From positions 1-64,000 of IMG/VR virus record IMGVR_UViG_2724679557_000005: a stretch of DNA of 64,000 nucleotides. One strand, given 5' to 3'. The stretch comes from a virus. Lineage: Duplodnaviria; Caudoviricetes. The position numbers and the translations under genes were made by a program. Below, in pieces: positions 1 through 64,000 of the stretch; within the stretch, counting starts at the first letter, position 1, and every line of letters begins with the position of its first letter. The notes below the pieces were generated by a model that worked only from the letters and a program-made list of their open reading frames with translations, did no database searches and was not told the origin of the DNA.

Positions 1-618
1 ATGCGGTATGGACAAAGTCAGTATGGACTAGCTAAATATGCAGAGAATATTCCCACCAAAGAGGATTTAGAAAAGTATTTTGTAGACCTTAGAAAATATA
101 TACCACAAGAAATATATAATTTACCTGAAATAAAGGCTGTCTATGATGCACAGAGTGTTGAAATAGGTAGTCTTTTGTATTATACAGACGATATAAAAAA
201 ACAATTTCATATAGAGACAGCTACTTGGGGATTAATTTACTGGGAAAATAAATATGGAATTGAAACTAACTTTAATTTGTCATATCAGGAAAGGAGGGAA
301 ATAGTAAAAGCAAAAAAGGCAGGCCAAGGGACTTGCACAAAAAAATTAATAGAAGATGTAGCTAGTAAATTTAGTGGCGGTGAAGTTAATGTAATAGAAA
401 ATACTGGACCATATGAATTTACAATACAATTTGTAGGCATTAAAGGAATCCCGCGTAACATGCAAAATCTTATTAATGCGATAGAGGATATTAAGCCAGC
501 TCATTTAGATTATAAATTTAAATACACTTATACAAATTGGAATTACCTAGATGGTAAAAACTTAAGCTTTGATAGAGCAGAATATATCAAGTGGGACGAT
601 TTAGAAATTTACGATTAA
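1..618 (+). CDS. Baseplate protein, YmfQ/DUF2313 (XkdU-like)
   Basis: TATWGL..WE and IKPAHL motifs; directly upstream of tail fibre. Confidence 0.85.
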   Translation: MRYGQSQYGLAKYAENIPTKEDLEKYFVDLRKYIPQEIYNLPEIKAVYDAQSVEIGSLLYYTDDIKKQFHIETATWGLIYWENKYGIETNFNLSYQERREIVKAKKAGQGTCTKKLIEDVASKFSGGEVNVIENTGPYEFTIQFVGIKGIPRNMQNLINAIEDIKPAHLDYKFKYTYTNWNYLDGKNLSFDRAEYIKWDDLEIYD

Positions 619-631
619 GGAGGAATGAACA

Positions 632-1456
632 TTGAGGACAAGTACAAATTATGGACTTAAACTACCAGAAGGTACTGATAATGTAAGAAGGAAAGACTTT
701 GTAGAAAACTTTGAAATTATAGATAGAGAGATGAAAAATAATGACACATCAATGAAAGAAATTGCGAACAAAGTAGATAACATTAAAATTGCAGATGCCA
801 CTATAGCTCAAAAGGGAATTGTACAACTTAATAATACTACTAATAGTACAAGTATTACCCAAGCAGCTACAGCTAATGCGGTTAAGTTAGCAATGGATAG
901 AGCAAATTCGGCTTTTCAATCAGCCAGTGATGGCAAAAATGCTATTGCTGGCAAGGTAGGAAATGTTACAGGAAATAATACTCATGCAGAAATAGCAAAT
1001 AGAATACAAACAGATAAGAATACAGCAGCTAATAATCTTAATAATAAGGGTGTGAGTGCTAGTGGAACTGAAGCTTTAGCTAGTTTAGTATCGAAGATAG
1101 CACAAATTTCCGTACAAGGAATGGGTGGAAAAAGGTTTTTAACGGGTACAGCTACAATCAGCTCTGATTATAAAACTTTCACTTATGTTGGTTCTTCTAG
1201 TACTGTATCTAAGCCATATATAACAATTAATTCAAGCTTTCCAATTAGTGTAATAATAGCTGGCATAGATTCTACTAATACTTATTACAAAGGTTGCATA
1301 ATGATAAGAAATAATGCATGTTTTATGTTGACAGTTTCAAGTTCATATGATTCAGAAATAAGTAGTTTTATTGAACCATTAAAATCTGGAAATAGTGTAT
1401 ATTTACCAGTAAATATGCCATCTGGAAATAATTTAACCTACCTAGCATTTGAATAA
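632..1456 (+). CDS. Phage tail fibre protein
   Basis: N-terminal TNYGLKLP motif, tail fibre repeat ATIAQKGIVQL..TNSTS...AAT; TTG start with AAGGAGG RBS. Confidence 0.85.
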   Translation: MRTSTNYGLKLPEGTDNVRRKDFVENFEIIDREMKNNDTSMKEIANKVDNIKIADATIAQKGIVQLNNTTNSTSITQAATANAVKLAMDRANSAFQSASDGKNAIAGKVGNVTGNNTHAEIANRIQTDKNTAANNLNNKGVSASGTEALASLVSKIAQISVQGMGGKRFLTGTATISSDYKTFTYVGSSSTVSKPYITINSSFPISVIIAGIDSTNTYYKGCIMIRNNACFMLTVSSSYDSEISSFIEPLKSGNSVYLPVNMPSGNNLTYLAFE

Positions 1457-1474
1457 AAAAGGAGAAATGTAAAG

Positions 1475-1783
1475 ATGAAAACACTAATAGTTTATGATTC
1501 AACAGGAAAAGAAATATTTAGCCAAGGAGGATTTCCATATGAACCAATAGGAGAAATAAAAGCACTTCAAGCTGATATTCCAGAGAACAAACTACTTAAA
1601 GGTGTAGATATTAAAACAGGAGAACCAATATTAGAAGATATACCTAAATCACAAATGGAACTACTACAAGAAGAACTTGCACAGAATACAAAAGAAATGG
1701 CTAAGAAAGATTTAGCTATAGAGCAATTACAAAAAGATTTAGCAGATTTAACAAAACAAATAGCTTTAGGAGGTAATGTATAA
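1475..1783 (+). CDS. Tail fibre assembly/chaperone-like protein (XkdW-like position)
   Basis: MKTLIVYD..G start, coiled-coil C-terminus, between tail fibre and XkdX. Confidence 0.7.
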   Translation: MKTLIVYDSTGKEIFSQGGFPYEPIGEIKALQADIPENKLLKGVDIKTGEPILEDIPKSQMELLQEELAQNTKEMAKKDLAIEQLQKDLADLTKQIALGGNV

Positions 1784-1935
1784 TGAATTGGTTTGAAAAA
1801 GTGCAAAGATATTTTTGTTGGGGATGTTACAATAATACAGACGTTTGGGATTTTGTAAGTTATAAGAAAATAACAACAGAACAATATACTGAAATAACTA
1901 AGGTAGAATATACAGAACAAAGACCAGCAATTTAG
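1783..1935 (+). CDS. XkdX family protein (50 aa, not in ORF track)
   Basis: MNWFEKVQRYFCWGCYNNTDVWDFVSYKKITTEQYTEITKVEY; GGAGG RBS, TAATG overlap. Confidence 0.85.
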   Translation: MNWFEKVQRYFCWGCYNNTDVWDFVSYKKITTEQYTEITKVEYTEQRPAI

Positions 1936-2380
1936 TTCGCAATTGGAAAATAGGATAAATCAAATAGCAGACAATAAATCAGGACTAGAAATAGTCTTTT
2001 TTTATTGAATATATTACTAAAATAATAGTAGAACTAGTTAAAATAAGGATGCTGAATAGATATATAATTAGTTCTACTATTTTACATGAGAAATAATTTT
2101 CTCTGTGAATTTAGATAAGGTTATTAGTAAATTACAAAAAGTTTAAACTGATGGAGAATTCACTTACAATATTTATTATTTGTAAATCAAAAAAAATTAT
2201 ACGTATAAAGGTAGTCTTTTTATTACTTAAAATCAACTATATGATAAAAAGTAAAAATTTACTAAATTTCTTAGATATAAAGGAATTTGTATTACGATTA
2301 TTGTTGGAATTTATCTTATATAAAGTTAAAATATTTTATGGACGCGTTCAATAATTGAAATAAGGGAGAAATAATATATA

Positions 2381-3601
2381 ATGAAAAATTATTATAAAAG
2401 AATACTTATAATGTTTGTAATGGTATTAACTATTATGAGTGTAGGAATAATGAAAAATGGAACTATAGCTAATGCGGCAACAGTTGGAGAACAATTGTTA
2501 CAACCAGAAGATGGTTGGAAAAGATATGATGACAATGACAGTAATATAACATACAGTACTAAATTATCACATGATAGTGAATCTTGGTTTAATAGTAATA
2601 GTGTAGAATGGTGCTATAATAACACAATAACAGATTGTGTATATGGAATTAATACTGAAAATGAGTATTGTGAATTTAATTTTTATGGTAGCAAATTAAG
2701 AGTAATTTCACCTTATTGGTGGTCTAGTACACCATCTGTAGATGTTTATATCGACAATAAACTAATTGGAAATTTTAGTGAAAAAGGTTCATCAGATAAA
2801 TATCAAGTTATGGTATATGAAATTGATGAGTTAAATTTCTCTAAACATTCTGTGAAAATAGTTAATAAGGATAATAGTGGAGCATATTTTTGTATAGATG
2901 CGATAGATACAGATTATAATGGTTATTTAGTAAATACAAATGAAGAAAATCAATCGATATCATTAAGTCAATCATCATTAAATTTAAAAGAAGGTATATC
3001 AGAAAAATTAACAGCAACAACTACACCTTCAGCGGTAGATATAAACTGGTCAAGCTCAGATGAAGCAGTTGCAACAGTTGATTCTAATGGAAATGTTAAA
3101 GCTATAAAAGAAGGACAAGCAACAATAACAGCAAAAATTAAAGGAACTGATATAAAATCTACTTGTATAGTTACAGTTACTAAAAAAGATGTTCCAGTAG
3201 AACCTGAACAACCAACAAATCCAGAGCAAGAGTATATAATTAATACTGCTTATGCTAAAGGTGATAATACTAACAATGCTAGTGGTCAAGTATCTATAAT
3301 ATTTAAGGGAGTAGCAGAGGCGCAATTAAAAGTTATAAAAACAGCAGATGTGGATTCTGTATATGTTGGAGACAATTTTACTTATACAATAGAAATTACT
3401 AACACAAGTGATAAAATAGCTAAATCAGTAGTTATTAAAGATAATGCACCCAATCACATTCAATTCATACCTAGTAAAGTAATAACAACTCAAGGTAAAG
3501 TAGATTCAAGTTCAACATATAAAAATATTGTAGTTAATGTTGGAGATATCCCACCATCAGGAAAAGTTATAATAAAAATCCCAGTTCTTGTAGTTGAATA
3601 A
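2381..3601 (+). CDS. Secreted protein: signal peptide, beta-sandwich/CBM-like domain, Ig-like (Big_2) domain, DUF11-like domain
   Basis: Signal peptide ending ANA; WSSSDEAVATVD..G.V Ig motif; KTAD...V.VGD.FTYTI.ITN motif. Confidence 0.75.
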   Translation: MKNYYKRILIMFVMVLTIMSVGIMKNGTIANAATVGEQLLQPEDGWKRYDDNDSNITYSTKLSHDSESWFNSNSVEWCYNNTITDCVYGINTENEYCEFNFYGSKLRVISPYWWSSTPSVDVYIDNKLIGNFSEKGSSDKYQVMVYEIDELNFSKHSVKIVNKDNSGAYFCIDAIDTDYNGYLVNTNEENQSISLSQSSLNLKEGISEKLTATTTPSAVDINWSSSDEAVATVDSNGNVKAIKEGQATITAKIKGTDIKSTCIVTVTKKDVPVEPEQPTNPEQEYIINTAYAKGDNTNNASGQVSIIFKGVAEAQLKVIKTADVDSVYVGDNFTYTIEITNTSDKIAKSVVIKDNAPNHIQFIPSKVITTQGKVDSSSTYKNIVVNVGDIPPSGKVIIKIPVLVVE

Positions 3602-3642
3602 AATAATAAATAATCAATAAAAGATAGTATAGGGGAGAAATA

Positions 3643-4638
3643 ATGAATAAAAAATTAAAAAAGATATTTGTAATGTTTGTAATGGTACTAACCATTATGG
3701 GAATTGGAGCAATTCAAAATGGAGTTATAGCTAATGCGGCTACTGTTGGAGAGCAATTAACTCAACCAGAAGATGGATGGAAAAGGTATAAATGTGGAGA
3801 TGAACAAATAACTTATATAGGCGAAGGATGGCATTATGGTTCAACCTGGGCAGAAACTCTACATTCAAGATATAACTATAGCGGATCTAAAATAAAATTT
3901 AATTTTACGGGTGATAAATTAAGATTAATTTGTGGATATTGGCAAACAACGTCTAAAGATGTTGATATAATTATTGATGGAAAGAAAATAGATAAATATG
4001 TTATAAATAATGGTACTAATAGTAATGAAAATATTTTAGTTTATGAAAAATTAGATTTAAATAAAAAGGAACACAGTTTGGAACTTGTAAATAATACTGA
4101 TGAGTATCTTACAATAAATGCAGTAGATATAGATGAAAATGAAGTATTAAAACTTTATAATGAAAATATTTCAACTATATCATTAGATAAATCATCATTA
4201 AACTTAAAAGAAAATAACACAAAGAAATTAACAGCTATAACTACTCCATCAGCTGTAGATGTAGAATGGCTAAGCTCTGATGAAGCAATTGCAAAAGTAG
4301 ATGAAAATGGTAAAGTAACTGGCATTAAAGAGGGAACTTGTATAGTAACAGTACAAATTAAAGGAACAGATGTTAAAGCCACTTGTGAAGTTACAGTAAC
4401 TAAAGAAGATATTGTTAATCCAGAAGAACCATCTATAGAAAATGGAAGCTTATACATAGAAATGGTAGATGGAAATATTAAAAGAGCAGATAAAAGTCAA
4501 ATTGAAAAATTCAAGAAATGGTTTATTTCTAGAGATTTAGATGAAACAGAAAATCCAATATTTAAAATAACAAATGCAAAAGGAAATGCAGAGTATTTAG
4601 TACATGATAAAGTTGTTGGATTTGAAATAAGAGAATAA
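3643..4638 (+). CDS. Secreted Ig-like (Big_2) domain protein, paralogue of 2381-3601
   Basis: Same signal peptide, ATVGEQL.QPEDGWKRY and Ig domain; different C-terminus. Confidence 0.75.
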   Translation: MNKKLKKIFVMFVMVLTIMGIGAIQNGVIANAATVGEQLTQPEDGWKRYKCGDEQITYIGEGWHYGSTWAETLHSRYNYSGSKIKFNFTGDKLRLICGYWQTTSKDVDIIIDGKKIDKYVINNGTNSNENILVYEKLDLNKKEHSLELVNNTDEYLTINAVDIDENEVLKLYNENISTISLDKSSLNLKENNTKKLTAITTPSAVDVEWLSSDEAIAKVDENGKVTGIKEGTCIVTVQIKGTDVKATCEVTVTKEDIVNPEEPSIENGSLYIEMVDGNIKRADKSQIEKFKKWFISRDLDETENPIFKITNAKGNAEYLVHDKVVGFEIRE

Positions 4639-4710
4639 TATAAAGTTTATTAAAGGCACTTACGTTAAGTAGGTGTCTTTTCTTATATAAAAAAATAAGG
4701 AAGGTGTTAT

Positions 4711-4911
4711 ATGGATGAATTAATAAGAGTAGCTTTAGGACAAGGATTAGGATATGGAATGTTTGCATGCCTACTGGTATATGTACTTAAAACTACAGGG
4801 GAAAGAGAAACAAAATATCAAGAATTACTAGATAAGATGGCAGATAAATTTAATGTTGTTGAGGATATTAAAGAAGATGTAAAAGAAATTAAAAGTAAAA
4901 TTGAAAGGTAG
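4711..4911 (+). CDS. BhlA/UviB family holin-like protein
   Basis: QGLGYGMFACLLVYVLK...RE.KYQ pattern; start of lysis cassette. Confidence 0.8.
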   Translation: MDELIRVALGQGLGYGMFACLLVYVLKTTGERETKYQELLDKMADKFNVVEDIKEDVKEIKSKIER

Positions 4912-4923
4912 GAGTTAATTATT

Positions 4924-5097
4924 ATGGATAGATTGTTAAATAAAATAACGAGTGCAAGATGGCTTATAGCTGTAATAATGACTATAGTTTTTGCTGTACT
5001 AGCAATTAAAAATACAATTACAACAGAATTTATAACAATTTATACAATGGTTATAGCATTTTATTTTAGTAAAGATAGAAAAGAAATTAAAGAGTAA
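4924..5097 (+). CDS. Small two-TM holin-like protein (57 aa, not in ORF track)
   Basis: MDRLLNKITSARWLIAVIMTIVFAVLAI...VIAFYFSK; AGGAG RBS; precedes endolysin. Confidence 0.75.
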   Translation: MDRLLNKITSARWLIAVIMTIVFAVLAIKNTITTEFITIYTMVIAFYFSKDRKEIKE

Positions 5098-5154
5098 TTT
5101 AGGTAGCATTTTTAGCTACCTTTTTTCTTTTATATTAATAAGGAGGAATGTAAA

Positions 5155-5946
5155 ATGTCTAATTGGAAATGGTGTGTACAAGGTGAAAATGGAAAAATAA
5201 TAAAAGGATGGTATGAAAATAATGGAAAATGGTACTATTTAAATGATGAAGGCATAATGCAAACAAGTTGGATACAGGATAAAGATGAAAGATGGTACTA
5301 CTTAAAAAATGATGGTTCTATGGCTACTGGTTGGTTAAAAAGTCCCTATAGTGGTAAGTGGTTTTATTTAAATCCTGTAAGCAATGGTTATAAAGGAGAA
5401 ATGTATCGTGATGGTACTTATACAATAGATGGTAAAGAATATAAGTTCAATACTAGTGGTGCATGGATAGAAGATACTCTTGTTAGTACTATATGTATAG
5501 ATTTTATTAAATCATGGGAAGGCTATTTTGCTACTCCATATATAGATTGCGTAGGAGTTAAAACATTAGGTTATGGACTTACAGGAAAGGAAATAGAAGA
5601 TTTACCAGATACGATTACAGAAGAAAAGGCAACAGAGTTATTAAAAGATTGGATAAATAAAAAGTATGCTCCAGTAATAAAAAAAGATTTAGAGTTTAAA
5701 GGTATTGCATTAAAACAGCATGAATTTGATGCTTTGGTTTCATTTTCATACAATTGTGGCACAACAGGATTGTTAGGTTCTACACTATATAAAAATATCG
5801 TTGCTGGAATAAGAGATAAAAACACAATTACAGCTAATTTTGTTGCTTGGAGTAATGGTGGAGGTAAAAGAATAGAAGGACTTTACAGAAGAAGGACAAA
5901 GGAAGCAGCTATGTTTTTAAATGCTGATTATACAGGCAATAATTAA
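5155..5946 (+). CDS. Endolysin: N-terminal cell-wall-binding repeats + GH24 lysozyme
   Basis: WYYL..G.M.TGW repeats; EG-x7-D-x5-T catalytic motif; FDALVSFSYNCG and GL.RRR..E. Confidence 0.9.
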   Translation: MSNWKWCVQGENGKIIKGWYENNGKWYYLNDEGIMQTSWIQDKDERWYYLKNDGSMATGWLKSPYSGKWFYLNPVSNGYKGEMYRDGTYTIDGKEYKFNTSGAWIEDTLVSTICIDFIKSWEGYFATPYIDCVGVKTLGYGLTGKEIEDLPDTITEEKATELLKDWINKKYAPVIKKDLEFKGIALKQHEFDALVSFSYNCGTTGLLGSTLYKNIVAGIRDKNTITANFVAWSNGGGKRIEGLYRRRTKEAAMFLNADYTGNN

Positions 5947-6154
5947 ATATGTTATAATATGTGTGGCTAAATTACACATAAAATTAGAAAACATTTAAGG
6001 GTAGCAGATAGGAGAAATCTTATTTGTTACTCTTTTTCTTTTTATGGAAAACTTGGACAAGTTGTAGTATTATGTAAATATAATAAATAGCAAATACATT
6101 ATGTACAATTAATCTTATTAAAATTCGATATTTTATAAATAGGGGTGAAAAATA

Positions 6155-7237
6155 ATGGAGCTTAGCATTAAAGAAGAAAGTCTTTTAAATAAAATTGGAA
6201 TTAATGTATTCCCTAAAAATCGTAATTATTGGTTTATAAGAACTCAAGGTGGAAATTATTATGATGATTTTACAAATGAAAATTTTGTAGGAATTGAATG
6301 GGATGAAATTAGTGATTTGAACTTTATAAAAAGTGCGACAGAAGATCAGTGGAAAGAAAAAATAAAAAAATGCTATAAGGATGTTGATAAACCAGGATAT
6401 ATAATGAATCAGATTAAAAAGTTTGTTTATGATATAAAAAAAGGAGATATTGTATTAATTCCTAATGAAAAATCTAGATGGATTGCAATAGGAGAAATTT
6501 TAGATGACGATATAGAAATATATGAAGAGGATAAATCAGAAACAGATTTTGAAAGTTTACTTGATTATTTAGATGAATCAGATGATAAAGAAAAAAAAAT
6601 AATAATAAAAAAGCGTAGAAAGGTCAAATGGTTAAAAACATTTAAAAGAAGTGAATGGGATCCCTACTTATTAAATATTATTTATTCACATAGTGCAGTA
6701 GCAGATGCAAATAAATATAATATATTCATAGACCGTATGTTATCACAATTTTATATAAAAGGTGATGAAGGGTATTTTACCTATAGAATTAATAAAAAAT
6801 CTAATATACCATATTCAGATATGTTAAGTTTTTTAAATAATAATGATAAACTTATGAACTATATTTGTAATAAATTTCCTGAGTGGAAGTTTAATAAGGA
6901 TGATATTATATTAAAAGTTAATGTACAATCTAAAGGACCACTACAATTAAAAAGTAAAATGTTCACTATTTTAATTTGTGGAACAATAATAACAGCACTG
7001 TTTGGATCACATTTTAATTTTGAATTTTTGGGAGCTAAAGTAGACATAGAAAGTGAAGGTTTACCTAAATTAATATCAACTGTTATGGAAGTAAATGAAA
7101 AGATTATGAAAGAAAAAGAAGATGATGAAGAACTAAAACAATTAGTTAAAGACTTTAAAGAAAATCAAGAAAAATTAGAAATAGAAGTTCCGGAAAAACA
7201 AAATAAACTAGATAATGAACTAAATATAGAAAAATAA
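6155..7237 (+). CDS. Post-lysin moron: EVE/PUA-like N-terminal domain + C-terminal hydrophobic segment; candidate anti-phage protein
   Basis: YWFIRT.GG..Y..F....FVGIEW, IKKGDIVLIP, RRKVKW; hydrophobic ILICGTIITALFG. Confidence 0.5.
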   Translation: MELSIKEESLLNKIGINVFPKNRNYWFIRTQGGNYYDDFTNENFVGIEWDEISDLNFIKSATEDQWKEKIKKCYKDVDKPGYIMNQIKKFVYDIKKGDIVLIPNEKSRWIAIGEILDDDIEIYEEDKSETDFESLLDYLDESDDKEKKIIIKKRRKVKWLKTFKRSEWDPYLLNIIYSHSAVADANKYNIFIDRMLSQFYIKGDEGYFTYRINKKSNIPYSDMLSFLNNNDKLMNYICNKFPEWKFNKDDIILKVNVQSKGPLQLKSKMFTILICGTIITALFGSHFNFEFLGAKVDIESEGLPKLISTVMEVNEKIMKEKEDDEELKQLVKDFKENQEKLEIEVPEKQNKLDNELNIEK

Positions 7238-7258
7238 GCAATGAGTATAGTACATTGC

Positions 7259-7483
7259 TTATTTACAGGGATATATTGTTATAAACTTAAATATAAAAAT
7301 CAAACTACTAAGTATACTTAAACAATCACTAATGTAAATCTTTTTTAACATAATATAATCATTTTTAATAAAATATTTTAATATTATATTAAAAATGAAT
7401 TTAAACAAAAAATAAAAAAGAGAAAAAATAACCATAAATGTACCTAACTGTGATAGAAAACTTATAAAATTAGAAAAATACAT
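7259..7483 (-). CDS. Small two-TM membrane protein
   Basis: GAGGAGGTG RBS; two hydrophobic segments. Confidence 0.55.
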   Translation of the reverse strand: MYFSNFISFLSQLGTFMVIFSLFYFLFKFIFNIILKYFIKNDYIMLKKIYISDCLSILSSLIFIFKFITIYPCK

Positions 7484-7819
7484 TTAACAATCACCTCCTC
7501 TTTTAACTTAATTATAAGAATAAACTAATAAATAATCAATATAATTTATAATATTATATGTAATTATATGTTAAAAAGTTAAAATTAATAATTATTTAAA
7601 GATAATATATCTATGTGTATTCTTAAAAAATGGAGTTATTATTTGTAAATAAAATTTACTTTAAGGGCAGTATGTAGATTAAGTTCTATGTACTGTCCTT
7701 ATTTTGTAGCACAATTCAAAATATTAATATAATTCAAGTTGATTAATAAGAACATATTTTTATTTGAATTTTATAGAAAATATGTTAAAATATATAAAAG
7801 GTTAAGAGGGAGGGATATT

Positions 7820-8149
7820 ATGAAAAAATTATTTTTGTTTGGATTCTTAAGTTTAGCCATTTTAGGTACAACTTTTATTATGCCAACAACATTTTCTACA
7901 GTAGCGTATGCTTCTTACAATAATCCAGCTACAGGATTTTGGGGGCATATAGATGGTACTAGAGTTGCATTTAGAGAATCTAAATCAGTAAATTCAAATC
8001 GTATTAAATATTTTAGTAATAATGAATCTGTTGGCATTGAGAGTTTGAATGCAGGAACTGCTGATGGTTATCAATGGAGTAAAGTAACAGATTCCAATGG
8101 AAATACTGGTTATGTGGCATCTAAATATCTTTATACAGAGGGAGATTAA
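7820..8149 (+). CDS. Secreted SH3b-domain protein
   Basis: GAGGGAGG RBS before ATG 7820; signal peptide AYA; W.KV....G.TGYVASKYL. Confidence 0.75.
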   Translation: MKKLFLFGFLSLAILGTTFIMPTTFSTVAYASYNNPATGFWGHIDGTRVAFRESKSVNSNRIKYFSNNESVGIESLNAGTADGYQWSKVTDSNGNTGYVASKYLYTEGD

Positions 8150-8256
8150 AAACAATAATATAAAACTTAAATTTTATTTTAAAAATTATATTAATAAAAG
8201 CAGTAGGTAAAGAAATACTTACTGCTTTAATTTTATTATCTAAATAAAAAACTTGT

Positions 8257-8928
8257 CTATATTGTTAATGAATATTTTTCTTTAAAGGATTCTCTATCTA
8301 AATCAGTTATATACGCTTTAACATTTCGAGAAAATAATTTTGCTACTATAAAAGTCTTTAATCCTGCAATAAGTTCATAAGTACCCTCCTCATTTTTTCT
8401 TATCGCAATAGGTGTTAAATCCTTATAGTTGCTCATATTTTTTATGTTGAATATTGATATTCTAGAATTTAAATGTGTTTTTTCAACTAATTTAACGTTG
8501 TTTATATCAACGTCTTGAAATTCAATTTCTTCTAATCTTTTAAACCACATATTATCATAATCTCTTTGTTGAAAATAAACATCTTGTTTATAGTGTTTAT
8601 CTATTTTATCATCATGATCTAATATCTGTTTTTGTTCTTTTAAGCCTACTTTTTTTATAGCAATAGATTTCACATAAATATAAGTTTTATTTTCTTTTAA
8701 TGTTCTTATTTCAAATTTTCCATAAATATTCAAATATAAATCTAATATATCGGGAAGGTTTTTAAAATTTCGCCATTGTCTTTTGGTTATCTCGACCATA
8801 ATTATTGATGATTGTAAATTAAAAATATCCTCATTTTCATTTTTAAATAAAACTACTGCAGAACCATCTTTATTAGTTTTAAGTATTTTATCGATTTTTC
8901 CATTGATTTTTATTATTGATTTACTCAT
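8257..8928 (-). CDS. Hypothetical protein with C-terminal ParB/Srx-like segment
   Basis: PIAIRK..EGTYELIAG.....AKL resembles the ParB N-domain. Confidence 0.45.
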   Translation of the reverse strand: MSKSIIKINGKIDKILKTNKDGSAVVLFKNENEDIFNLQSSIIMVEITKRQWRNFKNLPDILDLYLNIYGKFEIRTLKENKTYIYVKSIAIKKVGLKEQKQILDHDDKIDKHYKQDVYFQQRDYDNMWFKRLEEIEFQDVDINNVKLVEKTHLNSRISIFNIKNMSNYKDLTPIAIRKNEEGTYELIAGLKTFIVAKLFSRNVKAYITDLDRESFKEKYSLTI

Positions 8929-9061
8929 TTTCTCATCCCCTATTTCAATTGCTTATAGACATATTATAACATTTATAGTTAATTAATTACAATTATATTG
9001 AACTTAATTGCAATTAATAGTAAAATAATACACGTAAATATAAAAATAGGGGGATAACAAA

Positions 9062-9550
9062 ATGAAAAACTTTAAAAAGCTACTTTCAGCATTGCTTGTA
9101 TTTTGTGGATTAGCAATGTTAAATCCTGTACAAGCTAATGCAGCATGGAAACAAAATAATACTGGATGGTGGTATACACAAGGAAGTTCATATTCTGTAG
9201 GTTGGGAACAAATAGATGGAAAGTGGTATTACTTTGATTCAAATGGTTATATGAAAACTGGCTGGATTAATGACAATGGTAACTGGTATTATTGTTGGTC
9301 TAATGGACAAATGGCTCAGAATTGCTATGTTGGAAATTATTATTTAAACAACAATGGTGTTTGGACTACAAACACTGGAAGTTCATCTACTGGAGATTTT
9401 GTTACAGATAGTCAAATCGCTTATTTATCAGCAACAGGAGATAAATATCATAAGATACCTAATTGTGGCAAGATGAATCCAAACAAAGCTATAAAAACTA
9501 CAGTTAATGATGCGAAAGTAAAACATAAAATTTGTGAGAAGTGTTGGTAA
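9062..9550 (+). CDS. Secreted cell-wall-binding-repeat protein with C-terminal Cys/His Zn-binding module
   Basis: Signal peptide, WYYF..GYM.TGW repeats, KYH...C..M...C..C. Confidence 0.75.
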   Translation: MKNFKKLLSALLVFCGLAMLNPVQANAAWKQNNTGWWYTQGSSYSVGWEQIDGKWYYFDSNGYMKTGWINDNGNWYYCWSNGQMAQNCYVGNYYLNNNGVWTTNTGSSSTGDFVTDSQIAYLSATGDKYHKIPNCGKMNPNKAIKTTVNDAKVKHKICEKCW

Positions 9551-9704
9551 CACATAGTTAAACATAATAAAAATAGAGGTAATATAGAAAAATCTATACA
9601 CCTCTATTTTATTGGGCAATTTTAATATCTTATTTAGAATATTGACAAAATTTAGTAATAATATACAATTAAAATATAAAAATAATTTAAGAGGGGATGA
9701 ATGA

Positions 9705-10781
9705 ATGAAAAATGCTAAAAAACTACTTAGTTTATCTTTAGCAGTATTGTTATCAACATTTACTTTAGGATGTAAACAAGCTAATGCTATTAACAAAACT
9801 AATATTGAAACTACTAAAACACAAGAAACCTCAGTAGGAAATATGAAAGTCCACTATATTGATGTAGGACAAGGGGATAGCGAACTTATACAGGTTGATG
9901 GAAAGAATATTTTAATTGATGCAGGATGTAATGATAACAAAGCATTGAACTACTTAAAATCTATTGGAATAAGCAAACTAGATTATGTACTTGCCACACA
10001 TCCACATGAAGACCACATTGGAGGAATGACAAGTATAATTAATAATTTTGAAATTGGAGAATTTTATGCTCCTAAAGTTAATCATACGACTAAGACTTTT
10101 GAAAATATGATAAAGGCATTACAAAATAAAGGTTTAAAACTTACAGCACCAACTATAGGTGATACATTAACTATAGGTAATGCTACATTACAATTTTTAG
10201 CTCCTAATAGTGCTACCTATCAAGATATGAATAACTATTCAATAGTGTGTAAATTAAGATTTGGTAATACATCTTACTTATTTACAGGAGATGCAGAAGC
10301 ATTAAGTGAAGGCGAAATATTAGCCAAGCAATTAGATATTAGTGCAGACGTACTTAAGTTAGGTCATCATGGAAGTCATTCTTCAACTTCTCAAGCATTT
10401 TTAGACAAAGTAAATCCAAGATATGCTATTGTTTCTTGTGGTAAAGGAAATGATTATGGTCATCCTCATCAAGAAACAATTGATAAACTAAATGCAAAAA
10501 ATATTAATATATTAAGGACAGATGTAAGTGGAACTATAATATCTAGTTCAGATGGAAATAATATAAATTTTAATGTTAATGCAAGTGGAACTAATACAGG
10601 AAATACAACTAACAATAGCACTTCAGAGACTAAGACAAAAAGCAATAGTGTTTGGGTAGCGAATAAAACTTCAAAGGTTTATCATTCAAGCAAGGATTGC
10701 AGTAATATGAAATCTCCAAGTGAAATGTCTTTAGAAGATGCTAAAGCAAAGAGCTTAAGACCATGTTCTAAATGTAATTAA
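9705..10781 (+). CDS. ComEC/Rec2-like metallo-beta-lactamase-fold lipoprotein
   Basis: Lipobox LGC; DVGQGD, THPHEDHIGG, GHHGS, YGHPH; C-terminal YH...C...C..C. Confidence 0.85.
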   Translation: MKNAKKLLSLSLAVLLSTFTLGCKQANAINKTNIETTKTQETSVGNMKVHYIDVGQGDSELIQVDGKNILIDAGCNDNKALNYLKSIGISKLDYVLATHPHEDHIGGMTSIINNFEIGEFYAPKVNHTTKTFENMIKALQNKGLKLTAPTIGDTLTIGNATLQFLAPNSATYQDMNNYSIVCKLRFGNTSYLFTGDAEALSEGEILAKQLDISADVLKLGHHGSHSSTSQAFLDKVNPRYAIVSCGKGNDYGHPHQETIDKLNAKNINILRTDVSGTIISSSDGNNINFNVNASGTNTGNTTNNSTSETKTKSNSVWVANKTSKVYHSSKDCSNMKSPSEMSLEDAKAKSLRPCSKCN

Positions 10782-10908
10782 AATTTAATTGTAAAGAACT
10801 ACTTTTTTATTTAAGTAGTTCTTTTTTTATTTAAGCAAGTGTTTAATTTTCGTATTATTGGAAATTAATATAAAGTAAATGGCTAATAGAATTAGATGGT
10901 GATAATTA

Positions 10909-11820
10909 ATGAAAGATTTATTTGAAGTAAACTATAAAAATTTAAATACAGAGGAAGGAATGGCAATTATATATATAATATATTCTCCGTATTCAGATAT
11001 TATATATATAGGTAATACAATTAAAAATCTAAAAGAAAGAAAAAATGAACATTTAAGATATCTAAGAAAAAATAATCATCACTGTAAGGCGTTACAGGAA
11101 TTATATAATTATATTGGTGAAGATAATATAAAATTTAGAATAGTAGACAAATGTGAAGAAAGAAATAGAAAATATTTAGAAAGGTATTATCATACTATGA
11201 ATGAACTTGAATATGCAGTATGTAGTCATAAACATAAAGGATGTGAGTTTTTTTGGGACTTTTATGACTATAAGACAGAACCTTATTTTGAACCACTAAG
11301 AAAAAATGAAAAATTTTTAATTAAAATTTATATGGATTATTATAGACAAAAAGATCTGCATAAATATTTTGATCCAAGTGAATTATTAAATGAGGCATTA
11401 AAGAGTGGGATAAAACTCGTAGAAGATGAGACATATAATAAAGAATTTAGAACAATTATAACAAATGTATTACAAGATTTAGATATAGAAGAAGTAAATA
11501 TACATGATACAACAAGTAAATATATTTATATTAAGATGTTATATGACATTTATGAGGATAGAACAGATGAAGCTAAAAAAATGTTTATAGATTATATATA
11601 TAAAGAAAGAAATTTATATAGACAATTACTGAGTTCTGCAATAGCTTATTCAACAGAATTTGAAACAGGAAAAGTAAATACATTAAAATATATGAATCGT
11701 GTTATAAATCATATATTTAACAGTTATAATCCACGTAAACCTAGATATTCTGATTTAGTTTATTATTATTGGATAGAAGAATGTTGTAGATATTTATTTA
11801 AAAGGAAATATTCATGGTAA
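10909..11820 (+). CDS. GIY-YIG nuclease family protein
   Basis: IIYII...IYIG.T....R...H motif. Confidence 0.7.
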   Translation: MKDLFEVNYKNLNTEEGMAIIYIIYSPYSDIIYIGNTIKNLKERKNEHLRYLRKNNHHCKALQELYNYIGEDNIKFRIVDKCEERNRKYLERYYHTMNELEYAVCSHKHKGCEFFWDFYDYKTEPYFEPLRKNEKFLIKIYMDYYRQKDLHKYFDPSELLNEALKSGIKLVEDETYNKEFRTIITNVLQDLDIEEVNIHDTTSKYIYIKMLYDIYEDRTDEAKKMFIDYIYKERNLYRQLLSSAIAYSTEFETGKVNTLKYMNRVINHIFNSYNPRKPRYSDLVYYYWIEECCRYLFKRKYSW

Positions 11821-11868
11821 CATAGATTTTAATGTAATAATATGGTAATATAAATTTAGGGTGATATT

Positions 11869-12069
11869 ATGGGAGTTAAGAACAAATTAAAAGAGATACG
11901 GATGAGAGAATATCTAATGGCTCCAGGAGAATTTGCAAAATTCCTTGGTATGAGTATTAAAACATATAGTGGATGGGAAAATGAATACAGTAGACCAACA
12001 TTAGAAAAAGCATTAGAAGTTGCAAACAAATTAAATAAAAATGTTAATGATATATGGTACTTAGAATAA
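11869..12069 (+). CDS. XRE-family HTH transcriptional regulator
   Basis: NKLKEIR...EFAKFLG....YSGWE....P. Confidence 0.85.
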   Translation: MGVKNKLKEIRMREYLMAPGEFAKFLGMSIKTYSGWENEYSRPTLEKALEVANKLNKNVNDIWYLE

Positions 12070-12189
12070 CTAGGTATCATATTTTTTATATAATTTTCTT
12101 AAAATACAAAAATATTTTTTAAAATTAGGAAATTTTCTTACATGTGGAGCATATAGTATAACATAGTAAGAAATAAGGAGTTAAAAAGT

Positions 12190-13077
12190 ATGTTAATTGG
12201 AGTAGATTTAGGAAATTTTGGAGTAAATACATCTGAAAATGATTTCTTTTATAGTAGAATTTCAGATATTAGTAACTTTTCGGAGGAAAATAAAATTAAT
12301 TATGAGGGAATTGATTTATATATAGGAGATGGAGAGTTTTCTACAGATTGGAATAAGAGCCAAAAAGAGAATACTTTGCCTTTACTTTTTTCAGCACTTG
12401 CTAGAAGTTCAAATGAAAATTTCTTTCAAATTGTTTTAGGATTACCAATACAACAGTTTAAAAATAATAAAGAGGATTTTAAAAAGTATATTGAAGATAA
12501 CAGAGGCAAGACAGTGATATACAAAGGTATCAAAAGGGAAATTATTATATCAGATGTTCTTGTAGCTCCTGAAGGTGCTGCTGCTTATTACAATTTAACC
12601 ATTGAACAAAAGAAAATGATAGGTAATAAACCTTTAATAATTGTTGATATTGGTGGAAGAACCACAGATGTATGCTTATTTGAAGATAAAAAGATAAGAT
12701 TTGTTAAAACAATACCTGTAGGGATGTTAAATGTATATAAGGATATTATAGATAATGTTAATACAACTTATACAGAAGATTATAAGTTAGAAGATGGTGA
12801 ATTGATATTAAGGGAAGGTTTATTTCTTAGAGGAAAACAACAAGATATTACTTTTATTAAACCTATATTACAAAGACATTTTAATAGCATATATAAAGAT
12901 TTACAGTTTAATTTTAACACTTCTAAAGGATATGTATTACTAACTGGTGGTGGAGGTATTACATTTAAACAAGCATTTAAAAATAGATTAGAAAATTTAA
13001 TTATTAGTAATGATCCTGTTTTTGATAATGCAAAAGGTTTTAAAAGATTGGGGGAATCAATATGGCAAGAAAAATAA
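12190..13077 (+). CDS. parM: ParM/StbA family actin-like ATPase
   Basis: GVDLGN, GLP, PEG, IVDIGGRTTD, LLTGGG, NAKG actin-fold motifs. Confidence 0.85.
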   Translation: MLIGVDLGNFGVNTSENDFFYSRISDISNFSEENKINYEGIDLYIGDGEFSTDWNKSQKENTLPLLFSALARSSNENFFQIVLGLPIQQFKNNKEDFKKYIEDNRGKTVIYKGIKREIIISDVLVAPEGAAAYYNLTIEQKKMIGNKPLIIVDIGGRTTDVCLFEDKKIRFVKTIPVGMLNVYKDIIDNVNTTYTEDYKLEDGELILREGLFLRGKQQDITFIKPILQRHFNSIYKDLQFNFNTSKGYVLLTGGGGITFKQAFKNRLENLIISNDPVFDNAKGFKRLGESIWQEK

Positions 13078-13253
13078 GTGTAAGCTTTAAAGAGACTTCA
13101 AAGGACTTGAAATTATATAAATATCTTAATTCTTTAGATGACAAGTCAGCAGATATTAAAGATCTATTGAGAAAGGCTTTAAAGGATGTAAAGCTAGATG
13201 ATGACGAAATAAAAGAAAATGTTGATGAAGATGTTAATATATTAGATTTTTAG
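13062..13253 (+). CDS. ParR-like ribbon-helix-helix adaptor
   Basis: Overlaps parM stop; ISVSFK strand + helices; acidic tail. Confidence 0.6.
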   Translation: MARKISVSFKETSKDLKLYKYLNSLDDKSADIKDLLRKALKDVKLDDDEIKENVDEDVNILDF

Positions 13254-13264
13254 GAGGTATTGTA

Positions 13265-13501
13265 ATGAGTTTATATGATTATTTAGAAAATAAATACAAC
13301 GAATTAAACGAAGAAACAGACATTAATGAAAGTGGATTATTAGATCAATTTATGCAAACATGGTTAGAAGAAAATTTTGCAAATGATTCATTATATGAAG
13401 AATTTTTAGATGGAGAATGTTTGGGATATTATTATAGAAACTTTGAGATAGATCATAAGAACAGAAGAATAGAATTTAGCATAGAAAAGGCTGAATTGTA
13501 A
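13265..13501 (+). CDS. Acidic hypothetical protein
   Basis: AGGAGG RBS; cotranscribed with parM/parR. Confidence 0.6.
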   Translation: MSLYDYLENKYNELNEETDINESGLLDQFMQTWLEENFANDSLYEEFLDGECLGYYYRNFEIDHKNRRIEFSIEKAEL

Positions 13502-13502
13502 G

Positions 13503-13570
13503 AAAAAAGCCTACCTGATGTATAGGTAGACTTAGGTGATTTAACTTATAGCGTAACGAGTTACACTCTA
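13503..13570 (-). ncRNA. Putative small RNA with sporulation-type promoter and intrinsic terminator
   Basis: Minus strand GGAATA-N17-CATATACT, hairpin GTGTAACTCGTTACGC, terminator AAGTCTACCT...AGGTAGGCTTTTTT. Confidence 0.35.
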
Positions 13571-13625
13571 AGTATATGCAAACAATATTTAAAAATATTC
13601 CTATTTTAATGAGAAAATAAAAATT

Positions 13626-13703
13626 TTATAAGAAATGAGCTGCAAATTCCATTACACCGTATGCAATTGTATAACCCAAAACTATTGCGAATTCGACTGT
13701 CAT
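13626..13703 (-). CDS. 25-aa hydrophobic peptide MTVEFAIVLGYTIAYGVMEFAAHFL
   Basis: AAGGACGGTGA RBS; upstream GAATA-N15-CAAATAATA (sigG/F-like) at 13761-13733. Confidence 0.5.
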   Translation of the reverse strand: MTVEFAIVLGYTIAYGVMEFAAHFL

Positions 13704-13771
13704 TATAATCACCGTCCTTAACTTTATACTCATATTATTTGCAATAAAGTAATTTTTATTCAGGAGGAAGT

Positions 13772-14170
13772 ATGAAAACTGTAATGAATCATCAGCAATA
13801 TTTACAATGGAAAAATGGTGATAAAAATACATTAGATATAAAATTAGAAAACTTAGGAGTGAAAGATAGTAAGAAATTTGAGCAACATATGGTAGTAGGA
13901 CTTGCTATAGCATTAATGTTTATTAGTAAATCAGAATTAGCATTTGCGGACGATGGAATAGATCAACTAGGAAATAAACTCTTATATTATGTTAGGAAAG
14001 GTGGAAGATGGATTGCAATTATATGTGCAAGTGTAGAGATTATAAGAAGTGGAATGAAAAAGGGTGGAAGTGCTTCTGAAATAGGACAAGTTGTAATTAA
14101 ATATTCTTTAATGTATGCATGTTTATATATTTTAACATGGATTTTTGATCAAATAGATAGTGCATTTTAA
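13772..14170 (+). CDS. VirB2/TrbC pilin-like membrane protein
   Basis: Signal-like segment ending AFA followed by two hydrophobic helices; AGGAGG RBS. Confidence 0.5.
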   Translation: MKTVMNHQQYLQWKNGDKNTLDIKLENLGVKDSKKFEQHMVVGLAIALMFISKSELAFADDGIDQLGNKLLYYVRKGGRWIAIICASVEIIRSGMKKGGSASEIGQVVIKYSLMYACLYILTWIFDQIDSAF

Positions 14171-14184
14171 GAAAGGAGTTTTTT

Positions 14185-14382
14185 ATGATAAAAGATTTTT
14201 TTGGATGGTTAGGTAAAAGCACCTTAACTCAAATAGCTGAATTTAGTTATTGGCCATGTTTAATAGTAGGTATGGGAGCTATGTTATTGTATATATCAGG
14301 TCAAAAAAAAGCAGGTAAATATGTTCCAACATCTATAATTATCTACTATTTATTACAATGTTTTAAGGCGGCGGTTAAATGA
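14185..14382 (+). CDS. Small two-TM membrane protein
   Basis: Hydrophobic; overlaps the ATPase start. Confidence 0.6.
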   Translation: MIKDFFGWLGKSTLTQIAEFSYWPCLIVGMGAMLLYISGQKKAGKYVPTSIIIYYLLQCFKAAVK

Positions 14383-16703
14383 AATCATTAGCATTAAGTA
14401 AGTATTTTGAGATAATTCATCCAGTATATATTTACTTAAAGATATTGCCACACAAAAGTATGAGAAATTATAATACATCTGAAATAGCTAAGACAATGAG
14501 TGATACTTATAAGGGAATCATAAGAAGAGTTCATAGAGAAGAAAAAAAGATATTTATAGAATCTGATTTTAAAATTAGTTATGTAATTGATATTACTAAA
14601 AAAGATATAAGTTTTTATTTTTTAGTACCTAAAGTTCATAAAGATATAATTAAAGAAAAAATTAATGAAACATGGTCCAAAGCTACAATTGAAGAAATAG
14701 AAGATATACCTCAATATACAGAAAATAAATTAGTATATCAATTAGGGTATAAAAAAGATGATGCTTTAAGTCTTAAAGTAGATAAAAGAAATAATGAACC
14801 ACTTAATCAAATTTTAAATGTAGTAAATATAATGAAAGATGATGATAGAGTAACTATAGCGTATAATTTTATGCCATGCTCTCAATTTGGATGGCGTGAA
14901 AAATATGATTCTATGTTACAAAAATTTAATGACAAAAAACCCTTAGATCGTAAAATAACATTTGAATTTGCACTAAAAATTATAGTAGGTGTTATTGTTG
15001 GTACATTGGATACAATAGTAGCTGTTTTAAATGATTTTATTGGGAACAATGATTATGATGATAATAATTTATATAAAAAGATTATGATTGCTTTTGAAGA
15101 AAAACCAACATTATCTAATAACACATTAAAAAAGAAAGATTCTAACATTATAAGTACACAAATAGCCGTTATTTCAGATTCTATAGATAAAACTAGAATG
15201 AACAATAATATTATATCTGTATGTCAAAGTTTCAATACATTAAGAGAAGACAATGAGCTAGTTTATAAAAAAGTAAAGAAAAAAATAAATAATAGATTTA
15301 ATTTTAAAGATTATTCCTACAAAATAGATACTAATTTATGTAGTGTTGATGAGTGTAAAAATTTCATACAAGTACCAGGGTATGAATTGTTAAAAGAACA
15401 TAAGATAGATAGCATTAATATAGAAGAAACTAAGATACCGGAAGTGTTACAAGAAGGATATATTCAATTAGGTAATGTTAAATATAAAGGTAGCAATACT
15501 ATGGCCTATATTGAAGATAGTTACGATAAAGGAAGTTTACCATTAGTTCTGGTAGGGGCACAAGGAGCAGGAAAGTCTACTTTTGGAGCTAATTATTATA
15601 GATTTGCTAACTTAAGAGAAGAGGGCGGAGTTGTAATTGATTTTATTAAAAATTGCGAACTTAGTGATGAAATTATAAGTTATTTACCTGATGATAAAGT
15701 TGTTATACTAGATTTAATTAATGAAAGTGATATTCAGGGTTTTGCTTTTAATGAATTGAATATTTCTAAAGATATGAATTCTTTTAAAAAGAGTGAATTG
15801 GCAAATTTGCAGAGCCAACAAATAGTGGAATTTGTAGATGCAGTTAATCCAGAACAACCGTTACAATCAAGAATGAGAAGATATTTGAGTTCCGCTGCCA
15901 CTATAGTTTTTAGTACAGGAGAAAATTCTATAAAGGAAGTAATTAGATGTTTAGAAAGTCATAAGGCTAGAATAGAATATTTAAATATGCTAAGTGAAAA
16001 AGATAAGGAATATCTAAGTGAAGAAGTAGAGGATATGGAAGCTCTTAATGAATATTCTAAAGCAACAAAAGACACTCCAGAAATTGAAGTTATAGGAACT
16101 AAAGAAAGTAAAATTGAGGGAATATTAGATAGAATATCTCTATTGAGAAGTGATTTTAAACTTAAATATATGTTTAATAAAGATGGATCTAATAATATTA
16201 ACTTTGTAGATGAACTCGAAAAAGGAAAAGTTATAATATTTAAAATGCCACAAGATAGTTTTAAAAAACATGCTAAAAATGTTATAACAACTTTCTTATT
16301 AAGTAAGATTTGGATTGCTACAGAGGTAAGAGGAGCATTGCATAAAAAGCCTAAAAAAACACATATATTTATTGATGAAGTATTTCAAACTAAAACAGCT
16401 ATGAAAATGTTAGCCAATGATGATATTTTACCTCAAACAAGAAAATTTGGGTGTAAATTTATATTTAGTTGTCAAGGAACGGAACAAATAAATATACTTA
16501 TAGATACGCTTATAGATGCAGGAACTTCATTTATGTTTTTAACAGGTACTAGTGAGAAAGATTTTGAAAAGTTTAAAAATAAATTAGGAGATTTTGAATT
16601 TGATGATTTGAAAAATATGGAGCAATATAGTAGTTTAAATTTAATTTATTATAGTGGTGGATATTCTAGTTTTATATCAAAATTACCAAAACCAATAAAA
16701 TAA
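14379..16703 (+). CDS. VirB4/TrwB/HerA-FtsK superfamily ATPase
   Basis: Walker A GAQGAGKS, Walker B IFIDE, RKFG arginine-finger motif, SCQ; internal hydrophobic segment. Confidence 0.75.
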   Translation: MKSLALSKYFEIIHPVYIYLKILPHKSMRNYNTSEIAKTMSDTYKGIIRRVHREEKKIFIESDFKISYVIDITKKDISFYFLVPKVHKDIIKEKINETWSKATIEEIEDIPQYTENKLVYQLGYKKDDALSLKVDKRNNEPLNQILNVVNIMKDDDRVTIAYNFMPCSQFGWREKYDSMLQKFNDKKPLDRKITFEFALKIIVGVIVGTLDTIVAVLNDFIGNNDYDDNNLYKKIMIAFEEKPTLSNNTLKKKDSNIISTQIAVISDSIDKTRMNNNIISVCQSFNTLREDNELVYKKVKKKINNRFNFKDYSYKIDTNLCSVDECKNFIQVPGYELLKEHKIDSINIEETKIPEVLQEGYIQLGNVKYKGSNTMAYIEDSYDKGSLPLVLVGAQGAGKSTFGANYYRFANLREEGGVVIDFIKNCELSDEIISYLPDDKVVILDLINESDIQGFAFNELNISKDMNSFKKSELANLQSQQIVEFVDAVNPEQPLQSRMRRYLSSAATIVFSTGENSIKEVIRCLESHKARIEYLNMLSEKDKEYLSEEVEDMEALNEYSKATKDTPEIEVIGTKESKIEGILDRISLLRSDFKLKYMFNKDGSNNINFVDELEKGKVIIFKMPQDSFKKHAKNVITTFLLSKIWIATEVRGALHKKPKKTHIFIDEVFQTKTAMKMLANDDILPQTRKFGCKFIFSCQGTEQINILIDTLIDAGTSFMFLTGTSEKDFEKFKNKLGDFEFDDLKNMEQYSSLNLIYYSGGYSSFISKLPKPIK

Positions 16704-16767
16704 TTATCATAAATAAAAAGCACTATTAATAAGTTATGTTAGGAACATTTTTAAGAGGAGAATTTTA

Positions 16768-16938
16768 ATGAGTGAAGAAGATAGATTAAAAGAAATTAGT
16801 GAATCTTTAAAAATAATTGCAGATAGTACTAAGCTAAAACCAAAGAAAACAAGTAATATAATAGCAATTGGATGGCTATTTATAGGTATAATTTCTTTAT
16901 ATGCATTGTATGAAGTATATAAAGTATTTTGTAGATAA
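16768..16938 (+). CDS. 56-aa single-TM protein (not in ORF track)
   Basis: AGAGGAG RBS; MSEEDRLKE...IIAIGWLFIGIISLYALY; followed by terminator 16940-16968. Confidence 0.65.
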   Translation: MSEEDRLKEISESLKIIADSTKLKPKKTSNIIAIGWLFIGIISLYALYEVYKVFCR

Positions 16939-17013
16939 GGACCAGGAGTTATAATCCTGGTCTTTTTTGGTAGCTTCATTTTAATTAAATTTATAAATAA
17001 ATTTCCTTAATCC

Positions 17014-17072
17014 TTCCCTTGTTTTTATCAATTCTTCCCTTGCTTCCCTTGTTTCCCTCACGCTTTCCCTTA
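17014..17072 (+). repeat. Five TTCCCT(TG) direct repeats; putative integrase arm-type sites near attR
   Basis: Copies at 17014, 17035, 17044, 17053, 17065, about 115-170 bp from the junction. Confidence 0.55.
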
Positions 17073-17185
17073 ATAATAAAATAAACATAGATAACATAAA
17101 ATACAAAATCCCCTGCAATCCTTTAAAACACTATAATTAAGATATAATAGGACAAGCCTAGATACATATAAATTTGTACCCTTTC

Positions 17186-17644
17186 CAAGTTATTAGTGGT
17201 ATAGGCTTTTTAGGTGCAGGTACAATAATAGTAGTTGGGAAAAATCAAGTTAAGGGACTTACAACAGCAGCTGGACTTTGGGCATGCGCTTGCATGGGAC
17301 TAGCTATTGGAATAGGGTTTTATGAAGGTGCTATTATAACATGTATATTTTTAATGGGGGTAGTCACTGGACTTCATAAACTTGATGAATATATGCAAAC
17401 ACATTCTAAAACTATTGATATTTATGTTGAACTTGAGGATATTAAAGGGGTTATGAACTTTATGACCTGCGTTAAAAAAGATGGAACTCAAATATTTAAT
17501 GTTGAAATTAAGAATAAAAATAGTGATGTAAAAGTTATTGCACTAGCTATGACATTAAAGCTTAATCAAAGCTGTGATCATATGGAATATATTTTACAAC
17601 TTCATCATATAGAAGGAGTTTGCATGGTTGAAGAACTGATATAG
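17186..17644 (+). pseudogene. 3' part of MgtC/SapB family gene interrupted by prophage 1
   Basis: Matches intact paralogue 18656-19354 only from QVISGIGFLGAG onward; first ~78 codons absent. Confidence 0.85.
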
Positions 17645-17781
17645 ACTTTTTTAAAATTAATGGGAAATTTAATTTTTGAAATTTCCCATTAATAATTTTA
17701 AAAAATTAAATAATGCTTAAAAATAAACATTATTTTTTATATAATTAAATGGAAGTATATTGACTTAGGGGGAAACTATAA

Positions 17782-18510
17782 ATGAAAAAAACATTAAATA
17801 TTGCTCATAGAGGTTTTAGTGGAGTATATCCAGAAAATACAATGCTTGCTTTTGAAAAAGCTATAGAAGTTGGCTGTGATGGAATAGAAACGGATGTCCA
17901 ATTAACTAAGGATGGTTTTCTAGTAATATGCCATGATGAACAACTTGACAGAACTACAACAGGTACAGGATTAATTAAAGATTTTACATTAAAAGAATTA
18001 ATGAATTTTGATGCTGGAATAAAATTTGGTGAAGAATTTAAAGGATTAAAAATTCCAACATTAGAAGAATTCTTAAAGTATGTTAGTGATAAGAATATTA
18101 TTATAAATATAGAAATTAAAAACAGCATAGTTGATTATGAAAATATAGAAGAAATAACTTATGATTTAATCAAAAAATATAAGCTAGAAGAAAGAATCAT
18201 AGTATCTACATTTAATCATTACTCTGTAAGACGATGTATAAGACTAGATAAAACTATAAAAACAGGCGTATTATACTATGATTGTATATTTGAACCTCAT
18301 AATTATGTTAAAATGGTTGGTGGAAATGCCCTTCATCCAGAATATCATAGTGTAAATAAAGAAATTGTTGAAAAAGCACATGATAATAATTTGGAAGTTA
18401 ATGTTTATACAGTTAATGATAAAGACGACATGAAAAGAATGATGGATTTAGGAGTAGATGCTATCATAACCAACTACCCTAATGTATTAAAGGAATTAAT
18501 TATTTTATGA
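17782..18510 (+). CDS. glpQ: Glycerophosphodiester phosphodiesterase
   Basis: AHRG..PENT, IETDV, HD, IITNYP. Confidence 0.9.
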   Translation: MKKTLNIAHRGFSGVYPENTMLAFEKAIEVGCDGIETDVQLTKDGFLVICHDEQLDRTTTGTGLIKDFTLKELMNFDAGIKFGEEFKGLKIPTLEEFLKYVSDKNIIINIEIKNSIVDYENIEEITYDLIKKYKLEERIIVSTFNHYSVRRCIRLDKTIKTGVLYYDCIFEPHNYVKMVGGNALHPEYHSVNKEIVEKAHDNNLEVNVYTVNDKDDMKRMMDLGVDAIITNYPNVLKELIIL

Positions 18511-18655
18511 TTGAAAAGAAGATAATGATGGTATACTATGAATTGAAGGAAAAAGTTTACACATAATATAAAAAGTTAATATTATAATTCTATTAAATAT
18601 ACAAAGGTAGGTGATTAAGAGTCAGCCAATATAAGAATGGGTTGATTAATAGCGT

Positions 18656-19354
18656 ATGAATGATTTAATGTTATACTTAAGAGAAGTTAATATGGCTTCA
18701 ATAATTCTAAGGCTTACTTTAGCAACACTTTGTGCAGGAATTATTGGTGCAGAAAGAGGAAGAAAAAATAGACCTGCAGGATTTAGGACACATATTTTAG
18801 TTTGTATTGGTGCCACACTCATTATGATAACAAGTCAATATATGAGAGATGTTCTTCATAGTACTGGAGATATAACTAGATTGGGTGCACAAGTTATTAG
18901 TGGTATAGGCTTTTTAGGTGCAGGTACAATCATAGTAGTTGGAAAAAATCAAGTTACAGGTCTTACAACAGCAGCTGGTCTTTGGGCATGTGCATGTATG
19001 GGTTTAGCCATTGGAATAGGTTTTTACGAAGGTGCAATTATAGCATGTATATTTATGCTTGCTGTAGTTACAGGACTTCATAAATTAGATTTATATTCAA
19101 GAACTCACTCTAGGATCATGGATGTCTATACAGAACTTAGAGATATTAAAGGGGTTGCTAATTTTATGAAAACTGTACAAGCTGATGGAACTAAGATATC
19201 TAATATTGAAGTAAAAAAAGCCACTACGAATAAAGATGATCGTATAATAGCTTTAACAATGACATTAAAGTTATCTCAAAAATGCAATCATTCAGATTAT
19301 ACTCTTCAACTTCATAATATTGAAGATGTATGCTGTGTAGAAGAGATAATATAA
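18656..19354 (+). CDS. MgtC/SapB family membrane protein
   Basis: IG.ER....AG.RTH, AQVISGIGFLGAG, GLTTAA.LW. Confidence 0.9.
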   Translation: MNDLMLYLREVNMASIILRLTLATLCAGIIGAERGRKNRPAGFRTHILVCIGATLIMITSQYMRDVLHSTGDITRLGAQVISGIGFLGAGTIIVVGKNQVTGLTTAAGLWACACMGLAIGIGFYEGAIIACIFMLAVVTGLHKLDLYSRTHSRIMDVYTELRDIKGVANFMKTVQADGTKISNIEVKKATTNKDDRIIALTMTLKLSQKCNHSDYTLQLHNIEDVCCVEEII

Positions 19355-19462
19355 TAATAGAATATCTATTTTACATAAAAACATATTTTCTAATAGTTTT
19401 TGATATTTTTGTATAATATAATATACAAAATTCAATTTATTTAACTTGATACAATATTTTTA

Positions 19463-19620
19463 TTGTTAAATTATATATTAAATGGTAAAATAATCTTTGG
19501 GTGGTATCTTAATAGAACCTCACCAGAGTTTTATCATTTCATTTAAATTATACAACTCATATCTGTATGAATGAGATTGAATTAGGATGTTGTATCACAC
19601 TTAATTTTAGGAGGTGGTAC
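19463..19620 (+). promoter_or_regulatory. pan operon sigA promoter and structured leader (possible pan RNA motif)
   Basis: TTGTTA-17-TAAAAT with TG extension; hairpin CTTTGGGTGGT...ACCTCACCAGAG 19495-19528. Confidence 0.45.
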
Positions 19621-19621
19621 T

Positions 19622-20536
19622 ATTAATATTGGATTTATTGGTCCTGGGAAGGTAGGTGTATCTCTTGGACGCTACTTTACTCATAAAGGGCTTAATGTAA
19701 TCGGTTTTTATGGAAGAGATTTAGAGAATACTATGAAAGCGGCTAATATTACTAAATCAAAAGTTTATTCTTCGTTAAAAGATATTATCGAAGAAAGTAA
19801 TATATTATTTATTACAACACCTGATGACACAATTTCAATTATAGATACTGAAATATCTAACTTTAATCTTAATTTAAAAAACAAATCTATTTGTCACACT
19901 AGTGGCTCATTATCATCAAATCTATTAAGTAATGTAAAACATTCTGGTGCATTGACCTATTCTATACACCCAATATATGCATTTTCAAATCAAAATACTA
20001 ATTTAAAGGATTTAGAAACAATTTATTTTTCAATTGAAAGTAATAATGTTGATGAAAAGTGTGAAATAATAGCTCTTATGAAATCCTTAAATAATAAATA
20101 TTTTATAAGAAATATAGAGTCATCTTCATCATATCATTTAGCAACTGTATTGGTTTCTAACTTAGTTTTATCGTTATTGCAAATAGGTACAAACTATTTT
20201 GAGGAATTTGGATTAAGTGAAAAAGAATCTCTTGAGGCTTTAAAGCCATTGATAAACGGTAATATTAATAATATTTTTGAAAATGGATTTGTTAAATCTT
20301 TAACAGGACCGGTATCAAGAGGTGATATTATACCTATAAAAAAACATCTCTCTTCAATAAATAAAGATCATAAAGAGATCTATAAAAAATTATCACTTAA
20401 TCTATTAAATTTAGTTGCATTAAAAGAAAAAACTAATACTTTAAATAATTTTAATGAAGACTTTGCACTTAAAGATTTAATTCATAATTCAAATGAATAT
20501 AAAAAAGTGTATGAAATTTTAGGGGGAATAGAGTAA
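19622..20536 (+). CDS. Rossmann-like/DUF2520 oxidoreductase (PanG-type ketopantoate reductase candidate), probable ATT start
   Basis: In-frame extension of ORF 19733 gives [11 protein letters not shown] (GxGxxG); AGGAGG 7 nt before ATT; HTSGS, HP, YH, LTGP..RGD. Confidence 0.8.
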
Positions 20537-21363
20537 TGAAAAATACAATAGCAACATTTCAAGAATTTAAAAATAAAGGTAAAAAAATAAGTATGCTTAC
20601 TGCTTATGATTATTCCATGGCTAAAATCATTGATGAGAGTGGTATAAATGGAATTTTAATTGGCGATTCTTTAGGAATGGTTATAAAAGGAGAAGAAGAT
20701 ACACTTTCAGTAACTGTTGATGAGATAATATATCATACAAAGTCTGTAAAAAAGGGGGCAAAGAATGCTTTAATAGTAAGCGATATGCCATTTCTTTCTT
20801 ATCATACTTCTGTTGAAGAAGCAGTTAAAAATGCTGGAAAAATGATAAAGGAAGGTGGTGCAAATGCTGTTAAACTTGAAGGTGGAGCTAGTGTAATTAA
20901 ACAAATTAAAGCAATAGTAGATGCACAAATACCTGTAATGGGGCACTTAGGTTTAACTCCTCAATCTGTAAATGCATTTGGTGGATTTAAAATACAAGGC
21001 AAAAGTGAAGAGGCGGCTAAAAGACTTATAGAAGATGCAAAACTTATAGAAGATGCTGGAGCATTTGCAATAGTACTTGAATGTGTTCCTAAAAAGGTTG
21101 CAGAAATTATAACAAAAGAAATTTCTATTCCAACAATAGGAATAGGTGCTGGAAATGAGTGTGATGGTCAAATTCTAGTGTATCAAGACATGCTAGGAAT
21201 GTTTGATGACTTTATACCTAAATTTGTTAAACAATATGCAAATTTAGGAGCTCAAATGAGGGAAGCAATTCAAATCTATATTGGAGAAGTTGGAGAAGGA
21301 TCGTTTCCACAAGATAAACATAGTTTTAAGATAGATGAAAAAGAATTGCAAAAGTTATATTAG
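20536..21363 (+). CDS. panB: 3-methyl-2-oxobutanoate hydroxymethyltransferase
   Basis: [25 protein letters not shown]. Confidence 0.97.
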
Positions 21364-21381
21364 GAGTAGGTGGTATAAATT

Positions 21382-22224
21382 ATGTTAACAAAGGAAATTT
21401 GTGAAATAAGAAAAGTAATTAAAGATTGGAAAAAGGAAGAATTAAGCATTGGTTATGTACCTACTATGGGTTTTTTACATGAAGGCCATGAAAGTTTAAT
21501 AAAAAGAGCCGTAAAAGAAAACGATAAAGTAGTTGTTAGTATATTTGTTAATCCAACTCAATTTGGACCTAATGAAGATTATGATAGTTATCCTAGAGAT
21601 ATAAATAAGGATTTAGAATTATGTAAAAATGCTGGAGCTAGTATAGTATTTAACCCAAGTCCTGAGGAAATGTATTTTGATAATAATTCTACAAGTATAG
21701 GTGTTTCAAGTCTTACCAATGTACTTTGTGGCTTAAAAAGGCCAGGACATTTTGATGGAGTTTGTTTAGTTGTTTCAAAGTTTTTTAATATAATTACGCC
21801 AGATAGAGCTTATTTTGGACAAAAGGATGCTCAACAAGTAGCTGTTATAAAAAGAATGGTTAGAGATTTAAATATGGATATTGAAATAGTACCATGTCCT
21901 ATTATTCGAGAAGAGGATGGACTAGCTAAAAGCTCAAGGAATACTTATCTTTCACAAAAAGAAAGAAATGCAGCATTAATACTAAATAGAAGTCTTTTAA
22001 AAGCTAAAGAAACATTAGAAAATGGAGAAAGAAAAGCTAATATAGTTAAAAATATAATAAAAGATTCAATAAACAGTGAACAGTTAGCCAAAATAGATTA
22101 TGTTGAATTAGTTGACAACAATTCGCTAGAAAATATTGAATTTATAGACAGAGATATTTTAGTGGCTATAGCTGTTTATATAGGTAAAACAAGGCTTATA
22201 GATAATTTTACATTTAGTATATAA
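21382..22224 (+). CDS. panC: Pantoate-beta-alanine ligase
   Basis: PTMG.LHEGH, FVNPTQF, GQKDAQQ, SSRN, RLIDN. Confidence 0.97.
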   Translation: MLTKEICEIRKVIKDWKKEELSIGYVPTMGFLHEGHESLIKRAVKENDKVVVSIFVNPTQFGPNEDYDSYPRDINKDLELCKNAGASIVFNPSPEEMYFDNNSTSIGVSSLTNVLCGLKRPGHFDGVCLVVSKFFNIITPDRAYFGQKDAQQVAVIKRMVRDLNMDIEIVPCPIIREEDGLAKSSRNTYLSQKERNAALILNRSLLKAKETLENGERKANIVKNIIKDSINSEQLAKIDYVELVDNNSLENIEFIDRDILVAIAVYIGKTRLIDNFTFSI

Positions 22225-22369
22225 AATAGTCTTTATTTTTAATATTTAATTTATATATTATAAGTAAAATAAAACAATAAATATAATATCACTTCACTTA
22301 TTTTATATACCACAATTCTTAAAATATAGTATAAGTTTAAGTAATAGTTTGAAAACTAGGGGGATTAAA

Positions 22370-22744
22370 ATGATACTTAATATGTTAAAAGGAAAGATAC
22401 ACAGAGCAACAGTAACTCAGGCTGATCTTAATTATATGGGGAGTATAACTATAGATAAAACTTTAATTGATGCTGCTGGAATTTTAGAAAATGAGAAAGT
22501 ACAAATTGTTGATAATAACAATGGTGCAAGACTTGAAACTTATGTTATTCCTGGAAAAAGAGATTCAGGCATAATATGTTTAAATGGAGCTGCTGCAAGA
22601 CTAGTACAACCTGGTGATGAGATTATAATAATAGCTTATGCTCAAATAATAGAAAGCGAAGCTAAGACATATAAACCTAAAGTTGTATTTGTAAATGATG
22701 ATAATACAATAAAAGAAATTACAAATTATGAATTTAATGAATAA
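22370..22744 (+). CDS. panD: Aspartate 1-decarboxylase
   Basis: [23 protein letters not shown]. Confidence 0.97.
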
Positions 22745-23144
22745 AATGATATGTAAATTCAAAATATATAATAGGTCTTAAAACCACCTGTAATTTATAT
22801 AAATAATTAACCACTATAACTGCTTGTTTTATTAAATAAGCAGTTATTTTTATTTAGCAACCATATGAGTATTAATAGTATGTAGTTAATTATATGCGTT
22901 AAAAGATCATAAGTTAGTATTTATAATATATAAAATAATTTTCAATATGTATAAATATATAATTTTAACTAAAAATATAAATTAGATTATAGTTAGAGTT
23001 CTATACTTAAGATTTTTAAATATTAAACAATATATTTGAAAATTACTATTAAAATAAATACTAACCATTGCTTTATATAAGAAAAAGAAATTTTACAAAA
23101 AGAAAATATATAAAATCAACTTTTTGAGAGGAGAAAAATCATAT

Positions 23145-24167
23145 ATGTTTATTCCTAAAAGAATATTATTTGAAAAGGGAAGTTTAGATTATGAAATGGG
23201 TCAAAGTATATATAATACATTTAAAGATAATAAAAATGTTGAGGTTATAAATATAAGTGGAAATAGGGTGAAACAACATATTCCAGGAGATGATACTTAT
23301 AGTTATTATAGAGAAGGTAAAAATACCTTAGTAGTTGGAATTAAAAAGAGTTTTAAATTTCAGTCATGTAAACCATCAGCGCACTATCAATTGCCTCTTC
23401 TCTCTGGATGTACAGGGCATTGTGAATATTGTTATCTTAATACTAACTTAAGTACTAAACCGTTTGTTAAAGTTAATGTAAACATAGATGATATATTAAA
23501 TCAAGCCAAGAAACATATTGTTGAGAGAAGTCCTGAGATAACAATATTTGAAGGTGCGGCTACTTCAGATCCTATACCAGTAGAACCATATACTCATTCT
23601 TTAGAAAAAGCTATTGAATTTTTTGCAAATGAAGAAAAAGGTAAATTTAGATTTGTAACTAAATATAATGATGTAGATACACTTTTGAATATAGATCATA
23701 AAGGAAAGACAGAGATTAGATTTACTCTAAATACGAATAAAGTAATAAATGATTTTGAAAATAGAACATCTTCTTATGATTTAAGACTTGAAGCCTGTGA
23801 AAAAGTTGCAAAAGCACAGTATCCAATTGGATTTATAATAGCTCCAGTATTTTTATATGAAAATTGGAAAGAAGATTACAATGAACTTCTGATAAAATTA
23901 CATGATAAGATGCCTAAGGATTTAAAATATCCATTATCATTTGAAGTTATAACACATAGATATACTACAAGAGCGAAAAATGTTATAAATGAAGTATTTC
24001 CTGATAATACTTTACCAATGAATGATGAAGAACGTAAATATAAGTACGGTCAATTTGGATATGGAAAATATGTTTATACTAAAGAACAGCTAGAAGAGGT
24101 TAAATCATTTTTTACAATTAAAATAAATGAATTGTTTGAAAATAGTGTTATAAAGTATATTATTTAA
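23145..24167 (+). CDS. splB: Spore photoproduct lyase
   Basis: Radical SAM CTGHCEYCYL; KYGQFGYGKYVY. Confidence 0.93.
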   Translation: MFIPKRILFEKGSLDYEMGQSIYNTFKDNKNVEVINISGNRVKQHIPGDDTYSYYREGKNTLVVGIKKSFKFQSCKPSAHYQLPLLSGCTGHCEYCYLNTNLSTKPFVKVNVNIDDILNQAKKHIVERSPEITIFEGAATSDPIPVEPYTHSLEKAIEFFANEEKGKFRFVTKYNDVDTLLNIDHKGKTEIRFTLNTNKVINDFENRTSSYDLRLEACEKVAKAQYPIGFIIAPVFLYENWKEDYNELLIKLHDKMPKDLKYPLSFEVITHRYTTRAKNVINEVFPDNTLPMNDEERKYKYGQFGYGKYVYTKEQLEEVKSFFTIKINELFENSVIKYII

Positions 24168-24497
24168 AAGAAAGTCTTCCATTTTATTTTGGAAGGCTTT
24201 TTTAATCTTTATGTTTAGAATTTTTATAAATTATGTTATTTAGTTATAGGGATAATAATTATTATTTTAGGTTTACTTGTAGTTTTTAATGTTTTAAACA
24301 ATGAATTACTATTAACAATAGTGTTAATATTTTAGTTTTATATTTATATAATAAAACTCATATTATTTAAATAGAGTAATTTTTAAGTTAATTTTGATTA
24401 CTGGTTCCCCCTGTGATAAAATAAGACTTGATTTTAAGTTTTAAAATTAGGTAAAAATATTTAATTTTTTATACCTAATTAAAAGGAGGAAATTATT

Positions 24498-27323
24498 ATG
24501 GCTTTAACGCCAATGATGGTAGAGTACATGAAAACAAAAGAAGAATATAATGATTGTATTCTATTTTATAGATTAGGTGACTTTTATGAGATGTTCTTTG
24601 ATGATGCACTAACTGTATCTAGAGAGCTTGAACTTGTTTTAACAGGGAAAAATTGCGGACTTGAAGAAAGAGCACCAATGTGTGGTATTCCACATCATGC
24701 AGCAGCTGCATACATTCCAAGACTTGTTACTAAAGGATATAAGGTTGCTATATGTGAACAACTTGAAGATCCCAAGCAAAGCAAAGGAATAGTAAAAAGA
24801 GGAGTTGTAAAAGTAATAACTCCTGGAACATTTATAGACAGTAATTCTAATTTAGAAAATGATAATACATATTTAATGGTAATATCTGAACATGAAGATA
24901 AATTTGGAATAGCAATGTCTGATATAAGTACTGGTGAATTTAAAACAACGTCTTTTAATAATATTAAGATGAGCTTATTAGATGAAATTTCAAAGGTTTC
25001 TCCAAAAGAAATACTAGTTGATAATAATATAAGCGAAGATTTATTAGAAGAAATAAACAATGTACTTCCTGTTCTTATAACTAAAAAAGATTTTAATGAG
25101 TTTTTAGTTTCAAAAGAAGAACTTATAGAGCAGTTTTCAGACTTAGAAGTGAGTGGTTTAACAATAGAAAGAGAAATTCCAAGTAAAGTACTTCTTAAAT
25201 ATATAAATGAAACTCAAAAGATGAGTTTAACGAATATCAATTTATTAGAACAATATGAAATTATAAATTATATGACCATAGATGGAAATTCAAGAAGAAA
25301 CTTAGAACTTACAGAAAGTATAAGAGAAAAAACTAAAAAAGGATCTCTTCTTTGGGTTCTTGATAAAAGTGCAACTTCTATGGGGGGAAGAACTTTAAGA
25401 AAATGGATAGATGAACCTCTTATAGTTAAAGACGAAATAGAAAAAAGATTAAGTGGAGTTGAAGAAGTATTTAATTCAATAGGTTTCAATGAAGACTTAA
25501 GAAGCGCATTAAAAGAAATTTATGATATTGAAAGAATTGTAGGAAAAATATCAAATAAAAATGTTAATGCTAAGGATTTGTTGTCTCTTAAATCATCTTT
25601 AGATAAACTTCCATGCATTAAAAAACTTTTAAAAGATACTAGTTCTGAATTGTTAAAGGGATACTATGAAAATTTAGACGAATTGATTGATGTAAGAGAT
25701 CTATTAAATGATTCTATTAAAGAAGATCCTGGTTTAGGATTAAAAGAAGGAAACATAATAAAAGATGGATATAATAATTTAGTAGATGAATTACGTCAAA
25801 GCAAACTTCACGGAAAAGAATGGATTGCTGCTCTTGAAAATAGAGAACGTGAATTTACAGGTATTAAGTCTTTAAAAGTTGGTTATAACAAGGTATTTGG
25901 ATACTATATAGAAATAAGTAAATCAAATTATAACTCTATTCCAGAAGGTAGATATATAAGAAAGCAAACATTAGCTAATGCTGAAAGATTTATAACTGAA
26001 GAACTTAAAGTTATGGAAGATAAAATTCTAGGTTCTGAAGAAAAACTTATTAATTTAGAATATTCTATATTTGTTGAAATAAGAGATAAAATTGAAAAAG
26101 AAATAAGCAGATTAAAAAAGAGCGCTAGGATAATATCAGATTTAGATGGTATTTCAACTTTAGCTTTAGTTGCTTTAGAAAATGATTATATTAAACCTGA
26201 AATAAATACAAATGGATTAATTAAAATAACTGATGGAAGACACCCTGTAGTTGAAAAAGTGATTGGAAAGGGCGATTTTGTATCAAATAATACTGCATTA
26301 AATCAAACTGATAAGGAATTACTTCTTATTACAGGACCTAACATGGCTGGTAAATCTACGTATATGAGACAGGTAGCACTTATAACATTGATGGCTCAAA
26401 TGGGTTCATTTGTACCTGCAACTAGTGCAAACATATCTATCTGTGATAAGATTTTTACAAGAATAGGAGCATCTGATGATTTAGCAGGTGGAAAGTCTAC
26501 ATTTATGGTTGAAATGTGGGAAGTTTCTAATATTTTAAAAAATGCTACAAGTAATAGTTTAGTTTTACTTGATGAAGTTGGAAGAGGAACTTCAACTTAT
26601 GATGGACTTTCAATTGCTTGGTCTGTTATTGAATATATAACTAAAAATAAAAATTTAAGATGCAAAACTTTATTTGCAACTCATTATCACGAACTTGTTA
26701 AACTTGAAGGGATTTTACCTGGAGTTAAAAATTACTCTGTAGCAGTTAAAAAGTTAAAAGATAGTGTAGTATTTTTAAGAAAAATAGTAGAGGGCGGTGC
26801 AGATGAATCTTACGGTATAGAAGTTGCAAAGCTTGCAGGACTTCCTGAGAATGTTATTAATCGTGCCAGAGAAATTCTTGAGGATTTAGAAAGTAAAAAT
26901 ACCTTTGATATAAATAAATTATCATCATGTTCAATGGTTTCAAATAACACAAAAGAAATTGCTGCTGATTCTATTAAAAATGAAGAGGATAAAGTTATTT
27001 CTAATGCACAAAATATAGATGTAAATGAAACTAATTGTAACTATAATGAAGAGAAAATATTAAAAATTGAAACTCAAAATTCAGAATATGAAGAAACTAT
27101 AAAATTTTTGAAATCTGAAATAAAAGAGTTACAAGAATCAAATAAAAAACACAATAAAAAGCATAAAGATGCTTCTAATGACAATATGCAAATTAACTTT
27201 GAAGTTATGGAAAAAGAAAATTTTATAAAAGAGATTAGTGATGTAGACATATTAAATCTTAACCCTATGGAAGCTATGAACACTTTATATAAAGTAGTTA
27301 CAGATGCAAAAAAACTTCAATAA
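24498..27323 (+). CDS. mutS: DNA mismatch repair protein MutS
   Basis: [31 protein letters not shown]. Confidence 0.98.
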
Positions 27324-27347
27324 AAATGATAAATAGGAGATAACTTT

Positions 27348-27515
27348 ATGAATTGTGGTTGTGGTATTCCTTTAGAATGTCCAAAATGCAAAGAAAAGCT
27401 ACTTAGAAAGCGTAAAATAGATGGAGCATATATAATAATAGAGAGGTTTTGTCCAAATTCCAAATGTGACTATATAATTAGAGAAGCTAAAATTTTTAAT
27501 GATGATGTAAATTAA
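27348..27515 (+). CDS. 55-aa zinc-ribbon protein (not in ORF track)
   Basis: AGGAGA RBS; CPKC...CPNSKC. Confidence 0.65.
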   Translation: MNCGCGIPLECPKCKEKLLRKRKIDGAYIIIERFCPNSKCDYIIREAKIFNDDVN

Positions 27516-27724
27516 AATATAATAGTTTATTATAAGAGTACTTAAATTCTTCTGATATAATCAGTTGATTTTAAGTACTCTTTTTTATAAAAATTAATAC
27601 TTTATGGAATTATATATTTGCATGTGTTTGATTTTTATAATAAAACACAAAATATATGTATTCACATTTTATATAATAGTAATTTGCAATTTAACTTATA
27701 ATTTAAAAATAAAAAAACTTTCAA

Positions 27725-27787
27725 TGTAAACATTGACAATACATATACGTATAAGTTATTATTTAAATACAACATGTACGTATATGT
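27725..27787 (+). promoter_or_regulatory. tre promoter with cre-like site and two TreR-type operators
   Basis: TGTAAACATTGACA (cre-like, overlaps -35 TTGACA); palindromes ACATATACGTATAAGT 27741-27756 and ACATGTACGTATATGT 27772-27787. Confidence 0.7.
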
Positions 27788-27808
27788 ATTAAGAGGGAGG
27801 GAAAAATA

Positions 27809-29215
27809 ATGTCTAAATATAATAAGGAAGTTAAAGAATTATTAAAATACATTGGTGGAAAAGAAAATGTAAGTGCTGTATCACATTGTGCAACAAGAAT
27901 GAGATTTGTTTTAAATGATACATCTATTGCAGACGAAGAAAAAATTAAAAAAATTAAATTTGTTAAGGGTACATTTACTCAAGCAGGGCAATTTCAGGTT
28001 ATTGTTGGAAACGATGTAGCAGAATTTTATAATGAGTTCACTGCATTAGCTGGAATTGATGGTGTAAGCAAAGACAACTTAAAAAGTTCAGCTAAATCAA
28101 ATATGAATATTGTTCAAAGAATGATGGCTAATATAGCAGAAATATTTTCACCTTTAATCCCTGCAATTATAGTAGGAGGACTTATATTAGGTTTTAGAAA
28201 TATCATAGGTGATATTAAGATGTTTGAAAACGGTACAAAGACTCTTATTGAAATATCACAATTCTGGGCAGGAACACATGGCTTTTTATGGTTAATAGGC
28301 GAAGCAATATTCCACTTCTTGCCTGTTGGAATCACATGGGCTGTAACTAAGAAAATGGGAACAACTCAAATACTTGGTATAGTACTAGGTATTACATTAA
28401 TGTCACCGCAACTTTTAAATGCTTATGCTGTTGCAGGGGCTGATTCAATTCCATTTTGGGATTTTGGTTTTGCAAAAATAGATATGATTGGTTATCAAGC
28501 ACAAGTTATACCTGCTATTTTAGCTGGATTTGTACTAGCATATCTTGAAAAAGGAGTTAGAAAAATAGTTCCTTCTTCAATATCAATGATATTTGTACCA
28601 TTTTTTGCTTTAGTACCAACTGTTTTAATAGCACATACTGTTCTTGGACCTATAGGTTGGGCGATTGGTTCTTGGGTTTCAGCAGTAGTTTATGGTGGAT
28701 TAACATCAGCATTTGGAAGTATATTTGCTGCAATATTTGGATTCCTTTATGCACCACTTGTTATAACTGGATTACATCATATGACTAATGCAATAGACTT
28801 ACAATTAATGGCTGAATTTGGTGGTACAGCTTTATGGCCAATGATAGCTTTATCAAATATAGCTCAAGGATCAGCTGTTTTAGCCATGATTTATCTTCAA
28901 AGAAAAAATGAAGAGGAAAAACAAATAGCAATTCCAGCATGTATATCAGCTTACTTAGGTGTAACTGAACCAGCATTATTTGGTATTAATATAAAATATA
29001 GATTCCCATTCATATGTGGAATGATAGGTTCAGCTATAGCTGCTGTAATATCTGTATCAACTGGAGTAATGGCAAACTCTGTAGGAATTGGTGGATTACC
29101 TGGTATTTTATCAATTAAACCACAACATATGCTTATGTTTGCAGTAGCAATGATAATAGCTATAGTAGTACCTTTTATGTTAACTTTAATAATTGGAAAG
29201 AAAAAATTAAGCTAA
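27809..29215 (+). CDS. treP: PTS trehalose-specific EIIBC
   Basis: HCATRMRF, GVTEPALFG; next to treC/treR. Confidence 0.92.
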   Translation: MSKYNKEVKELLKYIGGKENVSAVSHCATRMRFVLNDTSIADEEKIKKIKFVKGTFTQAGQFQVIVGNDVAEFYNEFTALAGIDGVSKDNLKSSAKSNMNIVQRMMANIAEIFSPLIPAIIVGGLILGFRNIIGDIKMFENGTKTLIEISQFWAGTHGFLWLIGEAIFHFLPVGITWAVTKKMGTTQILGIVLGITLMSPQLLNAYAVAGADSIPFWDFGFAKIDMIGYQAQVIPAILAGFVLAYLEKGVRKIVPSSISMIFVPFFALVPTVLIAHTVLGPIGWAIGSWVSAVVYGGLTSAFGSIFAAIFGFLYAPLVITGLHHMTNAIDLQLMAEFGGTALWPMIALSNIAQGSAVLAMIYLQRKNEEEKQIAIPACISAYLGVTEPALFGINIKYRFPFICGMIGSAIAAVISVSTGVMANSVGIGGLPGILSIKPQHMLMFAVAMIIAIVVPFMLTLIIGKKKLS

Positions 29216-29249
29216 TAAATAATAATTTTAAATTGGAGGAATTAGCAGT

Positions 29250-30908
29250 ATGAAAGACTTTAAAAAAAGTACTGTTTATCAAATATATCCTAAATCATTT
29301 AATGATTCAAATGGAGATGGAATAGGCGATTTAATTGGAGTAATAAATAAACTAGATTATTTAGAGGAATTAGGGATTGATTATATTTGGCTTACTCCTT
29401 TTTATGTATCACCACAAAAAGATAATGGCTATGATGTAGCTGATTATTACAATATAGATCCTTTGTTTGGAAGTAATGAAGACTTTGATAGACTTGTTAA
29501 GGAAGCTAAAAAAAGAAATATTAATATAATGCTTGATATGGTGTTTAATCATACTTCAACAGAGCACAAATGGTTTAAGAATGCCCTAAATGGAGAGAAA
29601 AAATTTAAAGACTTCTATATATTTAAAAAAAGCAAAGATGGAAATCCACCAACTAATTGGCAATCAAAATTCGGAGGAAATGCTTGGGAATATATAGATA
29701 AATTTGATGAATACTATTTGCATTTATTTGATAAAACACAAGGAGATTTAGATTGGACTAATTCAGAAGTTAAAAACGAGATATACAAAATAGTAAACCA
29801 TTGGATAAATAAAGGTGTTAAAGGATTTAGATTCGATGTTATAAACTTAATTTCAAAACCTGAAAAATTTGAAGATGATACTATAGGTGATGGAAGAAGA
29901 TTTTATACAGATGGACCTAATATACATAAATATTTAAAGGAATTAAATAACAATACTTTCGGTAAATATAACGATATAATAACAGTTGGAGAAATGTCCT
30001 CTACAACTATAGATAATTGTATTAAATATTCAAATCCCAATGAAAAAGAATTATCTATGGTATTTAACTTTCATCATTTAAAAGTAGATTATGATAATGG
30101 TGATAAATGGACACTTATGAATTTTGATTTTAAATTACTAAAATCTATCTTCAAGGAATGGCAAGAAGGTATGGAGCATGGAAATGGTTGGAATGCAGTA
30201 TTTTGGTGTAACCATGATCAGCCAAGAATAATTTCTAGATTTGGAAATACCGATAAGTATCATAAAGAAAGTGGAAAGATGCTTGGAACTTGTATTCATA
30301 TGATGAGAGGAACACCATATATTTATCAAGGTGAAGAATTTGGAATGACAAATCCTAATTTTAATTCAATAGATGAATATAGAGATGTTGAATCTAAAAA
30401 TTATTATAATATTTTAAAAGAAAATAATGTTGATGAAGAAGAAATATATAAGATATTAGCATGCAAATCAAGAGATAATTCAAGAACACCTATGCAGTGG
30501 AATGATAAAGACAATAGTGGATTTTCAACAGTCGATCCTTGGATACCAGTTGGAAAGTCTTATAAAGAAATAAATGCAGAAAATGCACTAAAGGATAAGG
30601 GATCTATATTCTATCATTATAAAAAACTTATAGACTTAAGAAAAAAATATGATGTTGTTTCAAATGGAACATTTAAAATGATACTTGAAGAACATGACAA
30701 AGTATTAGCTTATACAAGGCAATATAAAAATACAAAATTAATAGTTTTAAATAATTTTTATAATGAAGATACACAAGTATTATTACCTCAAGATCTTTTA
30801 GGTGATGATTGTAGAATACTAATTTCAAATTACGAAGATAGTATGGATTTAAATGATAAAATTTTACTTAGACCATATGAATCTATTGTTTATATTGTTG
30901 AGAATTAA
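29250..30908 (+). CDS. treC: Trehalose-6-phosphate hydrolase (GH13)
   Basis: YQIYPKSF, FRFDVINLISK, SRDNSRTPMQW. Confidence 0.92.
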   Translation: MKDFKKSTVYQIYPKSFNDSNGDGIGDLIGVINKLDYLEELGIDYIWLTPFYVSPQKDNGYDVADYYNIDPLFGSNEDFDRLVKEAKKRNINIMLDMVFNHTSTEHKWFKNALNGEKKFKDFYIFKKSKDGNPPTNWQSKFGGNAWEYIDKFDEYYLHLFDKTQGDLDWTNSEVKNEIYKIVNHWINKGVKGFRFDVINLISKPEKFEDDTIGDGRRFYTDGPNIHKYLKELNNNTFGKYNDIITVGEMSSTTIDNCIKYSNPNEKELSMVFNFHHLKVDYDNGDKWTLMNFDFKLLKSIFKEWQEGMEHGNGWNAVFWCNHDQPRIISRFGNTDKYHKESGKMLGTCIHMMRGTPYIYQGEEFGMTNPNFNSIDEYRDVESKNYYNILKENNVDEEEIYKILACKSRDNSRTPMQWNDKDNSGFSTVDPWIPVGKSYKEINAENALKDKGSIFYHYKKLIDLRKKYDVVSNGTFKMILEEHDKVLAYTRQYKNTKLIVLNNFYNEDTQVLLPQDLLGDDCRILISNYEDSMDLNDKILLRPYESIVYIVEN

Positions 30909-30944
30909 GTATATATTATGTTAAAATATTTATGGTGATAAATT

Positions 30945-31658
30945 ATGGGTAGCAAATATTTTAATATATATAGTGAAATTGCAAATAAAATAGAATCTGG
31001 AATATATAAAGCAAATGATGAAATTTCTTCAGAAAGTGATCTTATGAAAGAATATAAAGTTTCTAGAGATACTGCAAGAAAAGCACTAACTTTACTTGAG
31101 GAAAATGGATATATACAAAAGATTAAAGGTAGACGATCTTTTGTATTAGATATAAATAAATTTGACTTTCCTGTATCTGGTGTAGTTAGTTTTAAAGAAA
31201 TTGCAGATAAACTTGGACCAAATTCTAAAACTAAAGTTGAAGTTTTAGAATGTATTCAACCAAATGAAAGTATGAGCAAAAAACTATAATTAAGTTCAAA
31301 GGATAAGGTTTGGAAAATAATAAGATCTAGAAGTATTGCAGATGAAAAAATAATCTTAGATAAGGATTATTTAGCAAAAAAATATGTTGAAAATATAACT
31401 GAAGAAATATGTGAAGAATCTATTTATAAGTATATTGAAGATGAACTTGGACTAAAAATAGCTTATGCAAAAAAAGAAATAACAGTTCAATTTGCAACAG
31501 AAGAAGACAAAAAATATTTAGATATGAAAAATTTTAATATGATTGTTGTTGTAAAAAGTTATACTTACTTAGATGATACCAGTTTATTTCAATATACTGA
31601 ATCTAGACATAGACCTGATAAGTTTAAATTTGTAGATTTTGCAAGAAGACGTAAATAA
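30945..31658 (+). pseudogene. treR: Trehalose operon repressor TreR with premature TAA at codon 115
   Basis: Frame continues past TAA 31287-31289 (LSSKDKVWKIIRSR...ESRHRPDKFKFVDFARRRK) to a 237-aa GntR/UTRA protein. Confidence 0.88.
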
Positions 31659-31885
31659 AAATTAGAATGATTTATTAAGTGATAAAAACTCTTAGGTATT
31701 ATTTTCAGAAATATAACCTAAGAGTTTTTAATTTATATTTATAATTTAGATTTGTTATTAGCAATTAAATTGGATATAATACATTTGAAGAAACTTATAA
31801 ATAGAAATTAAATATCTAAATATACATGCAATATGTTATATTAGATTTACTTATAAATTAGAGACTTACAAAGGGGGTGCACAAT

Positions 31886-33916
31886 ATGAAAAGAATTAAT
31901 ATATTAAATGAAGATACAGCTAATAAAATTGCAGCAGGTGAGGTAGTAGAAAGACCCGCATCAGTAGTAAAGGAATTAGTGGAAAATGCTATAGATGCAA
32001 ATTCTAAGAATATATTAATAGAAATAGAAGAGGGTGGAAGTTCTTTAATAAGAATTATTGATGATGGAGATGGGATTTACAAAGAAGATATAGAGAAAGC
32101 CTTTTTACCTCATGCCACAAGTAAGATAAAAGAGTCTGAAGATATATATAGTATTAACACATTAGGTTTTAGGGGAGAAGCTCTTCCATCTATTGCATCG
32201 GTAGCTAGAGTTAATTTGAAAACAAAACAAGAAACTGAAGAATGTGGATATGAAATTACAATAGAAGGTGGAAAATTTTCAGAAGTTACAGAGTGTGGAG
32301 TTAACAAAGGAACTATAATGGAAGTAAGGGACTTATTTTTCAATGTTCCAGCAAGAAAAAAGTTTCTTAAAACAACATCTAAAGAGTCATCTTTAATTAA
32401 TGATATTATAACTAGAATAGCTTTATCTAACCCTAATATTAGTTTTAAGCTATTTAATAATGGGAAAAAGATTATTCATACATATGGTAATGGCAACATG
32501 AAAGATGTTATAAGAACTATATATGGCAAAAGTATAGTTGAAAATGTATTATATTTTGAAGATACATCTGATATAGCTACTATTTATGGTTATGTTGGAA
32601 AAGAGGATATTGCTAGAGGGTCTAGAAATAATCAAAGTATTTTTGTAAATAGCAGATATATAAAGAATAGAAGTTTAGGAATTGCAGTAGAGCAAGCATT
32701 TAAATCATTTTCTACTGTAAGTAAATTTCCTTTCTTTATATTATTTATAGAAATATATCCTGAATATATAGATGTGAATATTCATCCAACTAAATCAGAA
32801 GTAAAATTCAATGATGAACGTTTCATTTTTAAAAGAATATTTAGTGCTGTTCATACATCTTTAAAAGAAGAAGTTTTTAATACATTTTCAATACCAGAAG
32901 AAGAAAAAGAAGCAACTATTAAAAATTCTAATTTAAATATTGAGGAAATAACCTTTAAAATTGAAGAAGAACAAGAAAAAGTTAAGCTTAATACTAATCA
33001 TTTATCACAAAAGAACATATGTTCTACACTCGGAAATAATAGCATAAATAAGCATATTTATGATGAAAAACACAAAATAGAAACTGATATTCACAATAAT
33101 ATTCCTTTAAATGTTAATATTCCAGTTGATTTAAAATGTGATCATATTAGATTAGAAGAAGATAATAATAGTAATTCTGATAAACAAATAATTAGTGAGA
33201 ATAATGAAGCAAAGTATGAAACATCTTATACATCTAAATCTAATCAGTATGAAAATAGCTGTAAATGTGAAACTGATAATGAAAGTAAACTAAACGTAAT
33301 AAAAACATCAGACTTAGCAAAAGAAAAAATTCCTAAGTTTCCTGCTATAAAAATTATTGGTCAATATAATAAAACATATATATTAGGTGAGTATGCAGGA
33401 ACTCTTTATATGATAGATCAACACGCAGCTCATGAAAAAATAATGTTTGAAAAATATTTAAATGATATAAATTGTGGAGATATAATAATACAGCCACTTA
33501 TGATACCAACAGTAATTGATTTAAGTATGGATGATTATTCGTATTTCGAAGAAAATAAAGATGTATTTAAAGAAGCTGGCTTTACTATTGAAGAATTTGG
33601 TGGCACATCTATATCATTAAAAGAAGTACCTTATTTTCTAGGTAAACTAAAACCTAAGAATTTGTTTTTAGAAATATTAGATAATCTTAAAAATTTAGGA
33701 TCAGGTAAAACTACTGAAGTTAAATATAATGCTATAGCAACTAAAGCATGTAAATCAGCAGTAAAAGGAAATGATTCTTTAGATGAGCTAGAGATGGTTA
33801 AATTAATAGAAGAGTTAAGATATATAGATGATCCCTTCCATTGTCCTCATGGAAGACCAACTATTATTCAATTTACTAGTACAGATATAGATAAAAAGTT
33901 TAGGAGGATTGTTTAA
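31886..33916 (+). CDS. mutL: DNA mismatch repair protein MutL
   Basis: IAAGEVVERP, GFRGEAL, DQHAAHE, CPHGRP. Confidence 0.98.
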   Translation: MKRINILNEDTANKIAAGEVVERPASVVKELVENAIDANSKNILIEIEEGGSSLIRIIDDGDGIYKEDIEKAFLPHATSKIKESEDIYSINTLGFRGEALPSIASVARVNLKTKQETEECGYEITIEGGKFSEVTECGVNKGTIMEVRDLFFNVPARKKFLKTTSKESSLINDIITRIALSNPNISFKLFNNGKKIIHTYGNGNMKDVIRTIYGKSIVENVLYFEDTSDIATIYGYVGKEDIARGSRNNQSIFVNSRYIKNRSLGIAVEQAFKSFSTVSKFPFFILFIEIYPEYIDVNIHPTKSEVKFNDERFIFKRIFSAVHTSLKEEVFNTFSIPEEEKEATIKNSNLNIEEITFKIEEEQEKVKLNTNHLSQKNICSTLGNNSINKHIYDEKHKIETDIHNNIPLNVNIPVDLKCDHIRLEEDNNSNSDKQIISENNEAKYETSYTSKSNQYENSCKCETDNESKLNVIKTSDLAKEKIPKFPAIKIIGQYNKTYILGEYAGTLYMIDQHAAHEKIMFEKYLNDINCGDIIIQPLMIPTVIDLSMDDYSYFEENKDVFKEAGFTIEEFGGTSISLKEVPYFLGKLKPKNLFLEILDNLKNLGSGKTTEVKYNAIATKACKSAVKGNDSLDELEMVKLIEELRYIDDPFHCPHGRPTIIQFTSTDIDKKFRRIV

Positions 33917-33919
33917 ACA

Positions 33920-34849
33920 ATGAAACAAAAGATTTTAGTTCTTGGAGGTCCTACGGCTGTTGGGAAAACGGAACTTTCAATAAAACTTGCTGAAAAATTA
34001 AACGGAGAGATAATATCCGCAGATTCAATGCAAATATACAAGAATATGGATATAGGTTCAGCTAAAGTTACAAAAGAAGAGATGAGAGATATAAATCATC
34101 ATATGATAGACATTGTTTCTCCAGAAGAGGAATTTTCAGTTGCAGATTTTAAAAATATAGGTGAAAAAGCAATAAAAGAAATTATAGCTAAGGAAAAACT
34201 TCCTATGATAGTTGGAGGTACAGGACTTTATATAAATTCTTTAACTTGTAATGTTACCTTTACAGAATCTGAAAAAGATGATGAGTATAGAACTTATCTA
34301 GAATCACTTGCAGAAGCTAATGGTAATAACTATGTTCATGAAATGCTTAAAGAAATAGATGAAATAAGTTATAGAGATATACATCCTAACAATAGAAAAA
34401 GAGTAATAAGGGCCCTTGAAGTTTTTAAAATTTCAGGAAAGCCATTTAGTTCATATAATGTAGGCGATGATTTCTATAAAACAGATTATGATGTATTTTA
34501 TTATGTATTAACTATGGATAGAGAAAAATTATATAATAGGATTAATGAAAGAGTAGATATTATGATTGAAAATGGGCTTATTGATGAGTGCATAGAACTA
34601 AAAAAACTTGGATACACTTCAAGTATGCAGTCTATGCAAGGAATAGGGTATAAAGAGATACTTTATTATTTAGATAAAAAAATATCATTAGATGAAGCTG
34701 TTAATTTGATAAAGCAAGGTTCAAGAAATTATGCTAAAAGACAATTGACTTGGTTTAGAAGAGATCCTAGATGTACTTTTTTAGATAAGGATGTTTTATC
34801 TGATGAGGAAATATTAAGTAAAATTATTGATGACATAACAAATAACTAG
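33920..34849 (+). CDS. miaA: tRNA dimethylallyltransferase
   Basis: [22 protein letters not shown]. Confidence 0.97.
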
Positions 34850-34898
34850 GTTTATAATAGTATAAAGAGAATTAATAAAATGGAGGTAATATGGTTTT

Positions 34899-35132
34899 AT
34901 GAATAAGCAACAAAATAATCTACAAGATATATTTTTAAACAGTGCAAGAAAAAATAAAATACCTGTAACAGTATATCTTTCAACTGGTTTTAAATTAAAT
35001 GGAATTGTAAAGGGCTTTGACAGTTTTACTGTTATTTTAGATTCTGAGGGTAAACAAATGCTTATATATAAACATGCAATAACCACTGTAACTCCAGAGA
35101 AACCAATTTTATTTGTAGATAATGAAAGCTAA
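34899..35132 (+). CDS. hfq: RNA chaperone Hfq
   Basis: NLQD.FLN, YKHAI; follows miaA. Confidence 0.96.
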
Positions 35133-35207
35133 AATAAATAGGCAATTAATTGCCTATTTATTTTTGAGGAAATATATTTATAATACCTAGGAGGAGAATA
35201 GACTGAA

Positions 35208-36497
35208 ATGTTAAAGAAAACAGAAGAATTTCTTATTAATAATTACAATGTTAGTGAGGAAGCATTTAAATTATACAAACAAGCTCTAAAAGAAACAAAA
35301 GATATCTTTGAAGAGTACGATGAAATAAGAGAATTTAATCAACTTAAAGTATTAAAGGCTTTTCAAGAAGAGAGAATAAGTGAATCACATTTTACTAATA
35401 CAACTGGATATGGTCTCGATGATTTTGGAAGAGATACTTTAGATAGAGTTTATGCTAGAATATTTAAAGCAGAATTGGGATTAGTTAGACCAAACTTTGT
35501 AAGTGGAACCCATGCTATCGGTGCTGCTATGATGGGAAATGTAAGACCAGGTGATAAAATACTATGCGTTTCAGGAATGCCTTACGATACACTTTTAGGG
35601 GTATTAGGACTTGCTGATAAAAAAACTAAAGGCTCATTAGATGAATATAATATAAAAACAGATGTTATTGAATTAGATGAGAATGGAAAATTTAAATTTG
35701 CTAAAATTAAAGAAACATTAAAAAATGATAAATCTATAAAGCTAATACATATACAAAGAAGCACAGGATATGCTTCTAGAAAATCTTTCTTAGTTTCAGA
35801 AATTGAAGAAGTAATAAAATGCATAAAGGAAGTAAGAGAAGATGTTGTAATATTTGTAGATAACTGTTATGGAGAATTTATAGAAGATATTGAACCAACA
35901 GAAGTTGGAGCAGATCTTATGGCAGGATCTCTTATGAAAAATATAGGTGGAGGTATTGCTCCAGGTGGTGGATACATAGTTGGTAAAAAAGAATATGTTG
36001 AACAAGCATCTTATAGATTTACTGTTCCTGGAATAGGAGGAGAGTATGGTGCAACTTATGGACTTATGAGAAGTTTATATCAAGGATTATTTTCAGCACC
36101 ACACGTTTCTATGGAAGCTGTAAAAACAGCAATATTCTGTGCTAAAGCAATGGAGCTTGCTGGATTTAAGGGATTCCCATCATCTACTGATAAAAGAACT
36201 GATATAATACAAGCTATAGAATTTGGTGATCCTAAAAAGTTAATTCAATTTTGTAACGGAATTCAAGCAGCTTCACCAATTGATGCATTTGCAGTATGTG
36301 AACCATGGGCTATGCCAGGCTATGATAGTGAAATAATAATGGCAGCTGGTGCATTTATATCTGGTTCAACAATAGAATTATCTGCAGATGGTCCAATAAG
36401 GGAACCTTATATAGCTTATATGCAAGGTGGTTTGAATTTTGATCATGGCAAAATCGGAATTTTAATAGGACTAAGTAAAGTACTTGAAGTAAAATAA
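35208..36497 (+). CDS. Methionine gamma-lyase-like/aluminium resistance (YnbB) family PLP protein
   Basis: FVSGTHA, DNCYGEF, GSLMKNIGGG. Confidence 0.88.
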   Translation: MLKKTEEFLINNYNVSEEAFKLYKQALKETKDIFEEYDEIREFNQLKVLKAFQEERISESHFTNTTGYGLDDFGRDTLDRVYARIFKAELGLVRPNFVSGTHAIGAAMMGNVRPGDKILCVSGMPYDTLLGVLGLADKKTKGSLDEYNIKTDVIELDENGKFKFAKIKETLKNDKSIKLIHIQRSTGYASRKSFLVSEIEEVIKCIKEVREDVVIFVDNCYGEFIEDIEPTEVGADLMAGSLMKNIGGGIAPGGGYIVGKKEYVEQASYRFTVPGIGGEYGATYGLMRSLYQGLFSAPHVSMEAVKTAIFCAKAMELAGFKGFPSSTDKRTDIIQAIEFGDPKKLIQFCNGIQAASPIDAFAVCEPWAMPGYDSEIIMAAGAFISGSTIELSADGPIREPYIAYMQGGLNFDHGKIGILIGLSKVLEVK

Positions 36498-36535
36498 CTA
36501 AAAATTTTATTAATTTAATTAGTACTGAACATAAA

Positions 36536-36657
36536 AAAGCTGAAATACTAAATTATAACTTAGTATTTCAGCTAATAAACGTTTCACCACTAATTAAAGT
36601 ATAAGAATTAATTCAATCCACTAATTTTAATAAAGACTAAATTAGTGGATTGAATTT
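36536..36657. terminator. Two hairpins, bidirectional terminators between ynbB-like gene and lexA
   Basis: AGCTGAAATACTAA..TTAGTATTTCAGCT and AATTCAATCCACTAATTT..AAATTAGTGGATTGAATT. Confidence 0.7.
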
Positions 36658-36668
36658 AATCGATTAAG

Positions 36669-37274
36669 TTAGTAAGATCTAAATATTCCAACTAATTTGC
36701 CTAAAACAGAACAATTATCAACAATTATTGGATTCATAGAATCATTTTCAGGTTGTAATCTTATATGATCTTTTTCTTTAAAAAATCGTTTAATTGTTGC
36801 TTCTTCATCTATTAATGCAACAACAATATCTCCGTTCAATGCAGTTTGACAACTTTCAATAATTGCTAAATCATTATCTCTTATTCCTGCATTAACCATA
36901 CTTTCACCAGACACTCTTAACATAAATAATTCATTATCGTGTTTTATATAATCAAGAGGTATAGGAAATGAATCTTCTATATTTTCAGTTGCTAATATAG
37001 GTAACCCTGCTGTAATTTTACCAACTATAGGTATGTTTATCATTTCTTTTTTATCTCTATTATTTTTAACTATTTCTAATGCTCTTGGTTTCGTTGGATC
37101 TCTTCTGATTAACCCTTTTTTCTCCAATCGTTTCAAGTGACCATGTACAGTAGAGGTAGATCTTAATGAAACAGCTTCACATATTTCTCTTACTGAAGGT
37201 GGATATCCCTTATTTTCTATATATAATTTTAAAAATTCATAAATCTCTGTTTGTCTGTCTTTGCTCTCTATCAT
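36669..37274 (-). CDS. lexA: SOS repressor LexA
   Basis: [11 protein letters not shown] cleavage site, GESM, ATIKRF. Confidence 0.97.
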
Positions 37275-37329
37275 TGATATTACACCTCTCTATCTTAGTG
37301 TTATTATAACATAGCTTTTATAATATAAC

Positions 37330-37341
37330 AAACTTATGTTC
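37330..37341. promoter_or_regulatory. LexA (Cheo) box upstream of lexA
   Basis: AAAC-TTAT-GTTC matches GAAC-N4-GTTC with one mismatch. Confidence 0.75.
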
Positions 37342-37449
37342 TGTATGTCTAAAATTAAAGTTTAAATTTTAGATTTCATTTGATTTAAATTTATTGTTTT
37401 GATATAATATAATGACGATTTCATAATAGAAATGAAGGTGGTTATAATA

Positions 37450-37881
37450 ATGAAAAATAAATATACTGATGATGATTATTGCGATATATATGAAAATAAA
37501 ATTTGTGATAATTGTGGTAAATGTTTAGAAATAGATGGAGTAGACATTAAAGCTATAAAAATAGAAGAAATTGCAAAAAATAAAGAGGAAAACAAAATGT
37601 TGGAAGAAGAATTCCTGAGTAATTTAAAATCATCTCTTAACGAAGAGCAAATAGAAGAATTAGAGGAAAATAATTTAAACTTAAAAGATGCGTATTCTAA
37701 ATTTATTGAATCTAATGGATTAAATTCTTCTGAATTTTCTATTTCAAAAGAAGAAGAATATGAAGATGCATTTGATCATATTGAATATTTAGATGATAAT
37801 GAATTGTTTGATGATGAAAATATAGAAGATGTTACTGAAGAAGTATATCCAGGTGTAAGAAAATTCAAAAACAAAGCATAA
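37450..37881 (+). CDS. Acidic hypothetical protein with N-terminal Cys cluster
   Basis: C-x7-CDNCGKC; very D/E-rich. Confidence 0.7.
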   Translation: MKNKYTDDDYCDIYENKICDNCGKCLEIDGVDIKAIKIEEIAKNKEENKMLEEEFLSNLKSSLNEEQIEELEENNLNLKDAYSKFIESNGLNSSEFSISKEEEYEDAFDHIEYLDDNELFDDENIEDVTEEVYPGVRKFKNKA

Positions 37882-37950
37882 AAATGTATATATATCCTTT
37901 TTTAACACAAACTATTATTGAAATAGTTGTGGAAAAGAGGTGTAACTTTT

Positions 37951-38442
37951 ATGAAAAAGAAATCAATTTTAGCATTAGCATTAATGACTGTAATGTCTAC
38001 ATCGATTTTTATGATTGGATGTAGTAGCACAAATACTGGAGCCACAAGCAATAGTATTAACCATGCTTCAAGCAAAATAAATCAAGGAATTAATGAAGTT
38101 GGTCAAGAATTTCATTTTGATACAGCTAAATTTGTAGACAATATGAAGGGTTCAGGATATGATATTACTAATTACTCAGTTGAAGAAAATTTACCTGGAT
38201 CAGCTGTTGCAACTTCATACAGCCTTGGTAACGATAAAGTATATATTTATCAATACAACACACGTAATGATTTGTATGAAGACATCATGACACTTTCTGA
38301 ATTGAGTAAACTTGGAATAAGCGATGAATTTTCTAATGTATCTCATTATTATAAACAAGGAAAATTGCTTATAAGATATGAAGGTAGTAATTCTGAAAAT
38401 TTAAGTCACTTTGATAAGTCATTTGGTAATTTGTTCGTTTAA
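37951..38442 (+). CDS. Lipoprotein, probably forespore-expressed
   Basis: Lipobox IGC; GTATA-N15-CACAAACTA at 37886-37914. Confidence 0.75.
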   Translation: MKKKSILALALMTVMSTSIFMIGCSSTNTGATSNSINHASSKINQGINEVGQEFHFDTAKFVDNMKGSGYDITNYSVEENLPGSAVATSYSLGNDKVYIYQYNTRNDLYEDIMTLSELSKLGISDEFSNVSHYYKQGKLLIRYEGSNSENLSHFDKSFGNLFV

Positions 38443-38624
38443 TTTTTTTCGGATGAAATAGCTTTTTATTATAAGTTATTTCATCTTTTTTATTTACTCA
38501 TTTTAATTTACATAATGTTGATTATGTATTAAAGTCAGTTCTAGTTTTTAAGGAATATGAATATATTGAGTTTTTTTTGGCAAACTAAATTAGAAATATT
38601 AATTAGAAATGAGGTGTAAGATTT

Positions 38625-39155
38625 ATGAAAAGAAAATCAATTTTAGCCTTACTAATGGCTACGTTGATATCATGTTCAATGTTTATAGGCTGTGGATCTA
38701 ATACTTCTAATGAAGCTAAAACAGATATGAAGCAAGCTGGGGAAAATGTCAAGGAAGATGTTAAGGATTTAGGTAATAATGTTAAAGATGCAACAAAAGA
38801 CGTTGGAGAAACTATAAAATATACAGCGATAAATTTTAAAGATGATGTAGTAAATGCTGGTCATGAACTTAAAGATGCAGTAGATGGAAGCAAAAAGGAT
38901 TATTTTAAAGGAACAGAGACTGATTATATGGTTGAAAATGATTATGTTAGAGTTTATGAATATGATGATTCCAATAAACTTAATGAGGATATAAAAAGAA
39001 TATCTACTGATGGGATGACCGTAGAAGGAGCGAACGTAGACTATACTGCTAAACCTTATTATTATAAAAAGGGGAATACTTTAATTGTATATGAAGGAAA
39101 TAATCCTACATATGTTAATCAATTTAAAGAAACGTTAGGCGAACCTATAAGATAA
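38625..39155 (+). CDS. Lipoprotein paralogue, probably forespore-expressed
   Basis: Lipobox IGC; shared YYK.G..L..YEG; GAATA-N15-GGCAAACTA at 38559-38587. Confidence 0.75.
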   Translation: MKRKSILALLMATLISCSMFIGCGSNTSNEAKTDMKQAGENVKEDVKDLGNNVKDATKDVGETIKYTAINFKDDVVNAGHELKDAVDGSKKDYFKGTETDYMVENDYVRVYEYDDSNKLNEDIKRISTDGMTVEGANVDYTAKPYYYKKGNTLIVYEGNNPTYVNQFKETLGEPIR

Positions 39156-39268
39156 TAAATATTGATTACAGTATAAATATTATGTAAAGTAATTTATTGA
39201 TAATAAAAAATCTCTATTATGAATGTTAAATTTATAATAGAGATTTTTTATAAATAGGAGAGTATACA

Positions 39269-40258
39269 TTATAATTTTGATAATGGATTTGATTTTACAG
39301 CATCTCTTAATGTATCATTATCTACATGAGTATAAATTTGAGTTGTAGAAATGTTTTCATGACCTAATATATTTTGTAAGCTTCTTATATCTACATCTCC
39401 ATACTTGTACATAAGTGTAGCAGCAGTATGTCTTAATTTATGAGGAGTATATTTCGCATCCGTTAAACCTGCATTTTTCACATGTTTCTTTATCATTATT
39501 TCAACTGTCCTTTGATTAATAGGTTTATTATGAGAAGATAAAAATAGAAATTTTTTATATTCTGGCAAAGCCTTTGAATCATCTCTAATTCTCATATAAT
39601 TCTCGATTGATTTTAAACAAGCTTCATTTAAATAAACAGTACGTTCCTTATTACCTTTACCTATGATTGCTAATATATCATTTCTGATTTTCTCGATAGA
39701 TATACCACATAATTCAGATAAACGCATTCCACAGTTCAAAAAAAGTGTTAATATACAATAATCTCTAGCATAATTTTTATTATTTTTATCTAATGAAGAT
39801 AATAAGTGTATACTCTGATCTAATGTTAAATATACAGGCTGTCTTTTATTTATTTTAGGGGATTCTAATTCGGTTGTAGGGTTGTCCACAATTATTTTAG
39901 CTTTACCTTGCAAAAATTTAAAATATGATTTTAATGTTGCAACTTTTCTAGCTCTAGCATAAGCGCTATTATTTCTATATTTTTCAATAAAAGACATGAA
40001 AGCATAAAGATCTCTTAATTGTATTGATTTTAAAAATTCATCATCTATATCTGTAATATCGATATCTTCAAACTCTATTTTTTTATCTTTAACAATTCCT
40101 CTATATAGTTTCATAAATCTGAAAAAAATTGTTAAATCCTTTTTGTAAGCAGCAATTGTATTACTAGATTTATTTTTAATTGTTTCTAAGTAATTTAAAA
40201 AATCTATTACAGAATCGGGGAGATCTTTATTTTTAAAAAATTCAATATCATAATTCAT
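39269..40258 (-). CDS. xerC: Xer-family tyrosine recombinase
   Basis: GMRLSEL, GKGNKER, HKLRHT, LGHE, TTQIYTH. Confidence 0.9.
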   Translation of the reverse strand: MNYDIEFFKNKDLPDSVIDFLNYLETIKNKSSNTIAAYKKDLTIFFRFMKLYRGIVKDKKIEFEDIDITDIDDEFLKSIQLRDLYAFMSFIEKYRNNSAYARARKVATLKSYFKFLQGKAKIIVDNPTTELESPKINKRQPVYLTLDQSIHLLSSLDKNNKNYARDYCILTLFLNCGMRLSELCGISIEKIRNDILAIIGKGNKERTVYLNEACLKSIENYMRIRDDSKALPEYKKFLFLSSHNKPINQRTVEIMIKKHVKNAGLTDAKYTPHKLRHTAATLMYKYGDVDIRSLQNILGHENISTTQIYTHVDNDTLRDAVKSNPLSKL

Positions 40259-40343
40259 TTATTTATCACCATCATTTACTATAATTTAAATCTATTCTTA
40301 TAAGATTTAAATATATTATACCAATAAATGAATTTTTAATCAA

Positions 40344-40375
40344 TTATTTCGGGAAATGTATATTTCCCGAAATAA
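40344..40375. other. Putative dif site (difSL-like palindrome) abutting the xer -35 box
   Basis: TTATTTCGGGAAAT-GTAT-ATTTCCCGAAATAA at the gene-orientation switch. Confidence 0.65.
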
Positions 40376-40928
40376 AATTAAACGATTTTTAGTGTAAATT
40401 TTGATTTTTTTCTAAATTTAAACCTTGGTTTTAATTTCTCTCTTATTAATTTTAAATTATAATTTATATTTTTTATTTTTAACAACCTGTTTAACTTAAA
40501 TTATTGCCGATAAACCAAATTCTAAACATTTAATTTGTTTACAAAATCCAACTTCTTTTAACCTCAAATGATAATTATTATTTACAAACAAACTCATTCC
40601 TCTAGTTGTAAAATTATTACTTTTTTCTAATTATAATTTTAATAAAAACGTAAATTTTACATATATTATAGTAATTAATTTGTATGAAAATTTAAATTTG
40701 AATTCCTGTTCAATCTAGCATTTCTACTTTTTAATAATTTTCAAATTTAATTTTCAAAATAGATGTTGGATGAAAATTTGGACAAAAATTGTAGATAAAT
40801 ATATAATTAATATGTATTTATCTACAATTTTTCACATGAAATTAAAAAGTAGATGAATTTTAAAATCATTACACTTATCTATAGATTTTTTTCAATAATA
40901 TTTTATTTATATAACAGGAGGAAAAATT

Positions 40929-41408
40929 ATGGCAAAAGAAAGTAAGACTAATGCTATGAGAATTTTAGACAGCAGCAAAATAGAATATACCACTTATAAC
41001 TATCAAAATAAAGATGGAAAAATAGATGGCGTAGCTGTTGCAAATAAAATAAATAAGAATGAAAATGAAGTTTTTAAAACTTTGATTACTCAGGGACACT
41101 CTAAAGAATTTTATGTATATGTTGTTCCAGTTGCACAAGAATTAGACATGAAAAAAGCTGCAAAAGCTGCATCTGAAAAAAGTATTGAAATGATTCACAT
41201 TAAAGACATTAATAAAATAACAGGATATATAAGAGGTGGATGCTCTCCTATCGGAATGAAGAAAACATTTAAAACTTTTTTTCATAACACTGCTTTGAAT
41301 TGTGAAACAATAGTATTTAGTGGCGGTAAAATCGGATCTCAAATCGAAATGAACCCAAGGCAATTAGAAAATATACTAGATTGTATTTTTGTAGATATAA
41401 TCAAATAG
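40929..41408 (+). CDS. ybaK: Cys-tRNA(Pro) deacylase YbaK/EbsC
   Basis: KTNAMRIL, FKTL, GYIRGGCSPIG. Confidence 0.92.
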   Translation: MAKESKTNAMRILDSSKIEYTTYNYQNKDGKIDGVAVANKINKNENEVFKTLITQGHSKEFYVYVVPVAQELDMKKAAKAASEKSIEMIHIKDINKITGYIRGGCSPIGMKKTFKTFFHNTALNCETIVFSGGKIGSQIEMNPRQLENILDCIFVDIIK

Positions 41409-41499
41409 ATTATATTAGTAGATGATAAATAATTCAATTATATTTTGATAATTATCTATATTTAATGCTATTTATATTTATTTAGTGTAAACAAACTTA

Positions 41500-41559
41500 G
41501 AAGGTGCCATTTTTGCGTGTATAGAACATATGTTCTGCACGCGAAAAAATGGCACTTTC
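41500..41559. repeat. 60-bp GC-rich imperfect palindrome centred on a perfect LexA box
   Basis: GAAGGTGCCATTTTTGCGTG...GAACATATGTTC...CACGCGAAAAAATGGCACTTTC. Confidence 0.7.
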
Positions 41560-41730
41560 ATAAAAATATTAATATCAAAATATATTTTTATATCTCTATA
41601 TTTTAATCTCTTGTAGAAAACCCCTACTAAGCATCAAATACTTTGTAGGGGTTTTTATTATATAGTCCAAATAATAAACTGTATTAAGATTATTATTTAT
41701 TAATCCCAATACAGTTTGTCTAATAATACC

Positions 41731-43098
41731 CTACTGCTCTACAACTTCTCCTACTAAAGAAAATGATTTAGCTTCAATTATTTTAACTTTAACAAGTTTT
41801 CCTATCATTTCTTTACAACCATCAAAGTTTACAAGCTTAGCATTTCTTGTTCTACCAGTTAATTTGTTTTCATTATTCTTACTAGTTCCCTCAACTAAAA
41901 CTTCATATATTTTTCCTTCAGCAGCTTTATTTCCAACAACAATACCTTCATTAACAGCAGCTACAAGTCTATTAAATCTATCATGTTTAACATCATCTGG
42001 AATTTGATCTTCCATTTTATCTGCGGGTGTGTGATTTCTTCTTGAATATATGAAAGTAAATGCTGCATCATATCTAACTTCTTTTACTAAGTTAATTGTT
42101 TCCTCAAAATCTTCTTCAGTTTCACCTGGGAATCCAACTATTATATCTGTTGAGAATGTTACATCTGGGATTTCTTCTCTTATTTTTTTAGCTAATTCTA
42201 AATATTGTTCTTTATTATAATGTCTATTCATTTTTTGCAATATTTCATTACTACCACTTTGTACAGGTAAATGTATTTGTTCACAAAGCTTATCGCAATC
42301 TCTTATAGCATAAACCACATCTAAAGTTAAATCTTTAGGATGAGATGTCATAAATCTTAATCTTTCAAGTCCATCTATTTCATTAATTCTTCTTAAAAGT
42401 TGTGCAAAAGTAATTTCTTCTTCAAGACCTTTACCATAAGAATTTACGTTTTGTCCAAGTAAAGTAATTTCTTTATATCCATTAGAAACCAATTCTTTTA
42501 TTTCATTTTCTATATCTTCTGGTCTTCTACTTCTTTCTCTCCCTCTAACATAAGGAACTACACAATATGTACAAAAATTATTGCATCCATACATTATAGT
42601 AACAAAAGCTTTTACATTGCTTTTTCTGTCTATTGGAACACCTTCTACAATTTCAGTTTCTTTATCAAAAATCTCTTTAACTTGAACGCCTTCAACTTGA
42701 ACTCTATGCAAATATTCTGGGAACTTGTATGCATTATGAGTTCCAAATATTATGTCAACGTAAGGGAATCTACTTAAAATTTCATCTGCCATCCCCTTTT
42801 GTTGCATCATACAACCACATAGAGCTATTATTAAATTAGGATTCTTCTCTTTTTGATTTTTTAATCTTCCAAGATTTCCAAAAACCTTATTTTCAGCATT
42901 TTCTCTTACACAACATGTATTGAAAATTACAATTGAAGCTTCATCTCTATTTTCTGTTTCTTCATAGCCTTGCGACTTAAGCATTCCTGAAAGCTTCTCA
43001 GAATCTTCTTCATTCATTTGACAACCAAAGGTAGAAATAAAGAAGAATTCTTTTTTATCTATTTTATTTTCTTTTAAAGCGTCTATATCAAAATTCAT
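41731..43098 (-). CDS. miaB: tRNA methylthiotransferase MiaB
   Basis: [32 protein letters not shown] domain. Confidence 0.96.
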
Positions 43099-43219
43099 TA
43101 GTATTCCTCCAAGTTTTAAAAATTATACTTCTATATTATATCATAATTTAAAGTATAAAATAAAGGTTTGCAAAATAGTGACTTGATATCTATCTTACAA
43201 ACCATAGTATATTTTTATT

Positions 43220-45244
43220 TTATTGCAATTGTTCCTTAAGATTGAGTATTTCATTTGTAATTTCATTAACCAACAATCTACCCTCTTCATCACTCATATC
43301 TTCAATTTCTTTATTTATTATAGTTTTATTAAATTCTAATTTATTTAAAATATATTTATGATTTAGTTCAAAGTTTTTAAAAACATCATCCCATGTCATT
43401 GCATAAATTTCAAATTGCTTGCCACCTCTAACAAGAAATCTCTTTCCTTTATCTTTAAAAGTATCATATAAATCCATAATATCTTCATCAACTCTTTGAC
43501 TTACCATTATAAATTTCCATTTTCTACGACTACTATTAAATCTACCTTCTTTAGATATTAATCTCATATAGTCTTCAATTTGTCTATATATTATTGAGTC
43601 AAGTACAACACTTGGGGCTTTTAACTCAACAATAATATTTTCTTCATCCTCTGTAGCATTTTCAGAATATATACTTCTTGATCTGCACATAAATATGTCT
43701 GGTCTTCTTAATCTTTGAGGATTATCTATTAAATATTTTTCTTCACTTTTATATCCATCCAATATATATGTGTAATTTTCTAATGCTTTTTCAAAATTTT
43801 TATCAGCTGATACAATATTATATTGTTCTCCAAATAACCAATAATTTTCTTCTATAATTTTTTGTATATGATCTCTTTCATTTGTAAAATTAGTCATATC
43901 ATGTACTAAAAACTTAAGTGCTTCTATAACTTTTAATCTATTTTGAATGAGAGAAACAGTTTTAATTATTCTAGATAATGTAGTTTTCCTTAGTACGTCA
44001 TTCAATTGATTTCTTTCTTCTGTAGTTAAACTATTTATACTATCCATAATATTTATAATCCCCTCCCTTTCATCAGTATCCAATAACAAATTAAGAAATC
44101 CAACTATTGTTTTTTTGTGTTCAAAAGGGCCATTAAAAATTTTAGGCTGAATAACATAGATTTCAGTTAAAACTTCTTTTAGATCCTCTTTTTTCATTTC
44201 ACCATATTTGCCAGTCTTAAATTTAGGAAATACGCCTTCCTTCTCTAGTTGTTCTATTTTTTCTGGAGCTTTATCTTTGATATATAATTTTATTTGATCT
44301 TTTAATATATATATAAGTTTATTGTTTAACTCCTTAAAAGTTTTATCCTTTTGTGTCTTTTCATTTAATAATCCAATTTGATTTTCTAATTTATCTGTAG
44401 TTGAATCATCTTCATAAAAATCATCAAAATAGTTAGATTTTACATACATACTATGTGGAAACGCTAAACTCTTTTTATTAAAAGAAGTGAATTTTTTATA
44501 TACTTGAGTATTTTCACTATTTCTAAAATAGAAATAGTACTTTTCTTTAATTTTTCCATTCCATTTAATAAAATTAACCTTAAAATCATAATTATCAATT
44601 GAAAGAGTTAACTCTTTACTAAGTGATTCATCTATAAACGTCATATAATCTAATGATTTACCATCAATCAATATTTCATACTTATTTTCTCTGTTTAAAT
44701 ATAAAAACCAAGCAAATTGATCCTTTAAATATTGAATAAAATTATAATTACTTATATTTTCTTTTGTTAATGAATTTACTCCAGATAAAATTACCGTAGT
44801 CCCAATTTCATCTAAACAAATACATTTATCACTTACATCAAATTCAGTTGCATTTGATTTTAATATTTGTATGCTATATTTTTGATTATTATTACTATCA
44901 TTATAAACAGTATTCCATAATGCTATTTCAGCAAATGAAATAAATGAAAATCTTCCTTTTCCTTTTGATCCATGAATATTACTTTGTCTTTTTATTATTG
45001 ACTTATTAGAATCTAAAACACATTTAAAAGTTTTGTCTAAATCTTCATAAATTATACCTTTACCATTATCTTTTATATATATGCTCTCAATTCCACCTAA
45101 TTCATTTTCATTAAAAGTAATTTCAATTTTATTTGCTCCTGCATCAAATCCATTCCATATATATTCACTTATACATTCATTAAAATCTTGACTTATACCA
45201 AGTTTATTTATACTTTTATTTGTCAATCCTGCTGTGTATTTCAT
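43220..45244 (-). CDS. GHKL (MORC-like) ATPase fused to PD-(D/E)xK nuclease; Shedu-like candidate defence protein
   Basis: EYIWNGFDA, DNGKGI, G.KGKGRFS, GT.V; C-terminal ENYWLFGE, RPDIF, IVELK, QI..Y. Confidence 0.7.
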   Translation of the reverse strand: MKYTAGLTNKSINKLGISQDFNECISEYIWNGFDAGANKIEITFNENELGGIESIYIKDNGKGIIYEDLDKTFKCVLDSNKSIIKRQSNIHGSKGKGRFSFISFAEIALWNTVYNDSNNNQKYSIQILKSNATEFDVSDKCICLDEIGTTVILSGVNSLTKENISNYNFIQYLKDQFAWFLYLNRENKYEILIDGKSLDYMTFIDESLSKELTLSIDNYDFKVNFIKWNGKIKEKYYFYFRNSENTQVYKKFTSFNKKSLAFPHSMYVKSNYFDDFYEDDSTTDKLENQIGLLNEKTQKDKTFKELNNKLIYILKDQIKLYIKDKAPEKIEQLEKEGVFPKFKTGKYGEMKKEDLKEVLTEIYVIQPKIFNGPFEHKKTIVGFLNLLLDTDEREGIINIMDSINSLTTEERNQLNDVLRKTTLSRIIKTVSLIQNRLKVIEALKFLVHDMTNFTNERDHIQKIIEENYWLFGEQYNIVSADKNFEKALENYTYILDGYKSEEKYLIDNPQRLRRPDIFMCRSRSIYSENATEDEENIIVELKAPSVVLDSIIYRQIEDYMRLISKEGRFNSSRRKWKFIMVSQRVDEDIMDLYDTFKDKGKRFLVRGGKQFEIYAMTWDDVFKNFELNHKYILNKLEFNKTIINKEIEDMSDEEGRLLVNEITNEILNLKEQLQ

Positions 45245-45269
45245 TAAGCTACCCCCATTTAATTGTCTA

Positions 45270-45370
45270 TTGTATTTCATTCATAAACCAATTATAATAG
45301 AGGTATATTAAATAGAAATACATTTATAGTGAAACCACATTTGCTTTGCACGGCTAGTGGTTTCTTTTAT
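45270..45370 (+). ncRNA. Putative countertranscript antisense to the GHKL-nuclease leader
   Basis: TTGTAT-17-TATAAT; terminator GAAACCAC...GTGGTTTCTTTT. Confidence 0.55.
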
Positions 45371-45798
45371 TTTATAATACTTATAGTAAATGGACAAGCT
45401 TTCCATAATTTAAAAGTAAAAATGTCTCATATTATTATGTTTATTTTTCATTATGTAATCTTTACATAATGATGAAAAACCGTAGTAAGTATGTTTTTAT
45501 TTCTCAATCTCTTTAACTTAACCATTTTTTAAAATATGTAATATATTAGTCGTGGTATTCCAATAATAATTTTATTATTAAATTAATGTTATTTATAGTT
45601 ATAAAAATAAGGAAGGTGTTAACCTTCCCTAACAAAATTAGTATTTATTAAAATTCAACCTCTTCAAATATTTTATATTCATTACTTTTAATATTCTTAC
45701 AAACATATCCTGTCACATCATCATAATTTATTATATAGCTTTCAATAATCCATTCTTGAAAATTATCATCAGTAATAATATCATTAATGCAAATCATA

Positions 45799-47010
45799 TT
45801 ATCGTTCTCTTTCATTATTATTTGATTTTTCTTGAATATTATCTATAATCTTAAAAACTTCTTTATGCTCTATTCCAAATTTATCACATATATTATTTAT
45901 AGTTTCTTTATATATATTTTTTTCTTTAGTTGTCTTTTCTAATGCATTATACAGCAATCTTTCGTTATATGAATCATCATACTTTTCTAATTGTTTATCT
46001 TGCATATTATAATAGCCTTCTAAATCATCTTCTAATTCTTCAATGTGTTTATCTTTAAGTGTATTTTCTTGTGTAATGGTAAATAACATTTTATCTTGAT
46101 CATGTATTTTATTATTTAATAAATTATTTTCATTTTCTAATTTACTAATTTCTTTTATTAAATTAGAAATATAAACCTTGTTATTTCTATCTAATTTATT
46201 TATTTTCTCTACTAGATCCTTTGTATCTTCATTTTTTTCTATTTCCATCAATGTGTATTCCAAAGCTTTAACTCTCTTCTCTAATAAATAACTATGTTTA
46301 GCATATGCTAATACTTGCCTATCATCTATTAGATCAAGTTTTTTCGTTATTAGAGAGTAATAAGTTTTTATATCCATATGCTTTGCCTTAGAACCTCTTA
46401 CTCCCCTAATAAGATTATTAAATCTTTTATTCATATGCTCTGAGTATTTATCTTGCCAGGTCCTCATTTTTTCAATTCCATCAAAATATTTGTTTGAAGA
46501 TAATTCATATCTATTTTTTTCATTATTATAAAACCTAGGTACTATTAAAGCATGTATATGAGGTGTAGTTTCATCCATGTGTAATGTTGCATATAGACAA
46601 TTCTCACCAAAATGTTTATTTAAAAAGTTAATATTTTCATGTATCCATTCTTCTTTTTCTTGTTGTGGTAAACTATTGTAAAATCCATTTCCAGTAGTTA
46701 ATACAAGGTCTGTTGCTATATTAGCATTACTTCTTATCTTAATTCCATAAACATGATTTTTAACATTTTCAACTATATTGTTGTTGCCTATTAATACTCT
46801 ATTTTTATCTTTTTGTCTTGGATCTGCATTAATCACATCCATTTCTCTTTCCATATGCTTTTGGAAGGCTTCAACCTGACCTAAATCTTTTATCTTTTTA
46901 CCTACTCTAAATACACAAAAATATACATTAGCTCTAGCTCCAGTAATTTTCTTATTATATTTTTCTAATAAATTTTTATTATCTTCAATTGAATAATTCT
47001 TCTGATACAT
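45799..47010 (-). CDS. MobV/Pre family relaxase (plasmid recombination enzyme)
   Basis: HMER, HMDETTPHIH HUH motif, WQD, RG..GS...H; coiled-coil C-terminus. Confidence 0.85.
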   Translation of the reverse strand: MYQKNYSIEDNKNLLEKYNKKITGARANVYFCVFRVGKKIKDLGQVEAFQKHMEREMDVINADPRQKDKNRVLIGNNNIVENVKNHVYGIKIRSNANIATDLVLTTGNGFYNSLPQQEKEEWIHENINFLNKHFGENCLYATLHMDETTPHIHALIVPRFYNNEKNRYELSSNKYFDGIEKMRTWQDKYSEHMNKRFNNLIRGVRGSKAKHMDIKTYYSLITKKLDLIDDRQVLAYAKHSYLLEKRVKALEYTLMEIEKNEDTKDLVEKINKLDRNNKVYISNLIKEISKLENENNLLNNKIHDQDKMLFTITQENTLKDKHIEELEDDLEGYYNMQDKQLEKYDDSYNERLLYNALEKTTKEKNIYKETINNICDKFGIEHKEVFKIIDNIQEKSNNNERER

Positions 47011-48544
47011 CTTTTACAACATCATCTTTTATAATTTCTAGCTTTAGCTTCTCAATCTCACTATCAATATCTATTTTTTTAATATTATTATGGTTAACAT
47101 TAGAAGTAGCTGAATATATATTGCTTGTATATAGAGAGTTTGTATAATATCTATCCTGTATACTTAATATTGGTTGTTTATTACTTGTTATAATTAACAC
47201 TTGGTTATCATCAAGACATCTTAACTCACTATTTTCAAATAGCTTGATTTTAGTTTTAGAATAACTGTGTGTAATATTTTGCTTATTAACATTTGTATTG
47301 CATATAGTTATTTCTTTATTTCCACAAAGATCACTTAAATAATTTGTAGTATCTGAATCAGATAATCCAGGAAGGATTATTTTAGTCTTAAGATTATTTA
47401 GAATTGCTTTCCCATTAGCTACTCCATAGGTTTGAAATAGCTGAGTTATAGATTGTAAGCAAATATTCATGCTTATTTTACGACTTCTTATAGTTGCTAC
47501 ATTTACACTCATATTATTTAACATACCTATATTACCAAATTCATCAAATAGCATAGTTATAGGAAGATTATTTTCTGTATAACTGTCAATTAGCTTGTTT
47601 AATGCTTGGCTGAAGAACGGTGCTATAAATGGTGCCAAATAAGGTGCTTTATTCTCAGGATAGCAAACATATAATATTGTAGGTTCTTCTCTAAATTTTT
47701 CTATATCAAATGTATTTTCAACTCCAACTTGATTTATTCTGTTATCTATAAATAATTTCATATTACTTGCTAATGTTATTTTAATACTACCTTCTGTTCT
47801 ATCAGCTCCAGTAACAGTTTTAAATATATTCCATTGGTTTATACAATCTATATTATTACTGCTATTAAATAAGGAATCTAATTGTTCTGTATCTAGATTA
47901 ATAATTAACTTAAATGCAAACTCTATATTATTAAATGGATATTCCAAATTCTTAGCATAAAGTAAAGCTGCTGCTAAAAGTGGTTCAGCCATCTGTATCC
48001 ATTCTACTCCCCCTGTTTTCTTCCCTGTACTTAGTTCAATTGACAAAGCACCATTAAAAAGAAGAGTTGAAGCTAACTCCACAATTTCGCTATCATCTTT
48101 ACAACTTGTTAATAGATTATATTTTTCACTTGTTCCTGGTGATAGCGGAGAAAATTTCAGTACCTTTCTACCGCAAATCCTTTCCTGGTACTTTGAAGTC
48201 AATTTAAACAGTTCTTCTTTAGGATCTGTTACTATTATACTGCCTTTTATATTATTACTAAGTAAATTAGGAAAGAAAAAAGAACTTGTTTTACCACTTC
48301 CAGTAGGTGCTATAGTAACACTACCTTCAAAGTCAAACTGTTCTTTTAACTGTATATCTTTACTCAATATTAATCCTGTGTTTCCTAAAATATTTTCTAG
48401 TTTATCTTTTGATTCAATATATGCTGTTGCAAGTCTTCCTACCCTATTAGCTTTATTTCTAATAAAATAAGACAATATTTCTCCACTAGCAGCTATACCA
48501 CCAGTAGCTATTGTAAAAATCTTAAGTTGTTCAATTATATCCAT
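46985..48544 (-). CDS. VirD4/TraG-like type IV coupling protein
   Basis: APTGSGKT, TDPK.EL, FDEFGNIG, IRSR.I, QS..QL...YG. Confidence 0.85.
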   Translation of the reverse strand: MDIIEQLKIFTIATGGIAASGEILSYFIRNKANRVGRLATAYIESKDKLENILGNTGLILSKDIQLKEQFDFEGSVTIAPTGSGKTSSFFFPNLLSNNIKGSIIVTDPKEELFKLTSKYQERICGRKVLKFSPLSPGTSEKYNLLTSCKDDSEIVELASTLLFNGALSIELSTGKKTGGVEWIQMAEPLLAAALLYAKNLEYPFNNIEFAFKLIINLDTEQLDSLFNSSNNIDCINQWNIFKTVTGADRTEGSIKITLASNMKLFIDNRINQVGVENTFDIEKFREEPTILYVCYPENKAPYLAPFIAPFFSQALNKLIDSYTENNLPITMLFDEFGNIGMLNNMSVNVATIRSRKISMNICLQSITQLFQTYGVANGKAILNNLKTKIILPGLSDSDTTNYLSDLCGNKEITICNTNVNKQNITHSYSKTKIKLFENSELRCLDDNQVLIITSNKQPILSIQDRYYTNSLYTSNIYSATSNVNHNNIKKIDIDSEIEKLKLEIIKDDVVKDVSEELFN

Positions 48545-48556
48545 AAATACCCCCTA

Positions 48557-48630
48557 TTGATTTTAGAGCAACTTTAAGTTATACTAATATTGCTGTATAG
48601 GTAGTGGCTTAAAGTTGCTGCCTTTTTTAT
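48557..48630 (+). ncRNA. Putative countertranscript in the virD4 leader
   Basis: TTGATT-17-TATACT; terminator GGTAGTGGC..GTTGCTGCCTTTTTT. Confidence 0.5.
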
Positions 48631-48654
48631 TTGATTAAAACTTCAATATCCACA

Positions 48655-48891
48655 CTACATATTCTCCCTATATTTTTTGTATTCTTGAATTATATTTCCC
48701 TTTTTAAAATCTTTTTTATCTTCTTTTTTATAATATAAATCAACTAATTTGTTATAAGTAGATATTAAAATGCTTGCAACCTTCCAACTTGAACTTTCTT
48801 TAATATTGAATTTATTACTACATTCATATTCTGCTTCCATAAAACATAAATCTATATCATCACTAATTCTGTCTAACATATGATCATCCAT
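48655..48891 (-). CDS. Hypothetical protein
   Basis: Tightly packed in rep-virD4 operon. Confidence 0.55.
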   Translation of the reverse strand: MDDHMLDRISDDIDLCFMEAEYECSNKFNIKESSSWKVASILISTYNKLVDLYYKKEDKKDFKKGNIIQEYKKYRENM

Positions 48892-48895
48892 ATTA

Positions 48896-49123
48896 TCAAT
48901 TCCTTTCTAATTCTTTTTCCATAGCCAGTTTCAATTTTTGAGTTTTTTGAGAAGCTATTTTTAGATAATGTTCTATTTCTTTGTATTCACCTTGAATATC
49001 ATGACCAACTATCATAGATTTACAATTTACAGACATATAATAAACAATATTTCTTATAATATCTATGTTATCTTCAACATCTTGTAATTTGTTACATTCT
49101 TCTTTTTCAACATACAATCTCAT
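48896..49123 (-). CDS. Hypothetical protein
   Basis: AGGAGGG RBS. Confidence 0.6.
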   Translation of the reverse strand: MRLYVEKEECNKLQDVEDNIDIIRNIVYYMSVNCKSMIVGHDIQGEYKEIEHYLKIASQKTQKLKLAMEKELERN

Positions 49124-49148
49124 GTATTATCCCTCCTGACTTATTTAA

Positions 49149-49838
49149 TTAAATCAATGCTAACATTCCTTTTAAATCAAAAGTTGATTCTTCATCTATA
49201 TATTCAAGATCATTTTCCCAGCCTAATAATTTATTTTCTAAAGAATCATAATCGTATGATCTTGGCTCAAAGTTATCAAATTTAAGTTTTTTAACAACCT
49301 CTTCTTTATTTGTTTTAGTCTTTGCATAATTACCCTTTAATGCTGCTATAGTATAAGAATATAAATTCTTAGCACCTTTAGATGTAGCATAATTAAATGC
49401 ATTTAGAACTTTATCTATTTTCTCATTAGCAATTTTAAATAAACTCTTTGCTTGCTTTGCTGAAAAACCAAGACTTATAATTTCTTTTACTTCTTCAGTT
49501 ACTTCTGAAAAATCCATTTGACCATCTATATGTTTATTACCGTTTGAATCATTGTGTTTATTATCTAAGAATAAATATTTTAGTAATTTATAAGTATTTT
49601 TCTTACCAGCTTTAGTAATTGAGATATAACCTTTTTTAACTAAAGATTTTAATAATTTAGAAACTTTAGCTCTTCTTTTAGTTTTTAAATCAGACATGAG
49701 TATTTCATAGCTTGGATAAGCATATCCTATAGATACATTATAATAATCAAAGATAAGCTCTAACATATAAGACTCTTCTAAAGATAGGTTTATATCTTTC
49801 TTTACTGCATTTCTAAATTTTAAATAATCTTTAGCCAT
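49149..49838 (-). CDS. Winged-helix replication initiator-like protein
   Basis: AYPSYE.L.......R..V...L..L...GYI, NTY; C-terminal FDNFEPR.YD..LE.KLLGW. Confidence 0.7.
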   Translation of the reverse strand: MAKDYLKFRNAVKKDINLSLEESYMLELIFDYYNVSIGYAYPSYEILMSDLKTKRRAKVSKLLKSLVKKGYISITKAGKKNTYKLLKYLFLDNKHNDSNGNKHIDGQMDFSEVTEEVKEIISLGFSAKQAKSLFKIANEKIDKVLNAFNYATSKGAKNLYSYTIAALKGNYAKTKTNKEEVVKKLKFDNFEPRSYDYDSLENKLLGWENDLEYIDEESTFDLKGMLALI

Positions 49839-49865
49839 TTTTTAGTTTCACCTCTTCTTTTTTCA

Positions 49866-49928
49866 TTTTGCCGTATAAATAATTTTTCTGTATAAATTTA
49901 TATTAAATCTTTTTGCCGTATAAGTCAA
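49866..49928. promoter_or_regulatory. Divergent rep/RHH promoter region with TTTTGCCGTATAA repeats
   Basis: Copies at 49866 and 49911, degenerate copy at 49883; minus-strand TTGACT-17-TAATAT. Confidence 0.6.
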
Positions 49929-49999
49929 CTACTTTTATTATACTTTTAATTTATTTTATGATATAATTAAATTATAAAATAATACATGGAGTTGAGATT

Positions 50000-50158
50000 G
50001 TGGAGAAAAAAGTATCTAAAAATGAAAATAGAGAAAAACTAACTGTTCTTATAGATAAAGATATAAAGAAAGACATGAAAAAAGAAATTGTAGATCTTGA
50101 TTGTTCTATGGGTGAATTTATAGAGAGTTTATATGAATCTTATAAAAAGAAAAAATAG
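50000..50158 (+). CDS. 52-aa ribbon-helix-helix (CopG/ParG-like) protein (not in ORF track)
   Basis: GTG start; REKLTVLIDKDIKKDMK...SMGEFIESL; followed by terminator. Confidence 0.6.
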   Translation: MEKKVSKNENREKLTVLIDKDIKKDMKKEIVDLDCSMGEFIESLYESYKKKK

Positions 50159-50262
50159 ATGTATTGGGGGTTAATCCAATACATCTATTTTTTTATTTTC
50201 TATAATAAATACAACTATTTAAAATAAAAAAACTAAGAGATAAAAATATAATCTCCTAGTTT

Positions 50263-50523
50263 TTATTTGATTGCTTTTAATTTCGCTATATCTTGCCAAT
50301 TCTTAGCTGTTACAGCTTCAACTGTATTTATATCACTCTTGATGCTAGTAATATCTTCTGCTGTTCTAGCTACTTGGTTATATGTTATATCAATTTTATT
50401 TTCGATTCTTCTTTGACCATCTTTTAATTCTTTAATATCTTGTGTATTTTCATCAATCTTTAATTCCAATGATCTAATACTGTGTTTTACTTCCCTTAAT
50501 AGTTCTAAAATCTCATTTTCCAT
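50263..50523 (-). CDS. Coiled-coil hypothetical protein
   Basis: AGAGGTG RBS; heptad pattern. Confidence 0.65.
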   Translation of the reverse strand: MENEILELLREVKHSIRSLELKIDENTQDIKELKDGQRRIENKIDITYNQVARTAEDITSIKSDINTVEAVTAKNWQDIAKLKAIK

Positions 50524-50654
50524 AACAACACCTCTTTGTTATTATAGCATAAAACTATTTATTATACAGATCTCTATCAAATTATTTTTATATGCAGTGT
50601 TAATATATATAATTAATATAATTTAATTAATATAAAACTAAGTAATATATGAAA

Positions 50655-50741
50655 TTCCAAAAGTGAAACTCATATGGAATTCTAAAAACGAAACTTATTT
50701 AAGGTACACTTTTGGAACTTATTTAGGTTTCTATTTTAGAA
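50655..50741. repeat. Four iteron-like repeats (2 direct + 2 inverted) beside an AT-rich tract; putative origin
   Basis: TTCCAAAAGTGAAACT, TTCTAAAAACGAAACT, rc TTCCAAAAGTGTACCT, rc TTCTAAAATAGAAACCT. Confidence 0.6.
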
Positions 50742-50840
50742 CTAAAAAACAGCAAGCATTTTACTTACTGTTATTTTTATTGTTGTTATGACATTACAAC
50801 TAAAGTAAATGCCAGGAACATCAATATTCTTGGCATTTGT

Positions 50841-51509
50841 TTATTTTAAATTAAATTGTGCTTTTAAATCCATACTATCGTTAGTAAAAGTAAAATTAGC
50901 ATTTGATCCATCCTTACTAATATATGAATACAATTTAGCAGTAGAATCCATTATTTTAGTTTCTGATGTTAATTCTCCTTCTCCTAATATCCCTTTAACT
51001 TGATCATATGTCATTCCATTTTGTATTTGATTATATAAATCCATTGTAATATTTGCATTAGGTTTTTGTAAGAAAGCTTGAGCTTTTGCTGTAACAGCTC
51101 CATTTTGAATTGTTACGTTCATATTTCCCATACCAGAACCTTTCCATTCATACAAAGTTGTTTTTATACCTGCTAATTCATTTGATGAACTTTCTTTACC
51201 TTCTCCAAGTAATGCAACTACTTCTTCATATGATTGTCCCATTTGTATGTTTAGAAAGTTTTCATATGTTATTTTAGTATCTTCTTTCTTGGTTTCTACT
51301 TTATTTGAAGATGCTGCTTCTGTTGAACTATTATTATTACTATTAGCTCCAGAACCTGCTGCTCCAATTAAAACAATCACTACTATAAACCATACCCACC
51401 ATTTCTTATAGAAAGGTTTCTTATTTTTTGCACCACAACCTGGGCAAGCTTTTGCACTTGAAGCTATATCAGCTCCACATGTTTTACATTTAATCATTTT
51501 TGACATCAT
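50841..51509 (-). CDS. Zinc-ribbon + TM + tandem BLIP-like (DUF3862-like) membrane protein
   Basis: CKTCG...CPGCG, KKPFYKKWW TM, two IT...Y..IQ.GM.Y..V..LLGEG repeats. Confidence 0.7.
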   Translation of the reverse strand: MMSKMIKCKTCGADIASSAKACPGCGAKNKKPFYKKWWVWFIVVIVLIGAAGSGANSNNNSSTEAASSNKVETKKEDTKITYENFLNIQMGQSYEEVVALLGEGKESSSNELAGIKTTLYEWKGSGMGNMNVTIQNGAVTAKAQAFLQKPNANITMDLYNQIQNGMTYDQVKGILGEGELTSETKIMDSTAKLYSYISKDGSNANFTFTNDSMDLKAQFNLK

Positions 51510-51683
51510 TATTTCCCCTTTTTCTAATTTATAGTATTATTGTACATTATTTGCACTTTATTGTAAAATAATCTAATAGTTGTAATAGTTGTTTTTGAGT
51601 AAAAAAATAAAACAGTAAGTATTTTTTATAATTCCTTACCGTTTTATTGAAAATTGCAATTAATATCAATATATATAACAATT

Positions 51684-52445
51684 TTAGTTAATTAAAGTTG
51701 AAGCTTTAGATGCAGTTTTTATTGTTGCATATTCTGAAAAGCTTTCACTTGATTTTAAATATTCATTTCCTTTTATTGAAATTGCTTTTACTATTCCAAT
51801 AGTATCAATTTTTTCTTTGACATTAAATAGTACTAAAATTTTTGTTCCTTTTATCTTGCCATTTTGATATTCTTTCATGCCATTTTTAATTACTATTTTA
51901 CTATTTCCACTTTCTAATTCAAATTTTCCACCTATATCATTCACAATATTGCTAACCATATACAATCCAAATCCAGAATTTTGCCAAACATCATCTCTAA
52001 GAGGATCCTTTTTCCAACTTTTTGTTATACCTGGTCTTACTGCAAATGCTAATGCAGTTTTATTGTCCTTTACAGAATACATAGGATTACTATTCAAACT
52101 TTTTTTAATACCTATTCCATTATCAATGACTTCAAAACCAAAATCACCAAATTCATTAGAATACAAGGATAAGTTAAAATTTTCAGCTTCACTATGTTCA
52201 ACTACATTTCTCATTATTTCTCTCATTAGATATGCACAAAAATTTCTATATTTAATATTAAAATTATAATTTTCTAATAGTACTTTAGCCATTTTTTCTA
52301 TAGTTTCGCCTACATACTCCATATTTTTATATGAGTCTTTTTTTAGATTTTCAACATGGAATTTAAAGTGGTTATCTAAATTTAAAACAATTTTACCTTT
52401 AATACCTTTAATACTTTTATTAATTGATTTATCTGAAATTACCAT
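51684..52445 (-). CDS. HATPase (anti-sigma/histidine kinase-like ATPase) protein
   Basis: EIMRNVVEHS, DNGIGI, NSGFGLY, GT. Confidence 0.75.
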   Translation of the reverse strand: MVISDKSINKSIKGIKGKIVLNLDNHFKFHVENLKKDSYKNMEYVGETIEKMAKVLLENYNFNIKYRNFCAYLMREIMRNVVEHSEAENFNLSLYSNEFGDFGFEVIDNGIGIKKSLNSNPMYSVKDNKTALAFAVRPGITKSWKKDPLRDDVWQNSGFGLYMVSNIVNDIGGKFELESGNSKIVIKNGMKEYQNGKIKGTKILVLFNVKEKIDTIGIVKAISIKGNEYLKSSESFSEYATIKTASKASTLIN

Positions 52446-52485
52446 ATATCCAACCTCCTAATATATATTATATATCAGACTATTA

Positions 52486-53460
52486 TTATAATATTCTGCT
52501 AATATCTATTTTATCCATCTTTTTATATTCTTTAGCTTCTTTAGTTCCCTTTATAGATAATTCTTTCATTATATCAGAAATTTTGCCCATTTTCTCTGAA
52601 TTTAATCTTATTCTAATTGCTGTACCTTTAAATGATGTTTCATATTTTATAGTTTCCTTATCATTTATTAATAAACAATTATTCCCAGTACATATAGCAA
52701 TATCCCCACCTGTTTCACAAAAATTGCTAATCATATATAATCCAAAACCACCATTATCGTACTGATCTTTTATAGTTTTTCCAATTCCACTCTTGCTAAT
52801 TCCAGGTTGCATTGCTAATTTAATTGCATCTTCATCACTATTTATAGTTAGTTTTTTATTTCTTTTAAAACTTTCTTTCATTCCAATTCCTTCATCTAAA
52901 ACAGCAACTTCTACAATGCCTTTGCTTGGCCAAAATTGTCCTGCATACCAAAAGCTTTCTGATTCACTATGTTCTAATACATTTCTAATTAATTCACTAG
53001 TACTATATTTTAAATATTTTTTTAAATTTGAATCATTTCTAGCTAATATGTTAGCTATGTCTTCTGAAGTTTTATCTATATATGTATATATGTCTTTATT
53101 ATCTTTTCTAATGTCATTAAAATTCAATTCTGTAAGAGGTATATATGTACTACTTCCCTGTGCTTCACCTGGGTTTTTTCCATAATCCTGATATACACTT
53201 TTAAAAAATCCCATATGAGCTATATATCCAGTAACATTTTTTTGATTTTTAAAATTTTTATCTTTATGTTCACATTCTGGCGGTGTGTCATCTACAAATC
53301 TTCTTATTTTAGAAGACATCAATAATAATCCAAAAGGTTCTGCTCTATTTATCTCCTCATAATCATAGATATAACTATCATCATTATGTATAGTATCCAT
53401 AAAATTGCAAAAATTCAATGTACTTTGTAAATCTAGTGTCTTAGGTATTTTAATTTTCAT
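52486..53460 (-). CDS. STAS-like + HATPase protein, paralogue of 51684-52445
   Basis: ELIRNVLEHS, DEGIG, NGGFGLY, GT; N-terminal EPFGLL..YIAHMGFF. Confidence 0.75.
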   Translation of the reverse strand: MKIKIPKTLDLQSTLNFCNFMDTIHNDDSYIYDYEEINRAEPFGLLLMSSKIRRFVDDTPPECEHKDKNFKNQKNVTGYIAHMGFFKSVYQDYGKNPGEAQGSSTYIPLTELNFNDIRKDNKDIYTYIDKTSEDIANILARNDSNLKKYLKYSTSELIRNVLEHSESESFWYAGQFWPSKGIVEVAVLDEGIGMKESFKRNKKLTINSDEDAIKLAMQPGISKSGIGKTIKDQYDNGGFGLYMISNFCETGGDIAICTGNNCLLINDKETIKYETSFKGTAIRIRLNSEKMGKISDIMKELSIKGTKEAKEYKKMDKIDISRIL

Positions 53461-53482
53461 CTAGTTTCCTCCATTACTAATG

Positions 53483-53585
53483 TTGTATGCGTTTATAAAA
53501 TTATGCTATAATAGAGGTATATTTAACAAATCCTATTACAGCCAAGAACTCATGATGTATTTAGAGTACTTTCATGGGTTTTTGT
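53483..53585 (+). ncRNA. Putative countertranscript antisense to the HATPase-pair leader
   Basis: TTGTAT-18-TATAAT with TG extension; terminator CAAGAACTCATGA...TCATGGGTTTTTG. Confidence 0.55.
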
Positions 53586-53739
53586 TTATATTTACATAAT
53601 ACTATATTTTGTCCATTTTTTCCATAAATAAAAAATAGCTGGTAACTAAGAAAAAACTCTCTTAGTTACCAGCTATCTTGTTTTCTAACTTTATGTGTAA
53701 TTCAGTCAGATATTATTATACTATATTTTTATCTAAGTG

Positions 53740-55668
53740 TTATACATTTCCTAAATAATCTCCATCAATAAATAAATTAGATTCACTAATTCTTCTTCTA
53801 TCTAATCCATCTGAATATTCTTTATTTGCTTTATTCCACATTCTAAAGTATTCTTTTATTTTTGATGAATCTCTTCCACGACTACAAATATAATTATATA
53901 ATGTAGATCTAAACAATGATTGTATTCCACAGTTATACGCAAAACTTATTAATGCATCAAATTGGTTACTATTTAAAGATACACCTTTATTATCTAAGTC
54001 ATTCTTTAATTTATTTGCACAATTATTAGCTTCTTGTTTCAACCATTTTAATGCCTGTTCTTTTGTACAAGTAGATTCTAAACCATCTGGAAATGCTTCT
54101 GGAATCGAACAATAACAAGTACCATGTCCTATTGTCCAATAATCTTTAATACTTTCACCATAATAAGGATCAGCATAAGCTTTTTCATAAAATCCTTCCC
54201 AAATTCCAATAAATCTAGCACATTTTTCGCTTACTAAGTTTTCTTCTATTAAGTGACCATTTTTATCAAAAGAATATTGCTTTGCATTAATTGTTGCAGC
54301 ACAATCCATATAACATTTACCCATATGACCATTACTTTGTTCTTCTAGGTAATACCATGTTCCATTATCATTTAACCAACCAGTTTTCATTGCTCCACTT
54401 GGATCTAAATAAAACCATTCTTCATTAATTTTAATCCAACCTGTCTGCATTATACAATTTTCATTAAAGTAATAATATTTACCGTGTATAAATACCCACC
54501 CAGTATATGCATATCCATTATCTATATCTAAATAGAACCATTCTCCCTTCTCATTTTGATACCATTCAGTTATCATTTTCCCATCTTGTGCAAACCTATA
54601 CCATTTGTTATTCCAGTATAACCAATCATTTTTTAACATTTTACAAGAACCTGATTGTAGAAAGTACCAATGTCCATTATCTTTAATCCAATCTCCATTA
54701 ATAGTAAATGAATTTTTAAAATAGTACCATTCATCTTTAATTTCTTTCCATCCGTTTTCTATTAAATGTTCACCATCTTCGGAATAGAGCCACTTATCAA
54801 TTATTTTATCTTTATTCCAACCTATTTTATATTTAGTTATAATAACTTTTTTAGGTATATCAGTAAATCCCCATACTTCATCAATCATTTTTGTGTCTTC
54901 TATATTTACATAGCAATAACCATTCAAACACCAATATTTTCCCCAACTATTTTGTATTTTTAAATATAATTTATTATCTTTATATTTATAACCTACAATA
55001 ACCATCGCATGACGACCACATTTTTTACCTTCACTTGGATATTCTACAATTCCATCTGTACCTGGATGATTTACTTTATAAAAACTATCATATAATACCG
55101 TTGTTATAACTAAAGGTTTCTTTTCATTGTATAAATATATCGGAACATCTTCTAAATCAACTCTCACATATGATTGACATTTTAAACTTTTTGCTTTTTC
55201 TATTAATTCATTTTTGTTATTTAAAGAATCAAATAACTCACTTATCTTTGGATAATCCTCTAAATTAGGAAAATCTATTTTAGGAATTATTCCACTCTCA
55301 CAAGCTAATTTCATAATTTCTCTTGTTACTGCACCTTTTCCTAATTGGCAACCATATTCATCTCTCATAGCATTTAAAAATCCTTCTGATAAATATTCAT
55401 TTGTATTTTTTATTATTTCTATAAGAGCTGTTACTGATTGAAATGCACAAGTAGAAGTATTAGCTTGATTTCTAGGTTCAAATTGATAATTTATTTCAAA
55501 TTCATTCGGTAAATCCTTATCATTATTGCTGCAAAAATCCTTGTAATTATAATCTCTCAAATCTATAGGACTTTCTATAACCCCATCTAAAGGTATTTCT
55601 TCATAATTTAATCTATTCACAAAATCTCTCCTTTTATAATCTCCATTTAAATCATAAAAAGGTAGCAT
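53740..55668 (-). CDS. Endolysin: C1 papain-like peptidase + cell-wall-binding repeats + GH24 lysozyme
   Basis: NQ..TSTC, HAMVIVGY, QNSWG..W..NGY; WYY repeats; WEG..YAD..WTIGHG, FDALISFAYNCG. Confidence 0.85.
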   Translation of the reverse strand: MLPFYDLNGDYKRRDFVNRLNYEEIPLDGVIESPIDLRDYNYKDFCSNNDKDLPNEFEINYQFEPRNQANTSTCAFQSVTALIEIIKNTNEYLSEGFLNAMRDEYGCQLGKGAVTREIMKLACESGIIPKIDFPNLEDYPKISELFDSLNNKNELIEKAKSLKCQSYVRVDLEDVPIYLYNEKKPLVITTVLYDSFYKVNHPGTDGIVEYPSEGKKCGRHAMVIVGYKYKDNKLYLKIQNSWGKYWCLNGYCYVNIEDTKMIDEVWGFTDIPKKVIITKYKIGWNKDKIIDKWLYSEDGEHLIENGWKEIKDEWYYFKNSFTINGDWIKDNGHWYFLQSGSCKMLKNDWLYWNNKWYRFAQDGKMITEWYQNEKGEWFYLDIDNGYAYTGWVFIHGKYYYFNENCIMQTGWIKINEEWFYLDPSGAMKTGWLNDNGTWYYLEEQSNGHMGKCYMDCAATINAKQYSFDKNGHLIEENLVSEKCARFIGIWEGFYEKAYADPYYGESIKDYWTIGHGTCYCSIPEAFPDGLESTCTKEQALKWLKQEANNCANKLKNDLDNKGVSLNSNQFDALISFAYNCGIQSLFRSTLYNYICSRGRDSSKIKEYFRMWNKANKEYSDGLDRRRISESNLFIDGDYLGNV

Positions 55669-55684
55669 TTATTGCTACCTAAAA

Positions 55685-55975
55685 CTATTCTTGCTTATTT
55701 AATTGTTTAGCCGTTTGGTTAATACCAACAGCTACTCCCCAGCATAACACACCTTGTAATGTACCATTCACAATAACATCTAATGTAACTCTATATTCTG
55801 TGTTAATTATACTTAATAATATTGCAAAAGTAATACCAAATAGCATTAATATACTTGTTATATATTTATCTTGTATACTCTCTAACTTTTTAAGAAATAT
55901 TCCAACTACATATATGCCAGCAATAACTATAAATAAACTTTCAGGTATAAACTGTACTAAATTTGTATATTCCAT
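55685..55975 (-). CDS. Phage holin
   Basis: Three hydrophobic segments, QGVL..GVAVG.NQ..KQ; precedes endolysin. Confidence 0.8.
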   Translation of the reverse strand: MEYTNLVQFIPESLFIVIAGIYVVGIFLKKLESIQDKYITSILMLFGITFAILLSIINTEYRVTLDVIVNGTLQGVLCWGVAVGINQTAKQLNKQE

Positions 55976-55976
55976 T

Positions 55977-56201
55977 TTACATTCCTCCTATTTTAGTTAA
56001 ACTAAATAATATTCCTAATATTCCAGTAAGTAGTCCACCTATTGCGGTTCTACTTATCCATTTAATTGTATCTTCTAAATCCTGTATCCTATGATTTGCC
56101 ACTTTAATTTTTTCATCCCAATTTTCAGAGTTTTTCTCTAAAAGGGTTTCTATTCTTACTAACCTTTCTTTAATTTCTAGTACAGTATCCGTTTCATTCA
56201 T
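55977..56201 (-). CDS. XhlA/haemolysin-like lysis protein
   Basis: ERLVRIET...ANHRI.DLE...KW + C-terminal TM. Confidence 0.75.
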   Translation of the reverse strand: MNETDTVLEIKERLVRIETLLEKNSENWDEKIKVANHRIQDLEDTIKWISRTAIGGLLTGILGILFSLTKIGGM

Positions 56202-56497
56202 CTGTCTACCTTCTTTCTTTAGCAACTAAAAAAGAGACTAGAATTAACTAATCTCTTAAAAATTCATATGCTGCTTGTATTCATATTTTATATTTTCAAT
56301 TGAATTTTGAGCATATATTTGTGTTCAAATCGGACACAAATATAAAATAATAATGCATAAATAAAAAAAGACTTATAAAAAGTCTTTTTTTATTATCTTA
56401 ATATTTATTTTTGTTTTCAAATCCTATGATCCTATTGCAAATTAAATTTCTGCAATAAAAAATAGATGCTATTTATATAACATCTATTATTATAGTA

Positions 56498-56767
56498 TTA
56501 ATCTTTATTATCTGGTGTGATTTCTTGTATATATTCATCATATAAATCATTTATATGATTAGTTAAACTTTTATAATCAACAATACTTCTTTTTGTCAAT
56601 TCAGTTTTTAACTGTAAATTTATTTTACCAATTATATAATCATCTATATTGGTTCCATATTGACATTCTGAAAGTGCTTCGTCATATTCTTTTATGTCTA
56701 ATTCAATTGTAGTCATATGTTTTATTTTATTTTTTTTATATTCAATAGTAAAGTCTCTTTTCCACAT
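56498..56767 (-). CDS. Moron hypothetical protein with own sigA promoter and terminator
   Basis: TTGACA-17-TATACT upstream; AGGGGTG RBS before MWKRDF. Confidence 0.6.
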   Translation of the reverse strand: MWKRDFTIEYKKNKIKHMTTIELDIKEYDEALSECQYGTNIDDYIIGKINLQLKTELTKRSIVDYKSLTNHINDLYDEYIQEITPDNKD

Positions 56768-56890
56768 TAATACAACACCCCTAAAATAGAATATTATAAG
56801 TATATTACCTATAAGTATCATTGTCAATTGATTGGTAATATAAAATAGGTACTATATAAACATCGTCTATTTTTTAAGCTTTATTATTTT

Positions 56891-57175
56891 TTATTTCATT
56901 CCATAGTAAGGTTGCATGATATACTCTCTTAAATCTATATCAAAATTATTTAAAAATTTAAAGTCACTTTCTTTTACCATAATTTTCTTAAAACCTTCAT
57001 TTTCTATACTATTTCCGTAATGATATTGACCAAAAGTCTTTACTGTTTTACTTATAGTTGGCTGAGGAATACATAATTTTTTAGAAATACTAACTTCATT
57101 CATTTTAATCTGATTATTTATTCCTCTATACATATCATATATTTTATTAGCTTTTTTAAATTCTCCATAATACAC
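56891..57175 (-). CDS. Moron protein with possible HTH
   Basis: AGGAGG RBS; ISKKLCIPQPTISK. Confidence 0.55.
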   Translation of the reverse strand: MYYGEFKKANKIYDMYRGINNQIKMNEVSISKKLCIPQPTISKTVKTFGQYHYGNSIENEGFKKIMVKESDFKFLNNFDIDLREYIMQPYYGMK

Positions 57176-57291
57176 CTCCTATATATTAGTATACAATTAA
57201 ACTTTATATCTTATCAAATTAGTTCTATACGTTTTAAAAATTAATTGCTTTTTGTGAAACATAATATCAGATTATTATCCTTCATATTCAT

Positions 57292-57438
57292 TTAAGGTCT
57301 TACTTCTGTATATTCTACTTTAGTTATTTCAGTATATTGTTCTGTTGTTATTTTCTTATAACTTACAAAATCCCAAACGTCTGTATTATTGTAACATCCC
57401 CAACAAAAATATCTTTGTACTTTTTCAAACCAATTCAT
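57292..57438 (-). CDS. XkdX family protein (48 aa, not in ORF track)
   Basis: First 45 aa identical to 1783-1935. Confidence 0.85.
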   Translation of the reverse strand: MNWFEKVQRYFCWGCYNNTDVWDFVSYKKITTEQYTEITKVEYTEVRP

Positions 57439-57752
57439 TATACATTACCTCCTAAAGCTATTTGTTTTGTTAAATCTGCTAAATCTTTTTGTAATTGCTC
57501 TATAGCTAAATCTTTCTTAGCCATTTCTTTTGTATTTTGCGCAAGTTCTTCTTGTAGTAATTCAATTTGGCTTTTTGGTATATCTTCTAAAATAATATTG
57601 TGTGGAATTGCAGACGTATCTATCTTTTTAAATCTTTTTCCTTCAGGGATCTCTATTTCTAAAAATTGTACTTCATTTTTGGGAATAGGATATCCCTCAC
57701 TCATTTGTGAATATATTTTTCCTTCATTATCATAAATTATCAATGTTTTCAT
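57438..57752 (-). CDS. Tail fibre assembly/chaperone-like protein
   Basis: MKTLIIYD; C-terminal half nearly identical to 1475-1783. Confidence 0.75.
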   Translation of the reverse strand: MKTLIIYDNEGKIYSQMSEGYPIPKNEVQFLEIEIPEGKRFKKIDTSAIPHNIILEDIPKSQIELLQEELAQNTKEMAKKDLAIEQLQKDLADLTKQIALGGNV

Positions 57753-57768
57753 ATTAATTCCTCCTTTT

Positions 57769-58602
57769 TTAGTCCCCAACGACAAGCCATTGAAGTGTAT
57801 AATTGCCATTATATTCTTTTGGAAAATAAAATGGCATTACAGCTCTATTATATTCCACATAATTTGATGAACTAGGCACAATAACGCTACCTGTAATAGT
57901 TCCTCCTGAATAAGATCCATTTCTATTAAAAATAAAATAGTTATTATAAAAAATAGACATAGATAACGCTATATTACTATTTGATTCAAAATTTGATATT
58001 AAAACTGAAAAAATATGAGTAGGTATAAAATTAAATCCTGTTATTGTGATATCTGTTCTCCAATAATGATTACCTTCTGAAAAAACAACTGGTGTACTAC
58101 CAACAACACATTTTTTCCCACCCATTCCAGCTATACTTATATTTCCTATTTTAGAAACTAAACTAGCTAAAGCTTCATTTCCACTAGCATCAACATTTTT
58201 AGATTTTAATGTAGATGCAGCATTATTTTTAATTCCTTGTATACTATTTACAGCTTCGTCTTTATTTTGTGTACCTGTTACAGGATTGCCGACAACTCCT
58301 GCTATTCCTTTTTTGTAGTTATCGGCTCCTGTAAAAGCCTCGTTCGCTCTATCCATTACTAATTTTACAGCTAATGGGGTAGCTGCTTCTGTTTGACTTA
58401 TACTATTAGTAGCATTATTTAATTTAACTATTCCTTTAGTTGTTGTAGTTCCATCTGCAATTTTAATATTATCTACTTTGTTCGCAATATCTTTCATTTG
58501 TTCAGCAACTGTAGTAGATCCATTCTTAACTACGGATGCATTAGTATGAGGATAATAGATATTCCCATCACTATCTTGAATTTCTATATTTTTTATTGAC
58601 AC
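57769..58602 (-). CDS. Phage tail fibre protein
   Basis: TTKGIVKL.NATNS.S...AATP.AVK; homologous to 632-1456 from MK.IANKVD to GMGGK. Confidence 0.85.
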   Translation of the reverse strand: MSIKNIEIQDSDGNIYYPHTNASVVKNGSTTVAEQMKDIANKVDNIKIADGTTTTKGIVKLNNATNSISQTEAATPLAVKLVMDRANEAFTGADNYKKGIAGVVGNPVTGTQNKDEAVNSIQGIKNNAASTLKSKNVDASGNEALASLVSKIGNISIAGMGGKKCVVGSTPVVFSEGNHYWRTDITITGFNFIPTHIFSVLISNFESNSNIALSMSIFYNNYFIFNRNGSYSGGTITGSVIVPSSSNYVEYNRAVMPFYFPKEYNGNYTLQWLVVGD

Positions 58603-58615
58603 TTATATCCACCTC

Positions 58616-59212
58616 CTAAACAGTTTTAAAAAATAATTTTACTTGTGTACTATTGGCATAAGTTGCACCAACTCTAACATTTTCACCACTATCCCCTTTA
58701 TCACCTTTGGGTCCTTGTGCTCCTTGAGGTCCTCTATCTCCCGTGGCTCCCTTAGCTCCAGCATCACCCTTTGGTCCTTGTGCTCCAGTTGCCCCTCTTT
58801 CACCTGTTGTTCCTTTACTAGAAATAAGTTCCCATTTTGATGTATCTGTAACTACAGCATTAGTGTTAGATGCTTTACAAGCATACGTATTTCCTCCAGA
58901 AGTAACTAAGTCTACATAGCTTCCATCATTAACATATGCTGTACTTGAACTCCAAGCTCCTTTAAGTCTCATAGATACGCCTTTAGCACCTTGCGGACCA
59001 GTTGCACCTTTATCCCCAGTATTTCCTTTATCTCCCTTAGGACCTTGTATACCTTGGTCACCCTTGTCACCTTTTAAACTTCCATTATTTAATTTTTGTT
59101 GGAATGTTTGGCCATCCGAAAATGTAACGCAATCTGCTGATGTTAATACATCTACTTCCTTTACTACTGCTCCTGTTTTTTCATCTAGTAACTGCACTCT
59201 TACTTTTTCCAC
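58616..59212 (-). CDS. Collagen-like (Gly-X-Y) tail fibre protein
   Basis: Two GXY tracts around a W....AY...D.V...G.TY beta module. Confidence 0.8.
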   Translation of the reverse strand: MEKVRVQLLDEKTGAVVKEVDVLTSADCVTFSDGQTFQQKLNNGSLKGDKGDQGIQGPKGDKGNTGDKGATGPQGAKGVSMRLKGAWSSSTAYVNDGSYVDLVTSGGNTYACKASNTNAVVTDTSKWELISSKGTTGERGATGAQGPKGDAGAKGATGDRGPQGAQGPKGDKGDSGENVRVGATYANSTQVKLFFKTV

Positions 59213-59226
59213 TTTTATCTCCCTTT

Positions 59227-59883
59227 CTATTCATTAATTATTTTAATTCCCATTTGAGGACTCACCTTCATATTATTACTTATACCCGTATTTACTACAT
59301 CTGTTATCTTAAAATATAAAGTTTTATTATCTCTCTCATTTATATCTGGTAGTGTTTCGCTAATAACTAAATTAATCTTATCTTTTATTTGTTTATTAAG
59401 CTCATTAACTCTCAAACTTACTTCTTCAATTTCTTTTTTCTTAGCAAAAATAATAGTTGGATCTATTTTTAGATTGATGCTAGATGTATTAGATACAGCT
59501 AACACCATTTTTATGTTTATTTCTTTAGTGCTACCATCAGAAGCTGTGGGTTTATAAGTTTCAGCACATTTGGCTATAGCTAACATATTATTATCTTTAT
59601 CAAAAACACCATATTCTCTAATCATAAAGCCACCATCAGTAGGCGGTATTAGTACCTCTATATTAATCCAGTTTGGATTATCATCATCTACTGATACATG
59701 TCCTATATTGCATTCCCAAACAGTATTTATTAAGTCCAGCTGAGTTTCAATCGGATTATAATACTTTCCCCCTCCATCCCCTACTTTCATTTTCACAAAA
59801 TCAATTTTTGTTCCTAGACCTAAACTATTCGCTATTTTAGCTTTTCCAATGCTTGTTAATATTGAATAAAATTTTTCATCCAT
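59227..59883 (-). CDS. Tail-collar fibre protein (P2 gpH N-terminal-like)
   Basis: LT..GKAKIA, VGDGGG, GGF.IRE.G.FD, YKP. Confidence 0.85.
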   Translation of the reverse strand: MDEKFYSILTSIGKAKIANSLGLGTKIDFVKMKVGDGGGKYYNPIETQLDLINTVWECNIGHVSVDDDNPNWINIEVLIPPTDGGFMIREYGVFDKDNNMLAIAKCAETYKPTASDGSTKEINIKMVLAVSNTSSINLKIDPTIIFAKKKEIEEVSLRVNELNKQIKDKINLVISETLPDINERDNKTLYFKITDVVNTGISNNMKVSPQMGIKIINE

Positions 59884-60542
59884 TAAATCTCCTCCTTGGG
59901 ATACGTTACTATATTTTCATTTCCTGCACTCTGTGCTATAGGAATTATTACATTTGTTTTATTACTAATATCATGTGGCACCCAGGGATAAACCACTATA
60001 TCCTCTCCTGTAATGCCTATAGCACCAATGTATAAATCCCCTTTTGTTGTAAAAAATATATTTATTAGTTCTATCCATGAACGTGTATTTTTATATGCAT
60101 TAATTAAAGTATCAAGTTTCTTTAAATCTTCTGGTGATGCACCTCTTTCCGTAATATCTATATCTAAACTAAAAAAGAATGGTTTGCCATCATATTCAAA
60201 CCATTCTTTTAATTTAGTTTTACCGAAAACAGTGCTAGCTGAATCTATTACAGATTGTGGAGTTCCTTTAATCTTATGAAGTAGTATTGATTTTTTAACT
60301 AATTCTCTTTTTTGATCTAATGATAATGTATAGTCATAAAAATCTACATGAAATTGCCAGGCTAACGAATCAATAGCTTCTTCATTAAGTTCATCAATTC
60401 TTCCATAAATATAAACAAGCCTTACACTATCACTTAATTTTTGAAAATATGGATTAAGTGCTTTACATAAAGCTTGTACAAATATATCTTTCTGTAGATA
60501 TGAAGTCTGCAAACTTAATAAATCAATTTTACTAAGATTCAT
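59883..60542 (-). CDS. Phage tail protein I (P2 gpI-like)
   Basis: LAWQFHVD, H..KGT, EWFEY.G.P..F, YKN.RS. Confidence 0.85.
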   Translation of the reverse strand: MNLSKIDLLSLQTSYLQKDIFVQALCKALNPYFQKLSDSVRLVYIYGRIDELNEEAIDSLAWQFHVDFYDYTLSLDQKRELVKKSILLHKIKGTPQSVIDSASTVFGKTKLKEWFEYDGKPFFFSLDIDITERGASPEDLKKLDTLINAYKNTRSWIELINIFFTTKGDLYIGAIGITGEDIVVYPWVPHDISNKTNVIIPIAQSAGNENIVTYPKEEI

Positions 60543-61693
60543 TATTCCATTCCTCCATAATTAATATTTATATTTTTAACTTTAGCTAACTGTTCTTCTG
60601 TTAATTCTGAATATTTAGGAGATGTTATTAAAATTCTTCTTACTCCTGATATTCTCTTATTTTCAACTTCATAACTTGCAGCATCTTGAATTTTATATCT
60701 TAATTCATCTGGATTAATAGATTTACCAATAAAATCTTGTTGCCATAAAATAAAATCTCTTATAGCTCCATCTTTAAAATCAAGATTATTTCCTTCTATG
60801 GATTTTCTCCATTTTCTTTCATATGTAGATAAATTTTTATCTACATAATAAGTTAAATCAATATCATAATTAATTACTTCTGGAACTCCTGTTATAACAT
60901 TATCTGTTAGTGGTCTAACATCTCTAGCAGAACATTTATTTAATATTTTATCTAATATATCTTTACTTGGAATTTCACCATTGTCTACAGTAGCTAATAT
61001 TTTAACAGTCCCTGGACTAGGAGATGTAACTTTTATTGATGAAATAGAATTGTCTGAAGAATATGCTAAATATTCATATGCTCCTGTTGGTCCTGCTGTG
61101 CTTTCACTTTCTAATTCAAGTCGTGCTCTTTCCCTAAAAGATGCATTATCCTCTATGTCTGAACCAGAATTTGATATTTCTATATTATAAATTTCAGATA
61201 CATATGGGATTGGATCAACCAATCTATTAATACTTCCAACTTTATATCCGTTATACTTATCACCTGTTGAAGCTGCTATCAGTTTTAAGTATGACTGCAT
61301 TTCACCAGCTTTAATAATTGCATCTTCTTTTACTTTAAACATTGCAATTCCGTCTGGTGTAACCTTAGTTCCACTTGGAATAATTATATCTTGTAACTGT
61401 AATTGTGATAACTTAACTATTCCATTACAAACAGATTCGGTTGGTTTTAATCTTTCAGTATTATGATATTCTTTTGCAATAGTATCTAGTTTTTCATCTC
61501 TAGCAAATTCAAGTAAATTTTGATTGGCAGTATCATTAATATCATTATTTATAGCAACAATAATAGGCATAAGTGATCTTATAAATAGTGTTCTTTCATC
61601 ACCTTCAGCCAAAGTTTCGCCAAGCTCTGTTTCAATTATAGATAATACATTATTAAAAATTTCATCAGGATTAGTTTTAACAAAATCAATCAA
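60542..61693 (-). CDS. Baseplate J-like protein
   Basis: STAGP.GAYEY, VRPLTD. Confidence 0.9.
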   Translation of the reverse strand: MIDFVKTNPDEIFNNVLSIIETELGETLAEGDERTLFIRSLMPIIVAINNDINDTANQNLLEFARDEKLDTIAKEYHNTERLKPTESVCNGIVKLSQLQLQDIIIPSGTKVTPDGIAMFKVKEDAIIKAGEMQSYLKLIAASTGDKYNGYKVGSINRLVDPIPYVSEIYNIEISNSGSDIEDNASFRERARLELESESTAGPTGAYEYLAYSSDNSISSIKVTSPSPGTVKILATVDNGEIPSKDILDKILNKCSARDVRPLTDNVITGVPEVINYDIDLTYYVDKNLSTYERKWRKSIEGNNLDFKDGAIRDFILWQQDFIGKSINPDELRYKIQDAASYEVENKRISGVRRILITSPKYSELTEEQLAKVKNININYGGME

Positions 61694-61982
61694 TTGTCAC
61701 CACCACCTTTATAAATGGATTAACTTCATCAGTCACAGTAACTTTCTTTACTGTGACTCTAGGTTCATATTTTTGTATTAAATCGTAAGTTTCTTCAATT
61801 AATTTATATCTACTTCTTGCAATTGTTAAATCTATATTTTCTAAATCTCTGCCCATATTTCTAGCATAAGGAACCTCATTTTTTATTAGATTTAATATGT
61901 TATTTACATTTTGTAATATTTTTTTGTTTCCTTTAGCATTCCAATTAATTAATTGTTCATCAGAACATATTGTATAATTCAT
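61686..61982 (-). CDS. Baseplate wedge gpW/gp25-like protein
   Basis: EVPY.R..G, YEPRV. Confidence 0.8.
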   Translation of the reverse strand: MNYTICSDEQLINWNAKGNKKILQNVNNILNLIKNEVPYARNMGRDLENIDLTIARSRYKLIEETYDLIQKYEPRVTVKKVTVTDEVNPFIKVVVTID

Positions 61983-61997
61983 ATTTTTTCACCCTTA

Positions 61998-62423
61998 TTA
62001 ACTAGTAGTATTTTCTTTTTTTACTCCAGCTCGTGGATACTCTTTAAATGTTAATGTTAATGTTAACTTTATTAATTTACCATTAGGATAATATACATAA
62101 TTAGATGGTGATACTCCTATCAATAAAAATTTATTATTAGATACAGGGTCATTTCCTAAAAATAACATATGAGGTATTTTAGAATACATTATATCTTTCC
62201 ATTCCTTAAATTCAGTATCACAATCTATTGTGTTAGACTGATTTAATATTAAATCAAAACTTGGATTTTCATTATTTATTCCTTTAATATATATAGAAGG
62301 CTTATCTCCATCAACCTCCTGTTCCTCTATATTTAACCCTAAATCATTTGAAACATTGCTAAATGTATATATTTTATCTTGACTAACTTCAAATATCTTA
62401 TCTCCAAAGCCACCTAATGACAT
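61998..62423 (-). CDS. P2 gpU-like tail protein
   Basis: G.FG...FEVS; L.FKEY. Confidence 0.7.
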   Translation of the reverse strand: MSLGGFGDKIFEVSQDKIYTFSNVSNDLGLNIEEQEVDGDKPSIYIKGINNENPSFDLILNQSNTIDCDTEFKEWKDIMYSKIPHMLFLGNDPVSNNKFLLIGVSPSNYVYYPNGKLIKLTLTLTFKEYPRAGVKKENTTS

Positions 62424-62668
62424 TAATTATCCTCCCACTTTCCAATAACACTTAATCCTTTGATACTATTGTTAAATGAAACAATTACAGAATCATTAAT
62501 ACTATATATCGGAGTATATTCACAACCTATATGAGTAATATCTCCAATTTTAATTTTACATTTTTGTGGAGAAATATTAATCCAATCAGATACAACATTA
62601 TCTATATCTTTTATAGTTACTTTTATTTTATTTTCACTAACATCAGTTACAGTAGCTTTCTTAATCAT
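62423..62668 (-). CDS. Short baseplate spike (gpV OB-fold-like)
   Basis: Position after gpD; KV...D.D.VVSDW. Confidence 0.6.
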   Translation of the reverse strand: MIKKATVTDVSENKIKVTIKDIDNVVSDWINISPQKCKIKIGDITHIGCEYTPIYSINDSVIVSFNNSIKGLSVIGKWEDN

Positions 62669-63582
62669 TTATATTCCTCCAGTATCTTTCTAACTTTTAG
62701 CTTAGTCTTTCCATCTATAATAGATGTGTTCAACTCTTCAACTATATATTTTCCACTAAATAATGATAATTCTTCTATATTTAAAGTACTTCCTGCTGCA
62801 ATCTTAGTATTCTTTATTACTGTAAATGTTCCATAAATCTCATTTTTATTAAATGATTTTAATATATTTTTAGAAAATCTATCAGCTTCTCCAATAGAAT
62901 AAACTGGTAAGTTATTAATGTATAATAAATTATCTATAGAATTATCTACTATATAACTTCCTTCTATATAATCTTCCTCATTTGAACGTATGATGCAACC
63001 ACCATAAATATAGTTTGATGTACATTCAAATTTATGTTTTCCTATAAAATCTTTTGGAGTTAAAGTTAATGCTGCTGTTTGTTTTTCTAAAAATGATGAT
63101 GATATTATAACAGCCTTATTATTGGTTATTTTTAATATATATCCTTCTAAAGTACATCTCTGTTTAAGAAATTCTATATTATTCATTTCTATCTGATCTA
63201 CTCTTTTATATTTAAAATCTTTTATTTCATAAGTTTCTAATGTTAATCCTAATGATTGAACTAAATCATTTGCTAAATATTTAAATGTAACATTCTCCCA
63301 AGTTCTTGTATGTTTTGTTTTAAAATTCTTCTTTATTGATAAAGCTCTAACAGTATATGTTCCATTACTTAATCCAAAACAATCAACATACATTGTTCCA
63401 GTTGAATATCCTTCTTCAACAATTTCAATTGTATGACCTTTCTTAAAGTGCCATGCTCTACACTCATTATTAATATCAGCAAAAGTAATGTCTATAGTGT
63501 CAGCTTTTGTTTTTATATTATCTGTAATATTACAACTAGTTACATTTAAATCAATCTCTTTTCCTTCATATATAACTTTCAT
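62665..63582 (-). CDS. Late control D-like baseplate hub protein
   Basis: D.I.ITF.D, W....G..I, RTWENVT, Q.....FL. Confidence 0.75.
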   Translation of the reverse strand: MKVIYEGKEIDLNVTSCNITDNIKTKADTIDITFADINNECRAWHFKKGHTIEIVEEGYSTGTMYVDCFGLSNGTYTVRALSIKKNFKTKHTRTWENVTFKYLANDLVQSLGLTLETYEIKDFKYKRVDQIEMNNIEFLKQRCTLEGYILKITNNKAVIISSSFLEKQTAALTLTPKDFIGKHKFECTSNYIYGGCIIRSNEEDYIEGSYIVDNSIDNLLYINNLPVYSIGEADRFSKNILKSFNKNEIYGTFTVIKNTKIAAGSTLNIEELSLFSGKYIVEELNTSIIDGKTKLKVRKILEEYK

Positions 63583-63586
63583 AAAA

Positions 63587-63784
63587 TCACTTCCATGGTG
63601 GTAATGTAGACTCTTCTTTTATATCTATTTTAGGTATTTTAACTATAACTCCACTTTCAAAAATTATAGTTCTTATTAAGTATGGATTAACTTTCATTAT
63701 CTCAACAGAATATTTTTCATTTCCTAATAAATTAAAGGAGATACTATCAAAAGTATCTCCTGTTTTAGTTATATAGCTATTCAT
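63587..63784 (-). CDS. Tail protein X (LysM-like)
   Basis: Y.TK.GDTFDSI, NP, LPPWK. Confidence 0.85.
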   Translation of the reverse strand: MNSYITKTGDTFDSISFNLLGNEKYSVEIMKVNPYLIRTIIFESGVIVKIPKIDIKEESTLPPWK

Positions 63785-64000
63785 AAGCAACCCTCTCTTC
63801 TTCTTCAAAAGTTTGGATAACCCACTCTTTAAAATCTTCAAAATTTTGTTTTAAAAGTGCTACAGTGTCATTATCAACTTTTCCTGTTATTTGTGGTGAA
63901 TATACAAATGTATTTCCTGTTCTCTTTTCTTTATTAGCTCCTATAGCTCCAGCTGTTTTTTCTAATAAACTTAAACTACGAGGATTATTTCTTTTCAAAG
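63777..64000 (-). CDS. Tape measure protein C-terminus (partial)
   Basis: FVYSPQITG..., directly upstream of tail X. Confidence 0.65.
   Translation of the reverse strand, partial: LKRNNPRSLSLLEKTAGAIGANKEKRTGNTFVYSPQITGKVDNDTVALLKQNFEDFKEWVIQTFEEEERVAYE

Follow-up and report, generated by a model that had tools for sequence, protein, structure and literature searches.

The closest described counterpart of the locus analysed here is a cassette of Bacillus phage SPP1 comprising genes 31, 31.1, 31.2 and 32. According to the available part of its published account (Godinho 2018, PMC6316719), gp32 is non-essential, is made early and has been proposed to form a translocon with gp31.1 and gp31.2, the cassette lying within an early sigma-A unit and being dispensable; this counterpart, as a possible membrane translocon, is the part of the story that was already in print. 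Another parallel is the Streptomyces cmdABCDEF cluster, which, in the accessible portion of the report (Xie et al. 2009, PMC2782261), is under developmental control and required for chromosome segregation and spore septation. We liken it to our locus by description only, as a non-conjugative cluster of small membrane proteins and a membrane-located ATPase; the paper uses the term 'VirB4-like' once. As described there, cmd differs in being chromosomal, actinobacterial and exospore-related.

The window that we analysed (a 64,000-nucleotide stretch of viral DNA) starts in the interior of a Clostridium siphovirus-type prophage, and the region of interest is the right end of that prophage. Tail, lysin and accessory genes extend to ~17.1 kb and are followed by chromosomal genes (a 5'-truncated mgtC-like gene, panBCD, mutS, mutL, lexA and others), in agreement with the integrated prophage proposed in an initial annotation of this DNA; every sequence feature listed there is present, and the genes lie where it had placed them. 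Because the record begins within the prophage, the absence of other type IV secretion genes can be checked for the 17 kb present and for complete relatives only. In our reading, the region consists of two joined modules: an actin-type ParM/ParR pair for DNA segregation, and a clostridial version of SPP1 gp31-gp31.1-gp31.2-gp32, which encodes an RHH DNA-binding protein besides the membrane proteins and the ATPase. The module is real and has a testable link to sporulation, and we give this explanation as a whole, including the mechanism outlined below, about an even chance of being correct.

The ATPase (774 aa; 14379..16703, plus strand, as are all features below unless stated; Walker A G398/K399, Walker B D666/E667) is homologous to that of SPP1: it matches phrog_5156 (E 4.1e-113), and SPP1 gene 32 is found with it by tblastn. 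No Pfam family was matched at E 0.01, and the protein differs from the VirB4 proteins of type IV secretion systems in lacking the Pfam VirB4 signature. Its predicted structure (full-length model, pLDDT 92.9) has full-length TrwK/VirB4 proteins as its top 9 Foldseek matches; the C-terminal domain aligns with the Thermoanaerobacter VirB4 4ag5 (Z 27.9, rmsd 3.5, 336 aa), and the N-terminal domain, folded alone, with TrwK (Z 14.8, rmsd 3.6, 242 aa), the second-best match among 48,161 chains reaching Z 8.7. These models point to a soluble two-domain VirB4-type ATPase; the VirB4 fold predicted in both domains is new, and upholds the VirB4-like label given initially. The DNA pump imagined in the same annotation fares worse, as VirB4-type ATPases are not known to act as DNA pumps, and a T4CP-type partner is absent. 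The fold comparisons also bear on a different view, in which the locus is a prophage 'moron' for superinfection exclusion or defence, its membrane complex blocking or expelling incoming phage or plasmid DNA, or extracting the membrane-inserted ejection proteins of a rival, with ParMR a mere neighbour. HerA-/DndH-type defence ATPases come close to VirB4 over the C-terminal domain (Z 24.8-26.4), the module sits where lysogenic-conversion genes usually do, with the lysis genes on one side and the attachment end on the other, and the SPP1 cassette can be lost, as far as the available text of PMC6316719 goes; however, the N-terminal domain fits VirB4 alone, and neither the restriction to phages of spore formers nor the non-sigma-A motif described below would be explained. 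We consider this view unlikely.

Two small membrane proteins precede the ATPase. The first (132 aa, 13772..14170) has a ~40-aa N-terminal part, a hydrophobic leader ending in AFA and two hydrophobic helices; the second (65 aa, 14185..14382) has two helices and a conserved loop, G-x-KKAGKY, and its stop overlaps the ATPase start. The two are paralogues. The VirB2 likeness claimed earlier for the 132-aa protein holds in a weak form, with PF04956 at E 0.035, under the cut-off, and a TrbC cluster scoring 0.90 with 181 shared features; that this protein is weakly TrbC/VirB2-like and a paralogue of its 65-aa neighbour is new. Two small membrane ORFs lie directly upstream of the ATPase in all 21 clostridial loci, being related in sequence to those of the window in 17-18 of them, and the order of small membrane genes followed by the ATPase is common to SPP1, phiCp-D, TPDSL_ph2, Clostridium botulinum p2, SPO1 and Staley. 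In SPP1 an RHH-like gene, a ~126-aa protein (3 hydrophobic segments), a ~105-aa protein (2) and the ATPase follow one another as in the prophage, again downstream of the lysis genes. Hhalign detected no significant similarity between the SPP1 and clostridial small proteins, and we regard them as equivalent on the basis of position, size and topology. SPP1 differs further in being virulent, in lacking ParM, the Xre gene and the P1/P2 motif, and in the early, sigma-A-driven expression ascribed to its cassette in the text cited above.

The cassette also recalls the VirB2-VirB3-VirB4 segment of type IV secretion systems (R388 TrwL/TrwM/TrwK), not only in the predicted ATPase fold but also in the long leader of the 132-aa protein, which ends in small residues before two hydrophobic helices, and in the order of pilin-like protein, small membrane protein and ATPase. 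This order would suit virion-independent cell-to-cell transfer, with the locus as a relic or minimal conjugation device that passes the phage or phage-plasmid, once excised, on to an adjacent cell, and the RHH protein could, by analogy, resemble a relaxosome accessory factor. Against this, (i) the annotations of complete elements show no relaxase, coupling protein, VirB6, VirB8 or wall hydrolase, and in p2, a complete element of 52.5 kb, none of the 78 features is labelled as VirB6, VirD4, relaxase or sigma factor; (ii) 36 of the 37 plasmids that carry the ATPase are typed non-mobilizable; and (iii) virulent phages carry the cassette too. We regard such transfer as very improbable. A full secretion system hidden elsewhere does not account for these genes either, in line with the initial annotation: none is annotated in complete relatives, including SPP1 so far as its available description goes. 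Compared with type IV systems, the phage-borne cassette is without VirB6, B8, B9, B10, B11, D4 and relaxase, and its two small proteins are mutually paralogous; it amounts to the inner-membrane 'engine' of such a system without channel, coupling protein or relaxase.

The family is concentrated in phages named for spore-forming hosts. Four ATPase queries returned 108, 107, 146 and 103 phage records by tblastn, whose named hosts are Bacillus, Geobacillus (including the deep-sea phage D6E), Lysinibacillus, Brevibacillus, Alicyclobacillus, Clostridium and Terrisporobacter; the restriction that the initial annotation had suspected is seen, with 'Microcystis phage MaeS' as the one exception, as a pattern taken from phage names only, among phages that share gene pools by host clade. 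The 37 plasmid records come from Clostridium (32), Bacillus (3), Alicyclobacillus (1) and Thermoactinomyces (1). SpoIVA is present in 5/5 genomes with a full-length ATPase, which is uninformative because it is present in 323 of the 401 genomes sampled.

Upstream of the cassette, the array opens with an Xre-type HTH gene (66 aa, 11869..12069; PF01381, E 5.8e-9), followed by a terminator-like hairpin (12052..12082) and a ParM-type actin-like ATPase (295 aa, 12190..13077; phrog_691, E 1.5e-54; PF17989) whose closest solved structure is Clostridium botulinum ParM 7x54 (E 2.3e-28). The parM stop is overlapped by the gene of a 63-aa protein (13062..13253) that we take for an RHH-like ParR, the fold being suggested by its sequence pattern; an acidic 78-aa ORF, orf78 (13265..13501), comes next and is not conserved, no homologue being found in 32 loci. 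As in the ParMRC systems of R1 and pSK41, a ParM family member is thus followed by an overlapping small RHH-like gene, and the acidic/hydrophobic C-terminal tail of its product resembles that of ParR, which is the ParM-binding peptide. The RHH family, however, precedes the cassette in 19/21 loci and also occurs without ParM and without the tail, which is found only in copies that follow ParM. Other differences from ParMRC are the location in an integrated prophage, a promoter region that is not sigma-A-like and, in place of an iteron array, two copies of AATTTTCTTA (12092-12101 and 12131-12140); these 10-mers, weak on their own in DNA of 26% GC, offer a weak candidate for parC or an operator, and the downstream copy overlaps the -35 part of P1. 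The ParM and RHH adaptor of the initial annotation are present, and the linkage of ParM to the cassette is real in Clostridia, with ParM directly upstream on the same strand in 13/21 loci; this linkage and the ParR-type tail on adjoining RHH proteins are new. Most phages with the cassette, virulent SPP1 among them, have no ParM.

These genes could also belong to an ordinary phage-plasmid maintenance region, with ParMR for partition, a micro-ORF and small RNA resembling a type I toxin-antitoxin pair, P1/P2 being bound by the RHH or some other protein of the module, either as an operator or as a sigma-A promoter that depends on an activator, and a vegetative ATPase cassette unrelated to sporulation. 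We judge this improbable, although many relatives lie on contigs or plasmids that measure 40-60 kb and are typed non-mobilizable. Nine of the 13 ParM-linked loci are on contigs of at least 121 kb and look chromosomal, which makes vegetative plasmid partition by ParM unlikely, and the HTH gene, directly upstream on the same strand in 11/21 clostridial loci, is missing from TPDSL_ph2, SPP1 and Staley.

On the minus strand, the interval from orf78 to the 132-aa gene carries a small-RNA candidate (13500..13572), with a 5' stem-loop and an intrinsic terminator (13533-13507), and a 25-codon hydrophobic micro-ORF with a Shine-Dalgarno site (13626..13703), antisense to the array; the single operon drawn initially does not survive this arrangement. 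The candidate folds at -20.2 kcal/mol (z -3.97; 0/200 shuffles as good), its two-hairpin layout recurs in 5/6 loci folded, and it has no match in Rfam. The micro-ORF passed a filter in 20/27 loci, including SPP1, where it lies between genes 31 and 31.1, and was seen by eye in Staley; that it and the RHH gene are part of the module, SPP1 and Staley included, is new. In the type I toxin-antitoxin systems that Bacillus prophages carry (txpA/RatA, bsrG/SR4), a short hydrophobic peptide with a strong ribosome-binding site is likewise encoded near a structured small RNA, and, read by eye, the strand of the micro-ORF has a TGnTA box like an extended -10, as a maintenance region might. However, its peptide is only 17-27 aa, the clostridial small RNA stands in tandem with the peptide gene and not antisense to it, and the natural antisense partner of the micro-ORF would be the P1 transcript.

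A promoter-like motif, P1 (GGAAAT-N16-CATATAGTA, 12126..12166), lies 32 nt before the parM ATG, and a second copy, P2 (13570..13603, minus strand; spacing 17, AT for AC), faces the small RNA; this conserved non-sigma-A motif before ParM/RHH and, on the opposite strand, before the two-hairpin RNA is also new. Neither parM nor the 132-aa gene has a sigma-A-like site upstream. P1, left out of training, scores 23.4 bits with the PWM and is the sole strong match in the window; the p2 element has only two, both flanking its RHH gene, while Staley has one, adjoining its RHH gene, and TPDSL_ph2 has another. Overall, the loose pattern is no more frequent than in shuffles (82 matches vs 86), and what lifts the motif above chance is only its recurrence in the same position in related loci: the strict form, AC-N15-17-CATAnnnTA, occurs at the P1 place in 12/23 loci (~0.3 expected) and at P2 in 9/26 (~0.9 expected). 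Neither the SPP1 nor the SPO1 locus yielded the motif. It always adjoins the RHH gene, GGAAAC-TTTCC is partly palindromic in one locus (L008), and CATAnnnTA includes TAnnnT, the core of the sigma-A -10, all of which would suit an operator or a sigma-A promoter in a maintenance region; yet the two boxes are unlike each other, whereas RHH operators have repeated subsites, the C of CATA is kept in 20/20 aligned copies despite 26% GC, and P2 stands at promoter distance from the two-hairpin RNA.

We infer instead that P1 is a non-sigma-A promoter that best fits sigma-K, whose consensus combines a -35 AC with a CATA-type -10 in the part of Saujet 2013 (PMC3789822) available. The pattern AC-N16-CATAnnnTA lies 31-35 nt before the dpaA (G003) and yabG (G001) orthologues of two host genomes, and is absent at 3/5 host promoters tried (dpaA of G004 and two cotJ loci). 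Of the 'mother-cell type' promoter read initially from AGGAA-N17-GCATATAGT (12127-12157), the recurrence of the motif and the dpaA/yabG pattern speak in favour, whereas both copies in the window have AT in place of the AC of sigma-K promoters. Sigma-K does not account for the fact that GGAAAC-TTTT is conserved beyond the AC, which could point to an activator specific to the module or to a different sigma factor; in Staley, a sigma factor gene lies near the module, and the motif faces the micro-ORF.

In the mechanism that we favour, the array would be transcribed from P1, while the convergent micro-ORF transcript and the P2 small RNA would gate read-through into the membrane and ATPase genes. 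The ATPase, probably a hexamer like VirB4, would dock at the cytoplasmic membrane on oligomers formed by the two hairpin proteins and would spend ATP on inserting, extracting or pushing a substrate there, candidates for crossing or leaving the membrane being DNA, protein or the hairpin proteins themselves. The RHH protein would mark phage DNA and, where it has the ParR tail, ParM filaments would move the marked DNA. The reading to which we commit is that the module would act in sporulating host cells, linking what becomes of the phage genome to the spore. As a separate observation, an integrated prophage enters the spore on the chromosome anyway, which counts against a need for the DNA delivery into the forespore suggested initially.

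The module described here is most safely stated to be a phage-borne minimal VirB2/VirB3/VirB4-like membrane ATPase unit that has an RHH protein and antisense control elements of its own, and in Clostridia it is coupled to ParMR. The window covers the initial 64 kb of a 90.5-kb 'provirus' record, and of this stretch only positions 1 to about 17.1 kb are prophage, where genes for tail fibres, a lysin gene (5155-5946) and accessory genes are found. Chromosomal genes begin at 17.2 kb (a 5'-truncated mgtC-like gene, GDPD, an intact mgtC paralogue, panBCD, mutS, mutL, miaA, lexA, xerD and miaB). Because the record starts within the prophage, the integrase, replication and head genes are outside view. 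Every feature listed in the initial annotation was found at the locus, including AGGAA-N17-GCATATAGT (12127-12157) and two copies of AATTTTCTTA. In order, an Xre HTH gene (11869-12069) and a hairpin are followed by parM (12190-13077; phrog_691, E 1.5e-54), whose closest solved structure is C. botulinum ParM 7x54 (E 2.3e-28); a 63-aa RHH-like gene, the start of which overlaps the parM stop; a 78-aa ORF (orf78, 13265-13501) without conservation; the gene for a 132-aa protein having a hydrophobic leader with an AFA end and two more hydrophobic helices; that for a 65-aa two-helix protein; and finally that for the 774-aa ATPase (14379-16703).

The cassette formed by the RHH, membrane-protein and ATPase genes has a known counterpart. 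A tblastn search with the ATPase matched 108 phage records, including SPP1 gene 32, and the SPP1 order, namely 31 (94 aa, RHH-like pattern), 31.1 (126 aa), 31.2 (105-108 aa) and 32 (836 aa), is matched by the window, where a homologous ATPase follows an RHH gene and two small membrane-protein genes. A membrane protein of 130-156 aa, at least one small protein and the ATPase also occur in phiCp-D, TPDSL_ph2, the C. botulinum C/D phage-plasmid p2, SPO1 (gp27.8 to gp27.4) and Staley; in SPP1, TPDSL_ph2, p2 and the window the cassette is located 3' of the lysis genes. According to the passages of the SPP1 re-annotation considered here (Godinho 2018, PMC6316719), genes 31.2 and 32 are non-essential, the cassette genes belong to a unit that is transcribed early, membrane segments are predicted in gp31.1 (3) and gp31.2 (2), HHpred detects a resemblance of the C-terminus of gp32 to TrwB, VirB4 and FtsK, and gp31.1, gp31.2 and gp32 are proposed as a possible trans-membrane translocon.

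Judged by its predicted structure, the ATPase is VirB4-like across both domains. At the sequence level it matches the function-unknown phage family phrog_5156 (E 4.1e-113), no Pfam family at E <=0.01 and, in NCBIfam, only TraD (16.7 bits vs a cut-off of 1221), while its profile finds TrwB (1.7e-4) and VirB4 (9e-3) among PDB sequences. A whole-library HMMER search matched 551 clusters (50% identity) at E <=1e-3, most of them aligned over their full length, and the Walker A (G398/K399) and Walker B (D666/E667) residues are invariant among 81 aligned family members. With the AlphaFold model of the full protein (pLDDT 92.9, pTM 0.85), the best nine Foldseek matches are full-length TrwK, the VirB4 of plasmid R388; TrwB and HerA rank lower and cover only the C-terminal half. 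The C-terminal domain (352-774) aligns with Thermoanaerobacter VirB4 4ag5 (VIA-align; Z 27.9, rmsd 3.5, 336 aa) and is by itself non-discriminating, since TrwB and DndH-C (Z 26.4) and HerA (Z 24.8) fall within about 1.5 to 3 Z units. Residues 1-350, folded separately (pLDDT 84.4) and compared with 48,161 chains without the Foldseek prefilter, match the N-terminal domain of TrwK (7o42_A; Z 14.8, rmsd 3.6, 242 aa), the second-best match having Z 8.7, and the Foldseek top 10 for this domain are all TrwK. This N-terminal match, together with the C-terminal fold scores, argues for a VirB4-like protein in both domains, and the N-terminal match rules out a T4CP, FtsK or HerA type. Hence, of the 'VirB4/HerA-like' label given initially, the VirB4 half stands and the HerA half, which applies to the C-terminal part only, does not. 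The protein lacks a clear transmembrane segment, and a hydrophobic helix at about 195-221 falls in the lowest-confidence region of the model. VirB4 proteins energise assembly and pull pilin from the membrane and are not known to pump DNA, so reading the module as a DNA pump requires an added assumption.

The proteins encoded next to the ATPase were compared in 27 genomic loci retrieved by means of an alignment of close relatives, 21 of which have a complete upstream flank. All 21 carry two small membrane-protein ORFs immediately 5' of the ATPase, sequence-related to the window's 132-aa protein in 18 cases and to its 65-aa protein in 17. Since the profile of the 65-aa family also matches the 132-aa proteins, the two are paralogous hairpins, with basic loops (KKGG, and a conserved G-x-KKAGKY). 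In the 132-aa family (18 aligned members) a variable N-terminal part and a hydrophobic leader with a small-residue end precede a conserved two-helix core. T4SS propilins typically have long leaders, and the 132-aa sequence has the TrbC/VirB2 pilin layout: a long leader, a predicted small-x-small cleavage site, two hydrophobic helices and a short charged loop. The description of this protein as VirB2-like is supported, as a weak likeness, by that layout and by a language-model search, in which the first named cluster was TrbC (score 0.90, 181 shared features); it is not borne out by PF04956 (TrbC/VirB2), whose match spans nearly the whole model at E 0.035 and 14.7 bits, below the cut-off of 27.9, and is found in 2 of the 18 members. 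The 65-aa gene holds the VirB3 position, just before the ATPase and with its stop overlapping the ATPase start; its product matched no family, and the language-model cluster search gave no usable match. The profiles of the small proteins found nothing among PDB sequences. When the 132-aa, 65-aa and RHH families were aligned by hhalign with SPP1 gp31.1, gp31.2 and gp31, nothing was significant (best, RHH: E 0.022, probability 2%), and so homology to the SPP1 small proteins is argued solely from synteny.

No other secretion machinery is annotated beside the cassette in the genomes covered. The 78 annotated features of the complete p2 (a serine recombinase, repressors, replication genes, terminase, portal, capsid, tail and amidase, then an accessory region with the cassette) include no relaxase, VirD4/coupling protein, VirB6/8 or sigma factor; T4SS channel parts, a coupling protein and a relaxase are likewise absent from the SPP1 annotation, as far as the passages considered go, and from the 29 of 60 TPDSL_ph2 features examined. 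The earlier statement that relaxase, VirB6 and other T4SS genes are lacking thus holds by annotation in p2, the left part of the window's own prophage lying outside the record, and no full T4SS that might explain these genes was found among the annotations covered for these three elements. Decay of the module is rare among the loci seen: the ATPase of phiCp-D is broken into two ORFs (6974-9389), a ParM in a Mobilitalea MAG is in two ORFs (3829-4725) and C. akagii keeps a 59-aa ATPase remnant (6247-6426). The Streptomyces cmdABCDEF cluster, a non-conjugative set of membrane-protein and ATPase genes with a role in spore-linked chromosome segregation (PMC2782261), may be likened to the module as a literature precedent, and sporulation has been raised as a context for the FtsK/SpoIIIE-like genes that Bacillus phages carry (PMC4113786).

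The RHH gene belongs to the cassette and ParM is the variable part. A homologue of the window's 63-aa RHH gene is found just 5' of the membrane genes in 19 of the 21 loci, the remaining 2 having an unlabelled 74-76-aa ORF in that position; ParM is its immediate same-strand 5' neighbour in 13, lies 3-4.5 kb off on the other strand in 2, is absent within 6 kb in 6, and does not adjoin the cassette in SPP1, SPO1, Staley or TPDSL_ph2. ParR binds ParM through its C-terminal tail. RHH copies that follow ParM have an acidic/hydrophobic C-terminal tail; those at ParM-less positions are mostly shorter and lack it, and the two forms coexist at one locus (L011), where the first accompanies a ParM of its own and the second stands beside the cassette. 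Because the tail follows ParM and most ParM-less copies lack it, these comparisons suggest that ParM and tail were gained or lost jointly on a cassette-owned RHH core. The 63-aa putative ParR matched neither Pfam nor PDB sequences; its position and sequence pattern fit ParR. Contigs of at least 121 kb carry 9 of the 13 ParM-linked loci, and the window is of the same kind, so that ParM resides mostly on integrated prophages, which have no need for vegetative partition. As to a centromere, the two AATTTTCTTA copies named as a weak parC candidate are present, and these 10-bp units are the only ones, short of a multi-iteron array; relatives have other two-copy repeats. Reading the locus as a plain maintenance region is a live alternative. 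In the Bacillus jumbo phage 0305phi8-36 (NC_009760.1, 120010-125015), a ParM-like ORF207 lies ~3 kb from ORF201, a weak gp32-type ATPase match (E 6e-6), possibly a second, independent ParM-cassette neighbourhood.

Comparison of the regions upstream of ParM/RHH revealed a promoter-like motif, GGAAAC-TTTT, 12 variable bases and (G)CATAnnnTA, 31-101 nt 5' of the start codon; in the window one copy precedes parM (P1, 12126-12166, plus strand) and another faces a small-RNA candidate (P2, 13570-13603, minus strand). The strict form, AC-N15-17-CATAnnnTA, was found at the P1 position in 12 of 23 loci (its density predicts about 0.3), and a minus-strand copy stands just before the small-RNA stem-loop in 9 of 26 (about 0.9 predicted); the loose pattern is not enriched overall (82 vs 86 in shuffles). 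Scanned with a weight matrix, the 52.5-kb p2 has no strong sites apart from two that flank its RHH gene, and the 64-kb window has none apart from P1 (23.4 bits, this copy being outside the training set); TPDSL_ph2 has one site before its RHH-like gene (18.1 bits), Staley one just after its RHH gene (16.8 bits), and the SPP1 and SPO1 loci none. Sigma-K promoters have a spacer of 16-17, and P1 of the window reads AT-N16-CATATAGTA, in which the -10 box and spacing fit sigma-K and the -35 C is missing. The published sigma-K consensus is AC at -35 and CATAnnnTA at -10 (Saujet 2013, PMC3789822, in the portion consulted). Among the host promoters tried, two have the strict pattern 31-35 nt ahead of the gene: that of a dpaA orthologue and, in a different cassette-bearing genome, that of a yabG orthologue. 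It is lacking upstream of dpaA in a third genome and upstream of two cotJ loci. Since it recurs in relatives, matches the consensus and precedes dpaA and yabG, the motif has, on sequence grounds, sigma-K promoter geometry. Of the sigE/sigK-like -10 proposed initially, the sigma-K part may stand, with AT for AC in the window, and sigma-E is rejected for the lack of ATA at -35. A sigma-H reading of AGGAAAT is rejected too: the -10 box keeps C where the sigma-H consensus needs A, and the P2 copies are without AGGA.

A mother-cell sigma factor may read the motif, an assignment that we make tentatively: both P1 and P2 of the window carry AT instead of AC, the conservation of GGAAAC-TTTT exceeds what sigma-K requires, and Staley has a sigma factor gene of its own nearby. 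Moreover, CATAnnnTA contains the sigma-A core TAnnnT, and recognition by sigma-A with a module-specific activator or operator is nearly as likely. That yet another sigma factor reads it seems unlikely.

The region between orf78 and the 132-aa gene shows that the operon of the initial annotation is not a simple one, for it holds three minus-strand features: an intrinsic terminator (13533-13507), a two-hairpin small-RNA candidate of ~70 nt composed of a stem-loop and the terminator (13572-13500; -20.2 kcal/mol, z -3.97) and a hydrophobic 25-codon micro-ORF with a ribosome-binding site (13703-13626). A copy of the promoter-like motif of parM precedes the small-RNA candidate, the two together spanning 13500-13603 (minus strand). 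The two-hairpin layout of the candidate is kept in 5 of the 6 loci folded, with different stem sequences, and the fold at one of the six (L004) is no better than shuffles (z -0.01). RNAalifold gave no consensus pairs on a MAFFT alignment of 19 such regions; this alignment is rich in indels, and single folds were therefore used. No Rfam family matches 11700-14300. Micro-ORFs of 17-27 codons pass a simple filter in 20 of the 27 loci, SPP1 among them, and one is also visible in Staley. That of SPP1 (3104-3157, minus strand) is an unannotated hydrophobic ORF of 17 codons with a strong ribosome-binding site in the gap between genes 31 and 31.1, a gap which the 2018 re-annotation, in the part considered, lists as a non-coding segment inside the transcription unit (PMC6316719). 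A consensus scan found no plus-strand sigma-A-like site upstream of parM or of the 132-aa gene; given this lack and the minus-strand elements, the membrane and ATPase genes are most likely read from P1, by transcription running antisense through the micro-ORF. Alternatively, micro-ORF and small RNA may form a type I toxin-antitoxin pair. Staley (regions 779-819 and 5424-6581) has a single copy of the clostridial motif (16.8 bits), which immediately follows the RHH gene and faces the micro-ORF; such convergence is characteristic of type I toxin-antitoxin loci. The genes for a phage sigma factor and the integrase lie just 3' of its ATPase.

By phage names alone, and with shared ancestry uncorrected, the ATPase is found, with one exception, in phages of spore formers, which is the direction hoped for in the survey proposed initially. 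Four tblastn queries from distant branches of the family (the window ATPase, SPP1 gp32, SPO1 gp27.4 and the Staley protein) matched 108, 107, 146 and 103 phage records, respectively. The named hosts are Bacillus, Geobacillus (including 'Deep-sea thermophilic phage D6E'), Lysinibacillus, Brevibacillus, Alicyclobacillus, Clostridium and Terrisporobacter, with 'Microcystis phage MaeS' as the exception; and the phages are of unrelated types (SPP1-like, SPO1-like, SPbeta-sized, Tsamsa-like, Basilisk/Slash-like and phage G). Phages of Staphylococcus, Streptococcus, Lactococcus, Listeria and Enterococcus, numerous in the collection searched, are absent from the matches of all four queries. The 37 plasmid matches come from Clostridium (32), Bacillus (3), Alicyclobacillus (1) and Thermoactinomyces (1), and 36 of them are typed non-mobilizable. 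In a sample of 401 genomes the ATPase matched 19 at 1e-15, nearly full length in 5; all 5 have SpoIVA, an observation without power because 323 of the 401 have it. The MaeS record (MT362618.1, 80 kb), the only match outside Firmicutes phages, encodes an ATPase like those of Basilisk/Slash-type Bacillus phages, and the host named for it may need verifying.

Taken jointly, the restriction by host, the motif resembling a sigma-K promoter and the finding of ParM in integrated prophages favour a sporulation-linked role, which is our best single guess, short of an even chance; superinfection exclusion by the module is also a live reading. Direct delivery of DNA to the forespore is an improbable sub-case of the sporulation-linked role. 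In its fullest form, likewise a long shot, a minimal VirB2/VirB3/VirB4 machine of endospore-former phages would be switched on from a mother-cell, sigma-K-type promoter and would act, at the sporulation membranes, on a phage genome tagged by the RHH protein. Pushed towards the forespore by ParM filaments in Clostridia, this genome would in this way pass into the developing spore, or be tied to it, with no need of virions. Such a route into dormancy, if real, would be encoded by the phage and separate from SpoIIIE. How phage genomes enter spores and act there is an open question in phage-host biology, and the function of the SPP1 gp31.1-gp32 cassette, widespread and flagged in 2018, is still sought; the two questions would merge in a phage-borne T4SS-type engine limited to phages of spore formers, with a sporulation-type promoter (in Clostridia) and an attached actin-like motor. 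As SPP1 without the cassette is viable, a test in Bacillus subtilis is straightforward. Should the sporulation link be wrong, the module would still be the smallest natural VirB4-based assembly and a clean system for VirB4 ATPase action on hairpin membrane proteins. The cassette and the translocon idea are already in print for SPP1, in the passages considered (PMC6316719), and the main texts searched, PMC13212656 included, held no functional study of gp32-type proteins and no sporulation link. What appears to be new is (i) the VirB4 fold of the ATPase N-terminal domain, (ii) the pilin-like paralogue pair, (iii) the conserved RHH gene and micro-ORF, (iv) the P1/P2 motif, (v) the covariation of ParM with the ParR tail and (vi) the restriction by host.

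Other features of the prophage end can be recorded. Between the ATPase and the end, a 56-aa ORF (16768-16938) has one hydrophobic segment and its own terminator-like hairpin. The prophage-chromosome junction looks to be within an mgtC-family gene (region 16980-17644), where TTCCCTT is repeated 4-5 times in ~80 bases (17005-17075) before the 5'-truncated mgtC-like gene (17174-17644), whose intact paralogue is at 18656-19354. Two secreted proteins (9062-9550 and 9705-10781) have in common a Cys-containing C-terminal motif, YH..C...C.KC; one has choline-binding repeats, and the second, a lipoprotein of metallo-beta-lactamase fold, weakly matches the anti-Pycsar protein Apyc1. Finally, a 303-aa GIY-YIG protein of homing-endonuclease type (10909-11820) is encoded just 5' of the array, with a homologue in 0 of 32 related loci.

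Follow-up and report, generated by a model that had tools for sequence, protein, structure and literature searches.

Type I toxin–antitoxin (TA) loci in which a small RNA (sRNA) targets the 5′ leader upstream of a sequestered ribosome-binding site (RBS) include tisB/istR-1 and zorO/orzO, par fst/RNA II of Enterococcus and the type I TA loci of C. difficile prophages; the toxin of a type I locus is a small (usually <60 aa) hydrophobic or membrane peptide. In the countertranscript-driven attenuation of the rep genes of pT181, pIP501 and pAMbeta1, the antisense RNA removes a pre-emptor helix and a downstream inhibitory helix forms. Among phage RNAs, the ribosome-binding region itself is the pairing target of P22 sar and P1 c4, whereas lambda OOP binds the cII message at its 3′ end and directs cleavage of that message. 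Phage morons are autonomous promoter–gene–terminator units in the late region or near the att site of temperate phages; a dedicated, conserved leader with an antisense RNA and an anti-Shine–Dalgarno (anti-SD) element common to many morons is, to our knowledge, not part of the moron concept. RCd22 of a C. difficile prophage is reported to carry abiF motifs and to neutralise the AbiF protein through direct binding, in the manner of a type III antitoxin (PMC12373285).

The window analysed here is a stretch of 64,000 nucleotides, positions 1 to 64,000 of the 90.5-kb virus record IMGVR_UViG_2724679557_000005. Two leaders in it, at 45244-45400 and 53460-53625, have a common layout. On the minus strand an mRNA promoter is followed by a leader with the anti-SD CCUCUAUUAUA; on the plus strand a convergent promoter, the invariant TATAAT of which is the complement of the anti-SD, is followed by an intrinsic terminator. 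This layout, ~170 bases in size, predicts an antisense RNA of 65–72 nt.

The unit resembles type I TA loci in that a strongly promoted small antisense RNA would lie opposite the leader, with promoter, terminator and full complementarity to the mRNA predicted and conserved, and would act through leader structure instead of direct occlusion of the RBS. It shares their prophage or mobile-element location, and contacts of the terminator loop are plausible. The original prediction of a 'type I TA-like' switch holds for this regulatory layout, whereas the cargos are diverse (at least 23 families behind one reused leader family), are not small membrane peptides and have a toxicity that is putative; complete cargos are 44–674 aa long, and 36 of 39 have at least 170 aa (674 and 324 aa in the window), above the usual size of a type I toxin. 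As in the attenuation of pT181, pIP501 and pAMbeta1, the antisense RNA is predicted to pair with a 5′ part of the leader and to free a downstream inhibitory helix. There this helix is a transcription terminator and serves plasmid replication, whereas here it is an anti-SD:SD helix before a prophage cargo; it is followed by a spacer and AUG with no U-tract, and the output should therefore be translational. Like P22 sar, lambda OOP and P1 c4, the RNA would be a short phage-encoded antisense RNA that lowers the expression of its neighbour; unlike sar and c4, its transcription leads away from the RBS, which it cannot cover. Like a moron, the cassette is an independent transcription unit, placed after the lysis module and before the attachment site and shielded by the lysin terminator; in contrast, it has a dedicated antisense and anti-SD leader common to many morons. 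With AbiF/RCd22 it would share negative control, by an RNA, of an anti-phage gene that a prophage carries in a clostridial host, the gene being toxic there and putatively so here. The RNA of the cassette differs from RCd22 in being antisense, in lacking an Rfam match and in its predicted action on translation. In a type III TA or with an abiF-motif RNA, tandem repeats or abiF motifs form a sense-strand RNA upstream of the toxin gene, whereas the RNA unit here is encoded opposite to the gene; tandem repeats are absent from 45244-45400 and 53460-53600, the only one being a 9-nt × 2.2 repeat at 53606-53625, and the leaders have no Rfam match to the abiF family, provided that Rfam 15 includes it.

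Two cassettes in the window

The features of cassette 1 are as follows.

43220-45244, minus strand: cargo 1, a 674-aa GHKL-type ATPase (ORF; Pfam HATPase_c_3 at the N-terminus, 8.7e-18; remainder unassigned)
45252-45256, minus strand: SD of cargo 1, GGGGG, within AAUGGGGGUA, which pairs with the anti-SD (sequence; duplex −12.2 kcal/mol)
45270-45298, plus strand: predicted sRNA-1 promoter, TTGTAT-17-TATAAT (sequence; family-wide promoter statistics)
45271-45278, minus strand: 3′ arm GAAAUACA on the mRNA strand, inside the sRNA-1 promoter (helix covariation)
45293-45309, both strands: first copy of the conserved 17-mer; sRNA −10 box and start region on plus, anti-SD/anti-TIR AAUAUACCUCUAUUAUA on minus
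45305-45373, plus strand: predicted antisense sRNA-1, ~68 nt (fold; start placed from the −10 box)
45315-45322, plus strand: GAAAUACA within the 5′ single-stranded part of sRNA-1
45331-45364, plus strand: sRNA-1 terminator hairpin (GAAACCAC at 45331-45338, GUGGUUUC at 45357-45364, T-run at 45365-45373)
45369-45397, minus strand: predicted mRNA-1 promoter, TTGTCC-17-TAAAAT (comparable promoter in 39/45 family leaders)

Cargo 1 probably starts with the ATG at 45244 and not at 45280 as in the ORF list, and mRNA-1 would begin at about 45362-45364, where the hairpin has its base. The cargo had been called a GHKL nuclease; the GHKL-type ATPase is borne out by HATPase_c_3, whereas domain and structure searches left the nuclease half unconfirmed, and the 674-aa protein has no match in PADLOC or the PDB. 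A 673-aa homologue is found behind the same kind of leader in L117/L162. Cassette 1 does not adjoin a lysin gene. The features of cassette 2 are as follows.

51684-52445, minus strand: second gene of cargo 2, a 253-aa HATPase_c protein (paralogue of the first gene, 33% identity)
52486-53460, minus strand: first gene of cargo 2, 324 aa, weakly HATPase-like (Pfam HATPase_c_2 0.004, below the curated cut-off)
53468-53472, minus strand: SD of cargo 2, GGAGG, within GUAAUGGAGG (sequence; duplex −13.1 kcal/mol)
53483-53512, plus strand: predicted sRNA-2 promoter, TTGTAT-18-TGcTATAAT (sequence; family promoter statistics)
53507-53523, both strands: second copy of the conserved 17-mer; −10 box on plus, anti-SD on the mRNA strand
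53519-53590, plus strand: predicted antisense sRNA-2, ~70 nt (fold z = −3.7; covariance model 69.6 bits; predicted start)
53533-53542, minus strand: anti-anti-SD GCUGUAAUAG, pairing with CUAUUAUAGC at 53505-53514 (minimum-free-energy folds)
~53543-53584, plus strand: sRNA-2 terminator stem, running into GUUUUUGUUU (fold)
53596-53624, minus strand: predicted mRNA-2 promoter, TGGAAA-17-TATTAT (block conserved in related leaders)
53632-53679, minus strand: strong terminator of the upstream endolysin gene (terminator scan)
53740-55668, minus strand: phage endolysin (cell-wall-binding repeats, lysozyme-type domain), encoded next to cassette 2 on its upstream side

The endolysin terminator would insulate cassette 2 from late transcription, and a homologue of its 324-aa protein is found behind the same leader in L157/L163. 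A simple terminator scan found no terminator after either window cargo.

The identical 17-mer of the original prediction, TATAATAGAGGTATATT, is present exactly at both positions on the plus strand and is absent elsewhere in the 90.5-kb record. The antisense promoters that it named are there (TTGTAT at 45270-45275 and 53483-53488, 17 and 18 nt before TATAAT), as are plus-strand hairpins with U-tails downstream of both, and its 10-bp anti-SD:SD helices were recovered by RNAduplex with the energies listed. A repeated 17-mer alone is unremarkable because the sequence has 26.6% GC; 254 are repeated in the window, compared with 5–17 in first-order Markov resamples of the window. The pair stands out from chance through its common architecture and the conservation of that architecture elsewhere: under a covariance model of the leader the window copies reach 81.8 and 69.6 bits, and no other match in the record exceeds 20.7 bits. 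The two leaders are thus two copies of a conserved family, rather than a chance repeat. A single 17-base element appears to serve both strands, as a −10 box on one and as an anti-SD on the other.

Family, genomic context and cargos

The covariance model was seeded with 13 leaders, and its matches resemble the seeds by construction because it includes the promoter and the 17-mer. It places the cassette in at least 26 of 130 genomes of one Clostridium genus and at least 10 of 149 sampled genomes of the family, counts that are lower bounds, with 25–29 candidates scored per genome; among 150 sampled Clostridia it matched the query genome and none of the 149 others. In C. tetani phage phiCT453A a match of 69.3 bits is found in unannotated DNA, the cassette and two ORFs lying between the amidase and attR. 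A phage endolysin or lysin is directly upstream in 16 of the 20 members tested, and the cassette has the hallmarks of a moron: it is autonomous, brings its own promoter, belongs to none of the core modules and lies in the interval from the lysis genes to att. In Clostridium prophages it forms the standard entry to the accessory ('moron') locus that directly follows the endolysin, a point absent from the original prediction. L007, L079 and L117 have identical promoter blocks before different cargos, the breakpoint being just inside the −35, and flanks have diverged while the 17-mer is nearly invariant. No description of the cassette was found in Rfam or in a literature search: at the gathering threshold the sole Rfam match in the window is a pan motif at 19498-19583, and in E-value mode both leaders gave weak, unrelated matches only.

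The 36 members analysed carry at least 23 unrelated cargo families, among them KwaB, PDC candidates, HipA-like kinases and GHKL ATPases, and the majority of the families are without annotation. The description of the cargos as defence genes holds in part: nine of 29 first-gene cargos match a PADLOC model (KwaB twice, PDC-S02 three times, PDC-M03A/M66A twice, TPR-CSD once and, weakly, a DrmA fragment once), whereas both window cargos match none. The presence of the cassette before many unrelated accessory genes, some of them anti-phage, points to an off-switch that can be reused wherever expression carries a risk. The earlier idea of a shared, portable leader on unrelated genes, combining a countertranscript unit with an anti-SD, is supported.

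The predicted antisense unit

TATAAT is present in all 44 distinct sRNA promoter regions (the two weakest matches, L187 and L199, having been dropped). An extended −10 (TGn) is found in 22 of the 27 members with a poor −35 but in two of the 17 with a TTG-starting −35 (Fisher 7e-6), suggesting that the two features compensate each other. The terminator stem has compensatory changes in six of eight pairs (15 sequences); its folding and its retention in evolution point to an intrinsic (Rho-independent) terminator on the plus strand. A simple scanner listed neither window hairpin because their loops exceed its 8-nt limit. The predicted antisense RNA is 65–72 nt long across the family. Just beyond the terminator, 39 of 45 leaders have a sigma-70-like mRNA promoter (at least 9/12 positions), mostly with a non-consensus −10 box, whereas the sRNA promoter is near-consensus. 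In 44 of 45 members, 35–52 nt separate the start codon from the −10 complement.

Leader pairing and folding

The median duplex energy of the anti-TIR is −10.7 kcal/mol with the 36 cargo translation-initiation regions (TIRs) and −8.05 kcal/mol with 76 other SD-bearing TIRs of the same loci (Mann–Whitney 6.6e-5); 9% of the control TIRs reach the cargo median. Matched anti-TIR/TIR pairs failed to beat permuted ones in just 21 of 20,000 permutations, although p-values from permutations and shuffles overstate independence, the family members being related. Variant anti-SDs are mostly uncompensated: the member's own sequence beats the canonical one in six of 18 variant members (means of −8.1 and −9.6 kcal/mol, respectively).

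Covariation is found in the terminator, in the helix flanking the anti-SD and in the anti-anti-SD helix. In the class I helix (29 sequences) 94.8% of cells are paired, compared with 85.6% in shuffles, and 27 cells show double changes, compared with 8.6; none of 500 shuffles matches either value, and slid controls are at most 57% paired. The class II anti-anti-SD consensus helix has 12 pairs in 12 sequences. Covariation of an inverted repeat alone cannot separate an RNA helix from a DNA palindrome; on the mRNA strand the leader helices have 25 G-U cells against nine A-C cells, which would be G-U on the other strand (binomial 0.009), whereas the minimum free energies of whole regions give the mRNA strand no advantage (19 versus 16 of 37, p = 0.19).

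In the fold models for 36 leaders, the mean unpaired probability of the SD is 0.37 in the free leader and 0.19 when the sRNA-bound segment is either masked or shuffled. On masking, SD accessibility drops in 18 leaders and rises in two; on shuffling, it drops in 17 and rises in none. Masking has no effect in 16 leaders, including window leader 1, the SD of which is fully paired already without the sRNA (unpaired probability 0.00 in every fold model). In leader 2 the alternative helix proposed earlier (53533-42 with 53505-14) is the minimum-free-energy fold; its anti-anti-SD falls within the stretch complementary to the predicted sRNA-2, and masking this segment takes the SD from 0.64 to 0.00.

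Proposed mechanism and alternatives

We favour, with a little more confidence than doubt, an antisense RNA and anti-SD switch on a reusable prophage cargo cassette as the best explanation of the architecture, its conservation, the helix covariation and the switching in silico. Each copy would be a self-contained expression cassette for an accessory gene, reused before many unrelated cargos and usually directly after the endolysin. Two convergent promoters ~75–100 bp apart would both be active, the gene-strand promoter being the weaker. The mRNA would begin at a 5′ stem-loop and carry the anti-SD/anti-TIR ~40–50 nt before the start codon; the stronger promoter would give an antisense RNA of ~65–72 nt that ends at the intrinsic terminator and is complementary to the mRNA over its initial ~70 nt. 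As long as the mRNA is free, the 5′ segment would occupy or constrain the anti-SD: in class I leaders (including window leader 1) a 5′ arm would pair across it, and in class II leaders (including window leader 2) an SD-mimicking anti-anti-SD would pair with it directly. On binding of the antisense RNA to this segment the anti-SD would be released to close on the SD and start region, blocking translation, and RNase III may also cut the duplex. From these patterns we infer that both RNAs are made with the ends given here and that the sRNA represses; the physiological signal, such as a TA-like release upon phage shut-off, is conjectural. The promoter features, the covariation of the terminator and leader helices and the folding models all fit the refolding step of the original prediction, in which the antisense RNA covers the arm that frees the RBS.

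The leader might instead act alone, the anti-SD being a constitutive or condition-sensing throttle in cis (for example through temperature or co-transcriptional folding) and the opposite promoter acting mainly by transcriptional interference or collision, without RNA–RNA pairing. The closed SD predicted without sRNA in several leaders, including window leader 1, would suit this, as would promoters that face each other within ~100 bp, and the anti-TIR:TIR complementarity is the best-supported pairing. This reading leaves unexplained, however, a conserved and covarying terminator that limits the antisense transcript to ~70 nt; moreover, the 5′ segment that opens the SD is the sRNA-complementary one (native above shuffled in 17/36, never lower), and this holds in two different structural solutions. 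We consider it fairly unlikely.

A trans-acting prophage sRNA or a protein-binding RNA with targets of its own, beside which cargos merely insert, is quite improbable. The near-consensus sRNA promoter is in keeping with it, and so is a conserved apical element, GAUUGGUAGUC, of many terminator hairpins (forward in 19, reverse in five and absent in 23 of 47 distinct terminators), but its occurrence also in inverted orientation is more in line with a cis pair than with a fixed target in trans. The predicted sRNA starts downstream of the most conserved bases, TATAATAGAGG, which are therefore part of the mRNA, not of the sRNA; the body of the sRNA varies between members, while the distance to the cargo start is fixed. 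Very improbable is an absence of regulation, with a conserved phage backbone or a cargo-swapping recombination joint downstream of the lysin and with promoters and pairings that are by-products of AT-rich sequence. The accessory-gene hotspot behind the lysin and the promoter blocks shared between cargos with a common breakpoint would be expected of such a joint, yet the 17-mer is nearly invariant although its flanks have diverged, three different helices are kept by compensatory changes, the −35 and TGn features compensate each other, the anti-SD pairs better with cargo TIRs than with control TIRs, and window cassette 1 is not beside a lysin.

Significance

A broader form of the antisense switch, which we regard as unlikely, is a general 'safety catch' for prophage abortive-infection effectors: a short-lived antisense RNA from a strong promoter would keep the longer-lived mRNA, protected by its 5′ stem-loop, of dozens of toxic, mutually unrelated proteins untranslated, and a stop in host transcription (for example by an infecting phage) would lead to decay of the antisense RNA and production of the effector. 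If so, the infection sensor would be an RNA pair, not a protein, exchangeable between effectors, and type I TA logic would extend to large defence proteins.

If the switch works as predicted, one portable RNA module of Clostridium temperate phages would control a hotspot of exchangeable accessory genes, among them some anti-phage systems, known or candidate. For AT-rich Gram-positive hosts it would offer a natural translational switch that is compact and has two promoters, and the covariance model would be a sequence tag for new cargo and defence genes in Clostridiaceae prophages. The cassette would also allow a direct test of whether RNA turnover, rather than protein sensors, triggers defence genes.

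Genomic context of the two cassettes

The window has a GC content of 26.6% and makes up the opening 64 kb of a provirus record of 90.5 kb; all of its genes between 41.7 and 64 kb lie on the minus strand. Each of the two cassettes combines a minus-strand mRNA leader carrying an anti-SD with a plus-strand promoter, a predicted antisense small RNA (sRNA) and a terminator. Leader 1 (45244-45400) and leader 2 (53460-53625) stand ahead of unrelated cargo genes, and the region reads as follows in descending order.

55685-55975, minus strand: prophage holin
53740-55668, minus strand: endolysin
53632-53679: strong terminator, between the endolysin and leader 2
Leader 2, then 52486-53460 and 51684-52445, minus strand: paralogous HATPase-like gene pair
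45799-49838, minus strand: small mobilisable element between the cassettes (MobV relaxase, coupling protein, winged-helix protein)
Leader 1, then 43220-45244, minus strand: 674-aa GHKL ATPase gene
Beyond the GHKL ATPase gene, minus strand: chromosomal miaB, last in the order

The mobilisable element, whose MobV relaxase (NF041497, 2.7e-32) and VirD4-like coupling protein (CD1115 family) occupy 45799-48544, may have inserted into the accessory region of the prophage. The two cargos show no mutual similarity by BLASTP (E = 1.1). The first had been described as a GHKL nuclease; the N-terminal GHKL ATPase stands, but PADLOC, NCBIfam, PDB and Atlas show a GHKL ATPase only and give no confirmation of the nuclease part. 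Its start was placed at ATG 45244, with GGGGG ahead of it, in preference to the in-frame ATG 45280, which has no SD. AAUGAAAUACA is present twice in leader 1 (45232-45283, minus strand), at ATG 45244 and 36 nt upstream in frame at ATG 45280. The sole Rfam gathering-level match in the window is the pan motif RF01749 (19498-19583, plus strand, 52.4 bits), which implies that chromosomal pantothenate genes are nearby; for the cassette, Rfam gave no relevant match in either gathering or E-value mode.

The elements of the original prediction, namely an identical 17-mer, an antisense promoter, a U-tailed terminator, an anti-SD and an alternative helix in leader 2, were all recovered. Exact copies of the 17-mer, TATAATAGAGGTATATT, stand at 45293 and 53507, with no third site in the 90.5-kb record. 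TTGTAT lies 17 nt (copy 1) or 18 nt (copy 2) upstream of it, hairpins with U-tails start 22-36 nt past it, and its gene-strand complement forms 10 bp with the SD regions (-12.2 and -13.1 kcal/mol). The alternative helix of leader 2 (53533-42 / 53505-14) is the minimum-free-energy fold. Markov resamples at this base composition yield 5-17 repeated 17-mers per window, so the repeat by itself is weak evidence; the case therefore rests on the family, promoter, helix and pairing evidence.

A family of cassettes

The genome search for the motif with its downstream genes, and the covariation model, both proposed with the original prediction, returned a family with diverse cargos and covarying helices. 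The layout sought was a divergent gene start with an SD, a -35, the 17-mer, ∼25 nt and a terminator. The exact 17-mer has 36 loci in IMG/VR, eight of which have this architecture as judged by eye (L007, L011, L014, L015, L020, L023, L031 and L036; a script flagged seven, missing L015). In the genome collection it has at least 120 loci and, among the matches listed, eight with the layout, including Clostridium nigeriense and several Clostridium MAGs. The script flagged nine of the genome loci listed; one, L094, was discarded by eye as a chance match, and the other exact loci, viral and genomic, are likewise chance matches to an AT-rich word.

Thirteen seed leaders, each taken from the -35 as far as the terminator, were used to build a covariance model (CM). 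Under this model the window copies reach 81.8 and 69.6 bits, with the next best match in the record at 20.7 bits. CM positives comprise at least 26 of 130 genomes in the genus of C. nigeriense and at least 10 of 149 sampled genomes in its family; these counts are lower bounds because 25-29 candidates were scored per genome. Among the candidates scored in 150 sampled genomes of the class, the query genome alone was positive. Weak matches were left out of the tallies: L187, for which no cargo start could be located; L199, which has TATAAC and an ORF of 40 aa; and two matches to terminator hairpins on the reverse strand (L031 - and L193 +).

The CM also finds a cassette in unannotated DNA of the C. 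tetani phage phiCT453A (69.3 bits), after the amidase and three small ORFs and before two hypothetical genes that precede attR. When GenBank phages were searched by blastn, the window leaders had a single match, a chance one of 28 nt to an E. coli phage; an L161-type leader had none, and only an L036-type leader found the C. tetani phages. No description of the cassette was found in the literature searched.

The predicted small RNA

All 44 distinct promoter regions contain TATAAT (L187 and L199 dropped). This -10 box doubles as the anti-SD on the gene strand, and in leader 2 the -35 (53483-53488) falls outside the predicted helices. An extended -10 (TGn) accompanies it in 22 of the 27 members with a poor -35 (e.g. 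TTTATA) versus two of the 17 with a TTG-starting -35 (Fisher 7e-6), a trade-off of the kind that functional promoters should show, although the members are related. The terminator stem keeps its pairing through compensatory changes at six of eight positions, and the predicted sRNA is 65-72 nt long; it would begin about 7 nt past TATAAT and finish in the U-run. Judged from these sequence patterns, the plus-strand unit looks like a gene.

No conserved small ORF was found within the sRNA. The candidate, AGAGG followed by an ATG and encoding MKY... peptides in some members only, is ruled out: its start is ACG or missing in others, both window copies included, and its SD would fall upstream of the predicted sRNA start. 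At the terminator tip there is often GAUUGGUAGUC, which forms a mini-stem of 4 bp closed by a GGU loop (e.g. L159, L165, L170, L031 and L191). Across 47 distinct terminators it is forward in 19, inverted in five and absent from 23, both window copies being without it. One idea for its conservation is a kissing contact between complementary sRNA and mRNA hairpin tips.

The predicted mRNA leader

All transcript ends given here are inferred. On the gene strand, a sigma-70-like promoter (match at ≥9 of 12 positions) lies just past the terminator in 39 of 45 leaders, mostly with a non-consensus -10 box (TAAAAT, TACAAT or TATTAT). From its position, the 5' end of the mRNA would lie on or close to the terminator hairpin's complement, and the transcript would thus span the complement of the entire sRNA. 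The strongly conserved TATAATAGAGG is upstream of the sRNA start and would therefore exist at the RNA level in the mRNA only, as CCUCUAUUAUA. The mRNA promoters repeatedly show an CTTGTCCA / TGGACAAG word around the -35, in one orientation or the other (for example 45390-45399 and 53613-53620 in the window); the two forms may simply be alternative -35 sequences, or the word may be half of an operator site.

In 44 of 45 members, 35-52 nt separate the cargo start codon from the -10 complement. Duplexes of the anti-SD with cargo translation-initiation regions have a median of -10.7 kcal/mol, against -8.05 kcal/mol for 76 other SD-bearing starts at the same loci. Matched anti-SD and start-region pairs outdo permuted pairs except in 21 of 20 000 permutations; among anti-SD variants, compensation is mixed, the member's own anti-SD being better in six of 18.

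In the free leader the anti-SD is predicted to be kept occupied by one of two structural solutions. Class I comprises 29 sequences, leader 1 among them: the arm (G/A)UAUUUCA and its partner UGAAAUA(C/U) form a helix that flanks the anti-SD. Pairing holds in 94.8% of cells, with 27 double-change cells versus 8.6 in shuffles, and none of 500 shuffles reaches either value (slid controls are ≤57% paired), although kinship among members inflates all of the shuffle statistics. Class II has 12 members, leader 2 among them, and its helix forms directly between an SD-like UAUAAUAGAG and CUCUAUUAUA. In both classes the helix has its 5' strand in the sRNA-complementary part. The class I helix of leader 1 takes its 3' arm from the upstream AAUGAAAUACA copy; the minimum-free-energy fold instead joins the 5' arm to the copy at the start codon.

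When 36 leaders were folded by partition function, the mean SD unpaired probability was 0.37 in the free leader, 0.19 with the sRNA-complementary part masked and 0.19 with that part shuffled. Masking lowers the value in 18 leaders, raises it in two and has no effect in 16; after shuffling, 17 leaders have a lower value and none a higher one. The SD of leader 2 goes from 0.64 to 0.00 on masking, and that of leader 1 is closed in every model.

The inverted repeats could instead be DNA sites. On the mRNA strand there are 25 G-U cells versus nine A-C cells, and the whole-region folding energy has no significant strand bias. The facing promoters could also interfere with each other at the level of transcription, a live alternative to antisense control of translation.

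Position and cargo genes

Of 20 members tested (long same-strand ORFs, hand-picked from 35 members with a called ORF), 16 encode an endolysin domain in the same-strand gene just upstream, which makes the cassette the usual entry point of an accessory locus after the lysis genes; the remaining four gave TIR_2, a GDSL lipase, DUF3800 and no match. Cassette 2 fits this position, whereas cassette 1 follows the mobilisable element. In one genome a TIR_2-domain protein rather than a lysin is directly upstream (L179:384-1370), which suggests stacked defence genes at the locus.

By BLASTP, the 36 cargos of the first set form 23 clusters. Annotated cargos include KwaB, the PADLOC candidates PDC-S02 and PDC-M03A/M66A (HipA_2-like), a TPR/cold-shock defence protein, NA37, DUF6414, DUF6731 and a ParA-like ATPase; many had no match in the annotation searches. 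The proposal that the cargos are defence genes holds in part: nine of 29 first-gene cargos match a PADLOC model, one of them weakly, and the rest are unmatched. KwaB (PADLOC, about 1e-48) is the first gene behind the leader in L159 (the same locus as L023/L052) and L197; in the Kiwa gene order, kwaA comes first. Homologues of the window cargos are found behind the same kind of leader elsewhere (L117/L162 and L157/L163), and L007, L079 and L117 have identical promoter blocks with different cargos. One genome (G002) has two copies of the same cassette with GHKL-type cargo on different contigs (L162 and L164). A divergent subgroup (L116, L126 and L148) keeps the 17-mer and terminator and has a first ORF of 44 aa, perhaps a leader peptide or the remnant of a cargo gene, with an alpha/beta-hydrolase-like gene 111 nt after it.

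Comparison with known systems

By analogy, the layout would work like those of leader-targeting type I TA pairs and of countertranscript-driven attenuation. The likeness to type I TA extends to this layout but not to the defining small peptide toxin, and in attenuation systems the leader ends in a terminator, whereas here it ends in an anti-SD helix. The cassette RNA also differs from RCd22 of AbiF/RCd22, which is described as a sense-strand, protein-binding RNA (PMC12373285). We rate the cassette as predicted cis-antisense control of translation, which is of a known kind, packaged in this case as a portable unit that would serve accessory and defence genes of prophages.
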